From Mantamonas sphyraenae STR306 (lineage: Eukaryota > Protista > CRuMs): DNA of 64,000 nucleotides. A program made the position numbers and the translations under genes. The notes under the pieces are model-generated. The model did no database searches and was not told the origin of the DNA. It worked only from the letters and a program-made list of their open reading frames with translations. Position 1 is the stretch's first letter. Every line of letters starts with the position of its first letter. The stretch spans positions 124,001 to 188,000 of the forward strand of contig JAPMXV010000067.1 in the NCBI GenBank assembly GCA_026936335.1. Direction: 5' to 3'. Positions 1-64,000 of this stretch are shown here, one piece after another.

Positions 1-132
1 GTGCATGTGCATGCCCACAGGCGCCGGCACATTGGACACATTCCTGCGCTGCCGGCGTCCGTTTTTGCAGCCGTTTGTTTCCCCTCTTCTTGCCCCTTCG
101 TCGCTAACCGCGCCCACGTTGCCACGGCACAG

Positions 133-1476
133 GAAACCGTCATTCCCTACGATTCCCTGGACGAGTGTGCGCCCGAGGACATCAAGGAGCTGCTGTCGGG
201 TCTGGTGGTGCTCAAGCTCAACGGCGGTGAGTTTTCGGGGTTGTGTGCAGAGGGAAAGGGAATGACGCAACCCTCAAAGTCACTGACACAACACCCCCCC
301 CCCCGGCTTCGCACAGGACTGGGCACAACCATGGGCTGCAAGGGACCAAAGAGTGCCATCGAGGTGCGCGACGACATGACGTTCCTGGACCTGACGGTGC
401 GGCAAATCGAGTTTCTGAACGACAAGTACGACGTGGATGTGCCGCTGGTGCTGATGAACTCGTTCAACACGCAGGCGGAAACGGAAAAGATTGTGCGAAA
501 GTACGACCAGCACAACGTCAACGTGGTGTCGTTCCAACAGTCGCAATACCCGCGTATCAGCAAGGACACGCTGTTGCCCATTGTGAACGGTGAGGACAAG
601 GACAACAAGGACGGGTGGTATCCTCCGGGCCACGGCGACATCTACTCGTCGTTTTACAACTCGGGACTGATGGAATCGTTCCTGCAACAGGGCAAGAAGT
701 ACCTGTTTCTGTCCAACGTGGACAACCTGGGTGCCACGGTGGACCTGAACATCCTGCGTCACTTTGCCGCCCAGAACCTGGAGTTCATCATGGAGGTCAC
801 CGACAAGACACGCGCCGACGTGAAAGGCGGCACCCTCATCGAGTACGAGGACCGCGTCAAGTTGCTCGAAGTGGCCCAGGTGCCGGCAGAGAACCTGGAG
901 GAGTTTAAGAGCATCAAAAAGTTCAAGATCTTCAACACCAACAACCTGTGGATCAACATCGAGGCCGCACACAAGGTGGTCACACAGGGCAACCTCAAGC
1001 TGGAGGTGATCCAGAACAACAAGACGGTCAACGGGGTCAAGGTGATCCAACTCGAGACGGCCTGCGGTGCTGCCATCCAACACTTTGAGCGCAGCGTGGG
1101 CATCAACGTGCCTCGCTCTCGCTTCCTGCCGGTCAAGAGCACTTCCGACCTGTTTATTGTGCAGAGCAACCTGTTTGAGGTGAACCACGGCAGTTTGGTG
1201 ATGAACCCGCGCAGGCAGATCTCCACCGTGCCTCTCGTCAAGCTCGGACCCAAGTTCAAGCATGTCGACGCCTACATGGAGCGCATCAAGTCGCCCCCCG
1301 ATCTGCTCGAGTTGGACCATCTCACCGTCAGTGGCGACGTCACTTTTGGGTCGGATGTGTCGTTGAAGAGCACGGTGATCATTGTTGCTGCACAGGGTGC
1401 ACGCATCGACATCCCCTCCGGATCCAACCTGGAGAACAAAGTCATTACGGGCGATTTGCGCATCATGGACCACTGA
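133..1476 (+). CDS. UGP2: UTP--glucose-1-phosphate uridylyltransferase (UDP-glucose pyrophosphorylase), 5'-partial; exons 133-226 and 317-1476, with an upstream intron ending at 132
   Basis: Removing the GTGAGT..CAG intron 227-316 (branch CACTGAC) restores KLNGGLGTTMGCKGPKS. WYPPGHGD, SNVDNLGA, KTRADVKGG, FNTNNLW and RSRFLPVK are also present. Confidence 0.96.
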   Translation, partial: ETVIPYDSLDECAPEDIKELLSGLVVLKLNGGEFSGLCAEGKGMTQPSKSLTQHPPPRLRTGLGTTMGCKGPKSAIEVRDDMTFLDLTVRQIEFLNDKYDVDVPLVLMNSFNTQAETEKIVRKYDQHNVNVVSFQQSQYPRISKDTLLPIVNGEDKDNKDGWYPPGHGDIYSSFYNSGLMESFLQQGKKYLFLSNVDNLGATVDLNILRHFAAQNLEFIMEVTDKTRADVKGGTLIEYEDRVKLLEVAQVPAENLEEFKSIKKFKIFNTNNLWINIEAAHKVVTQGNLKLEVIQNNKTVNGVKVIQLETACGAAIQHFERSVGINVPRSRFLPVKSTSDLFIVQSNLFEVNHGSLVMNPRRQISTVPLVKLGPKFKHVDAYMERIKSPPDLLELDHLTVSGDVTFGSDVSLKSTVIIVAAQGARIDIPSGSNLENKVITGDLRIMDH

Positions 1477-1608
1477 GCAAGGAGTGAGGAAAGGCCAACA
1501 ACGCAATGGAGACATCATGGAAACCCCGCCGAACGAACCAAATCAACCCCCCAAAACCCTTCTGAAACCCACCCTGCACGTGGGCCTGCATCAACCAGAT
1601 CCGAAACG

Positions 1609-4600
1609 ATGTCCAGGCACCACCGCCTCGGCAGCTTGCATCGGATCGTGCGGCTGGTCGTGGTCCTGTGTGTGTGGTTGTGCCTGGCGACCGTGCTAGG
1701 CGCGCGTGGAGAGGAATGCGCAACCTACACAGCCAGGTTCAACGACCAGCCAGCGCGCACACATTCACCCGCAGAAACACAATGCCCACCACAGACGTGG
1801 ACAGGTACGCAGACGCACACACATGCACCCGGTCTCCTCCACCGACTGTCGGGCGATTCCGGCCGCCGTTGGTTGGACGTTAGTCCGGGCCCACTTCCAG
1901 ATCCCCGCTCGCATGGGCCCGTTTTTCCCACCTGCCCACGCGCCACTGACGCATCCGCCACGCCGTACACCAGTGTACACAGACCACATCCGTGCAGGAG
2001 AACACATCACAGTCGTCGTCCAGCTGCCAAAGACGCAGCACGAGACTGCCACAGAGGCCCAAGTGCACACCAGCCGTTTTCAACTTTGGCTGGGCCAACA
2101 TCGTGTGCACAGGCCACAAACACACATGCGCCGCTGTGCAGGCGTGCACTACGTTGAACTGAGGGCACGCGTGACACAAGCAGGCACACACGAAATCAGG
2201 GTGCAGCGTGGCGACGGCGTCGACCTGTGCCACGCGGGGCCCAATCACGCCGTCGTCCACCCGGGCCCTGTGCACGTTGGCATGACATCGCTTGTGCACG
2301 AGATGGCCCGCGATGCCATACAATCAGCACCGGCGCTGATTCTGCGCGACCGCTACGGGAACATTGCACACTCTTCGGTACGTGGCGGAGGGTCTCGAAA
2401 TTTCGGAAAGCAGAAAAATGTTTCCACCGTGCAAGGTTTTGGGACGGCACGTACGCCACGAGCGTTGTCCCCTGCGTTTCACTGACACGCACACACGCAT
2501 GCCACACAGGAACTGGAGAGCATGGACGTGAGCGTGAGGTGTGAACTCGTGGAGGCGGACGGCACGAGGCACGCCTTGGTTGCACAGAGAAACTCGTCCC
2601 CTCTGAGGCCTCTCGCTTGCCCTTCCGCAAACGGGCCTTGTAGGCGAGCACAGCGGCATCCACACACCCTGCACGTATACACCTTGTACAGTAGGCCCAA
2701 CCAACATATTTCGGGCTCCCCCCTGGCCATGCCGGGCGACGACCACACGGACGCACATCAAGAGGAGGCTGCCGTGGAAGGTCGACGCGCGCTTCCTTCT
2801 TCCCAAGCCCCGTCCTCGCCACACAGGGCATCCCACACCTCCATCTCGCTTCAGACCAACCAACGCATGCGTGCCATGGGCGACATGAGCACGGACAGCT
2901 CACCAGGCGTTCAGAGGCCTCGGGACGACGACTACGACGACAACAACAATAACATGGGGGGTGGGGGCCCTCTGTGCCCGTCCAACGCACAGTACCAGAA
3001 ACACAGCAACTCGTGCGAATGCAATCCGGGCTTCTACACACGCGCGAGCAGCAACGGCAACTTTGCGTTCCAGTGCTCACGGTGTCCGCTGGGCGCGGTG
3101 TGTGCAGGTGGGCAATCGCCACCGGTGTCTGCAGCCGGGTATCGCCAGCAGACGGGCAATGAGTTGCGCTTCTTCCGATGCTACCCGGCACAGGCATGCC
3201 TGGGTGCCAACCAGTGTGCCCCTGGCTACACCGGACCCCAGTGTCTGGCGTGTGCGGGCAACTACTTTCGCGAACTGACGCGGTGTGTGCCCTGTCCCGA
3301 GCTGCAGTACGACACGCACCTGTTTGGCCTTGCGCTGAGTCTCACCGCCCTCTTGGTGCTGTTTGTGTGGCACGTGCGTGTGTCGGCTGTGCGTGGCACG
3401 CTGCTGCTCACCGTGCGCAAAACCCACGAGTTTCTGCACTTTTGCGTGCTGCTGACGCTCATTGAACACGACTGGCCCTCGTCCGTGTACCGTCGCTTCC
3501 AGTGGCTCTACACGGTGATTACGCTGCAAACCAACTCGGCGTTGAGTCTGCAGTGTTCGCCGTCCAACTGGACGCCGTTCCAGCTGTGGCTCATTGCCAC
3601 CGTGACACCCCTGCTCAGCATCATTGTCTCCATGTTCATCTCCATTGTATTTTCGTATCGCGACCGCTTCTTTTTCTCCATCATGCACGCCGCACGCGTG
3701 GGTGCCCTGCTACTCTTTCTCATCTACCCGTACTGGGTGCTGCAGGGCCTCAAGGTGTTTCAGTGCACCGCTGTCGACGGCATGCCCACCACCAGGCTGA
3801 TCATGTTTCCCCAGGTGTCCTGTCGCTTTGACGACGCCACCTGGGGTGCTCTGGTTCCCTGGGCCCTCCTCCTCCTCCTCGTCACAGGCGTCGTTCTACC
3901 CTACCTCCTGTACACCGTCTACACACGCCGTGCCTCGTGGTGGCATGCACGCGACATGCAACGCGTCAGCGCGGTCGACTTTGTCCTGGGCTGGCTGTGG
4001 TACCCGTTTACGGAGAACCACTCGCGGTGGTCCCTCCTGCCCTGGCTCACACGTGCCATGTTTCTCTTTGTCGTCATGTTTATCCAACAGAGCATTCTGG
4101 TCACCGTGCTCACCGCCGCCCAGATCCTCCTCTACGTGTATGTGCAACACTCGGTGTCGCCGTACTCGGTGGAACTGTTGCCGCGCACGAAAACCATCTC
4201 CCGCCGCACCGCCCTCCAGGTGCTCGAGTACGCCCACCAGGGCATCTTTATCTTCATCATGGGCCTGGGTTTCCTCTACGGCGCCACCGACGACATGGCT
4301 GCCGAGGGCACCATCACCACCTTTATCGTGATTGCCGTGACTTCCGGCGTCGTGTTGAGCATCATTTACCCCGTGCTCACACGCCGCTCCTTTGTCCTCC
4401 TCTCCCTGAAAATGTGCGTCAAGGTGGGACTGGCGCCCTATCTCAAGCCCTCGCACGACCCCATGTTTCCGCAGCGGCACTACATCGACGTGAACGACCC
4501 CACGGTGGATCTGTTTTACTTGCTGGCCACCACCCCGGCCACGTCGGTCATCTTTCTGGCACACGGGTTCACACGCATGGACATTGCGCGTCTGCTGGCC

Positions 4601-5683
4601 AGCTGGATGCAGTCGCCTGTGTTTGGCGACGACGGCAGCATGGGTTTCCGCATGGAAGCGTTGCACTCGAGCAAACTGCCGCAATCCAACCCGTTCTCCG
4701 CCGCGGAATCGTCGCGTGGCGTGAGCCGTGCCTCGACACGTTCGGCCAGCAGCCTGTCGCACCTCAAGGCGTGGATGGGTCGCGGTCGTGTGATGCCACG
4801 TGACGAAATGCTGTCGCCCGAGGACGCGGATTCGGTGGACGATATGATGACGTTTGACACCGACGAGGAGGATCCCACGCAAGGGTACCGTCTGTTCATT
4901 TGCAACCCGTTTGTGCACGTGACCATCATGGATCGTCTGCTGATGGACCTCCTGGACCCGTTGGCACGACTGTACGGCAGGCGAAACGCCACGCTGAAGC
5001 ACCTGCGTGTGACGAGCGTCCAAGAGGAGCCCATGCGTATGGCGTCGTCGTACGTGCATCGGCGTGCGCTGATGACGCAACCTCGGCTGGTGCGGCTGTT
5101 GAACAAAGTCAACCGGCGCACAAACCGCAGGTCGCACCCGTCGCTGGTCACCCTGGACGGCCTCCTCAACTCGGAGGTGGTCAGCACGGAACTCAACGTC
5201 ATTGGATGCTACCAAGGTGGCACCCAACGCGCACGGCAGTTCCACCGCAGCAAGAGTCTCGAGGGTCTGGACGGCTATGTGGGCGACGACGACGAGCATC
5301 TGCACCACGACGGCGTGGGCGGCGTAGGCATTGTGCCACCCGCACCCAACCTGTCCACCAACATGCCCGGCCACTCGCCACCTTCGTCACGTCGCACCCT
5401 GGGTGGCGGAGGTATCACTCGTCTGCAGGCCATCCTGGATGCAGACGGCGCAGATGGCGAGGAGGAGGAGGATGAACACGAAATGGGGGAACAGGGAACG
5501 CAGGGCGCTGCTGCCGGTGGAGACAACATGGTGATGGTGCGCAACACAAGGCACGGCAGACCCAAACGCAACATGGTGGCCCTCTCCGCTGCAAACCGAC
5601 AGCGTATCAAGCGTCAGACAAGCGCCACAAGTGGCAGCGAGGGCAGTGATTCCGGAGAGTCGGGTGAGGCTGTTGGGATGTGA
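1609..5683 (+). CDS. Secreted-type receptor-like protein: signal peptide, Ig/filamin-like segment, Cys-rich repeats, ~7 TM helices, disordered C-tail; introns 1805-1973 and 2378-2509
   Basis: Hydrophobic leader (IVRLVVVLCVWLCLATVLG). Two phase-compatible introns with CTGAC branch points join ORFs 1609, 1706 and 2522. Contains CECNPGFY..CSRCPLGAVC..CYPAQACLGANQCAPGYTGPQC and multiple hydrophobic helices. Confidence 0.75.
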
Positions 5684-5758
5684 ATCACGAATGGAAATGT
5701 GTTCTCGCGCCTCTCATTGCGAGCGGTGCGGCATCCCAAAAAAGAACACCCGCTCAGG

Positions 5759-8700
5759 ATGCAGCTGAAGCGCATCTTGCAGCACCAACACCCATGGAGA
5801 GCATGGGTGTGTGCATATATTTTAGTCTGCGTGGTGGCTGTGCACGCAGAAGTGCAGGGTGAGTGGCTGCGGGTGGCCGTTTGTAACGGATGTGGGTGCT
5901 GCGCTGAAATTGGCAATCTTGCCCCGGAGTGGCCGCAACTCGACAGGGAAACACGCTGCTGACACATACAACACACAGCATGCACACACGTCACCGATAC
6001 AAGCAAGGTGCCAAGCGACAGCTGGAGTGTGCATCACACAGAAGATGGGGCGTGGCTGAGCGGGAATTTTCTCGGCGCACGTTCACGTTTGCAGCAAGAA
6101 GGCACCGTGTCGGCACGCGTGTTTGTGCTTGCCTCTGAGCAAGCAGTGTACAGAATGCAAGCATGCATGCAGGCACGCACGTGTTTGCGCATGCTGACCA
6201 AGGAATGCAATGCTGCAGCAGGGTGCCGCACGGTGCAAGTGCAGGCAGAAGGTGCAGGAACCCCTGCAACGGGTCGCCTTTTCCTGCCCCGTGAGCCTCA
6301 CTGGCTGCTTGTCGTAGTCCAGGGGGGCCACACAGGGCAAGAGACACACGACACACACTCATGTACGGCGCAATTTATGACATCGACGGACGTTTCAACG
6401 CACACGGCCTCGAGAACATCTGTGACCACTGGCGACCTGGACTATTCCGCCCCTCCAGGCGGCCCAGGCCCTGGAGGCCCACCACCGCCTTCGCCGCCGC
6501 CTCCTTCGCTGCCGCCTCCGACACCGACACCCACAGCAGCACCTTCGTCGACAGCGACGCCGACGCCGAATTGCAACGATGGGTATGTGTTGAGCGAAGG
6601 CCAGTGTGCGGCGTGCCCCAAAGACACGGTGCAGGTGGGTTCCTCCTGTGCACCGTGTCCCACACATGCACGCAGCAAACAGTCCAGTGCTTCCACAGAG
6701 TGTGTGTGCAACGTAGGCTTCTACGAAACGTGGTCAACCACGCGCGGCAGCAAGGTCGCCACCTCGGCGGCTGTGGTGGCACCTGCTTCTTCCCCCAGGG
6801 ACACCAACACTCTCGTTGTCACCACACGGAGTGACGATGACGATGATGATGATGATGACGATGACGATGATGATGATAAGAAGCCCAAGTTTACGTGCAC
6901 GGCATGCCCGTCGGGGGCCGAGTGTTTGGGCCAGGGAGGGGGACCCGTGGCACTGGGTGGCTACTTCAAGGTGGGCACTTCGTTCAAGCAATGCTACCCG
7001 AGCGATGCGTGCATGAAACACTCTGTGTGTGCGCCCGGGTATGCAGCGTCGCAATGCGTACAGTGCAAGACGGGGTTCCGGCGTCTGTATGGCCGTTGCC
7101 GCGCCTGTGCCTCGGGAGAGGCCATCAACAGCGTCCTGTTTATGTTTTTGGTGTTTGCCGCTGTGTCGTACCTGTACACGGCCTTGAGCATGTACAGCGC
7201 TGGGGATCCGAATGCGATTATGCGGGAAATCCCCAAGGGTCTGCTGTGGAGTCAAATGGCCATGGCAGTGTCTGCAAACATCCAACACACATCCGTGACC
7301 AACGCCATCCACACGCTGTCGGCCGTGCTTGTGCTGCGGTTCGACAAGTGGCTGGGCAGCGTGTGTGCCTGGCAGTGGTCCTTTTCCACGCTGTGGTTTG
7401 CCAGCGTGGGTGTGCTGCTGGTGATGACCGTGGCCGCCTGCACCGTGTTTTCAATCATGATTGTGGGTGCTCAGCGTCTGCGTGACGTGTCGCATCTGAC
7501 GTCGCGTGTGGCACACATGGTGTGTGCGCTGGGCGGGCCCACTCTGTTTCTGTACGCCCTTCAGGGTGTCCATTGTGTGTACATCGATCCACGCGACACC
7601 TTTACCGTGCTGGCGGCCGATCCCACCGTGCGGTGCGACAGCAGCGACCCGGAGTATTCCAAGGTCTTTCTGCCTGCCCTCATGCTTCTCATAGGCTCGG
7701 TGTTGTTCCCCTTCTACCTCGCCTACGGCATCCGCGCACGTCACAAGGCGGCGGAGCAGCTGGACGAGCGTGCGGTGCTGGTGAACGACTACCACCTGGG
7801 CTGGCTCAGTTTCAAGCTCGAGCCGCAGCGCTGGTACTTCCCCAGCATGATCATGGTGGAAAACTATGTGGTGGTGCTGGTGGTGACCTTTGTAGAGGAT
7901 GGCTTCATGGCCCTGTTTGCGGTGCTGCTCATCAACGTGCTGTTCCTCGTCGTGCACAGGTACATGAAGCCGCACCAGTGTGCACTGCGCGACCATCTCA
8001 AGTCGTGCGACTGCACCGTGACCACCATGGACGTGATGTGGCTTGGTGTGCGTGTGGCCACCATCCTGATCTGGATCCTGATGCTGATTGTGCACACTGC
8101 CACCGATGACCCCACACGCACCGCCTGCTCCGTTCTTATTCTTGTCCTCTGGATCCTCGTCACCTTTAGCAGTGTGTTTGAGCCCGTGCTCACCGAAGAA
8201 GCCTACGACGAGTTTCGCCTCAGCCTGCTTGTGCGCAGGCGTCTCAGCAGAGTGGTCAGCGACGTAGATGCAGAGGACCAGCGCAGGGGCTACGAACAGT
8301 ACTCGAGCCAGGATGTGCTCGAGCCTGCGCTCGATCTGTTTCAGGAAATGATGGTGGGTGGCCTGAGCAGGGAGCTGGTGCAGCTGTACAGCTACGACAT
8401 GGGCGACGTGGCCTCCATCCTGTACGGTTGGATGAACACACGCTACTACATCGACGGCGTGCGACGCTACCAGTGCGAGTTTCGGCCCGTACAGCTGCCC
8501 AGCGGCGAGTACGGCTATCGCATGTTCTACCTCAAGCGAATGGTGCGCTGGACCTGGATCGACTCCATTTCCTTTTACTTCACCTTTGTCAGCAGCGGCG
8601 TGCGCCTGAGCCTTTGTGACACAAACCAAGTGGAGCCCAAGATGGTGTTGCCTTCGCGCAGCGGCGGTGCCATGGGCCACCACGGCGGATTGGTGCAGGT

Positions 8701-10390
8701 GACCCCTGGCCAGAGTCCCGCCGGCGCCATGCAGCATGTCAGCATGGAGATGGAGGTGATGACCCTCAATCCATCCATGGTGCTGCTCGATGCCCTGCTC
8801 ACCAGTGTGCAGGGACCCGGGGCAGATGACATGAGCGAAATGTTTGACTATGCCAACTACAGTGGGCGGTGGGAGTACGACTTTCGCATGATCAGCCGCT
8901 TTGTGGGCACACCCAACTTTCCCGAAGCGGAAAGGAGTGGCGCGGGGCGTCGTGGCGGCGGCGGCGGCGGTGCAGGAGGAGGTGGCGCCGGAGGCGTGGA
9001 GAGCTGGCGTGGCGGCGAACACATCCCGGATCGATCCATGGGTGTGTCGCCCGGGTGGGACGACAGCATGTCGATGACGTCGTTGTCGTCGTCTCATGTG
9101 AGTGCGGTGGCCGGAAGCGCAATGCAGGCGGGGGGAGGAGCAGGGACCACGGGCGTGCGTACGACGACGATGCATGGTACCATGACTGCGGATTCGGGCA
9201 CAGAGCTGAGCGATGACGAGGATAATGAGGACGATGAGTACGACGACGACCTGTCCTTTGTGTATGGCAACATCCACCAGCGTGGTTCGCTGGACACCAT
9301 TGTGCGGCCGCAGTCACCCGGAACCTACTCGTCGCCAAAGCGCATGGAGCACGTGCCGCGTGTCAAGCAATACGGCATGAACAGCCTTCCCACCCTGCAG
9401 GTGGATCTGTCGGTGGACCAGCAGCGAGACAGCAGCGTGGGTGCACGTCGAGCAGGCGACAGCAGCAGTGGCATGCACCGCCATCACCATCACCCACACC
9501 AGCATCACGGCCAGGCCCAAGGACAGGGGCAGAATGTGCACAACGCACAGGTGCACCGTCAGCAGCAGCAACGTGGCCGTCGCCACCATTCGCAAAACCA
9601 CACTTCGCTGAGGGTGGCACCCGTGATCGTTGGATCGTCGTCGTCGTCGTCGGCGTCGTCGGCGTCGATGTATGCACGTGGACCACACGGACTTGGCCAG
9701 GAGGACGATTCGTGGGACGACGGTGGCGACGGACGGTACGTGGAAGAGGAATTGATGCATGCCCAGATGGTGCGTCGATCGAGCAACCTGTCTGCACATG
9801 AGCCGGTGCGACCGCGTATGATGATGGAAGAGGCGTCCATGGGCGATTCCTTGCCCGACGTGGGTGCCGCACGGCTGGAGCAGCAGATGCGGCAACACCT
9901 GTCTGCATACGTCAAGACAGGTAGTTTGCCAGGACGAATGGATCCGCAGCTGCAGGAGATGCTCAAGGCGTACCTGAACAAGATGAATGCGGCCGAGGCG
10001 CAGGCCGAGGCAGAGTTGGGTGCCCTGCGAGGTGCGGGCGAGTGGGAAGGGGGTGATTCGTCCACCGAAGACAGCAGTCACCTCGCCGCAGAGGCGGAGC
10101 TGAGTGACAATTGGATTCCAGACACATCAAGTGCGGGAGAGGACACACGTGAACTTGCTCGACATGCCTCGGAGCTGCTGGTGCCGCCGGGACGTCGAAT
10201 GATGCAACGTCGGCGATCCAACAGCGACGACGGACAGATGCGGGAGGTGGCACGCCACAATGAGGAGGCGTATGCGATGGAGGCACAGGCGCACGTGGAG
10301 ATTGGTGCCCAGAGTGAGTGGAGTGGGGCAGAGTGGGACATGAGCGACGATTCGCTCATGTCTGACCGGTTTTCCGTCGATGGAGGATGA
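5759..10390 (+). CDS. Paralogous Cys-rich/7TM receptor-like protein with a Pro-rich linker and long low-complexity C-tail; intron 5859-5978
   Basis: Signal-like exon MQLKRILQ..AYILVCVVAVHA joins in phase to ORF 6008. Contains CVCNVGFY..CPSGAEC..CYPSDAC..CAPGY..C repeats, and its TM block resembles that of the upstream gene. Confidence 0.75.
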
Positions 10391-10460
10391 TTGGGCGGGT
10401 AATGTACATGTTTCATCACAGTATAGCGTGGAAGTGGTGTTTGGTGTTGGGCTGGCTTGT

Positions 10461-11888
10461 TCAGACGGGTTGCGTTGAAAGCACGGGCAGACGACGAACA
10501 ATTTGAAAGGGCAGGCTACCAGGACGATCCTGAAACGGAGCCAGCAAGGACAGACGAGTTGCCACATCTTCGTTGTCATCTTCGTCGTCGTCGTACACAT
10601 GTTCGCTGTGGTCCACAGACCATTCTGGGTCATTGTGGGATGAGTCCTGGTCGTCCAGATCGTCAGAGAGATGCACCTGCAGTTGTGCAAGCTGCACAGG
10701 CGCTTGGGTGTCTCCTGTCTGTGTTTGTGTCTGTGTCTGTGTCTGTGTCTGTGTTCCTGTGGCCTGTGCTTGGTCGTCGCCGTCGAGAGTGGGTGTGGGC
10801 TGGTGGGTGGAATCGTCGTCCCCGCCGTCCTGCCGCAACACAGCCTGCAGCTCACCCGTCAGCGCACTGCTGAGCTGGGCCAGGCGTTCGCGTGCAAAGA
10901 GCATGCCCAGGGTGAGGAGAAGAAAGAGGGCGACAGAGAGCCAAGCCTCTGCGCCGACACTGACCAGGAGCATGATCACCCAACAGGGAAACGTGTACCG
11001 CAGACTGCTGCGAAGGTTGCTGTGGTTCTTCAACGCTTGGGTGGCCCAACGTGTGCGATGGCGTCGTGGGATGCCATTCTGCACGGCCGAGGCACGCAGG
11101 GCGGGTTCTCGCGGAGAGAAAAGGCCGGCGTACACAAAAACGGCCATCACTGGCGGCACCAGCGTCAGATTGGAGAGGAAGCCGGCAAAGGCACTGCGCC
11201 ACATGCTCGACATCCAGCTGTACATGTTGAGGGCGGCCGCAACGACCAGAGCAAGGATGACGGGGCCGACACGTGCGGCAAGCGAGTTTGTGGCCTGGAT
11301 GAGCAGGCAGGCGTCGTTGGTGAGCCCGAGACGACCCAAGAGACGGGGTGTGGGCCTGTGGATGGTGCAAAGGGGCACTCTACGTGCCTGAAGGATGCCG
11401 ATGATTGTGGAGGCCTCGAGGTCGGTGAGGGAGTGGAGAACCATGTTGCGGTGCAGGGGGGTCTCGTGCGCCCAGAGAAGGGGCACCTCTGGCTGGAAAA
11501 TGATGTCCAGGCATGGTTGGTTGTCCATCTGCGCGGAAAAGGCGACGATGTGATTCCAGGGCACCGTCATGTGGCTGTGTGCGGCGCGGCGAAACTCTCC
11601 GCTGGCCAGGGTGATCCCCATGGCGTCGAGATGGATGGTGCAGTTTTGGGAGCGGAGGAGGACAAAGCCAAGAAGGGAGGAGAGGACACAGAGGACAATG
11701 GCCACGGCGGTGAGGATGGAAAACAGGTCATCCTTGGCGGCGGGGTTGACGGCCGAGACGCCGTAGTCGTTGCGTCTGTCCAATGCCACCAGAGCCAGAA
11801 GCACGGCACCCATGGCCAGTAATGAGACCATCAGGCCACGTGACAGTCGTGGGTTCCATCTCCATCTGGGGATGGTCAGGGTGGGCAT
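10461..11888 (-). CDS. Hypothetical multi-pass membrane protein with a TQ-repeat/acidic tail
   Basis: Long ORF filling the gap between flanking genes, with ~6 hydrophobic helices. First ATG is at 11888. No family recognised. Confidence 0.55.
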   Translation of the reverse strand: MPTLTIPRWRWNPRLSRGLMVSLLAMGAVLLALVALDRRNDYGVSAVNPAAKDDLFSILTAVAIVLCVLSSLLGFVLLRSQNCTIHLDAMGITLASGEFRRAAHSHMTVPWNHIVAFSAQMDNQPCLDIIFQPEVPLLWAHETPLHRNMVLHSLTDLEASTIIGILQARRVPLCTIHRPTPRLLGRLGLTNDACLLIQATNSLAARVGPVILALVVAAALNMYSWMSSMWRSAFAGFLSNLTLVPPVMAVFVYAGLFSPREPALRASAVQNGIPRRHRTRWATQALKNHSNLRSSLRYTFPCWVIMLLVSVGAEAWLSVALFLLLTLGMLFARERLAQLSSALTGELQAVLRQDGGDDDSTHQPTPTLDGDDQAQATGTQTQTQTQTQTQTGDTQAPVQLAQLQVHLSDDLDDQDSSHNDPEWSVDHSEHVYDDDEDDNEDVATRLSLLAPFQDRPGSLPFQIVRRLPVLSTQPV

Positions 11889-12203
11889 CGATGCCGGAAG
11901 TGCTTTTTGCTTTGGTTGCAACTGCGTGGAGACGGGATTTCATTCATCTCTGTCACTGTGCAAGCAACACTTGTGGTCAGAATGTGATGTGATGTGAATG
12001 AAGGGGGATCCATTGTGTGTGTGTGTGCATGGTCCGTCCACGGCGCAGTTTACCACAAACCAAAAGTGAGTGCTCTGTGTGTGTGTGTGTGCGCGCAGTG
12101 AGGGAGTGGGGCATTGTGGTGGATGGACGGCGTGTGGTGGCTGTGTGAGGCAATGGGGGCTGACACGGGGGGTTGGATGTCGTCGTTTTTGGGGGAGCAG
12201 AAG

Positions 12204-14441
12204 ATGCCCCAGTACAAAGCACTCTACCCGTATTCAGGAGGCTCTGCGGAGGAGCTGTCGTTCAACGAAGGCGATGTGATTGAAGTGGCCGACCCGACAG
12301 AGCAGGACGGATGGCTGTATGGCGAGGCCAATGGCGCAGCCGGGTACTTCCCGTCGAACTATGTCGAGCAGGTGAGTGCCGCACCTTGGGGGCATGTGGG
12401 AAGCCATCGGATGATCGCAGGCGTCATCCAAGGGAGCCATGGGCGAAATGATGTGCATAGACAGCCCAGACACTCGTGATATGTCCCGGGGGCTTTTGTA
12501 GCAAGCGTGAGGGCGTGTGCGAGTGCCTGCAGCCAGATGCCGGTTTTTTTGTGGTGAGGCCCTCTCGGACGTAAACGCGCCGAGGGCACGGATCAAGGTG
12601 CATGAGACTCGGGGCATGTGCAAACACCGAGGCGAGTGGGAGATGCATGGATGCAGATGAGTGGCAAGACGTGTGCACGGATGTGGGACTGACACTCGGG
12701 TGTGTTTTGTGTGTGTTTGGAAGATGGTGCAGCAGGCAGTGGCAGCAGCAGCGCCGCCTCCTCCGCCGCCTCCTCCTGCCCCTGTGGCCGCCGAGCCGGA
12801 ACCGGAACCGGAACCCGAGGTGCAAGTGCCCCAGGCCACCATGTACAAGGCTCTGTACGCGTACCCGGGCGAGGGAGACGGAGAGCTGGGCTTCAGTGAG
12901 GGGGATCTGATCGAGGAAACGTCGCCGGAACAGGGCGGCTGGGCAGAAGGCCGATGCAACGGCTTTGTGGGTTGGTTCCCCATCAGCTACGTGGAAGTGG
13001 TCAGCAGCGGTGGTGTGGGAAGCAGCAGTGGCGGCGGAGCAGGCGCCTCTTCCGCAGGTGGAGGAGGAGGAGGGTACTACGACGACGACGATGACGACGA
13101 CGACGACGACGAAAGTTACCGCAAGAGCAGCACATCGGGTAAGTGTGGAAAGAGGCAAGGAGGAAGGAATTGGGGGGAAAGGGGGTGCGTGAGGCTGACA
13201 CACACACATACACATCCAAAGGCAAGGGAAACGACGACGACGACGACGACGACTACTATTCGCAGTCCAAGGTGCGTGCGTCTGTGGCACTGCAGCCTGT
13301 GGATGAAAAGGATCAAAACCACATCAATGGGACACGGTGGTATTCGAAGGAGAAGCAGTACCGGGTGGTTGTTGCGGACCCGGAAAAGAAGAAAAAATTC
13401 AGCGGGATGAAGACGTTTGTGAGCTACGACATCAGCGTGCAGGAACTGCAGTATCACGTGAACCGTCGCTACAAGCACTTTGATTGGCTGCGAGCCCAGC
13501 TGGTGGACATCTATCCGACGATTCCCATCCCGCATCTGCCGGAGAAGCAGTTTTCGGGCAGGTTTGACGACGAGTTTATCGAGCAGAGGCGTGCGGAGCT
13601 GGAGGCGTGGCTCAACTACATGGCGCGTCACCCCGTGTTGCGCAGTGCACCTGTGGTCCACCACTTTTTGAGCGAAGTCAACGAGAAGGAGTGGAAGAAG
13701 GGCAAGCGTGCGGCGGAGAAGGATCGTAAGGGCGGATTCTTCTACCGTTCCTTGGCACCCACAGAGCCGCTGCCGGACGAGGCCCCCGAACGCATTGCAT
13801 TGTTCAAGAACTCGGTGACGTCGTTTGACAAGCAGATCAAGACGCTTGCACACAAGTGCGACGGGGCGGTGAAGCAGTCGAACAACTATGCGTCGAGTCT
13901 GAAGGACTTGGGTCAGACGTTGGAAAAGTTTGCCGAGGGTGACTCGGAGGCCGGGTTCAACGGAGGCATCGAAGGTGAGGAGGGCGAGCAGCTGGTGAAG
14001 ACGGTGAAGCACATCGGACAGATCCACTGCAATGTGTCGGACCTGCTCAGTGGAACCAACGTGGAGGCGCAGGAGTACCTGCGCGACGAGATGCTGCCCT
14101 ACCAGCAGTCGGTGCCCCTGTACCAGGAAACCATCAAGACCCGGGACGTGGCGTCGGGCAACTACTTTAAGCGCTACGAAAAGGCGGCCAAGGTGGGGTC
14201 GCAGCTGGATGCAGAGACGGAACTGGACCTGGCTGCACGCAAGCAGCACTGCGACCTCATCTCCTACGTGGTCCTGTGTGAAATGGACCACTTTCGCAAG
14301 GAGCGAGTGAACCACATGAAGCCTGTGCTGCTCAAGTACATGCAGGACCAGCTGGCCATGCACGAGCAGATTGTGGAGATGTGGAAGGCTGCCATCGCCG
14401 ATGGTGAGGCCATTCCCGATGTGACAGAGGCGAACCCGTGA
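12204..14441 (+). CDS. SNX9/18/33-like sorting nexin, SH3-SH3-PX-BAR; introns 12372-12723 and 13139-13221
   Basis: Two SH3 domains (KALYPY..ELSF..GW..GYFPSNYV; KALYAY..ELGF..GW..GWFPISYV). PX motifs RRYKHFDWL, IPHLPEKQFSGRFDDEFIEQRR and HPVL. Helical BAR-like C-terminus (EMDHFRKER). Confidence 0.88.
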
Positions 14442-14523
14442 GCATGAAATGAGATGATGCAGCAATGAACAGCAGAACAGCGCGCGGCGACACGGGTGAC
14501 AAGGCAAAAAAGGCCACTCGTGG

Positions 14524-16016
14524 ATGGGGGAGATCCAGAAGCGGACGGTGCAGTTCAACTCGGAGTACAACGTTGTGGTAGGTTATAGGGTTGGTTGGGT
14601 TCAAAGGTTGGGGAATCGGGTGTTGACACCCACGTGTGCAGGTTCCGCAAGAGTTGGCGCGCAGCGTGTTTCTGTGCCTCATTGCTCGGGAGTCGCATCT
14701 GAGCATCGAAGCAGTGCACGAGGACACGCGCAACAGTGCTCAGGAGGATGTGCAGCTGCGTTCGCGTTACGAAAACGACCGTGTGAGCAGCCGGACGCGG
14801 CAAATGAGCACGGCAGAGGGCAAGGGCAAACGCAGAGTGCTTGGGATGGACGAGGACGGCACGTATGTAGACAAGGGTGGTGTGACAGGAGAGGGCACAT
14901 GGACCACAACGCAAGGGACCGGCTCATCGTCGTCGTCGACATCGTCGGCAAGCGAATCGCAGGACGGGAGCGGCGGGGGCGACCCTGTGGCCAAGGTGAG
15001 CGAACTGCTGCTGGGCGTGTTGCCCGGGGTCACATCGCTGGAGTGCGGGGCGCATTCGTTCAGCAAGAAAGACTCGCCAGACGACCTGTGGTACCTAATG
15101 GCATCTGCGTCGGCCATGTCGTCGTCGGGAAAGCGGCTGGAAAGCGGAGGCGGAGAGCGAGCAGGTGCCACGCGGCGGGTGCAACCGTTTTGCAACATAT
15201 TTATTGCGGAGAATCTGGACAAGGCGACGCCTGAAATGCGTCACACGTTGTTCCAGGCCATGTTGACAGGGCGGATATCGTTTCGGGGCACGCTGCGCAC
15301 GTTGCCGGAGAACTTTCTGCTCATTTCGGTGATGCAGGAGGGCCTGTTTTTCAACGTGTTTGACGACAAACAACGCGAGGTGTTTCTGGTCCAGCTGACA
15401 CTGTCGAATGCACTGCGCATGGGCAGCATTCAGCCGTCAGGGATGGTTCGTCCCATCTACGAACTGGTGGAGGTCAACCACTACAAGACGCTGATCGACG
15501 AGCAGATCTACGTGAACCATGACATTGAACAGTACATACGAGACATTGTGGTGGTGCTGCGAAACCATCCGGCCGTGCATGCGGGCGCCTCGCCACGCTG
15601 TTTGTCTGCCCTGTACGAGGCTGCCAAGGTTCAGGCCATGCTCTTTGGGCAAATGTTTGTGACGCCCACGCATGTACTCACTGTGGCTGCGGATGTGCTC
15701 ACGCCTCGTGTGCTGCTGTATCCCTTTGGTACGTTTGAACACTACGCGTTGATTCCTCGGCGCGAGATCACCTTTCTCCAGAGCACGCCTGGGTTTCTTG
15801 GCGACAACACAAGTGACAGCACACTGGGAGGAGGAAGCGGCGGCGGCGGCGGCGGTGGCACCGACACACGGGTTGGGGGTGCCAACAGGGACAGGGACTC
15901 GCTGGAAACCGGCGGGACAATTGATCCACTTTTGGCTCGGTTCAAGTACCACGCAGGTGGAGGAGCAAGCAGTGGTGCAGGAGTTGGTGGTGGAGTCGGT
16001 GGGATGACAACGTTGA

Positions 16017-16047
<31 letters not shown>

Positions 16048-16402
16048 ATCGTCGTCGTCGTCTTCGTCGTCATCTTCGTCGTCGTCGTCGTCGTCTGCCT
16101 CGTCGGTGTTGGCGTCGACATTGACGGCAGGGTTGGACATGGGGACGGTGGGTGGAAGCAGCAGCGGAGGCGGAGTGGGAGGCGGTGGTGAGGATGGATC
16201 GATGCTGGATCGGAGCACGGCGTCGGCACACATGCTAAACTCGAGCAAGGCGAGGCGATTGGGAGCCAGGAAGCGACTGCAAAGGCGTTTGAGTGCAAAT
16301 GTGTCGCGGAATGAGATGCTGGACGAAGACCAACTGCCGGAGTACAGATCTGCGCGAGAGACAATTGTGCGCACACTGCAGGAGATTGTGCCGCCTTTGT
16401 GA
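14524..16402 (+). CDS. Degenerate MoxR/ChlI-like AAA+ protein with AAA-lid domain and poly-Ser tail; intron 14578-14641
   Basis: NIFIAENLDKATPEMRHTLFQAMLTGRISF..LPENFLLI and IYVNHDIEQYIRDIV..GASPR..AAKVQAMLFGQMFVTPTHV..VLTPRV match the MoxR core and lid. No Walker A GKT is present. Confidence 0.65.
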
Positions 16403-16504
16403 AAAATTGCAAACAAGTTGGCATGAATGAAGCTTATCGTGGGACAGTTGCAATGCTGGGTGATGTGTGCGGTGACGGAGGCAAAAGAGAAGTGGAACAC
16501 ATCG

Positions 16505-18142
16505 ATGGATCCTTTGGAAGATCTCCCAGACTCTGTGGCACATGAGATCGTGGGCATGCTTGGGCTGAGGGATCGGTATTCAGCAATGCGTGTGAGCAAG
16601 AAGTGGCACAGGAGGATAGTGGAAGCGCCCGTGTGGCGAGAGGACGCAGAGCAGCGGTGTGGAGGGGGGAGGGAGATGGAGCTGATGCAGGAGGCGATGC
16701 AGGCTCAGAGCATGGCACGGAGACAGGCAGTAGCGAGGAGGATAGGGCTGATGGGGCATGGGGACGGGGAGGAGAAGGCGAGGGGGCAGGAAGTTGTGGA
16801 GGAATTCGGGTGGTTTCACTTTTGCAGGCACATGTGGTGTCGACAGAAGGCAAGGCGGATCCGGACGCATGTGCGGCGTATGTGGTCGTATCCGCTCTTC
16901 CGAAAGACGGACATGGGCTTTGTGTACAAGGAGCTGGTGTTGGTGTTGGTGTGGATGCTGGCGACAAGGTTGGCGGACAAGAAACTGGGTGAGTGGGGAG
17001 TGATGGGAGTGCCACGAGGCATGGGATTGGCACTCGTGAGTGGACTGGGGTTCTTGCTTGTGCACAACTGGTTGCTGATTCGCAACCGGATGGCCCCGCT
17101 GCCTGTCGTTGTGTGCGCGTTGCACTTTGTTGTCAGCGTGTTCACAACGAGCGTGTGTACGACGGCTGCCAAGGCAATGTGGGGAGTGGATGTCAAGATT
17201 GTGCGAGACCTGGGCTTCTACGATCCTCTGGAGAAGACAAGCTCGGCAAACACGTGGTTGCCCCACTGGGCCCAGTTTGAGTGGGTGGCCATCCTGCTGG
17301 GAATCCCATTCACCCCCGTTGGGATTGTGATATTCGTGCAACATGTGGCTGCCGGAGTGTGGGGAATCCCCGAGGCGATCTCAAAGCTGCCGTGTGGATT
17401 GGCGAGGTGGTCTGAATTCGAGTTGAAGCAGGCGCTGTACTGCCTGTGCATTCCCCTTGTCGCGATCGCATTCTACCTGATGTCACCCAGGGTTGGCCCA
17501 CTCATGGTTGTGGGCGTCTTTTCGGTGTTGGGCACATACAGCACGTGCTCGGCCCTAGTGCAGTTTGTGCTGCTGCTGTACATGTTGCGGGATGTCGCGT
17601 GGCCACCCGAAGGCACCGATGGAGACGGCCAAGAGTACGATGACATGTACAGGGAGGTGACGGAGCTGACGACGGCCCTTGGCAGACATCCACTTGGCGA
17701 GGAGATTCCGCTGTGGACCCTGGAGCAGCTTCCTCCTGTCAAACTGTCCACGTTTGCGTTCACCTCAGTGGTGACACCTGTGGGGTACCTCATTCCACTC
17801 GTGATTGACCACGACCGCACGTTTGGCTTTCAATTCTCCACGGCGCTGTCGCAAACGTTGCCCTGGATTTGGGTGTCCATGTCCATGTCCTTCTGGCCGT
17901 TCATGCATCTTTCCCCAGGGGTCAGTGCATTGTGTGTGTTGACTGGGCCGTATGTCGCCACTTGGCTGGCGTATGCTTGGCGACGGCTGAGCAAGTTTGA
18001 TCCACGAGCGAGCCAGCCTCTGTGGCGCATCGAGGTGTTGCTGCAGAGATTGATGGACTCACGGGACTACAGTGACAACCAGCCCGCGTATGAACGGGTG
18101 GCTATGTGGGAGAAACGGCCATCGTGGCTGCTGGGGCGGTGA
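16505..18142 (+). CDS. F-box protein with C-terminal multi-TM domain (paralogue A)
   Basis: F-box-like N-terminus LEDLPDSVAHEIVGMLGLRDRYSAMRVSKKW..APVWR, followed by about 9-10 hydrophobic helices. Confidence 0.72.
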   Translation: MDPLEDLPDSVAHEIVGMLGLRDRYSAMRVSKKWHRRIVEAPVWREDAEQRCGGGREMELMQEAMQAQSMARRQAVARRIGLMGHGDGEEKARGQEVVEEFGWFHFCRHMWCRQKARRIRTHVRRMWSYPLFRKTDMGFVYKELVLVLVWMLATRLADKKLGEWGVMGVPRGMGLALVSGLGFLLVHNWLLIRNRMAPLPVVVCALHFVVSVFTTSVCTTAAKAMWGVDVKIVRDLGFYDPLEKTSSANTWLPHWAQFEWVAILLGIPFTPVGIVIFVQHVAAGVWGIPEAISKLPCGLARWSEFELKQALYCLCIPLVAIAFYLMSPRVGPLMVVGVFSVLGTYSTCSALVQFVLLLYMLRDVAWPPEGTDGDGQEYDDMYREVTELTTALGRHPLGEEIPLWTLEQLPPVKLSTFAFTSVVTPVGYLIPLVIDHDRTFGFQFSTALSQTLPWIWVSMSMSFWPFMHLSPGVSALCVLTGPYVATWLAYAWRRLSKFDPRASQPLWRIEVLLQRLMDSRDYSDNQPAYERVAMWEKRPSWLLGR

Positions 18143-18531
18143 CGGGGGCAAAGAGAAGAGAAACACAACAATGGATCCTTTGGAAGATCTCCCAGACTCT
18201 GTGGCACATGAGATCGTGGGCATGCTTGGGCTGAGGGATCGGTATTCAGCAATGCGTGTGAGCAAGAAGTGGCACAGGAGGATAGTGGAAGCGCCCGTGT
18301 GGCGAGAGGACGCGGAGCAGCGGTGTGGAGGGGGGAGGGAGATGGAGCTGATGCAGGAGGCGATGCAGGCTCAGAGCATGGCACGGAGACAGGCAGTAGC
18401 GAGGAGGATAGGGCTGATGGGGCATGGGGACGGGGAGGAGAAGGCGAGGGGGCAGGAAGTTGACGAGGAATTCGGGTGGTTTCACTTTTGCAGGCACATG
18501 TGGTGTCGACAGAAGGCAAGGCGGATCCGGA
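16505..18531 (+). repeat. 361-bp near-identical direct repeat (16505-16865 vs 18171-18531) encoding the F-box N-termini
   Basis: Read base by base: identical except about 3 substitutions (GCA/GCG and GTG/GAC), then identity stops abruptly after ..GGATCCGGA. Confidence 0.92.
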
Positions 18532-19805
18532 TTGCGTACAGACACGAGCAACGTGTACATCCATCCATGGGCACGATCTATGCGTTGGTGGTGGTCGCTG
18601 TGCTGTTCAGCGGGGCTGTGTTTCAGCTGGCGACAATCTGGGCCGATCTGGGCCTCGCTGGCGTTGGCTCCAACATGCTGCTTTCGTTGGTGGCTGGAAT
18701 GGGGTGGCTGCTTCTGAACAATTATATTCTGTTGCGATTGGGCGGTGACCCATTGGCTGTGATTCCGTGTGTGCTGCAGCTGCTGTGGGCGGCGTGGGTG
18801 ACAAGCTTGTGCGTTTGCTGGGGACATGAGTGGCCGGATGTGAAGATCGACAATCATGTGGGCAGGTACGACACGGAATCAGGTGGACCCACACTGGTGA
18901 GCACTGTGGAAGTGGGGATGGCCAAGATCGTGCTTGGGCGCATTTTCCTGTACGCTGGCATCGCCGTCTTTGTGCCCGTGTTGCCCATGCACACTCTTCA
19001 GCACGCATTCTTTCTGTTGAACAACGAATGGCAGGAAGCGGTGCAAGAAACGGCGACAAGGTGGCTGGGGTATCGTGAGGAGCCATTTTGGAAGGCATGG
19101 TTTGTGGGATTGACCGCTCTGATGAGCATAGTGGGCTTCGAGACCGGTGGAATCGACATGGAAGTGCTACTCGTCTTTGGGGCTTCTGCAATGTTGCTTG
19201 GGCTGTTCTCCATCGGGTGCTTGACGCAGACACTAGCCGTGCACGCATTGTGCACCATTCCCCCGTCAAGATGGTCGTACACCCAGATCTCAATGGACAA
19301 CTTGGCACTGCAACGAACGATGGACACTTTCTCCAATCTCAGCTTCCATGAAATTTTCCGCAGCACGCGGCCGGACGATTTGGTTCCAGAGAAATCGTTG
19401 CAGTCTGTGCGCAGGACGATTGGCCCGCTTATGACAAGCGCCGTTGGAATCTGGTTCGCGTACCTGCTACCTTACTATCTCAATCACGAAGTGATGTTTG
19501 GGGGCACGCATGGCGAGAGCTTTGCCCAGGTGTTTCCGTGGTGTGTGGGTCTGTGGCTGGCTGTGGCACAGGCGACAGTGGGGACGCCACGTCCAGCTGC
19601 AATCTTTGGGCCTTTGCTGGCAGGCTTGACCTTGCCACTGGTGTTGTATGTGGTGCGTGCACTCGTCAGCGATGCTGTCTTTGTCCGGCTGTGGGAAGTC
19701 GAGGAGCGCATTCAGCAGATCCTGGATGCGCGAGAATATGGGACTGAGTTTGACCAGATCAAGATGTGGGCACGGCGTCCAAAGTGGATGGTGAGGGGGA
19801 AGTAG
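18171..19805 (+). CDS. F-box protein with C-terminal multi-TM domain (paralogue B)
   Basis: Same F-box N-terminus as paralogue A, a divergent TM region, and a shared C-terminal motif LW..E..(L/I)Q..(M/L)D.R.Y...MW..RP.W. Confidence 0.72.
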   Translation: MDPLEDLPDSVAHEIVGMLGLRDRYSAMRVSKKWHRRIVEAPVWREDAEQRCGGGREMELMQEAMQAQSMARRQAVARRIGLMGHGDGEEKARGQEVDEEFGWFHFCRHMWCRQKARRIRIAYRHEQRVHPSMGTIYALVVVAVLFSGAVFQLATIWADLGLAGVGSNMLLSLVAGMGWLLLNNYILLRLGGDPLAVIPCVLQLLWAAWVTSLCVCWGHEWPDVKIDNHVGRYDTESGGPTLVSTVEVGMAKIVLGRIFLYAGIAVFVPVLPMHTLQHAFFLLNNEWQEAVQETATRWLGYREEPFWKAWFVGLTALMSIVGFETGGIDMEVLLVFGASAMLLGLFSIGCLTQTLAVHALCTIPPSRWSYTQISMDNLALQRTMDTFSNLSFHEIFRSTRPDDLVPEKSLQSVRRTIGPLMTSAVGIWFAYLLPYYLNHEVMFGGTHGESFAQVFPWCVGLWLAVAQATVGTPRPAAIFGPLLAGLTLPLVLYVVRALVSDAVFVRLWEVEERIQQILDAREYGTEFDQIKMWARRPKWMVRGK

Positions 19806-19871
19806 GTTGTGCGCCAGCGTGTGCACCACAAAACAACACAACGTGGAGATTCGCGAACTGAACAACAAGCA

Positions 19872-21756
19872 ATGTCAACCAACGATTACAACGACGCAGA
19901 GCTGGATGCACTGCACGCAACGATCATGCAGGGAGGTCTCATGCATTGTGGTGACCTGTTGTCCGAGATCTGCGACCGGAGCACGGTTTTCGCCGCCATT
20001 TGGGCTTTGGACCGCCTGACGACCACGGCCAGGGCCAACAACACGCCCGTCGAGCGCGGTGACATGGAGGAGGCACTGAATCAGGTCATGGAAGAGAATG
20101 GGATGCAACCGGTGTCGTGGAGTGGGCTTCTGCGCGATCATCTCGGGAAGCAAGGTGAGTGTGGGTTTGCTCGAATTTGACTGGACGGAATCCTGACTGA
20201 GAGGGGGACGGAATCCTGACATGGGGGGGGGGGGGTATTTTCAACGACGTTTGGACACGGTGACACATGTGCTGAAGGGATGGGGGAGGGCGATGGTCAG
20301 GATGGTGGACAGGATGCAGAAGAGGGTCTCAGTGGACTACTGCCTTGATGGGTGACCCAGGCATGGCACTGACAACGCACCACCACCGAGCAGACGCTAC
20401 ACAGGAAAAGATGGTGGAGGCCATCAGTGTGGATTGGGAGTGGAGCAAAGACAAGCCTGGTTCCATGGACCAGGTGGTTGAGACGATGGAGGAGACTCTG
20501 CACAATGCGTTGCGTGAACACTCTGTCGAGGGTATGGAAGTGCATGCGAATGACATGAAATCCATTCTTTTGGATCTGATGGAAAAGGACCGCGGGGATG
20601 TCCCAGGCAGCAGCAGCGGCAACGGAGAGGACCAGCGCACTCCTTGCTACATGATCTCCCTTGCCACCATCGCCGCAGAAGAGTACCTGGACAAACGGAA
20701 GGAACATGACGAGGGACAAAGTGATGTGCGGGAGGTTGTGGATGACAAGATCCTTGGGCAGGAGCTGCGGTGGCTGAAGGGTGATGTCCTCCCTCGTCGC
20801 TGTAGCGACGAGGCGATGTGCCAGGCACTGCATCACACGCACTTGGGGTTGCTGGGGATGCAATACCTTCAGAACGGGGAAGTACGGGCGTAAGTTCGGC
20901 GGGGGGTTGAGGTGTGGGTGTGATTGACAAAGGCTGACACGCAGGCGGGGGAATGGACAGACGCGATGCTGAGAACCGATGCGGGAGAGGGGTGTGGACA
21001 AAGGGCAGGCGTGAGATGATGCATTCGCAGGATGAGGGATTGAGCGCGCAGTACACGTTCAGTGTGGTCAAGCCGGATCTGCAAGTGTCTGTGGAGGTGA
21101 CGGGGTCAAAGGTGCCGATGATGGTTGCCCTGGAAGAAGGGAAGGGCCCAGGGAGCCGTGTGCAAGATTTCGAGGTGTTGCTGGCGCAGGGTGTGGCGTC
21201 GGTGTTGTGGCTGCAGCTGTACGTGGAGTGCCCGGACACGGAGGTTCCGATCTACCTGCGCTACTTCGAGGGCACGCGGACGGTGGTGGTGATCCTGTGG
21301 TACAAGTTGGAGGCTGTGGGAGCGGGAGTGACGGAGGTGTGGTACTCGGAGGGAGTAGTGGACACCGACAAGGCGGAGGAGGAGACGTACATGCTGCTGA
21401 AGGTGGAGGAGATCTACATGCAGTTTGTGTCGAGGGTGGTGGAGAAGCTGGAGAAGGAGGCAAAGGCACGGGAAAGGATGTTGGTGGGGATGGAAGTGCT
21501 GCGACAAGGGGCGGACAACAAGAATCTAAGCTCCGGGACGTACGAGTGGAACGGGAAGGGAGACATGGTGAAGGTGATGGTGGAGAAGAAGGAGGAGGAG
21601 GGTGGCAAGGAAGGTGGGGAGGAGGAGGGGCGTGAGCTGGAGGAGATGGCGAAACAGGCAGGGGTGGCCGATGTGAGCGAGGAGGTGGTGGACAAGGTTG
21701 TGGAGGGACTGCAGACGGAGGAGGCAGGGGCACGTGGGTGGATTGAGTGGGAGTGA
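19872..21756 (+). CDS. Kinase-less copy of the array gene (helical header + PD-(D/E)xK nuclease-like domain), 524 aa; exons 19872-20154, 20394-20889, 20961-21756
   Basis: GTGAGT and GTAAGT donors with CTGAC branch points. The spliced CDS is 1575 nt and in frame. Retains SDEAM, KPDLQV, ALEEGKG and LLAQG, but lacks ~203 aa of kinase present in the array copies. Confidence 0.7.
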
Positions 21757-21883
21757 ATGGGTGGAGGCTAGGAGCGTGCGTCAGCCCACGCACGCACCCG
21801 CAAAGAGGCGCCCACACAGACACAAGCACGCAAGCTCACAAGCACAATGGAAACAACATGATCCATTCGCACACACTTCCCCT

Positions 21884-21970
21884 TCACTCACTCACTCACT
21901 CACTCACTCACTCACTCACTCACTCACTCACTCACTCACTCACTCACTCACTCACTCACTCACTCACTCA
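21884..21970 (+). repeat. (CACT)n microsatellite between convergent 3' ends; recurs as (GAGT)n in array units at ~37428-37486, 41400-41463, 45374-45437, 49354-49409, and degenerate at ~33478-33510
   Basis: Directly visible tetranucleotide repeat. Confidence 0.95.
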
Positions 21971-21990
21971 CACGCCACGGTGTTTGATCC

Positions 21991-24900
21991 TCACAATCCC
22001 GTCTCCACCTTCCACATCTTCACCAGGCGATCATTGCCTCCAGTCACCATCAGTCCGTGTGCACTGTTGACACAAACACAGTTGGCACTGCCCGAGTGGG
22101 CTGTAAAACGCTCGACGAGAGAGCAGTCTTGGGCTTTCCACCGCGCCACGCTCCCATCCTTGCCTGTGCTCACCACATCCTCTGCGTTGTACGAACACAG
22201 TCCCGTCACCCAGTTGCTGTGTGCTCGCTCGATCACATCCACACTGCCTGCCTCCGTTCCCATCGTCCACCGCTTGATCGTCTTGTCTCGCGACCCGCTG
22301 AACAAGTACGCATCCCCATGCACACACAGCGCATTCACTCCATCGTAGTGCAGAGCACTCAGCGTCGCCTGGTACTCCAGCGACTCACGTTCGTACATGT
22401 TCACCGTGTGATCCCGCGAACCGCTAAACAGCCGCTCCTTCGACCCTGCCAGTGCAAACACAGAGCCCTTGTGGCCATGCAGCCCCGTCAGGATGCGAAT
22501 CGATCGGAATGTCTTCAGGTCCCACACCTTGATTGTCGAGTTGTCCAGTCCTGCGGCAAGCCGATCGCCCATCACCATGACACTGTGCACCTCCGACCCG
22601 GCTGCCAGCGACTTGATGCACAGGCCACTGTCCACATCCCACACCTTGACGCTCTTGTCCTGCGAGCCACTCAACAGCAGCGACCGTCCTGTGTGCATCG
22701 TCACGTCCCGCACAAACCCGTGGTGCCCACTGAGGTCAACCACCGCTCCGCCCGTTTCCACATCCCACACCTTGACCGTTGTGTCCTGTGATGCGCTAAA
22801 TACATGTTCTTCGTGGCTGTACACTGCGTACACAAAGCCGTGGTGGCCCGACAACGTTATCACCGGCTCCACCTGCAGTTGGTCCTCCCCATCGTTCTCC
22901 GTCGACCCATCCTCCCCTTTGTTATGGCCACCGGCCCCCTCGTCATCTTCACCTGCACTCTTGCCACCTCCGCCACCACTGCTGCTGGCGCTGCTGCTGC
23001 TCATCCCTGCATCTGTGACACGCGTGCTCAGCTGCAGCCTCGAAAACACATCCATGGTCGAACTGCTACGTCGCCGTTCCTCGCTTGCAGCTCCCGTTAC
23101 ACTGTTGCTGTTGCTGCCATGTCCCTGCGAAGCAGCAGTCACCAAACCGCCGCTCAGGCGACGCCCACTTGTGTACGGAGAGCGAGTCGATTCACGTGGC
23201 AAGCTAATGGTTGGACTGGGCGTGCGGCTGTGATTGCGTCCACTCGGGGCGGGCGGGGGCGTCTGTTGCTGCTCTTTGGTTGCTTTGGTCCCTACACCAG
23301 CCACCAGGCCATCGCCTTGGTCGTTCATCACACCGTACAGGGAACGTCTCGTGAGGTGCGGGCTTGGACTGCTGGTGCGTTCATCGCCATTCAACACGGT
23401 ACCCGTTGCATGGGCGCTGATGACACCTCCGCTGTTGCTGCGTTGCGCTTGCAGTTGCGGCAGAAGAAGGCGTCCCTCCTCGCTTCGGCTCTCCAGCGCA
23501 AGCGTCAACTTGTGGATCTGTGTCTCGTACGAGCTCACTTGCCGCAGAGCCTCCGCATAGCGTTGCTCCTGTGCCCGCACACGCGACTGCAGCTCCTCTG
23601 CAAGTTGCGTGTAGTACCGCTCGCGTTCGCTCAACACGCCGATTTGCTCCTCACGCATCACCAGTGTTAATCGCAGGCGCTCCACCTCCTCGTCATCGTG
23701 CGTTTCACGCAACTCTGTCCCGTCGCTGCTGTTGGATGCGTCGGATGCATTGTTCCCTGCACTGCGTTCCTTCTGTTCCAGTTTCTCCAGCTGGTCAAAG
23801 AGAAACAACACCTCCACCTCGTGCTGTCGTCTTGCCTCTGTCAGTTGTCTCTGGTGATCCATCTTCATCACCTCAACACTCTTTTCCAGTCGCTTGGCCT
23901 CCTCCAAGCGCAACTTTTGTTCCTCGATGCGCCTTCGGTACGTGCTTTCCTTCTCTCTCGTGTCGATGATGGTTATGAGTGCGTGTCGCAACATCGCACG
24001 TGCCTGTTGCTCGTCCAGCCCTGCAACCTTGCCCTCGTCCGCAACCGCGTCGGTGGCTTCAATCAGCTCGTTTGACGCTTGCTCGATGGCGTCGCTCACG
24101 TACTCCATGTTCTCCCCCAGTGTTTCCATCTCTTCGTTCAGCGTCTCCAACTGCATGCAAACTTCCGCGTACTCTGGTCCATCCGTCAGCTTCTGCATGT
24201 TCAACTCCACACGAATCTCTTCCTTCTCCGCACGCTCTTTCCGCAGTGCCTCCATTGCAACCGCCATCTTTTCTCGCTTGCCGAGCTGCACTTCCAGTCG
24301 CTCTGCTGCTGCGCGTTTGCGAAGGTGTACACGCACCTGCGTGTCCAGCCACGACCGTACAAACTTGCTGTCCTTCAGCCTACCTCCGCCGTTGCCACTT
24401 TTCCCGCTTCCTCCACCGCTGCTCCCTTTGCGTCGCTCCCGCTTCGGTAGCAGTGATCCATCCTCCTCCGCCGCGCTTGCCGTGCTCCCACGACGCGATC
24501 CGCTGCTGCTCCCCACACCCGTGCGTCTCGATGCGCTGCGAGGCCGTAGCTTTGGACTGCCTCCCATGCTGCCTCTCCTCCGAGGTGTGGAGTACGGCGA
24601 CGACCCTGGCGAACCACCCAATCCCGTGCCGCTCCCTCCGCCGCTTGTGACACCTCCGCCTCCCCCTGCGCCTCCGCTCCCGCTCACAATCTTGAGCTTC
24701 TGCCTCAAGCTCACAATCTCCTCCATACGCCTCTTCAGCATCTGTTCCTGCTTCTGCTTGTGTGCCTTCAGCTTGCTGATCACCCTCTCGCTGCGTCGTT
24801 GTGCAGTACGCAAACTCGCCATCTCCTTGTCTGCGTTTCGCCGCAGTTTTGCGTACTGCTTTGCTTCGCGGCTCGCTTTCTTGGCCAGATCGGCCTTCCG

Positions 24901-27721
24901 CCGCTTCAACATGCCAATCTCCTCTTCCAGCTTTGCCGTGCGCCCTTCGGCCTCCTTGCGCATCAGCATCAGTCGCTGGTGGCTCTCCTGCTGCTTTGTC
25001 AACATCTTGAGCTTGCGTTTCAGAGCACCCAGTTGCACTTCATACCTGCTCCGAATGCGTTCCCGTTCCAGCTCCGTGACCTCCTTCTGGGACATCATGA
25101 GCTGCTGCAGTCGCTCTCGCTCCTCTTCTATCTTCTTCAACTCCTCCTTCAGTCGCATCATCTTGTCTTCGTAGCGTACGCGCAACGCTTCGAATTGGTC
25201 GTTCGACCGTTGCATCTCCACCAACAAGCCCTGCTTCGACTCGAGGTTTGCGTCCAGTTGCACCATGATCTGGTCTGCGCTGTCGTTGTCAAACGCATCG
25301 CTTGCTTCTTCGTCCATGTCGTCCTCCTCGTCGCTGGTCAGCACATCCTCCGTTTCTGTTTCCGTCTCCGCCTCGCTGCTCGAATCCAGCACACTTCTCA
25401 CTTCGTCGTCATATGTCATCGATGTGCTACTTCCAGTCACCACCTCGTCGTCCGCACTCGACGAAGAGTCGCTGCTCGTGCTTCGTTGCAGCGTTTTGTT
25501 CTTGCCCTTGGTCTTGGACTTGCCTCGCGACGATTTGCCCGTGTCGCGCATGCTCTGACCGCCTGAACTTTCGCCTGTGGATGTGCTTTCCACAACGCCA
25601 TCGTTCCAGGCTGTGCGACGGCGTTGTGTCTCGTTGTCGTCTCCTTCCCTTGTTTGGCTGTTGCTGCTGCTCGGACTGGGGGTGTAGTACGCGGCTGTGG
25701 CATGTCGCCCGCGTTGCAACATCTCCACACGCTCCATGGCCGCTTGACAGCGCTCATGCAGCAGGGTGATGGTGGCAATGTGTCTCTGGATCACCGGGTA
25801 GCGTGTGTCATGTTCCAGTAACCTGGCAGCCACTGTTTTGTCCTCGCCTACACCTGCATTGACTCCAGGCAGCATCGAAAGCGCTTCCAGCTCGTCGCGT
25901 CGGTCCTCCAGAGTCAGCTCGAGGAAATCGCTGCGTGCTTGTAGGTTCATGATCATGTTGCGCTGCTGGCCAATGGTGGCGCGGTGCTTGGACACCTCGG
26001 CCATCAAGAGCGTGTTTTCGTAGTTGCTGCGTTCCAATTCCCCTTGCAGCTTGGCCAGCTCCTCTCTATGTACACTCTCCAGGGCTGGCAACCCCTCTGC
26101 GGCCAGGGCCGCGGCCTTTGACGACGACGCCGCTCGCTCCTGGCCCATGGCAGCCACAACATCGTCTTCAGACACCTCTTCGCCACGCGCACGTGCTAGC
26201 TCCATGGTCAGTTGCACCACCTGCTGCCTGAGCTGACGCATCTCCAGCGCAACGGGGTCGATGTTCACCAGGGGCTTATTCTTGATGTTGCGTGCACGGT
26301 CTGCGTACTTGAGTGTGTTCAGCGTCTCCTCAAAGTTTGTGTCTGCGGGAGAGACACAGGCAATGATGAGTGTGCTGGAGTTGCCTCCCAGAGACTCTTG
26401 CAGCAACCGCGTCAGCTTGCTGTCGCGGTAGGGCACGTGTTTGGGCCTGTTGACCAGCTGTGTGTTGCCCAGCGCAGAGATGACGTTGCCCAAAGCCAAC
26501 AGACCGCTGTTGATGGCAATCCCCTCCTTCATGCGCTGGCCCTCAGACCCGGTCTTTTTCACCCGTTCCGACCCAGCAAGGTCCACAAAGTTGAAGTGAG
26601 AGGTCATGCGTTGCAGGGCAGCCTCGGTTTCACTCTCTCCCCTTGGTGTCTGTTCAATGACCACCGTAAAGATGGCGTGCGATCGCGACGACGTGGGATT
26701 CATCAGCGTCTCGGCCGTGGCACGGTACAACGATCCGTTCACCAGCGCCGCCACAAGGTCCTCCTTGCCTCGCACGGGCACATACGTCAGATTGGGGATG
26801 AACACGCGTCCTTGCGTGTCCTCACGGATCTGCAGCGATCGACCACTGCTGCTGCCGCTTCCTTCGCTGTTGCTATTGCTGCTGCTGCTGCTGCTGCTGC
26901 TTCCTCCGCCTGCCTGCCCACGCCCTCGAGTGACGTTCACCAGCATGTCCCTCAGCTCTTCGTTGTACAATTCCACAAAGGAAGCTTTGAGCACAAAGTC
27001 TGTGTCTGGGCGAGCCTCCATCTCAGCAAAGAGCTGTTCGATGATGCGCGGGATGATCCCTTTGCCCTCTGCGCCCGTCACCATGGACTCTGAGCTGCTG
27101 CCCATGGTGTATGTTTTGCCTGAACCCGTCTGTCCGTACGCCAGAATGGTTGCATTGTATCCCTCAAACACACTGCGTGAAGGGCGTCGGTGTATGCGTC
27201 AGCAGAAGGTCAGCCGCCCAAACGCTCACCTCCTCCAGCGTCAACCGGCACCCGGGGGGATGACACAGGCACGTGTGAAAGCCAGAGAGACATCCCAAGG
27301 GATCATTGTGCAACTTACGTATCGACAAGCGGGGTCACGGCAGTTTCGTACACCTGCTGTTGCGTGGAAGCGGTGTCAAACACATAGTCGTAGGTGAAGG
27401 CGCGGCGGTTGTTGCCCAGAATGACCTGGGGCTCGCCCTGTACATGAGTCAGGCACTCCTTGCTCTGCTCCAACTGTGCGACCATGCGTGTGGAGTGTAT
27501 GTGTGCCATTGCATGTGCCCAGCGAGCATGGAAGTCCGCCACAATGCGTCAGTTGTGACCAGGAGATTCTGGCGACGGCCGCACCTCCTCCTGCACCGTC
27601 CCCAAACACCAACACACTCTCTCTCACACACCCACACACGTACCCTCTCCTTTGTGTTGAGTGGTCGCACCCGTAGGGCCACCCTCACAGGAAGGGTGTC
27701 ATCCGTGGATGGGGCCGACAT
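21991..27721 (-). CDS. KIF21-like kinesin-4: motor domain, long coiled coil, C-terminal WD40 propeller; introns 27474-27643 and 27173-27318
   Basis: VRVALRVRPL, FTYDYVF, YGQTGSGKT, NPTSSRSHAIF, FVDLAGSER, HVPYRDSKLTRLLQESLGGNS and GH..WD repeats. Both introns are phase-compatible. Confidence 0.93.
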
Positions 27722-27909
27722 TGCACGCCCCGGCGCGTTCAGATGCTCAGTTCGCTGCCCCTGTCCTCCGACCCGGCAATCCAACGCAATGTGGCGCCTC
27801 CCATGTCCTACCTGGCATCATTGCCATGCCCCATTCCACTGTGCCCACGAATCCATTCATGGTGGAGGGAAGGGCAGGGTGCGCGCGAGGAGGCAGCGAA
27901 ATCGGACGA

Positions 27910-30900
27910 ATGAGCGGCTGTGGTGCACATCGAATGCCATGGACGGCGTTGGTGGTCTGGATCGCCGTGTTGGCATGCAGCGTGGCTCCGATGTTGGTAA
28001 TGGCTGCTGAGGAGAGCCACCACGGGGACAAGAAGGCAGCGGATAGCGAGCTGGACGACAACTCGGTGCTCCATCGTACCACCGTCCTGGTTGTCCTCAC
28101 TGCACTCGTGGCCATCACCATGTTCTTTGACGCCATGAAGGACAAGATCAACGAGGTACCCAGCTTGTGCCTTTGCCCTTTTGTTCTCCTTCCTCCTCCC
28201 CCTTTCTCGACCCCCGTCTGGTCCGGGTGCTGACTCCGAATCGCGTTTGTTCCCCCTTCCCTCGACACCGCCCGCAGCTTGCCCATGGCGTGTTTGAAGT
28301 TGTTGTAGACTCGTTGTGGGAAGGTATGTGTGCATGCAAAGGCACCTGCACTGCCTCGAGACCTACCGAGGCGTGGCCTGGTCCGTGGGCGGTGTTGGCT
28401 GACACTTGCGGTTTGCCCCGGTCACGCATCACACGCAGAAATGACTGTGCTTGGCTTTGTGGGTCTCGTCTCCTTCCTGCTGGTGCGCACCGAAGTGCTG
28501 ACCAGCTTCTCTGAGCAACAGTTTGGTGACGTGAGTGTTCTCCCGCCTGCGTCTGCCAAGGCGTGGGCATTTTGTTCGTTGTTCGTTTCCACCGCTCAAC
28601 CTTCTGACACGCCTCGTTTACAACGCCCACAGGCGGAATATCTGCCAGAGATGCTCGAGACCATGCACATGCTCTTGTTTCTCGTCATGGTCATCTTTAT
28701 CAGCCAGGTGAGTGTTGTTTGTGGCTCTGCGCGTGTGCAATCCGAGGGTGTCTCGTGGTTCCCGGTCGCTGCTCACACATCTCGGCTCTCCATTTCAGGC
28801 CCTCTTCCTCGTCCGCGTCGGCCAGCTTGTCGAGAAGCGCTGGAAGCGCTATGAGCGACGCTCTGCAGAGATTTGTACGTTTGTTGTGCGTCCATGTGCT
28901 GTCTGCAGTGTCTCTATGCCCATGAGCCACGTGGTTTTCTGGGTGCCACCCAGACGATTGCCGCGCGTGAATCGTCGCTGTGTTGCTGACGCGGGTGCCC
29001 CTACCACCTCCCTCCCGTCCTCCACACCCAAACGCACACACTCTCTCTCTCTCCACACACACACCCACACACAGACGAGGTGCGTGCCGAGTATGAGGAT
29101 GCGCTGGAGTACACCACCGAGTGGCCGCTGGTGGGGCGATTCTTCACCCGCTTGATCTCCGACCTCTCCGACCTCGAGCGTGAGCTGGAGTACAATGTGC
29201 TGCGCCAGCGCTTTGTCAAGGACAAGGACCCGCGCGTCACCGACCGATTCAACTTTTCGTATGTTGCGCGCCTGCGTTGGGGGGGAGGGGTTGGGGTGAA
29301 GGCACTCACACACACACACTCACACTCACTCTCTCTCTCTCTCACACACACACACACGGCACAGATTGTACCTGTCCACCATTCTGGGTCACCAGTTGGG
29401 CCGCATTGTGGACACGGACAACACAACGTACATTGCGGTGGAGTTGCTGTTTGTGTGCATCTACTTTGCCACGGATCTGCCGCAGGACGTGCAGCTGTGG
29501 CTGCTCATTTTGTTTGCGTACATGCTGGTGATTGTGTTTGAGATGCTGCACCACAAGAACAGGCGCATCCTGACCGAACTCAAACCCTCCACGGTGAAGA
29601 TCCACACGGACAACTCGAGCATCAACGCAGACGACTCGGCGCCCACAAACACACTCTTTCTGCAACACGAGGTGTCTCTGGACACACCTCCCGTGCACTC
29701 GCGTCCCATCCGTCCGCGCAGCAAGCTGTCGCAGTGGCTACTGGGACCGCCGCCGAACAAACACCTCAGCTTGTTCTGGTTTGACCACAAAGGCCCCGGA
29801 TTCATTTTCGGCGCCGTGCAGACGGTGCTCCTGTTTGTAGCACTCTACATCGCCCTCATGTCCTACCAGTTCATTGGGCTTGCGTTCAGCCAGTACAGCA
29901 CGGGCATGTTTGTGCTGATTGTCCTGCTGTCCCTGGTGCCCTGCGCCTGGCTCGCCATGCGCTACCCGGACATCATGGAACACTACGTGATCAACACAAG
30001 TATCGAGATGCTCAAGAACAAAAAGGTGATCAACAACGTGGTGCGTCACCAGAAGGCTGGCAAGAGTGTGCGCGCTCTGAAGATTCTCCAGCTGCTCAGT
30101 GTCCAGTCGACCATCCACGAACTCGTCGAGGGCAACCTGGCCAACCTGGCCGAGGAGCGTATCAATGCGGAGGAGCAGAAGCGTGATCGCAGCATGAGCT
30201 CTGTGTTTGGCGGCGGCTACCTGCGCAAGAACCTGAAGAACGCGCGTTCGCGACGCAACACGGTGTGGTCGCAGAGCAGCGGAGGCAACGGGTCGTCCGA
30301 TGGAGGCGAGAGTGCAGGCGGCAGTGCACGCAGTTCTCCCAATCCACAGCGCGCTCAGGGAGCTGACCAAGTGGATTTGGAAAAAGCCATGCTGCTGGAT
30401 GGCCAGGGGAATGGCGACAACGGGAGCGGCAGCGGGGCTGCAGCTGGAGGCTACGGTGCCTTGGACGAGGAGGGCGGAGACGGGGCACAGGATGCGTCGC
30501 CGATGAACAGCGGACGCATGAGCAAGCGCAAGGTGATGAAAAAGTTTCATGTGCCCGCAGAGAGGGTGGTGGAGTACGCAGACATGTTCAAGGTGTTTGA
30601 CCAGGACGGCTCGGGTTCAATCACCAGCGAGGAGTTGCACTCGATCACACTGATCATGGGCACGGAGATGGACCGTGACGTGATCGACCGTCTCGTGGAA
30701 ACGTTTGACCACGACGGCTCGGGTGAAATCGAGTTTGAAGAGTTTTGCCAACTCATGTGGGTGCTGCACCAGAAGATGCACGTGCTACACAGCGAAGACC
30801 AGATCAAGAGCATGTTCCACATGTTTGACAAGGACGGCAACGGCGTCATCAGCATCGACGAGTTCCGCAACGCCCTCCAATACCTGGGTGCCAAGCTCGA

Positions 30901-31006
30901 GGTCGACGAACTCGAGGATCTCATCAAAGAGGTGGATGAGAACGGCGACGGCGAAGTCGATGTCGAGGAGTTTGCCGAGCTCATCCACAAGCACGCCGAA
31001 TTTTGA
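27910..31006 (+). CDS. MLO-family 7TM protein fused to a calmodulin-like 4-EF-hand C-terminus; introns 28156-28277, 28324-28438, 28531-28632, 28708-28798, 28875-29074, 29259-29364
   Basis: The spliced product contains MLO-type motifs EEMTVLGFVGL, MHMLLFL, RWKRYE, RFNFSLYL..LGRIV and LFWFDHKGP. EF loops DQDGSGSITSEE, DHDGSGEIEFEE, DKDGNGVISIDE, DENGDGEVDVEE. Confidence 0.8.
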
Positions 31007-31156
31007 GCTGGGAGCCATTCCTCCCAAGACACACACACTTCATGAAATTAACCCCTCCCATGTCCTATCGCTGGTGCGTTGTTGTTGTTCCACATCACTC
31101 GTCATCCGTCATCTGCTGTGCTGCGCCATCGCAGCCATCGAAAAGAAAGTAGGAGC

Positions 31157-32125
31157 ATGGAAATCGGCCGAGTTGGCGAGCAGGGTGAGGCTTCATTTGT
31201 GCCATTCGGCTCAGAGGAGGAGGTGCGTGTGTGGTTGGCGGAGGGAGAAGGGCGTAGCAAACAGTTATGTGTGCGAGTAGGCAACGATGTGAAACCTGTG
31301 AGCGTGGCACAGCTTGTGGGAGAGCTGTTCTTTGGCGGGAGCAGCAACGAGATGCTGAGCAAGGGGGTGGCATTAGCGCGAGAGGCGGAACAGCTGAGCA
31401 CGGGAGAAGGGGCACACGTGGAATTTGACTCGGTTTCATTTGTGCAGAAGCTGGAAACGGGCCAAATCAAGCAGGCCAACGAGTTTACCATTGGCGTGTT
31501 TTCGGGCGCCCCCTGCGTGGGAAAGTCGGCTCTGATCAGCCAGTTTGTGAGGAAGCGGGTGGATGAAAGTTACGAGCCTACTTGCGGCGACAATAGCAGC
31601 CGCACTGTGGCGGAGGTGTACAACAAGGCGTTTGTTCTCAACGTGGTTGAGTTTGGCGCGCAGGAGTTTTACAGGGACGAACTGTGGCAATGTTTGGGCG
31701 ATTATTCCTTTGACGGACTCATGTTTGTCTTTTCCGTCGACGACGACAAGTCCCTGGACACGCTGAAGGACTTTGTGCCGCAATTGGCCGAGGTGTTGCA
31801 CCCTCCCAAGGCGCACTCGTCCTCTTCCTCCTCCGGTGGCATCCACACACAGGAAAGTACCTCTTCGGGGTCATCGGTGGGTTCAAACACAGACCTGATG
31901 CTGCCGCCAAGCGTGCTGGTGGCCAACAAGTTTGATTTGGTGAACGACTCTTGGAAGCCGGCCGCCGCACGAAGCCTACAGCGCACCCTCAACATGGAGG
32001 CTCTGCTCAAAACCAATTCCATGGAGCACAAGACTGTGGAAGATGCCTTTAAGATTCTCGTTCAAGCCATCTCGCTGGCCAAAGCGCGCAGCGGATCCAC
32101 CAGCACAGCTTCGTCGTCCAGGTGA
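31157..32125 (+). CDS. Atypical Ras-superfamily small GTPase with N-terminal extension
   Basis: G1 GAPCVGKS, G2 YEPT, altered G3 EFGAQE, G4 NKFD, plus DGLMFVFSVDD. No CAAX motif. Confidence 0.78.
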   Translation: MEIGRVGEQGEASFVPFGSEEEVRVWLAEGEGRSKQLCVRVGNDVKPVSVAQLVGELFFGGSSNEMLSKGVALAREAEQLSTGEGAHVEFDSVSFVQKLETGQIKQANEFTIGVFSGAPCVGKSALISQFVRKRVDESYEPTCGDNSSRTVAEVYNKAFVLNVVEFGAQEFYRDELWQCLGDYSFDGLMFVFSVDDDKSLDTLKDFVPQLAEVLHPPKAHSSSSSSGGIHTQESTSSGSSVGSNTDLMLPPSVLVANKFDLVNDSWKPAAARSLQRTLNMEALLKTNSMEHKTVEDAFKILVQAISLAKARSGSTSTASSSR

Positions 32126-32257
32126 CGACGGTGATGGAGGGGAGAAATGGCCAAGCGAGAAGGAACTGGATTTGGGTGCTCTTCAATGGAAATGTTCGGG
32201 CATGCCATGCGCCACCAGCCGCAGTGCAAGTTGTGGGTTTTTTCGCAAACGAAAAAC

Positions 32258-33052
32258 ATGCTGCGACGGTCGACTTTGGAGGAAGTGCCGATTGCTCCAC
32301 GGAAAAGCTTCTTCTTGGACATTCTGTTGCTAATTGTGCTGTTCTGTTTTGGCATTGTGACGTTCTTTGTGGGGCTTGTCACGGACTCGGCCGTGCCGCA
32401 GTACGTGGGCAAGCCCATTGCGACGGGTAGCATTTTCTTTCTCATCCACATCCTGAAAGATGACCAGAACAGGGAGCACGCACAGTGGCTGCAAGTGGGT
32501 GTGTTCTGCTCGACTATTGGGGACGTTTGTCTCATGCTACCCAACACACCCGCTCGCTTCTTCGCCGGCATGGCCTTCTTCCTGCTTGCTTTGCTGGCCT
32601 ACATTGCCGGCTTTTCGGTGGGCCATGGAATCGCACTGAAAGTCTGGCTGGCGCTGCCGTGGCTTGCGCTTCCGGTGGCGCTCATCTTCACCCTCTTCCT
32701 CCCCGAGCTGCACCACACCTGGGAACTGGTGGTGTTTCTGTTCTACGCCGTCGTGGAAGGTGCATTCATCTGGCGTGCCAACGCTCGCTTTGGTTTCGAG
32801 CCGCAATCGGGTCTGTACTTTACGTGGCGGAACATCGCCCTTAACAGGGCTGGAGCCCTTCTCCACCTTGTGCCAACGCTCGGCGCGCTGGTGCTGGCCT
32901 TTTCCAACGCCATGGCTGCGTACCTGTGGTTGCGTACTTGGCCACAAGGCAGTGTGGAGCACCTGACTGTGATGACCACGTACTGGCTGGGCCAGCTGCT
33001 GGTGGCCAGCAGTGTGCCGATTTCTCGTTTTGACGCAAACACCTTTTTGTGA
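32258..33052 (+). CDS. YhhN/TMEM86 (lysoplasmalogenase-like) membrane protein; start may be 32147
   Basis: STIGDVCLML..FFAGMAFFLLA..YI, GALVLAFSN and VMTTYWLGQLLVA, with about 8 TM helices. Confidence 0.78.
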   Translation: MLRRSTLEEVPIAPRKSFFLDILLLIVLFCFGIVTFFVGLVTDSAVPQYVGKPIATGSIFFLIHILKDDQNREHAQWLQVGVFCSTIGDVCLMLPNTPARFFAGMAFFLLALLAYIAGFSVGHGIALKVWLALPWLALPVALIFTLFLPELHHTWELVVFLFYAVVEGAFIWRANARFGFEPQSGLYFTWRNIALNRAGALLHLVPTLGALVLAFSNAMAAYLWLRTWPQGSVEHLTVMTTYWLGQLLVASSVPISRFDANTFL

Positions 33053-33623
33053 GTTTGCCACTGCCATGCGTGTTTCTGCCATCCACATACTGCGCACATG
33101 CAACTCACACACTCTCTTACGCAATTTCACGCATGGAAACACGTTGAAAACACAGCGAAACACGAGAGGATGCCCTGTCGATCTCTGAGCGAACTCCAAT
33201 CCGCTTCTTCCCGTCGTCGCAGGGGACGCATGGGGCTGCGGAAGCGCGTAAAGAGCCTCATGGTGTGCGCACGGGGGGCTGATGAGAGACGGACGGACGG
33301 TTCCCTGTGAAATCCATCAGGGAGTGTGGCGCGGGAAAGGGCAGAACTGCTCTCTCGTCCATCGGGCAGTGCCAACTTCAACAGTGCACACGGACTGATG
33401 GTGACTGGAGGCAATGATCGCCTGGTGAAGATGTGGAAGGTGGAGACCGGATCGTGAGGATCGAACACAGTCGCGTGTGAGTGAGTGAGGAGTGAATGAG
33501 TGAATGAGTGAAGGGAATGTGTGTGCGAATGGATCATGTTGTTTCCATTGTGCTTGTGAGCTTGCGTGCTTGTGTCTGTGTGGGCGCCTCTTTGCGGGTG
33601 CGTGTGTAGGCTGACGCACGCTC

Positions 33624-36160
33624 CTAGCCTCCACCCATGCACTCCCACTCAATCCACCCACGTGCCCCTGCCTCCTCCGTCTGCAGTCCCTCCACAACCT
33701 TGTCCACCACCTCCTCGCTCACATCGGCCACCCCTGCCTGTTTCGCCATCTCCTGCAGCTCACGCACAACCCACCCTGTGCTGAACAAGTCCGCCTGCTG
33801 CATCTCCTCCTTCCTTGCACGCATCCTCCCCTCCCTCAGCTCTGGTGCTGCATACTCGTCCGTCACTCGGAATCTCGACTTGCGCCCCTCCACACACTCC
33901 ACACCCACGTTCTCCAAATCAATCAGCCTCACCTCTCCCTTGTGCCACACCATGTTGGCCGCCTTGATGTCCAAATGCCACTTGCCTGCCCCGTGCAGTG
34001 CCTCCACACACTCCTTCACTCCTCTCAGCGCCTTTGACAGCGTCACCCCTTTCGGTAACCCACTGTCAACCACCTTGCACTTCGCCATCCCCACCACTCC
34101 AATCTCCACACCCCCCGCTCGTCCTCGCTCCACCACCCACGGACGCAGTGCCCACCCAGCCCCTGTGCCCTCACCCAGCTCTTTGTACGCTGCCCACTCC
34201 GCACTGTCTCCACGCATGCTCTTCCACCACACCGCCTGCCCATTCAGCCATCCCGTGCCCGTTCCGAACAGCTTCTCCTCGTACAAGAAACATGATGCTT
34301 TCTTCACCCCCACCTTCGTCAGCATCCGCATCACCTCGTCCGTCACCAGACCCTGCATGCTCTCTTCCGGTCCCTGCTCCTCCTCTCCACCATTCTTGTC
34401 ACCCTCCTCCTTCTTCTTCTCCTCCACCACCTTCACCATGTCTCCCTTCCCGTTCCACTCGTACGTCCCGGAGCTTAGATTCTTGTTGTCCGCCCCTTTT
34501 CGAAGCTCTTCCATCCGCAACAACGTCTTTGCCCGCGCCTTTGCCTCCTTCTCCAGCTTCTCCACCACCCTCGACACAAACTGCATGTAGATCTCCTCCA
34601 CCTTCAGCAGCATGTACGTCTCCTCCTCCGCCTTGTCGGTGTCCACTACTCCCTCCGAGTACCACACCTCCGTCACTCCCGCTCCCACAGCCTCCAACTT
34701 GTACCACAGGATCACCACCACCGTCCGCGTGCCCTCGAAGTAGCGCAGGTAGATCGGAACCTCCGTGTCCGGGCACTCCACGTGCAGCTGCAGCCGCAAC
34801 ACCGACGCCACACCCTGCGCCAGCAACACCTCGAAATCTTGCACACGGCTCCCTGGGCCCTTCCCTTCTTCCAGGGCAACCATCATCGGCACCTTTGACC
34901 CGGTCACCTCCACAGACACTTGCAGATCCGGCTTGACCACACTGAATGTGTACTGCGCCCTTCTCCCCTCCCCCTCCTGCGAATGCGCCTCACGCCTTCC
35001 CTTTGTCCACACCCCTCTCCCGCATCGGTTCTCAGCATACATCCTGCCCATTCACCCGCCTGCGTGTCAGCCTTTGTCAATTACACCCACACCTCAACCC
35101 CCCGCCGAACTTACGCCCGTACATCCCCGTCCTGAAGGTATTGCATCCCCAGCGACCCCAAGTGCGTGTGATGCAGTGCCTGGCACATCGCCTCGTCGCT
35201 ACAGCGACGAGGGAGGACATCACCCTTCATCCACCGCAGCTCCTGCCCAAGGATCTTGTCAGCCACTACCTCCCGCTCGTCACTTGTTCCCTCGTCACAT
35301 TCCTTCCGTTTGTCCAGGTACTCTTCTGCGGCGATGGTGTCAAGGGAGATCATGTAGCAAGGAGTGCGCTGGTCCTCTCCGTTGCCGCTGCCGCCGTTGC
35401 CGCTGCTGCTGCTGCTGCTGCCGCTGCTGCTGCCGGGGACATTCCCGCGGTCCTTTTCCATCAGACCCAAAAGAATGGATTTCATGTCCTTCGCATGCAC
35501 TTGCATACCCCCGACAGAGTGTTCACGCAATGCATTGCGCAGGGTCTCCTCCATCGTCTCAACCACCTGGTCCATGGAACCAGGCTTGTCTTTTCTCCAC
35601 TCAAAACCCACACTGATTTTCTCCACCACCTTCTCCTGTGTAAAGTCTGCTCGGTGGTGGTGCGGTGTCAGTGCCATGCCTGGGTCACCCATCAAGACGG
35701 TAGTCCACTGAGTCCAGAACCCACCCTCTTCCGCATCCTGTCCACCATCCTGACCACCGCCCTGCCCCATCCCTTCTGCACATGTGTCGCCGTGTCCAAA
35801 CGTCGTTGAAAATACCCAACCCCAGTGTCAGGATTCCGTCCTGTCAATTCGAGCAAACCCACACTCACCTTGCTTCCCGAGATAATCGCGCAAAAGCGCA
35901 CTCCACGACACCCGTTGCATCCCATACTCTTCCATGTCCTGGTTCAGTGCCTCTTCCATCTCACCGCGTTCGACGGGCGTGTCGTTGGCCCTGGCAGTGG
36001 CAGTTACGCGGGTCAAGGCCACTACGGCGACGCCATATCCGACATTCCCAATTTCGCCGCAGATCTCGGACAACAGGTCACCACAATGCATGAGACCTCC
36101 CTGCATGATCCGTGCGTGCAGTGCATCCAGCTCTGCGTCGTTGTGCTCGTTTGCTGACAT
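33624..36160 (-). CDS. Header + PD-(D/E)xK nuclease-like + protein kinase (Crinkler/CR- or Spok-like architecture), copy 1, 747 aa; exons 36160-35869, 35646-35115, 35043-33624
   Basis: Spliced CDS is 2244 nt and in frame. Nuclease-like motifs SDE(helix)..KPDLQV..ALEEGKG..AQG. Kinase motifs AVWWK, AEW, HLDIKAAN, LIDLE, YAAPE, ADLFSTG. Confidence 0.8.
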
Positions 36161-36680
36161 TGGTTGGTGTCGCGATTCTCCACCTTGTTCTTGTTGTGGT
36201 GCACACCCTGGCGCACAACCCTCTTCCTCGTCAACGTCGACCATCCCCCCCCTTTGGTTCTCTTTGTCCTCTACCTCACTCCTTGTCATCTCCCTGCGCT
36301 CACACACAGCACTGTGCGTGTGTTTCCTCCGCCCACAATCCTCCTCGTCCAACTGCTCCACCCCTGCTTGCCCCCTGTTCCTAGCACCGATTCGCGCCTG
36401 TGTCCAGCACGCCACATCCGCACCGCACGTGCAAAGCACCCTTGCGTCAGTCCCCAACCACGTCTACGCCCTAGGACGGCCGGTGAACAGAGAGCGCGCC
36501 ACGTACCCGCACACCGTTCTCACACCCACACACACACCCTCCCAGCCTCCCAGCACCCCTTCCGTATACGCCCACAATCACACACCAACCTCACACCCCA
36601 CACACGCTCATCCCAAACTCACATCCCACACCGCCACAGACATGTTTCGGTTTGTTCTTGGCCCGCCCGGCGCCCTCCGT

Positions 36681-37407
36681 GTTTGTGCGGGACGAGCCAT
36701 TGCACGCAGGACGGTCGCTGCTGTTGAGTGGCTCGCAGGACAAGAGCGTCAAGGTGTGGGATGTGGACAGTGGCCTGTGCATCAAGTCGCTGGCAGCCGG
36801 GTCGGAGGTGCACAGTGTGATGGTGATGGGCGATCGGCTTGCCGCAGGACTGGACAACTCGACAATCAAGGTGTGGGACCTGAAGACATTCCGATCGATT
36901 CGCATCCTGACGGGGCTGCATGGCCACAAGGGCTCTGTGTTTGCACTGGCAGGGTCGAAGGAGCGGCTGTTTAGCGGTTCGCGGGATCACACGGTGAACA
37001 TGTACGAACGTGAGTCGCTGGAGTACCAGGCGACGCTGAGTGCTCTGCACTACGATGGAGTGAATGCGCTGTGTGTGCATGGGGATGCGTACTTGTTCAG
37101 CGGGTCGCGAGACAAGACGATCAAGCGGTGGACGATGGGAACGGAGGCAGGCAGTGTGGATGTGATCGAGCGAGCACACAGCAACTGGGTGACGGGACTG
37201 TGTTCGTACAACGCAGAGGATGTGGTGAGCACAGGCAAGGATGGGAGCGTGGCGCGGTGGAAAGCCCAAGACTGCTCTCTCGTCGAGCGTTTTACAGCCC
37301 ATTCGGGCAGTGCCAACTGTGTGTGTGTCAACAGTGCACACGGACTGATGGTGACTGGAGGCAATGATCGCCTGGTGAAGATGTGGAAGGAGGAGACGGG
37401 ATTGTGA
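36681..37407 (+). pseudogene. Duplicated 3' WD40 fragment of the KIF21-like kinesin (unit copy A; frame open but no own in-frame ATG at the junction)
   Basis: Near-identical to the reverse complement of 21991-22717 (GRSLLLSGSQDKSVKVWD..RLVKMWK.ETGL). Confidence 0.85.
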
Positions 37408-37598
37408 GGATCAAACACCGTGGCGTGTGAGTGAGTGAGTGAGTGAGTGAGTGAGTGAGTGAGTGAGTGAGTGAGTGAGTGAGTGAAGGGAATGTGTGTG
37501 CGAATGGATCATGTTGTTTCCATTGTGCTTGTGAGCTTGCGTGCTTGTGTCTGTGTGGGCGCCTCTTTGCGGGTGCGTGTGTAGGCTGACGCACGCTC

Positions 37599-40132
37599 CT
37601 AGCCTCCACCCATGCACTCCCACTCAATCCACCCACGTGCCCCTGCCTCCTCCGTCTGCAGTCCCTCCACAACCTTGTCCACCACCTCCTCGCTCACATC
37701 GGCCACCCCTGCCTGTTTCGCCATCTCCTGCAGCTCACGCACAACCCACCCTGTGCTGAACAAGTCCGCCTGCTGCATCTCCTCCTTCCTTGCACGCATC
37801 CTCCCCTCCCTCAGCTCTGGTGCTGCATACTCGTCCGTCACTCGGAATCTCGACTTGCGCCCCTCCACACACTCCACACCCACGTTCTCCAAATCAATCA
37901 GCCTCACCTCTCCCTTGTGCCACACCATGTTGGCCGCCTTGATGTCCAAATGCCACTTGCCTGCCCCGTGCAGTGCCTCCACACACTCCTTCACTCCTCT
38001 CAGCGCCTTTGACAGCGTCACCCCTTTCGGTAACCCACTGTCAACCACCTTGCACTTCGCCATCCCCACCACTCCAATCTCCACACCCCCCGCTCGTCCT
38101 CGCTCCACCACCCACGGACGCAGTGCCCACCCAGCCCCTGTGCCCTCACCCAGCTCTTTGTACGCTGCCCACTCCGCACTGTCTCCACGCATGCTCTTCC
38201 ACCACACCGCCTGCCCATTCAGCCATCCCGTGCCCGTTCCGAACAGCTTCTCCTCGTACAAGAAACATGATGCTTTCTTCACCCCCACCTTCGTCAGCAT
38301 CCGCATCACCTCGTCCGTCACCAGACCCTGCATGCTCTCTTCCGGTCCCTGCTCCTCCTCTCCACCATTCTTGTCACCCTCCTCCTTCTTCTTCTCCTCC
38401 ACCACCTTCACCATGTCTCCCTTCCCGTTCCACTCGTACGTCCCGGAGCTTAGATTCTTGTTGTCCGCCCCTTTTCGAAGCTCTTCCATCCGCAACAACG
38501 TCTTTGCCCGCGCCTTTGCCTCCTTCTCCAGCTTCTCCACCACCCTCGACACAAACTGCATGTAGATCTCCTCCACCTTCAGCAGCATGTACGTCTCCTC
38601 CTCCGCCTTGTCGGTGTCCACTACTCCCTCCGAGTACCACACCTCCGTCACTCCCGCTCCCACAGCCTCCAACTTGTACCACAGGATCACCACCACCGTC
38701 CGCGTGCCCTCGAAGTAGCGCAGGTAGATCGGAACCTCCGTGTCCGGGCACTCCACGTGCAGCTGCAGCCACAACACCGACGCCACACCCTGTGCCAGCA
38801 ACACCTCGAAATCTTGCACACGGCTCCCTGGGCCCTTCCCTTCTTCCAGGGCAACCATCATCGGCACCTTTGACCCGGTCACCTCCACAGACACTTGCAG
38901 ATCCGGCTTGACCACACTGAATGTGTACTGCGCCCTTCTCCCCTCCCCCTCCTGCGAATGCGCCTCACGCCTTCCCTTTGTCCACACCCCTCTCCCGCAT
39001 CGGTTCTCAGCATACATCCTGCCCATTCACCCGCCTGCGTGTCAGCCTTTGTCAATTACACCCACACCTCAACCCCCCGCCGAACTTACGCCCGTACATC
39101 CCCGTCCTGAAGGTATTGCATCCCCAGCGACCCCAAGTGCGTGTGATGCAGTGCCTGGCACATCGCCTCGTCGCTACAGCGACGAGGGAGGACATCACCC
39201 TTCAGCCACCGCAGCTCCTGCCCAAGGATCTTGTCATCCACTACCTCCCGCTCGTCACTTGTTCCCTCGTCATGTTCCTTCCGTTTGTCCAGGTACTCTT
39301 CTGCGGCGATGGTGTCAAGGGAGATCATGTAGCAAGGAGTGCGCTGGTCCTCTCCGTTGCCGCTGCCGCCGTTGCCGCTGCTGCCGCTGCTGCTGCTGCT
39401 GCTGCCTGGGACATCCCCGCGGTCCTTTTCCATCAGATCCAAAAGAATGGATTTCATGTCCTTCGCATGCACTTGCATACCCCCGACAGAGTGTTCACGC
39501 AACGCATTGCGCAGGGTCTCCTCCATCGTCTCAACCACCTGGTCCATGGAACCAGGCTTGTCTTTTCTCCACTCAAAACCCACACTGATGGCCTCCACCA
39601 CCTTCTCCTGTGTAAAGTCTGCTCGTGGTGGTGCGGTGTCAGTGCCATGCCTGGGTCACCCATCAAAGACGGTAGTCCACTGAGTCCAGAACCCACCCTC
39701 TTCCGCATCCTGTCCACCATCCTGACCACCGCCCTGCCCCATCCCTTCTGCACATGTGTCGCCGTGTCCAAACGTCGTTGAAAATACCCAACCCCAGTGT
39801 CAGGATTCCGTCCTTCAAATTCGAGCAAACCCACACTCACCTTGCTTCCCGAGATGATCGCGCAAAAGCCCACTCCACGACACCCGTTGCATCCCATTCT
39901 CTTCCATGACCTGGTTCAGTGCCTCTTCCATCTCACCGAGTTCGATGGGCGTGTCGTTAGTCCTGGCAGTGGCAGTCACGCGGACCAAGGCCGCTGCGGC
40001 GACGCCATATCCGACATTCCCAATTTCGCCGCAGATCTCGGACAACAGGTCACCACAATGCATGAGACCTCCCTGCATGATCCGTGCGTGCAGTGCATCC
40101 AGCTCTGCGTCGTTGTGCTCGTTTGCTGACAT
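37599..40132 (-). CDS. Header-nuclease-kinase gene, copy 2
   Basis: Same exon structure and motifs as copy 1. The small indels I saw fall in the predicted intron 1. Confidence 0.78.
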
Positions 40133-40651
40133 TGGTTGGTGTCGCGATTCTCCACCTTGTTCTTGTTGTGGTGCACACCCTGGCGCACAACCCTCTTCCT
40201 CGTCAACGTCGACCATTCCCCCCCTTTGGTTCTCTTTGTCCTCTATCTCACTCCTTGTCATCTCCCTGCGCTCACACACAGCACTGTGCGTGTGTTTCCT
40301 CCGCCACAATCCTCCTCGTCCAACTGCTCCACCCCTGCTTGCCCCCTGTTCCTAGCACCGATTCGCGCCTGTGTCCAGCACGCCACATCCGCACCGCACG
40401 TGCAAAGCACCCTTGCGTCAGTCCCCAACCACGTCTACGCCCTAGGACGGCCGGTGAACAGAGAGCGCGCCACGTACCCGCACACCGTTCTCACACCCAC
40501 ACACACACCCTCCCAGCCTCCCAGCACCCCTTCCGTATACGCCCACAATCACACACCAACCTCACACCCCACACACGCTCATCCCAAACTCACATCCCAC
40601 ACCGCCACAGACATGTTTCGGTTTGTTCTTGGCCCGCCCGGCGCCCTCCGT

Positions 40652-41380
40652 GTTTTGTGCGCGGACGAGCCATTGCACGCAGGACGGTCGCTGCTGTTGA
40701 GTGGCTCGCAGGACAAGAGCGTCAAGGTGTGGGATGTGGACAGTGGCCTGTGCATCAAGTCGCTGGCAGCCGGGTCGGAGGTGCACAGTGTGATGGTGAT
40801 GGGCGATCGGCTTGCCGCAGGACTGGACAACTCGACAATCAAGGTGTGGGACCTGAAGACATTCCGATCGATTCGCATCCTGACGGGGCTGCATGGCCAC
40901 AAGGGCTCTGTGTTTGCACTGGCAGGGTCGAAGGAGCGGCTGTTTAGCGGTTCGCGGGATCACACGGTGAACATGTACGAACGTGAGTCGCTGGAGTACC
41001 AGGCGACGCTGAGTGCTCTGCACTACGATGGAGTGAATGCGCTGTGTGTGCATGGGGATGCGTACTTGTTCAGCGGTCGCGAGACAAGACGATCAAGCGG
41101 TGGACGATGGGAACGGAGGCAGGCAGTGTGGATGTGATCGAGCGAGCACACAGCAACTGGGTGACGGGACTGTGTTCGTACAACGCAGAGGATGTGGTGA
41201 GCACAGGCAAGGATGGGAGCGTGGCGCGGTGGAAAGCCCAAGACTGCTCTCTGTCGTCGAGCGTTTTACAGCCCATTCGGGCAGTGCCAACTGTGTGTGT
41301 GTCAACAGTGCACACGGACTGATGGTGACTGGAGGCAATGATCGCCTGGTGAAGATGTGGAAGGAGGAGACGGATTGTGA
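40652..41380 (+). pseudogene. Kinesin WD40 3' fragment, copy B (with indels)
   Basis: Same sequence as copy A with small indels. Confidence 0.82.
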
Positions 41381-41575
41381 GGATCAAACACCGTGGCGTG
41401 TGAGTGAGTGAGTGAGTGAGTGAGTGAGTGAGTGAGTGAGTGAGTGAGTGAGTGAGTGAGTGAAGGGGAAGTGTGTGCGAATGGATCATGTTGTTTCCAT
41501 TGTGCTTGTGAGCTTGCGTGCTTGTGTCTGTGTGGGCGCCTCTTTGCGGGTGCGTGTGTAGGCTGACGCACGCTC

Positions 41576-44108
41576 CTAGCCTCCACCCATGCACTCCCAC
41601 TCAATCCACCCACGTGCCCCTGCCTCCTCCGTCTGCAGTCCCTCCACAACCTTGTCCACCACCTCCTCGCTCACATCGGCCACCCCTGCCTGTTTCGCCA
41701 TCTCCTGCAGCTCACGCACAACCCACCCTGTGCTGAACAAGTCCGCCTGCTGCATCTCCTCCTTCCTTGCACGCATCCTCCCCTCCCTCAGCTCTGGTGC
41801 TGCATACTCGTCCGTCACTCGGAATCTCGACTTGCGCCCCTCCACACACTCCACACCCACGTTCTCCAAATCAATCAGCCTCACCTCTCCCTTGTGCCAC
41901 ACCATGTTGGCCGCCTTGATGTCCAAATGCCACTTGCCTGCCCCGTGCAGTGCCTCCACACACTCCTTCACTCCTCTCAGCGCCTTTGACAGCGTCACCC
42001 CTTTCGGTAACCCACTGTCAACCACCTTGCACTTCGCCATCCCACCACTCCAATCTCCACACCCCCGCTCGTCCTCGCTCCACCACCCACGGACGCAGTG
42101 CCCACCCAGCCCCTGTGCCCTCACCCAGCTCTTTGTACGCTGCCCACTCCGCACTGTCTCCACGCATGCTCTTCCACCACACCGCCTGCCCATTCAGCCA
42201 TCCCGTGCCCGTTCCGAACAGCTTCTCCTCGTACAAGAAACATGATGCTTTCTTCACCCCCACCTTCGTCAGCATCCGCATCACCTCGTCCGTCACCAGA
42301 CCCTGCATGCTCTCTTCCGGTCCCTGCTCCTCCTCTCCACCATTCTTGTCACCCTCCTCCTTCTTCTTCTCCTCCACCACCTTCACCATGTCTCCCTTCC
42401 CGTTCCACTCGTACGTCCCGGAGCTTAGATTCTTGTTGTCCGCCCCTTTTCGAAGCTCTTCCATCCGCAACAACGTCTTTGCCCGCGCCTTTGCCTCCTT
42501 CTCCAGCTTCTCCACCACCCTCGACACAAACTGCATGTAGATCTCCTCCACCTTCAGCAGCATGTACGTCTCCTCCTCCGCCTTGTCGGTGTCCACTACT
42601 CCCTCCGAGTACCACACCTCCGTCACTCCCGCTCCCACAGCCTCCAACTTGTACCACAGGATCACCACCACCGTCCGCGTGCCCTCGAAGTAGCGCAGGT
42701 AGATCGGAACCTCCGTGTCCGGGCACTCCACGTGCAGCTGCAGCCACAACACCGACGCCACACCCTGTGCCAGCAACACCTCGAAATCTTGCACACGGCT
42801 CCCTGGGCCCTTCCCTTCTTCCAGGGCAACCATCATCGGCACCTTTGACCCGGTCACCTCCACAGACACTTGCAGATCCGGCTTGACCACACTGAATGTG
42901 TACTGCGCCCTTCTCCCCTCCCCCTCCTGCGAATGCGCCTCACGCCTTCCCTTTGTCCACACCCCTCTCCCGCATCGGTTCTCAGCATACATCCTGCCCA
43001 TTCACCCGCCTGCGTGTCAGCCTTTGTCAATTACACCCACACCTCAACCCCCCGCCGAACTTACGCCCGTACATCCCCGTCCTGAAGGTATTGCATCCCC
43101 AGCGACCCCAAGTGCGTGTGATGCAGTGCCTGGCACATCGCCTCGTCGCTACAGCGACGAGGGAGGACATCACCCTTCAGCCACCCGCAGCTCCTGCCCA
43201 AGGATCTTGTCATCCACTACCTCCCGCTCGTCACTTGTTCCCTCGTCATGTTCCTTCCGTTTGTCCAGGTACTCTTCTGCGGCGATGGTGTCAAGGGAGA
43301 TCATGTAGCAAGGAGTGCGCTGGTCCTCTCCGTTGCCGCTGCCGCCGTTGCCGCTGCTGCCGCTGCTGCTGCTGCTGCTGCCTGGGACATCCCCGCGGTC
43401 CTTTTCCATCAGATCCAAAAGAATGGATTTCATGTCCTTCGCATGCACTTGCATACCCCCGACAGAGTGTTCACGCAACGCATTGCGCAGGGTCTCCTCC
43501 ATCGTCTCAACCACCTGGTCCATGGAACCAGGCTTGTCTTTTCTCCACTCAAAACCCACACTGATGGCCTCCACCACCTTCTCCTGTGTAAAGTCTGCTC
43601 GGTGGTGGTGCGGTGTCAGTGCCATGCCTGGGTCACCCATCAAGACGGTAGTCCACTGAGTCCAGAACCCACCCTCTTCCGCATCCTGTCCACCATCCTG
43701 ACCACCGCCCTGCCCCATCCCTTCTGCACATGTGTCGCCGTGTCCAAACGTCGTTGAAAATACCCAACCCCAGTGTCAGGATTCCGTCCTTCAAATTCGA
43801 GCAAACCCACACTCACCTTGCTTCCCGAGATGATCGCGCAAAAGCCCACTCCACGACACCCGTTGCATCCCATTCTCTTCCATGACCTGGTTCAGTGCCT
43901 CTTCCATCTCACCGAGTTCGATGGGCGTGTCGTTAGTCCTGGCAGTGGCAGTCACGCGGACCAAGGCCGCTGCGGCGACGCCATATCCGACATTCCCAAT
44001 TTCGCCGCAGATCTCGGACAACAGGTCACCACAATGCATGAGACCTCCCTGCATGATCCGTGCGTGCAGTGCATCCAGCTCTGCGTCGTTGTGCTCGTTT
44101 GCTGACAT
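41576..44108 (-). CDS. Header-nuclease-kinase gene, copy 3 (apparent homopolymer frameshifts at ~42040-42065 and ~43185)
   Basis: Same gene. The single-base indels sit in C runs, so they are probably consensus errors; a pseudogene is the alternative. Confidence 0.65.
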
Positions 44109-44628
44109 TGGTTGGTGTCGCGATTCTCCACCTTGTTCTTGTTGTGGTGCACACCCTGGCGCACAACCCTCTTCCTCGTCAACGTCGACCATTCCCCCCC
44201 TTTGGTTCTCTTTGTCCTCTATCTCACTCCTTGTCATCTCCCTGCGCTCACACACAGCACTGTGCGTGTGTTTCCTCCGCCCACAATCCTCCTCGTCCAA
44301 CTGCTCCACCCCTGCTTGCCCCCTGTTCCTAGCACCGATTCGCGCCTGTGTCCAGCACGCCACATCCGCACCGCACGTGCAAAGCACCCTTGCGTCAGTC
44401 CCCAACCACGTCTACGCCCTAGGACGGCCGGTGAACAGAGAGCGCGCCACGTACCCGCACACCGTTCTCACACCCACACACACACCCTCCCAGCCTCCCA
44501 GCACCCCTTCCGTATACGCCCACAATCACACACCAACCTCACACCCCACACACGCTCATCCCAAACTCACATCCCACACCGCCACAGACATGTTTCGGTT
44601 TGTTCTTGGCCCGCCCCGCGCCCTCCGT

Positions 44629-45354
44629 GTTTGTGCCGGACGAGCCAATGCACGCAGGACGGTCGCTGCTGTTGAGTGGCTCGCAGGACAAGAGCGTCAA
44701 GGTGTGGGATGTGGACAGTGGCCTGTGCATCAAGTCGCTGGCAGCCGGGTCGGAGGTGCACAGTGTGATGGTGATGGGCGATCGGCTTGCCGCAGGACTG
44801 GACAACTCGACAATCAAGGTGTGGGACCTGAAGACATTCCGATCGATTCGCATCCTGACGGGGCTGCATGGCCACAAGGGCTCTGTGTTTGCACTGGCAG
44901 GGTCGAAGGAGCGGCTGTTTAGCGGTTCGCGGGATCACACGGTGAACATGTACGAACGTGAGTCGCTGGAGTACCAGGCGACGCTGAGTGCTCTGCACTA
45001 CGATGGAGTGAATGCGCTGTGTGTGCATGGGGATGCGTACTTGTTCAGCGGGTCGCGAGACAAGACGATCAAGCGGTGGACGATGGGAACGGAGGCAGCA
45101 GTGTGGATGTGATCGAGCGAGCACACAGCAACTGGGTGACGGGACTGTGTTCGTACAACGCAGAGGATGTGGTGAGCACAGGCAAGGATGGGAGCGTGGC
45201 GCGGTGGAAAGCCCAAGACTGCTCTCTCGTCGAGCGTTTTACAGCCCATTCGGGCAGTGCCAACTGTGTGTGTGTCAACAGTGCACACGGACTGATGGTG
45301 ACTGGAGGCAATGATCGCCTGGTGAAGATGTGGAAGGAGGAGACGGGATTGTGA
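44629..45354 (+). pseudogene. Kinesin WD40 3' fragment, copy C
   Basis: Same sequence as copy A with one small deletion near 45098. Confidence 0.82.
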
Positions 45355-45549
45355 GGATCAAACACCGTGGCGTGTGAGTGAGTGAGTGAGTGAGTGAGTG
45401 AGTGAGTGAGTGAGTGAGTGAGTGAGTGAGTGAGTGAAGGGGAAGTGTGTGCGAATGGATCATGTTGTTTCCATTGTGCTTGTGAGCTTGCGTGCTTGTG
45501 TCTGTGTGGGCGCCTCTTTGCGGGTGCGTGTGTAGGCTGACGCACGCTC

Positions 45550-48088
45550 CTAGCCTCCACCCATGCACTCCCACTCAATCCACCCACGTGCCCTGCCTCC
45601 TCCGTCTGCAGTCCCTCCACAACCTTGTCCACCACCTCCTCGCTCACATCGGCCACCCCTGCCTGTTTCGCCATCTCCTGCAGCTCACGCACAACCCACC
45701 CTGTGCTGAACAAGTCCGCCTGCTGCATCTCCTCCTTCCTTGCACGCATCCTCCCCTCCCTCAGCTCTGGTGCTGCATACTCGTCCGTCACTCGGAATCT
45801 CGACTTGCGCCCCTCCACACACTCCACACCCACGTTCTCCAAATCAATCAGCCTCACCTCTCCCTTGTGCCACACCATGTTGGCCGCCTTGATGTCCAAA
45901 TGCCACTTGCCTGCCCCGTGCAGTGCCTCCACACACTCCTTCACTCCTCTCAGCGCCTTTGACAGCGTCACCCCTTTCGGTAACCCACTGTCAACCACCT
46001 TGCACTTCGCCATCCCCACCACTCCAATCTCCACACCCCCCGCTCGTCCTCGCTCCACCACCCACGGACGCAGTGCCCACCCAGCCCCTGTGCCCTCACC
46101 CAGCTCTTTGTACGCTGCCCACTCCGCACTGTCTCCACGCATGCTCTTCCACCACACCGCCTGCCCATTCAGCCATCCCGTGCCCGTTCCGAACAGCTTC
46201 TCCTCGTACAAGAAACATGATGCTTTCTTCACCCCCACCTTCGTCAGCATCCGCATCACCTCGTCCGTCACCAGACCCTGCATGCTCTCTTCCGGTCCCT
46301 GCTCCTCCTCTCCACCATTCTTGTCACCCTCCTCCTTCTTCTTCTCCTCCACCACCTTCACCATGTCTCCCTTCCCGTTCCACTCGTACGTCCCGGAGCT
46401 TAGATTCTTGTTGTCCGCCCCTTTTCGAAGCTCTTCCATCCGCAACAACGTCTTTGTCCGCGCCTTTGCCTCCTTCTCCAGCTTCTCCACCACCCTCGAC
46501 ACAAACTGCATGTAGATCTCCTCCACCTTCAGCAGCATGTACGTCTCCTCCTCCGCCTTGTCGGTGTCCACTACTCCCTCCGAGTACCACACCTCCGTCA
46601 CTCCCGCTCCCACAGCCTCCAACTTGTACCACAGGATCACCACCACCGTCCGCGTGCCCTCGAAGTAGCGCAGGTAGATCGGAACCTCCGTGTCCGGGCA
46701 CTCCACGTGCAGCTGCAGCCACAACACCGACGCCACACCCTGTGCCAGCAACACCTCGAAATCTTGCACACGGCTCACTGGGCCCTTCCCTTCTTCCAGG
46801 GCAACCATCATCGGCACCTTTGACCCGGTCACCTCCACAGACACTTGCAGATCCGGCTTGACCACACTGAATGTGTACTGCGCCCTTCTCCCCTCCCCCT
46901 CCTGCGAATGCGCCTCACGCCTTCCCTTTGTCCACACCCCTCTCCCGCATCGGTTCTCAGCATACATCCTGCCCATTCACCCGCCTGCGTGTCAGCCTTT
47001 GTCAATTACACCCACACCTCAACCCCCCGCCGAACTTACGCCCGTACATCCCCGTCCTGAAGGTATTGCATCCCCAGCGACCCCAAGTGCGTGTGATGCA
47101 GTGCCTGGCACATCGCCTCGTCGCTACAGCGACGAGGGAGGACATCACCCTTCATCCACCGCAGCTCCTGCCCAAGGATCTTGTCATCCACTACCTCCCG
47201 CTCGTCACTTGGTCCCTCGTCACATTCCTTCCGTTTGTCCAGGTACTCTTCTGCGGCGATGGTGTCAAGGGAGATCATGTAGCAAGGAGTGCGCTGGTCC
47301 TCTCCGTTGCCGCTGCCGCCGCCGTTGCCGCTGCTGCCGCTGCTGCTGCTGCTGCTGCCTGGGGACATCCCCGCGGTCCTTTTCCATCAAACCCAAAAGA
47401 ATGGATTTCATGTCCTTCGCATGCACTTGCATACCCCCGACAGAGTGTTCACGCAACGCAACGCGCAGGGTCTCCTCCATCGTCTCAACCACCTGGTCCA
47501 TGGAACCAGGCTTGTCTTTTCTCCACTCAAAACCCACACTGATTTTCTCCACCACCTTCTCCTGTGTAAAGTCTGCTCGGTGGTGGTGCGGTGTCAGTGC
47601 CATGCCTGGGTCACCCATCAAGACGGTAGTCCACTGAGTCCAGAACCCACCCTCTTCCGCATCCTGTCCACCATCCTGACCACCGCCCTGCCCCATCCCT
47701 TCTGCACATGTGTCACCGTGTCCAAAACGTCGTTGAAAATACCCAACCCCAGTGTCAGGATTCCGTCCTGTCAAATTCGAGCAAACCCACACTCACCTTG
47801 CTTCGCGAGATGATCGCGCAGAAGCCCACTCCACGACACCGCTTGCATCCCACTCTCTTCCATGACCTGGTTCAGTGCCTCTTCCATGTCATCGCGCTCG
47901 ATGGGCGTGTCGTTGGCCCTGGCAGTGGCAGTCACGCGGACCAAGGCCGCTACGGCGACGCCATATCCGACATTCCCAATTTCGCCGCAGATCTCGAGCA
48001 GCAGCTCGCCACAATGCATGAGACCTCCCTGCATGATCGTTGCGTGCAGTGCATCCAGCTCTGCGTCGTTGTGCTCGTTTGCTGACAT
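45550..48088 (-). CDS. Header-nuclease-kinase gene, copy 4 (apparent 1-nt indels at ~45591 and ~47362)
   Basis: Same gene. Both indels lie in C/G homopolymers. Confidence 0.65.
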
Positions 48089-48608
48089 TGGTTGGTGTCG
48101 CGATTCTCCGCCTTGTTCTTGTTGTGGTGTACACCCTGGCGCACAACCCTCTTCCTCGTCAACGTCGACCATCCCCCCCCTTTGGTTCTCTTTGTCCTCC
48201 ATCTCACTCCTTGTCATCTCCCTGCGCTCACACACAGCACTGTGCGTGTGTTTCCTCCGCCCACAATCCTCCTCGTCCAACTGCTCCACCCCTGCTTGCC
48301 CCCTGTTCCTAGCACCGATTCGCGCCTGTGTCCAGCACGCCACATCCGCATTGCACGTGCAAAGCACCCTTGCGTCAGTCCCCAACCACGTCTACGCCCT
48401 AGGACGGCCGGTGAACAGAGAGCGCGCCACGTACCCGCACACCGTTCTCACACCCACACACACACCCTCCCAGCCTCCCAGCACCCCTTCCGTACACGCC
48501 CACAATCACACACCAACCTCACACCCCACACACGCTCATCCCAAACTCACATCCCACACCGCCACAGACATGTTTCGGTTTGTTCTTGGGCCGCCCCGCG
48601 CCCTCCGT

Positions 48609-49334
48609 GTTTGTGCCGGACGAGCCAATGCACGCAGGACGGTCGCTGCTGTTGACTGGCTCGCAGGACAAGAGCGTCAAGGTGTGGGATGTGGACAGCA
48701 GCCTGTGCATCAAGTCGCTGGCAGCCGGGTCGGAGGTGCACAGTGTGATGGTGATGGGCGATCGGCTTGCCGCAGGACTGGACAACTCGACAATCAAGGT
48801 GTGGGACCTGAAGACATTCCGATCGATTCGCATCCTGACGGGGCTGCATGGCCACAAGGGCTCTGTGTTTGCACTGGCAGGGTCGAAGGAGCGGCTGTTT
48901 AGCGGTTCGCGGGATCACACGGTGAACATGTACGAACGTGAGTCGCTGGAGTACCAGGCGACGCTGAGTGCTCTGCACTACGATGGAGTGAATGCGCGGT
49001 GTGTGCATGGGGATACGTACTTGTTCAGCGGGTCGCGAGACAATACGATCAAGCGGTGGACGATGGGAACGGAGGCAGGCAGTGTGGATGTGATCGAGCG
49101 AGCACACAGCAACTGGGTGACGGGACTGTGTTCGTACAACGCAGAGGATGTGGTGAGCACAGGCAAGGATGGGAGCGTGGCGCGGTGGAAAGCCCAAGAC
49201 TGCTCTCTCGTCGAGCGTTTACAGGCCACTCGGGCAGTGCCAACTGTGTGTGTGTCAACAGTGCACACGGACTGATGGTGACTGGGGGTAATGATCGCCT
49301 GGTGAAGATGTGGAAGGTGGAGACCGGATCGTGA
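48609..49334 (+). pseudogene. Kinesin WD40 3' fragment, copy D (several substitutions)
   Basis: Same sequence with substitutions (e.g. NAR for NAL, DNT for DKT) and an indel near 49220. Confidence 0.82.
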
Positions 49335-49536
49335 GGATCAAACACCGTGGCGTGTGAGTGAGTGAGTGAGTGAGTGAGTGAGTGAGTGAGTGAGTGAGTG
49401 AGTGAGTGAAGGGGAAGTGTGTGCGAATGGATCATGTTGTTTCCATTGTGCTTGTGAGCTTGCGTGCTTGTGTCTGTGTGGGCGCCTCTTTGCGGGTGCG
49501 TGTGTAGGCTGACGCACGCTCCTAGCCTCCACCCAT

Positions 49537-52059
49537 TCACTCCCACTCAATCCACCCACGTGCCCCTGCCTCCTCCGTCTGCAGTCCCTCCACAACCTTG
49601 TCCACCACCTCCTCGCTCACATCGGCCACCCCTGCCTGTTTCGCCATCTCCTGCAGCTCACGCACAACCCACCCTGTGCTGAACAAGTCCGCCTGCTGCA
49701 TCTCCTCCTTCCTTGCACGCATCCTCCCCTCCCTCAGCTCTGGTGCTGCATACTCGTCCGTCACTCGGAATCTCGACTTGCGCCCCTCCACACACTCCAC
49801 ACCCACGTTCTCCAAATCAATCAGCCTCACCTCTCCCTTGTGCCACACCATGTTGGCCGCCTTGATGTCCAAATGCCACTTGCCTGCCCCGTGCAGTGCC
49901 TCCACACACTCCTTCACTCCTCTCAGCGCCTTTGACAGCGTCACCCCTTTCGGTAACCCACTGTCAACCACCTTGCACTTCGCCATCGCCACCACTCCAA
50001 TCTCCACACCCCCCGCTCGTCCTCGCTCCACCACCCACGGACGCAGTGCCCACCCAGCCCCTGTGCCCTCACCCAGCTCTTTGTACGCTGCCCACTCCGC
50101 ACTGTCTCCACGCATGCTCTTCCACCACACCGCCTGCCCATTCAGCCATCCCGTGCCCGTTCCGAACAGCTTCTCCTCGTACAAGAAACATGATGCTTTC
50201 TTCACCCCCACCTTCGTCAGCATCCGCATCACCTCGTCCGTCACCAGACCCTGCATGCTCTCCTCCGGTCCCTGCTCCTCCTCTCCACCATTCTTGTCAC
50301 CCTCCTCCTTCTTCTTCTCCTCCACCACCTTCACCATGTCTCCCTTCCCGTTCCACTCGTACGTCCCGGAGCTTAGATTCTTGTTGTCCGCCCCTTTTCG
50401 AAGCTCTTCCATCCGCAACAACGTCTTTGTCCGCGCCTTTGCCTCCTTCTCCAGCTTCTCCACCACCCTCGACACAAACTGCATGTAGATCTCCTCCACC
50501 TTCAGCAGCATGTACGTCTCCTCCTCCGCCTTGTCGGTGTCCACTACTCCCTCCGAGTACCACACCTCCGTCACTCCCGCTCCCACAGCCTCCAACTTGT
50601 ACCACAGGATCACCACCACCGTCCGCGTGCCCTCGAAGTAGCGCAGGTAGATCGGAACCTCCGTGTCCGGGCACTCCACGTGCAGCTGCAGCCACAACAC
50701 CGACGCCACACCCTGTGCCAGCAACACCTCGAAATCTTGCACACGGCTCCCTGGGCCCTTCCCTTCTTCCAGGGCAACCATCATCGGCACCTTTGACCCG
50801 GTCACCTCCACAGACACTTGCAGATCCGGCTTGACCACACTGAATGTGTACTGCGCCCTTCTCCCCTCCCCCTCCTGCGAATGCGCCTCACGCCTTCCCT
50901 TTGTCCACACCCCTCTCCCGCATCGGTTCTCAGCATACATCCTGCCCATTCACCCGCCTGCGTGTCAGCCTTTGTCAATTACACCCACACCTCAACCCCC
51001 CGCCGAACTTACGCCCGTACATCCCCGTCCTGAAGGTATTGCATCCCCAGCGACCCCAAGTGCGTGTGATGCAGTGCCTGGTACATCGCCTCGTCGCTAC
51101 AGCGACGAGGGAGGACATCACCCTTCATCCACCGCAGCTCCTGCCCAATGATCTTGTCATCCACTACCTCCCGCTCGTCACTTGGTCCCTCGTCACATTC
51201 CTTCCGTTTGTCCAGGTACTCTTCTGCGGCGATGGTGTCAAGGGAGATCATGTAGCAAGGAGTGCGCTGGTCCTCTCCGTTGCCGCTGCCGCCGCCGTTG
51301 CCGCTGCTGCCGCTGCTGCTGCTGCTGCTGCCAGGGACATCCCCGCGGTCCTTTTCCATCAGATCCAAAAGAATGGATTTCATGTCCTTCGCATGCACTT
51401 CCATACCCTCGACAGAGTGTTCACGCAATGCATTGCGCAGGGTCTCCTCCATCGTCTCAACCACCTGGTCCATGGAACCAGGCTTGTCTTTTCTCCACTC
51501 AAAACCCACACTGATTTTCTCCACCACCTTCTCCTGTGTAAAGTCTGCTCGGTGGTGGTGCGGTGTCAGTGCCATGCCTGGGTCACCCATCAAGACGGTA
51601 GTCCACTGAGTCCAGAACCCACCCTCTTCCGCATCCTGTCCACCATCCTGACCACCGCCCTGCCCCATCCCTTCTGCACATGTGTCGCCGTGTCCAAACG
51701 TCGTTGAAAATACCCAACCCCAGTGTCAGGATTCCGTCCTGTCAATTTCGAGCAAACCCACACTCACCTTGCTTCCCGAGATGATCGCGCAGAAGCCCAC
51801 TCCACGACACCGCTTGCATCCCACTCTCTTCCATGACCTGGTTCAGTGCCTCTTCCATGTCATCGCGCTCGATGGGCGTGTCGTTGGTCCTGGCAGTGGC
51901 AGTCACGCGGCCCAAGGCGTGATGCACGGCGGCAAAACCGACATTCCCAATTTCGCCGCAGATCTCGGACAGCAGCTCGCTATTTTGCATGAGACCTCCC
52001 TGCATGATCCTTGCGTGCAGTGCATCCAGCTCTGCGTCGTTGTGCTCGTTTGCTGACAT
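49537..52059 (-). CDS. Header-nuclease-kinase gene, copy 5 (most divergent header; ends WIEWE* like the kinase-less copy)
   Basis: All three exon ORFs are open (51742-52356, 51009-51668, 49537-50949) and all motifs are intact. Confidence 0.78.
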
Positions 52060-52623
52060 TGGTTGGTGTCGCGAATCTCCGCCTTGTTCTTGTTGTGGTG
52101 CACACCCTGGCGCACAACCCTCTTCCTCGTCAACGTCGACCATCCCCCCCCTTTGGTTCTCTTTGTCCTCTATCTCACTCCTTGTCATCTCCCTGCGCTC
52201 ACACACAGCACTGTGCGTGTGTTTCCTCCGCCCACAATCCTCCTCGTCCAACTGCTCCACCCCTGCTTGCCCCCTGTTCCTAGCACCGATTCGCGCCTGT
52301 GTCCAGCACGCCACATCCGCATCGCACGTGCAAAGCACCCTTGCGTCAGTCCCCAACCACGTCTACGCCCTAGGACGGCCGGTGAACAGAGAGCGCGCCA
52401 CGTACCCGCACACCGTTCTCACACCCACACACACACCCTCCCAGCCTCCCAGCACCCCTTCCGTACACGCCCACAATCACACACCAACCTCACACCCCAC
52501 ACACGCTCATCCCAAACTCACATCCCACACCGCCACAGACATGTTTCGATTTGTTCTTGGCCCGCCCCGCGCCATACACCCACTGGATCATGCTCACATG
52601 GTCGTGGTCACTCACCAGCTGCA

Positions 52624-52878
<255 letters not shown>

Positions 52879-52928
52879 CTCATCATTGCCGACGAAAAGC
52901 GGCATGGCTTCATTTGCCAACAATCCCG

Positions 52929-55882
52929 TCACGCAAAGCTACCTCCCTCGTCTCCGTCCACGTCATCGAACGCAGACGGAAGCTTGAACTTTTTGCGCCC
53001 TGGCTGACCTCCCGCCGTTTCGTCGTCTGCATCCTCGTCAAAGTAGCGCGCAGTCTTTTCGCGGAGTGCCTCGACGCTCTGTTCGTCTTTGGCATACTCC
53101 AACACCAGATGTCGCCCGTACAAATGGGTTGCCTTCAACGCGTCAAACGCATTCTTGGCCTCCTGTTCCGTCAGAAACTCCACAAAGGCAAAGCCGCGGT
53201 GTGATTTGTCGTACTTCTTGGGCATGCGGAGCGACTTGAGCTGTCCAAATGTGTTGAACAAATCCCTCAGTTCGCTCTTGGTGGCTTCAAACGGCACGTT
53301 GCGCACAATCAGTTTGGTACCCCTGCCTCGCTTCCTGCCACTTGCCTCACCGCTGCTGCGACTGCTTCCGCCACCGCCGCCCGCGCTGCTGCTTCCACGA
53401 CTTGACATCCTCAGCTCCAGTGCATGCCCGTCCACCTTGCGTCCTTGCAATTCTCGCTGGGCCCGTTCAGCCAGCTCCCGAGAGGCAAACTCCACAAAAC
53501 CGTAGCCAGCACTCAACTTGGTGCCGTTCTTTGCCGTCTTGGAGGCAATCGTCACCGTGCGCACGGGCACCACCCGGTTGTTGAATGCCCGCTCCAGCGT
53601 CGCAGGTGTCGTTTCAAAGTTCAGATTCTTCACGTACAGCGTGGCCACGTCACCGGCACCCGCTTGCTCTTGCTCGTCGTCAGCGTCCAGCTCCAGGAAA
53701 TCAGACGCAGATGTGCCACCCTGCTGCTTGGCCTTGCGCGACCCTGCTGTGGACAAGTCTTCCGTGTCCATAGCAGCCGAGCTGACGCCGCGTTTGAGCC
53801 TCTCCTCGTAGCTGATGGAGAAGACGTCCATTGGGGCCCACTCCAGGTACAGCGGCACGTGGTGGAACTTGGTGTAGGCCAGAGATTTGAAGCCTGCCTT
53901 GGCTTCGTTGGGATGCAGGTACTCTACAATGGCCATGGCTCGCGACGGAGGCAGCAGCACGCGTCCCAGGCTGCCAAACTTGCCAAACAGCTCATGAAGC
54001 TCGTCCGTGCTCGTGTCGTACGGCAAGTTCTTGACGAGAAGCACGGTCTTGCTGCGTTTCTGGCGCACGCGAGTGCTCTGTCCGCCCGACGCCTCAAAGG
54101 CCTGCAGGGACACGCCCTCGTCCTCGAGAAAGGCCTTTGTCTGCGCCACCACGTTTGCCTCGCCAAGGGCCAGACGCACGGCCATGGAGCCTTCATCCTC
54201 GGCGTTGAGGATGTCCGACTTGTTCACTTGCATGTCGTTGGCCATCGAGTCGGCCACGGTGTCAGCACGCACAAACAGCGTGCTCCAGTTGTGCTGTTTG
54301 CCGGCCTCCTCTCTGCGCTGCTTGTCCTTTTTGATTTTGAACGCACTCATGCCACCTTGGCCCCGGTAGTAGAATGAGTCGTCCTCCTCGTTCTGTCGCA
54401 TGCGCTTGGCAGGCAGCACGTGCATCAGCCGTCCCTGAAAGATGCTTCCGTCCAGTGCGTTCTTTGCCACCGCTGCGCTCTTGCTGCTGGCATACTGCAC
54501 AAACGCAATGCCCTTACCCTGCTTGCTGTCCTTGTCCACCGGCACGTGCACCTCCACCACCTCGCCATACTTGCTAAACACAGGCTCCAGCTCTTCCTCG
54601 GACACCGTATAGCCCAGGTTGCGCACAAACAGCCTCGACTTGTCCAGCTCCGTCTCATCCACGGGATTCCTCTCCCATGGCTTCAATTCTGCCTCTTCCT
54701 CCTCATCCCCTTCCCCCTCCTCTTGGGCTCCGTCTTCTTGCTCCTCCTCCTCCTCATCTTCTGCCTCCTCTTCCTCTTCCTCTCCGTCTTCCTCCTCCCC
54801 TTCCTCTTCTCCCTCCCCTTCCGCATCCTCCTCACCATCATCTCCATCCTCTTCGCCATCGTTTGCCACATTCTGCGTGACCTTGGAACGGAGAAACTCC
54901 ATGGCGCTCATGCCGCTCAACGACGCCACCTTGTCCGCCTGCTCCTCTTCGTCCAAATCACCTGCTTTGGATGCCATTTTCGGTTCGTTGTCATCTTTCT
55001 GTGCGGCGTCCTCGTATTCTTCGTCACTGTCATCGTCCACGTGTTCCTCCCCCTCCTCCTCCTCCTCCTCCTCCGAATCACTATCCCCAAACGTGGTGTG
55101 TGCCCTGGCCATGGTCATCCCCTCGCCACCTCTCCGTCGGTTTGCTACCTGGGCAACCTTGACTTTGGCGTTGGAAAGCAGGTCGACTGCCTTCTTCTTG
55201 CGCTGCTGCCGTTTGGTGTTGTGCTGGTTTGCGTCGTCGTCCTGCCACAGCCTCCTGCTTGAGTTGGCCGGCTCCATCAGCTCCAGAAACTCCTCCAGCT
55301 TGTCGTCCTCGTCCACACGTTGCAGCTTGTCCACCACCTCCTGTTGCTTCTCCAGCAACTGCTGCGCTTCCGCCGCCCGCGAGCTGCCAGCCTCGGCCCC
55401 TTTCTTGCCAGCCGCCATCTCCACCTCGTACTCTTCCTCGTGCAGCTTCTTGTGCTGCGACGACCCATGCGAGTACTTGGACCATGGACGTGCCAGCTTT
55501 TGGCTTCCCCTCTGTAAGTGAGTGAGTGAGTGTGAGTGTGTGTGCACACGCGTGCGTGTGTGTGCTGCCCTTCAGCGGACTTGTGCATGCTCGGGAAAAA
55601 TCCGCAGGCGTCCGCAGCCGGGCCTCCAACTCCACGTACAGGAAGTGCAGCCTCCACGGTGATCTTGGATGTGTCGATGTATGTGTTATTAAAGTACTCC
55701 AGCGCCTCCTTGGCCTGTTTAGGTGTCTTGTAGCCCACAAAGCCGAAGCGCCTGCTGACCCCGTCGTCTCGGCGCACAATCCGCACGTCCGTCACCTCGC
55801 CCGACCGGCTAAAGTGCTCCCGGAACCGGTCCTCCTTCAAATGTTTGGGGATGTTCTTTACACAAATGCGGCTGCTTTCCAT
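52929..55882 (-). CDS. RBM19: Multiple-RRM pre-rRNA processing protein MRD1/RBM19; intron 55512-55639
   Basis: N-terminal RRM SRICVKNIP..RRFGFVGY..YFNNTYIDTSKI, RPWSKYS, NWSTLF and SMAVRLALGE. Further RRMs RLFVRNL, LLVKNLP, LYVKNLNF and KLIVRNVPFEA, plus HLYGRHLVLEYA. Confidence 0.94.
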
Positions 55883-55937
55883 CAGCCCTGTGCACTTTGT
55901 CTGCGTGGGGGGAAATTGCTTTGGATCGGCCGCCGAT

Positions 55938-58535
55938 TCAAGGGCGGACGACGCCATCGCCAGCCACAAAGCGCATGGCATTGACCACCATACGAAGGCC
56001 GTCGCCGGACGCAGGATGGTACTGGCTGCCACACGAGGACGTGTAGGGGACAAAGTTGAGTGCGGCGGTGGCGTAGCGGCCTCGGATGTCCTTGACCACC
56101 ACAAGGGGAGTGCCATCTTGCCAGCGTGCAAGAAGCAGGGAGCGCACGCCCGGTTGGCATTCGTCGCGCAGACAGGCGGTGCCACTGTCAAACAGTTCCA
56201 CATCGTCGGTGATGGGATGCGGACGCACCTTGCGCATGGCAACGTGCTTGCCTGCGTGCACACTCTCCACGCCTGCAATCACGGGCGAGTAGCCGTCGGC
56301 AGAGAAGCGTCCCATGAGATGGTAGCCGCGGCGCGTGGCGTGCGTGGCAATCACCACCCCTCCGCCGGCATCCACGTAGTCGGCCAACACATCACCCAGC
56401 TCAAACCGGGACGCAATCGGCTGGTTGACAAAGAACAACACTGCGTCGTAGACAATCAGATCGCCCAATTGGGGCACTGTGTCCAGCACGTCCATCACGT
56501 CCACCTTGTGCACCCCGAGCTCACGCATCTCCTGTTTCAACACAAGCTCCGCCCCATCCCCCATCACCGTCGTAAGCACAAGGAAGCGTGCCTTGTGCAA
56601 CGCCACCATCTGTTGCACACTCTTGCTAACCGCATCCTCCTCTCCAATCGACGAAGCCGACGAGGTGGACGACGAGGTGGTTGGATGATCACCGTTCCGC
56701 TCCTCCCAGGCATGCTCCTCGTCGTCCACATCCACAACGATCTCATCATCCTCATCGTCGTCACTCAGATGCGAAAACAGATGGCTGGTGGCCCAGCTGT
56801 ACTCGCTGACTAGGTCGTTGGGATCGTTGTCCCTGTCGCTGGGCAACCCCACTTGATTCTTGGTGGCAATTTCTTCCAGCGGGATGGTCCATGCCGTACC
56901 ACGCTGTTTGGGCAGCCTCGTATCCTTGTCATGGACCTGTTCCATGTCGAGTGGAGGCACCATGGGCATCACCGAGCCCGTACGAGCGTCCTGGTCCTCC
57001 TGCGATTGCCTGGCACGCACACGTTTCCCTTGCCGCTGCTCCTGCCGTTGGATGCGCTCTTTCGCTGCGTCACTCTGTCTTTGCTTCTGCAGAGCACGCG
57101 GGCGTCCCACAAACGGACTGCCCTGCACAGAGTCGGGCGAGGAAACGAGTGCGTAAATGTCGACGAGCTCCAGGGGCGGCAGTACGTCCCTAGGCCTGAC
57201 CACATCCGTCACCTCTTGTGTGCTCATGAGTGGGAAGCGTATTTTGAAGCGCAGCATGCCCAGCTTGTCAGCCATCTGGGCACTGGTGACGTTGAAGTGG
57301 CCGTCCAGCCACAGCTGGTGTTCGCACCAGTGCATCACAGCCGTAAACAGGTCCACCTCCTCAATGGTCAATGCATCGCTGTCCAACACCATTGCCAGGC
57401 AGTCGCGAGACAACTCGAGCCAACCCTGCGTGAGGACGACGTCGCGTGTCTCACGTCCAATCACTCGCAAACACTCCTGCATCATGGTCCTGTGGTCGCT
57501 CTCGTAGGTGCGCTGGAGCACCTGACACACGTTGTCCACACCCGTGGGCACATGAGATCCCTTTCTTCCCTTGCTTCCCTTACTGCTGCCACTGCTGCTT
57601 CTGCTGCTGCTGCTATGGCTGCTGCTTCGGTTGGATTCGGATTCGTCGCCCACAAAGGCGAGACAGAGAGCACGTAGGCCAGGCAGGGCAAAGAGTTCGC
57701 TTGCATCCATGACTTGCATGCAATTGTCTACGTCAATGGGTGCGTCGTCTGTGTACACGTAGCTGTGGATGGCGTCAAAGGTGTCGTCGTCGACTTGCGG
57801 CACACGAACAACCGTCACGTTCCCCCCACCGACGTGTTGGCGATCGTGCCAATGTAGCACACCCGCCTCCACAAGCATGTCCTCAAATACATGCGAACGT
57901 GCTGCAAACACACACGCATGGCTGCGGATGCGCGTGTGCGAGTCGAGTTCAAACACGACGTCGTAGCCCAACGCCGTGCGTCGCAGCTGTTCCAGCATAG
58001 CATACACCCCGTGCTCGCCCACCTCCTCTCTTGCCTCTTGTGTCCCTTTGTGCTGCGCACCCTGTGTACCCCGTGTCGCTTGCCCCGTCTGCCGGCTCTT
58101 CCCGCCAAACGACCTGCCACTGCCCCCGCTGCTCCCGTGCACACTCCGCTCGCTGGATTGGCCACTGCCCACGCTACCCTTGGATGATGCGGTTGTACGT
58201 ACGACGCGTGTGGTCTGTGCGTGGCGTGGTGCACGTGCTGACGAGGTGGAGGAGGACGAGTGGTTGAGTGTGCGACGCGTTCGATGCGGCTCGCCGCTGC
58301 CGCCTCCTCCGGCCAGCACAATGGACGACTGCAGATGCGATCTGTGCTGCCCAAATGCACTGCGTCGTGTGCTCCCTACAACCCCGCTGCCTGGCCCCAT
58401 CTCCTCGTCCTCGGACACAGGACTGGCCAGACCGTTGTCAGCCGAAGTCTGCTGCGCCACCGCACGACGCCCACCCCTCCGCCGGGTGTCAAACTCGTCG
58501 TCCCGCGCGAAATTCCTACGTGCAACCCAATCCAT
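55938..58535 (-). CDS. BTB/POZ-BACK protein with C-terminal class I glutamine-amidotransferase-like domain; possible extra 5' exon via intron 58516-58609
   Basis: DVVFEL..SHACVFAARSHVFEDML..YVYTD (BTB). LTIEEVDLFTAVMHW..IRFPLMS (BACK). YDAVLFF..LGDVLADYVDAGGGVV..HPI..ARWQDGTPL (GATase-like). Confidence 0.82.
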   Translation of the reverse strand: MDWVARRNFARDDEFDTRRRGGRRAVAQQTSADNGLASPVSEDEEMGPGSGVVGSTRRSAFGQHRSHLQSSIVLAGGGGSGEPHRTRRTLNHSSSSTSSARAPRHAQTTRVVRTTASSKGSVGSGQSSERSVHGSSGGSGRSFGGKSRQTGQATRGTQGAQHKGTQEAREEVGEHGVYAMLEQLRRTALGYDVVFELDSHTRIRSHACVFAARSHVFEDMLVEAGVLHWHDRQHVGGGNVTVVRVPQVDDDTFDAIHSYVYTDDAPIDVDNCMQVMDASELFALPGLRALCLAFVGDESESNRSSSHSSSSRSSSGSSKGSKGRKGSHVPTGVDNVCQVLQRTYESDHRTMMQECLRVIGRETRDVVLTQGWLELSRDCLAMVLDSDALTIEEVDLFTAVMHWCEHQLWLDGHFNVTSAQMADKLGMLRFKIRFPLMSTQEVTDVVRPRDVLPPLELVDIYALVSSPDSVQGSPFVGRPRALQKQRQSDAAKERIQRQEQRQGKRVRARQSQEDQDARTGSVMPMVPPLDMEQVHDKDTRLPKQRGTAWTIPLEEIATKNQVGLPSDRDNDPNDLVSEYSWATSHLFSHLSDDDEDDEIVVDVDDEEHAWEERNGDHPTTSSSTSSASSIGEEDAVSKSVQQMVALHKARFLVLTTVMGDGAELVLKQEMRELGVHKVDVMDVLDTVPQLGDLIVYDAVLFFVNQPIASRFELGDVLADYVDAGGGVVIATHATRRGYHLMGRFSADGYSPVIAGVESVHAGKHVAMRKVRPHPITDDVELFDSGTACLRDECQPGVRSLLLARWQDGTPLVVVKDIRGRYATAALNFVPYTSSCGSQYHPASGDGLRMVVNAMRFVAGDGVVRP

Positions 58536-58682
58536 GTGTGCATGTGTCAGTGCAACGGGGAGAGAAAAAGAGAGAGAGAGAGAATGGGTGTGGGTGGGTT
58601 TTGACGTACATGTCACAGCTGAAAGGGAAACCGTTGCATTGCATTGCGCATGTGACGAGAAGAAGAGAGCAATGGGGATTGC

Positions 58683-61562
58683 TCACCAGTCGTCTTCAGG
58701 AACCTCCACCTCCTCCACGTTGGCCTTGCCCTTGCCCTTGGCAGCCTTTGCGTTCTCGTCGGCGGCAGCAGGGGTCAGGGAACCACCTTCGCGCTCCATC
58801 AGCTCCAGCTCCTCGTTGTCCTCTTCGTCCTCAGACGACTCCTCTTCCTCCTCGGCAGGCTTGCATCGAGCGTACAGATCGACGCAGCATTCCTTGACGG
58901 CGGGGGCCCCAAAGAAGCAGAACCAGAGAAAGATGCAGGCCATGGCCCACAGCTGTCCACCGGGCGCATTGGTCGGGTCGGGCTGGCTGCGGTTCAGGTA
59001 GTAAGCCACAAAGCCAGCCGAAAGCCAGCCACGTGGCCAGGGCCTGGAAGAAGCCGCGCAGACGTTGCACCTTTGTCTGCGAGCAATTCTCTCCCGTCAC
59101 AGTCTTGAGCGTGACGATGCCCGACACGAAACAGTAGTTGGCCAGGAAGAGGGTAACGTTGGAGCTGAAAAAGTTGGCAATGAGAGCAATCTCAAACTTG
59201 GCCTGGGCCACAAAAACCATGTAGCTGGGCTTGAAGACAATCTGCAGCTCATCCTCGTCCTTGCGCTCCTGCCACACGGGCGGTGTGAGCACGGCAAACG
59301 GGTAGTAAATGAAGAGGACGACCAGGGCAGGCAGGGCGTAGAACCAGTGCAGTCCGGTCCAGTCCCAACAGATCATCGGTTCGCCGTTGCCCAGGTTGGG
59401 CACGGCATCCAGCGTGGGCGGACGAGGCTGACCGTTGGGACCTTGGCCAAACGTGCATGCAAGTCCACCAAACAGGATGGTGATGAGGGGCAGGAAGAGG
59501 AGGCCCGAACCGTACTCGATAAAGGTGAACCAACCCTTGAGATGGGTGCGCACAAAGCGAATGTTGTGCTGGGACATCTCAAGCATGAGGCGACACACGC
59601 TGGCCAACAGGATGGCCGACCAGAAGCGCAGGTTGAACTTGAGAAAGTCAGCCTGGGGTGTGATGTCGGCCGGGTTGGCAAACAGGAAGCGCGAGTCAAA
59701 GTCCAGGAGGAACAACCGGGCGGTGTTGGACAGGAAGGGATTCCAGGGTCCTCCGGGCCGAAAGACAAAGGAACTGAGCTGGAGAAACTCGACGACAATG
59801 CCCACAACGACCATGATGTTTGTGATGCTGTTCCAGCGGATGGGTTCGTTCTTGTTGCGCAGCCACGTGGCTTGGAACACATGCATCTTCTTCGCAAAGA
59901 GCACGTAGCAGGGAACGAGGAATTGGATGCCCAGGAAGAGCGAGAGCATGGGCGAGAGCACAAAGCGTTGCACCATGGGCGGCTGGTTGGTGAGGGAGAC
60001 GAGGATGACCAAGGCCAGGAAAAGAAAGGCAAGGATGTCCATGACGAGCAGCTTGCGCTTGGTGAGACTGGAGCGGATGAAGTAGGCCGGAAGGAAGAAG
60101 GAGTTGGTGAAGGAGTTGTCACGGGTTTCTACGACAGCCAGCTTGGAGAGACCGTCGAGGGACGGAGGCAGGTAGCTGACGCTGTTTTCGTGGATGTAGA
60201 GCTCGTGGAGATTGGAGAGGGAGCCCATCTCCTTGGGCAGGACGCTGAGCTGGTTGTCGTAGGCGTAGAGGGACTCGAGAGCCTGCAACTGGCCAATCTG
60301 GCGTGGGAGGGAAGTGAGCTTGTTGTGGGCAACACTGAGCTCGCGCAGATTCTGCAGGGAGCACACCTCTGTTTGCAGTTCGGCAAGCTCGTTGTGGTGG
60401 AGGGAGAGGACACAGAGCTGCTGGAAATTGCCGACGTCGGGCGGGAGGCGCACGAGGCGGTTGTTGGCAAGGAAGAGCTTGCGGAGCTCGACGAGGTTGC
60501 CAATCTCGCGAGGGAGGTAGGAGATGAAGTTTTCGTTGAAGTAGAGCTCCTCGAGAGAGGTCATGTCGCAGACGCACTTGGGAAACTCTACAAACTGGTT
60601 GTGGATGAGATCGAGGACCTCGAGCCTCTGCAGGTCGCGAAAGTCACGAGGCAGGGCGGTGAGTTTGTTGTGACCAAAGCGCAGCTCTTTGAGGTACTCG
60701 AGATTGCCCAGCTCGGCGGGGGCCTTGTTGAGGAAGTTGTGGGAGAAGTTGGCTTTGACCAGCTTGGACATGTTGCCGATCTTGTAGGTGAGCAGGGTGA
60801 GACGGTTGCTGGACAAGTCGAGGTGAGTGATGTTTTCCAGCTCGCCAATGGTGTCTGGCAGGATGGCAATCTCGTTGTTGGAGAGATCCAACGAGGTGAG
60901 ACTGGTCAGTTCGCCAAATGTGTCGCTGTCGTACGTGGAGTGCATGGTTACGCGGCAACATGAGTGTGAGCATGGGCCAGAGGGAGACGTGGACAAGGAT
61001 GGGGCGGTGGAACGCAATGGTGGGCTGTGGTGAGGGCGTGGCAGGCAGACAAACGTACGGGAGCTCGCCGATTCGGTTCAGGGACAGATCCATGGTTGTG
61101 GCGCGCACGAGCCTCTTGACGGTGGGAGGGACCTCGAGGATGTTCAAACGGCTGGCAGTGACCTTTGTGGCGCCAGTGTTGCTGTGTGAAGGGGATGCCA
61201 TGGCGTGTGGATGTGCAGGTGAGTGTGAGGGAGACATGCGTAGACTCTGGCGTGGTGGCGGTGGCGACCCAGAGGCAGGAGGGGATGGAGAGGGACGGAC
61301 GAGGCGAGAAAGGGACATCGACGGAAGGGATGTGTGGATGGGACGGAGTGGACAGGTGCTGCATGACGTACCCAGCCACTTTGAGGCGGTTTCCAACGGT
61401 GCCCTCGATGCCCTGGATGGGCGTGACCCAGCGGCTGATGGGCTTTGCTTCCTGTTCAGCCTTGCCCTTGTCCTTGTTCTTGTTTGCTTGGCCTTGTTCG
61501 ACGTCGGCCGAGTCGTCGGAGGCTGCGTTGTCGCTGCCACGGTTGCCGAGAAGGGATTTCAT
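58683..61562 (-). CDS. LRR + multi-TM protein; introns 61182-61371 and 60926-61058; apparent frameshift near 59010-59030
   Basis: About 13 LxxLxLxxNxLxxLP repeats followed by ~9-11 TM helices. The natural-looking acidic C-tail (..VAYYLNR..EDDW*) lies in the adjacent frame. Confidence 0.78.
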
Positions 61563-61717
61563 CGAGCTGACTTGGGCTGGGCCGGGTGGCGAGCTGAGCA
61601 CGTGAGATGGGATGATGAGATGGGATGGATTGGGAAGGAAGGTTGGATGTGTGGATGGGAATGGAAGCGTAGGATGGTGAAGGACTGGGTGCGCAGCGTC
61701 AGCCAGCAAAAACCAAG

Positions 61718-64000
61718 ATGGGCAACGCACAAGGCCAGCCCGGACAAGAAGGGCAGCTGAGGGCGCAAATGGAGGGCCCACCGACAGCCATCTCGGTGGC
61801 AAACACACAAGATTTGTATCCGTCACTGGCACGAGAGCAGCGACGGATGGGCATGGGTGGAGAGGCCGGTGGCCGGGAAGCGGTGGGAAACGAGGCCGGT
61901 GGGAACGCGTACATGGAGTATTTGACAGGCAACGGGGGCCAAGTGCAGGGGAACACAAACGCACAGGGCCAAGCACAAGAGGGATACGCGGTCCCAGTGG
62001 CGTCTGTGGGAGGCGTGGACCAAGGTAAGGACGGGTGCAGTGGGAAAAGACGGCGACGGGGTTTGCTGTGTGTTGTTGCTGGACAACGTGCGTCCACGAG
62101 TGGCGAGGGCGGCTTCAGGACGCATGTACATGTGCACAGGGCACACTGGAGGGATGTGTGGTGCACGTGTGCGGGGTGATTAAGCGATGGGAAAGGTGTG
62201 ACGTGCACGGAGCGGTGGGACGGCGTGTGGCAGTTTCCCACCGGCGCTTCTGGCTAACACTCACAACCTTTTTGCCCACGGACACACAACACGTGACACA
62301 AACGGCGGGTGTGCCTGACGTGTGTTGGACTCGACGACACGCCAATTGTGTGGGGTGGTGTGGTGGCACAGCAAGCCAAGCAGAGATGGAGGACACGCTG
62401 TGCAGCATGTTTCCTGCACACAAGCGGGAAAGGATCGCCCAAATCTTGACGCTGGTGCACTACGACTTTGACCAGGCGGTGACGCTTCTGTATATGCCGC
62501 GGAACCAGGGCGGTGTGCAGGGCAACGAGGACGCAGGAGCAGTGGAGGCACAAGTGGTTGTGTCGGGACACGGGAACGGCGGGCCGGTGACGGCAATTCC
62601 GTTTGCCCAAAGCGGAAACGGACATGGCGGGGCGGGGACACACACAGTGCAGGCGTACCCTGTGGGCGAGGATGGGACGGGCATTCGTGTGGACGAGCAC
62701 GGATGGCAGATGGTGGAGGGGACGGACGCAGCTGGGAGCGAGGAAGGCGAGGAATGGGCGCCCCGGCGGAGTTCGGGGTTCTGCGGGCCCCGATCGATGA
62801 ACGGTGCCGGAGCAGGCGGATGCGACTTTGAACGGCTCAAGCGCAAGCTGGGCCTGGCGAAAGAGGACAGTAGTGTGGATAGCGTGTCGTCACATGGCTC
62901 CAACAGCAGCAGCGGCAGCGGCTCGGGCAGGGAAGGCGGCGGGCGTCACTCGCGGCACCACAGCCGAAGCAACAGCAACAGCAGCAATGGCGGGAATGTG
63001 TTTCCGGCAATGATGAGTGGGGTTCCGTTGCGAACGGCGATTGAACAACGGCGCGGGAGCAGTGCGAGCAGCAGCAGCAGCAGCAGCAACAGCAACAACG
63101 GCAACAGCAACAGTGGATGGAGCCTTGGATTGGGTGGTGGGAACAGCAGTAGCAGTGGCAAGGGCAGGCGTGAGTTGAGCCCCGAGCAACTGGAGCATTT
63201 GTACAACTTTGGGTTTGTGGTGGTGCCGGGGGCAGTGGAGGGCAAGTATGTGCGTGCTGCAAAGCGTGCCATCAACGCAAGCCTGGGCAAGGGTATGGAC
63301 AGGAGCGGAATGGAAAAGGCAAAGAAGAGCACATTCTGCCCGGAACTGGTGACGAAGCAGGTGATCACGGACCTGATGAAGGCAAGCGGGGCGTCGGAGT
63401 ATGTGGAGAGTGCAGCAGGGAGGCTGAACCCAATCTGGGGTGGGCAGGTGGCACTGCGCTTCCCAGGCGACTTTTGCGGCTTGGATGGGAAGAACACAGA
63501 CGACGCCTTTACGCCGGCGCCGTGGTGGGACAAGGCGTGGCACATCGACGGATGGGGAGAGGACAAGATGCGAGAGTACCTGAAGCAGTATCAGGAGACG
63601 GGACAGGTGGAGTTGGACTCGTTCACGTGCCTAGCCGGCGTGATGTTGAACGACGTGGACGAAGATTTCTCGGGCAACCTGACGGTGTACCCGGGCACAC
63701 ACCACCAGCTGTCACAGTTTTTCAACGCACACGACACAGAAACGACCCTGAAGCTTGCGCTGGAGGGATTGCAGGAGGGGTTGGATTTGCCGACGCCTGT
63801 GCAAATCAAGGCAAAGGCGGGCGACCTTGTGATTTGCCACTACATGCTGGCACACACGGTGGCACCCAACTGCAGCGACGACGTACGATACGCAGTGTAC
63901 TTTCGACTGACCAACCGTGCGTTTGAAAACAGCATGCGCAGCGTGACGGGCACGCTGTGGAACGGGTGGGATGGCATTGCGCCGTTTGAAGAGAATGGAA
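61718..64000 (+). CDS. CUE-like ubiquitin-binding domain + PhyH-family 2OG-Fe(II) dioxygenase, 3'-partial; intron 62025-62371
   Basis: Read by eye, as the ORF runs off the window. CUE-like LCSMFPAHKRERIAQILTLVHYDFDQAVTLL. PhyH-like LSPEQLEHLYNFGFVVVPGAV, WHIDG, GNLTVYPGTH and AGDLVICHYMLAHTVAPN..RYAVYFR. Confidence 0.8.

Follow-up and report, generated by a model that had tools for sequence, protein, structure and literature searches.

A gene at positions 19872 to 21756 of the 64-kb window from Mantamonas sphyraenae (the window being the whole stretch of DNA that was analyzed) carries a derived, in-frame deletion that removed most of its protein kinase, while its 524-codon frame, splice signals, and nuclease motif are intact. 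This solo copy was compared by BLASTN and MAFFT with the five units (A1 to A5) of a tandem array on the minus strand (positions 33320 to 52573, ~3975 nt per unit), each of which holds a gene for a header, a putative nuclease, and a Pfam-recognized kinase domain. In the alignment of the six copies, exactly 609 nt (203 codons) are missing from the solo copy between positions 21627 and 21628, and the residues at the junction read GGEEE followed directly by GRELEEMAKQ. Positions 19784 to 21627 align with every array unit, and positions 21628 to 22720 align 609 nt further along; the comparison with A3 shows 607 nt, owing to two 1-nt gaps. The preliminary description of this locus had placed a clean in-frame loss of about 203 codons at roughly 21627 to 21631, in agreement with our alignments. 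The segment absent from the solo copy is present in every other family member and corresponds to positions 34376 to 33768 in A1, 38351 to 37743 in A2, 42326 to 41720 in A3, 46301 to 45693 in A4, and 50274 to 49666 in A5. Outside the array, it is also found in three paralogs on contig C22 (41% identity) and in distant relatives on contigs C73, C76, and C77. Because the C22 paralogs carry the segment, the difference is a deletion in the solo copy rather than an insertion in the array.

The deletion took away kinase subdomains I to IX, that is, the Gly loop, the VAIK-type lysine, and the HLDIKAAN, DLE, APE, and DLFSTG motifs, and spared the last 42 kinase residues, which retain the subdomain X-XI motif (L..EE.G.RGW). 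The earlier claim that the whole kinase is gone is correct for all of the catalytic elements but not for this C-terminal remnant.

Gene model and genomic setting of the solo copy

M. sphyraenae is a free-living marine flagellate that feeds on bacteria, and Mantamonas is a deep-branching eukaryote of the CRuMs supergroup, near the base of Amorphea. The window is eukaryotic in character, with 59% GC and short introns that have GTGAGT or GTAAGT donors and CTGAC branch sites. Its source is the FALCON assembly of a diploid genome, described as 25.06 Mb in 78 contigs with 59.19% GC (PMC10492846); the 78 contigs sum to 25,061,354 bases. The reads were PacBio CLR, and polishing was done with Racon and Pilon (PMC10492846), which, together with 1-nt homopolymer indels in A3 and A4 that may well be errors, would speak for the deletion being an assembly artifact. 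Such an artifact is extremely improbable, however: the solo locus is flanked by unique genes and fits within the read N50 of 11 kb, the solo and array sequences differ by 5 to 15% on the 5' side of the junction, and a collapse would not yield an exact 609-nt in-frame loss inside locus-specific sequence.

Several origins of the deletion and of the gene were considered and rejected. The microhomology at the junction is merely a G run of 1 to 3 nt, within which the alignment is ambiguous, and this is too little for a clean microhomology deletion. An intron-like or retro-processing origin of the deletion does not fit the lack of GT..AG ends and the retention of the introns. The solo copy is likewise not a processed (retro-) pseudogene, as both introns are present with intact signals and the homology runs through the 3' untranslated region (UTR) into the neighboring gene.

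Immediately upstream, positions 14636 to 19871 hold four consecutive same-strand genes, twin F-box/membrane genes among them, with only 28 to 102 nt between a stop and the next ATG; either these genes are co-transcribed or they are clustered unusually tightly. The spacer between the upstream stop and the solo ATG is 66 nt, and the idea that the gene had lost its promoter, based on so short a spacer, was rejected given the spacing of these same-strand neighbors.

The solo gene lies on the plus strand, with its ATG at 19872 and its stop codon TGA at 21754 to 21756. Exon 1 (19872 to 20154; header, 94 codons plus 1 nt, phase 1) has an ATG and a GTGAGT donor that are kept in all six copies. Predicted intron 1 (20155 to 20393, 239 nt) was redefined; it has a CTGAC branch site at 20369 to 20373 and a cag/A acceptor at 20393/20394, which is in frame with exon 1, lies 20 nt past the branch A, and occupies the same place in the paralog L008. 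All indels between copies 5' of exon 2 whose length is not a multiple of 3 (26, 10, and 1 nt) sit within this intron. Two other acceptors were discarded: at 20277/20278, the first AG past an upstream CTGAC, the solo copy would acquire a stop through a 10-nt indel, and at 20360/20361, which is in frame, the branch site is poor and A2 looked frameshifted. Exon 2 (20394 to 20889, 496 nt) encodes the rest of the header and holds a (GCA/GGC)n tract that is 33 to 36 nt shorter than that of the array. Intron 2 (20890 to 20960, 71 nt; GTAAGT .. CTGAC .. acag/A, phase 2) is identical in position and phase in L008. Exon 3 up to the junction (20961 to 21627) encodes the putative PD-(D/E)xK nuclease domain and an acidic linker (21442 to 21627), and its tail (21628 to 21756) encodes the kinase remnant and the stop. 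The TGA is shared with A5, whereas A1 to A4 have TGC at the aligned positions (33639 to 33641, 37614 to 37616, 41591 to 41593, and 45565 to 45567) and extend for a few extra codons. The six copies agree fully or almost fully in the GTGAGT and GTAAGT donors, the CTGAC branch sites, and both acceptors, and with intron 1 at 20155 to 20393 the whole frame is open; the preserved splice sites and reading frame reported previously are hence upheld. Exons were searched and folded separately, and joined coordinates served for frame bookkeeping only.

Encoded domains and range of the family

The N-terminal header is an orphan in our searches. Pfam at E values up to 10 returned only a sub-threshold DUF7715 match for exons 1 and 2, and an Atlas search with exon 2 returned nothing. 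The domain that precedes the linker in exon 3 has no Pfam match either; its assignment comes from conserved residues and predicted structure. Eight residues are invariant across four subfamilies that share 16 to 35% identity (E59, G60, K61, Q85, V44, F102, G104, and Y114, exon 3 numbering), and Asp39, 20 residues before E59, is replaced only in the paralog L010. The arrangement of Asp39 and E59-G60-K61 has the spacing expected for a PD-(D/E)xK site. The solo copy keeps all of the family-invariant nuclease residues; the family alignment places the putative nuclease residues at codons 21076 to 21078 (Asp), 21136 to 21138 (Glu), 21142 to 21144 (Lys), and 21214 to 21216 (Gln) on the plus strand. 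Of the KPD..EEGK..AQ motif named in the preliminary description, the KPD..EEGK part is kept, whereas "AQ" varies within the family, whose invariant glutamine is Q85.

The Atlas language-model features link the domain to ascomycete clusters of PF20516 (PDDEXK_12) with a score of 0.91 and 164 shared features, which we take as a lead only. The predicted order of secondary structure elements (strand-strand-strand-helix-strand) fits a PD-(D/E)xK fold, and the two AF2 models are of low confidence (pLDDT 47 and 56). A Foldseek search with the nuclease-domain model gave no match. In two VIA searches, the BpuSI nuclease domain ranked third (Z 4.5) and first (Z 5.5), both within noise, and the few other restriction-enzyme domains among the matches of the first search were within noise as well. 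The exon 3 domain probably adopts a PD-(D/E)xK nuclease fold.

The array kinase, in contrast to the nuclease domain, is recognized directly. It matches the Pfam family PF00069 with 36.8 bits (cutoff, 31.7 bits), and the family profile finds MAPK and STE20 kinases as its best matches in the PDB (E value, ~4e-16); it is a true eukaryotic protein kinase (ePK).

A profile search of 1.84 billion protein representatives gave 75 matches at E values up to 0.001, all but two of which cover the kinase core only. Relatives with the same architecture were P0003 and P0013 from the profile search and P0076 from a word search with P0003, all of them transcripts of Mantamonas plastica with Pfam matches to the kinase only. 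A word search with the array protein found no match, and the search with P0003 found nothing beyond P0076. Within the M. sphyraenae genome, a further subfamily is formed by L024, L025, and L026 (contigs C77, C73, and C76), single-ORF proteins of ~509 residues that the family profile detected via the kinase only; they read KPD .. AEGK .. Q, followed by an Asn/Lys-rich linker and a kinase with HGDIKPGN, DLE, and APE. As far as these sequence comparisons reach, the family is Mantamonas specific, and its proteins consist of an orphan header followed by a putative PD-(D/E)xK nuclease and then a protein kinase of the eukaryotic type. The nuclease part without a kinase was found neither elsewhere in the same genome nor among the 1.84 billion representatives.

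In L010 (contig C22, 185.6 to 187.0 kb), KPA replaces KPD, with an alanine in place of the putative catalytic aspartate. Judged from this substitution, L010 may be a nuclease-inactive, kinase-bearing natural variant, the mirror image of the solo copy.

Tandem array and history of the locus

The array genes are uninterrupted in the assembly in three of the five units (A1, A2, and A5). A3 is broken by 1-nt indels at 43186 (exon 2) and at kinase positions equivalent to 34116 and 34090 of A1, and A4 by 1-nt indels at 47364 (exon 2) and, near the C terminus, at the position equivalent to 33668 of A1. Each of these lies in a homopolymer of 2 to 5 nt, and in a 20-kb near-identical array assembled from PacBio CLR reads they may be consensus errors rather than mutations. 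Of the five kinase-bearing copies counted in the preliminary description, all contain the kinase DNA, but only A1, A2, and A5 read through as assembled.

The sequence downstream of the solo gene reveals the direction of copying. Positions 21757 to 22720 contain a 3' UTR with a (TCAC)n tract and then the true 3' end of a kinesin-WD40 gene (minus strand, from 21991). A copy of these positions, ~99% identical and including the 3' end of the kinesin-WD40 gene, is present in A2 to A5, and A1 is without the kinesin fragment. The kinesin 3'-end copies in A2 to A5 indicate that the sequence went from the solo locus into the array, which is therefore a segmental duplication. The (TCAC)n microsatellite (21875 to 21970) varies in length among the solo and array copies. 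In each unit, a spacer of ~436 nt (44190 to 44625 and the equivalent places) separates the captured kinesin tail from the start of the following unit at its 5' end, and the solo locus has nothing equivalent to this spacer.

The solo copy and the array diverge in a mosaic pattern. Synonymous divergence (dS) is ~0.2 in exon 1 and the first 40 codons of exon 3, 0.04 to 0.07 in exon 2, 0.01 to 0.02 in the nuclease core (~99% identity), and 0.085 in the linker just before the junction. Exon 1 is the most divergent part of the solo copy, differing by 14 to 15% from the array, and the header is equally variable within the array itself (A1 versus A5). At the junction, divergence steps from 8 to 9% in the preceding 186 nt to ~1 to 2% through the 3' UTR (2% in the kinase tail), and the step is significant (Fisher p, 1e-3 to 2e-5). 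We infer that the mosaic arose by repeated gene conversion, with the deletion serving as a tract boundary; a step exactly at the junction is what would be expected if the deletion limits conversion tracts. If so, the deletion would predate the most recent exchange of sequence with the array.

Fate of the kinase-less copy and known nuclease-kinase systems

No purifying selection on the solo copy was detectable from its dN/dS values against the array copies. The ratio is 0.74 to 0.82 against the intact array copies (Fisher p, 0.2 to 0.4 versus 1), 0.9 to 1.2 in exon 2, and ~1 in the linker; the substitutions between the solo copy and the array are not polarizable with the C22 paralogs, which at 41% identity are too divergent. 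The nuclease core is conserved owing to recent gene conversion and not to selection, because its dS equals the divergence of the noncoding 3' flank (~1 to 2%). In simulations, the probability of no stop was 0.53 after 16 random substitutions and 0.12 after 55; an open frame is therefore unremarkable for the numbers of substitutions that possibly postdate the deletion, and it carries little statistical weight. An in-frame outcome of the deletion itself is a one-in-three event by chance. In addition, the kinase-less state does not seem to persist over time, because no other kinase-less relative was found in the same genome or among the 1.84 billion representatives.

Other observations count against decay. 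Exonic indels relative to the array are all multiples of 3 (9, 33 to 36, 3, 3, and 609 nt), and the 524-codon frame, the splice signals, and the invariant nuclease residues are all kept. Full-length C22 paralogs have dN/dS values of 0.46 to 0.93, so that high ratios are ordinary in this family and do not signal decay. Effector and toxin families also often retain domain-loss variants.

Weighing these points, we give about an even chance to the solo copy being a young kinase-loss derivative that is most likely not under selection, being a nuclease-only remnant that evolves neutrally or a pseudogene at an early stage. The solo gene has as its neighbor the kinesin gene that supplied the 3' end found in the array units, and gene conversion appears to have swapped patches of sequence between it and the array; one net in-frame deletion of 609 nt took out kinase subdomains I to IX, and the product, if transcribed, would be a header and nuclease protein without a kinase of its own. 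A functional nuclease-only paralog, independent of rescue by the array, is a less probable alternative and on the whole unlikely; it could act as an effector variant that has escaped kinase control or as a regulator or decoy toward the full-length copies. The open frame, the indel lengths, the conserved splice sites, and the catalytic-type residues would suit such a role, and a header 14 to 15% off the array is what a specificity of its own would produce, but the array headers vary just as much (A1 versus A5), selection is not detectable, the own genome and the 1.84 billion representatives contain no other kinase-less member, and the 42-residue kinase tail resembles debris rather than design. 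[quoted passage not shown]

The preliminary description had favored a poison without its own antidote, neutralized in trans by the array kinases, a dependence that would have favored amplification of the array. Its analogy is Spok, where the logic was shown experimentally: the toxicity of the kinase-less Spok3(1-490) is relieved by wild-type Spok3 in trans, and killing is lost with the nuclease substitution K240A (PMC6660238), which bears out the earlier statement that the Spok nuclease is needed for killing and the kinase for resistance. The domain order of the Mantamonas family parallels that of Spok, and with nuclease cores ~99% identical, a regulator that recognizes one copy would recognize the other. 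We nonetheless regard this explanation as improbable, as the Spok hallmarks are missing (a Cys/His cluster is absent, and the kinase is an ePK with APE rather than Kdo-like), kinases with a protective role are not known from this family or from CR proteins, and neither selection on the solo copy nor an older kinase-less lineage was detected, the latter in the same genome and the 1.84-billion-protein library. The array units hold the kinesin fragment of a segmental duplication, and two of the five are interrupted in the assembly, so amplification of the array needs no explanation by antidote dosage. The specific case of a natural poison-only allele, in which an expressed solo copy encodes an active nuclease that is tolerated only via array kinases acting in trans, with toxin and antidote loci ~12 kb apart on one chromosome, appears quite improbable. 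The incipient pseudogene that had been offered as an alternative fits at least as well as the poison without an antidote.

In conflict proteins that join an REase and a kinase, such as Crinkler/CR and Spok, the kinase may be a regulator, an antidote, or an effector. A kinase-less copy close to full-length copies with a ~99% identical nuclease core is a ready-made comparison for toxicity and rescue, and the family places the nuclease-kinase architecture in Mantamonas. Should the poison-only explanation be true, Spok-like logic would extend far beyond fungi, into CRuMs, and the REase and kinase module of CR proteins would gain a role in self-protection. Should the solo copy merely decay, the locus, though otherwise ordinary, would still show clearly how tandem duplication, gene conversion, and the loss of a domain play out in a compact protist genome.

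The full-length family resembles Crinkler/CR proteins (e.g., Phytophthora infestans CRN8) in the order of a variable header, a putative REase-like domain, and a protein kinase and in being multicopy and fast evolving, with the header as the most variable part. The kinase that follows the REase in Crinkler/CR proteins is present in the array and the paralogs and lost in the solo copy. Unlike in Crinkler/CR proteins, no Ubl-type, LxLFLAK/HVLVxxP, or other CR header was recognized (Pfam with exons 1 and 2, Atlas with exon 2), and the family profile matched no described CRN/CR protein among the 1.84 billion representatives. M. sphyraenae, moreover, is a free-living bacterivore and not a pathogen.

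With Spok, a meiotic drive system of Podospora, the family shares a (here putative) nuclease followed by a kinase in one protein, and no other Spok hallmark was found. In the array proteins, the stretch between the two domains is an acidic/Gly linker with a single cysteine, unlike the layout of Spok, which has a coiled coil and a Cys/His cluster (C-x3-C-x13-C-x5-H-x7-H) between nuclease and kinase (PMC6660238). The array kinase is ePK-like (HLDIKAAN, DLE, APE, and the subdomain XI motif) and not ELK/Kdo-like as in Spok. We know of nothing reported on sex or meiotic drive in Mantamonas. Membership of the family in Crinkler/CR or Spok is not supported; by analogy, it is possible that the family works like one of them, and the solo copy, known here from its sequence, is a natural counterpart of the engineered Spok3(1-490).

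The solo copy also resembles ordinary domain-loss paralogs and unitary pseudogenes, which it matches in having an internal deletion in one copy of a recently duplicated, gene-converting family, a near-neutral rate, and no older counterparts. Unlike in pseudogenes, its frame, splice sites, and catalytic-type residues are still intact.
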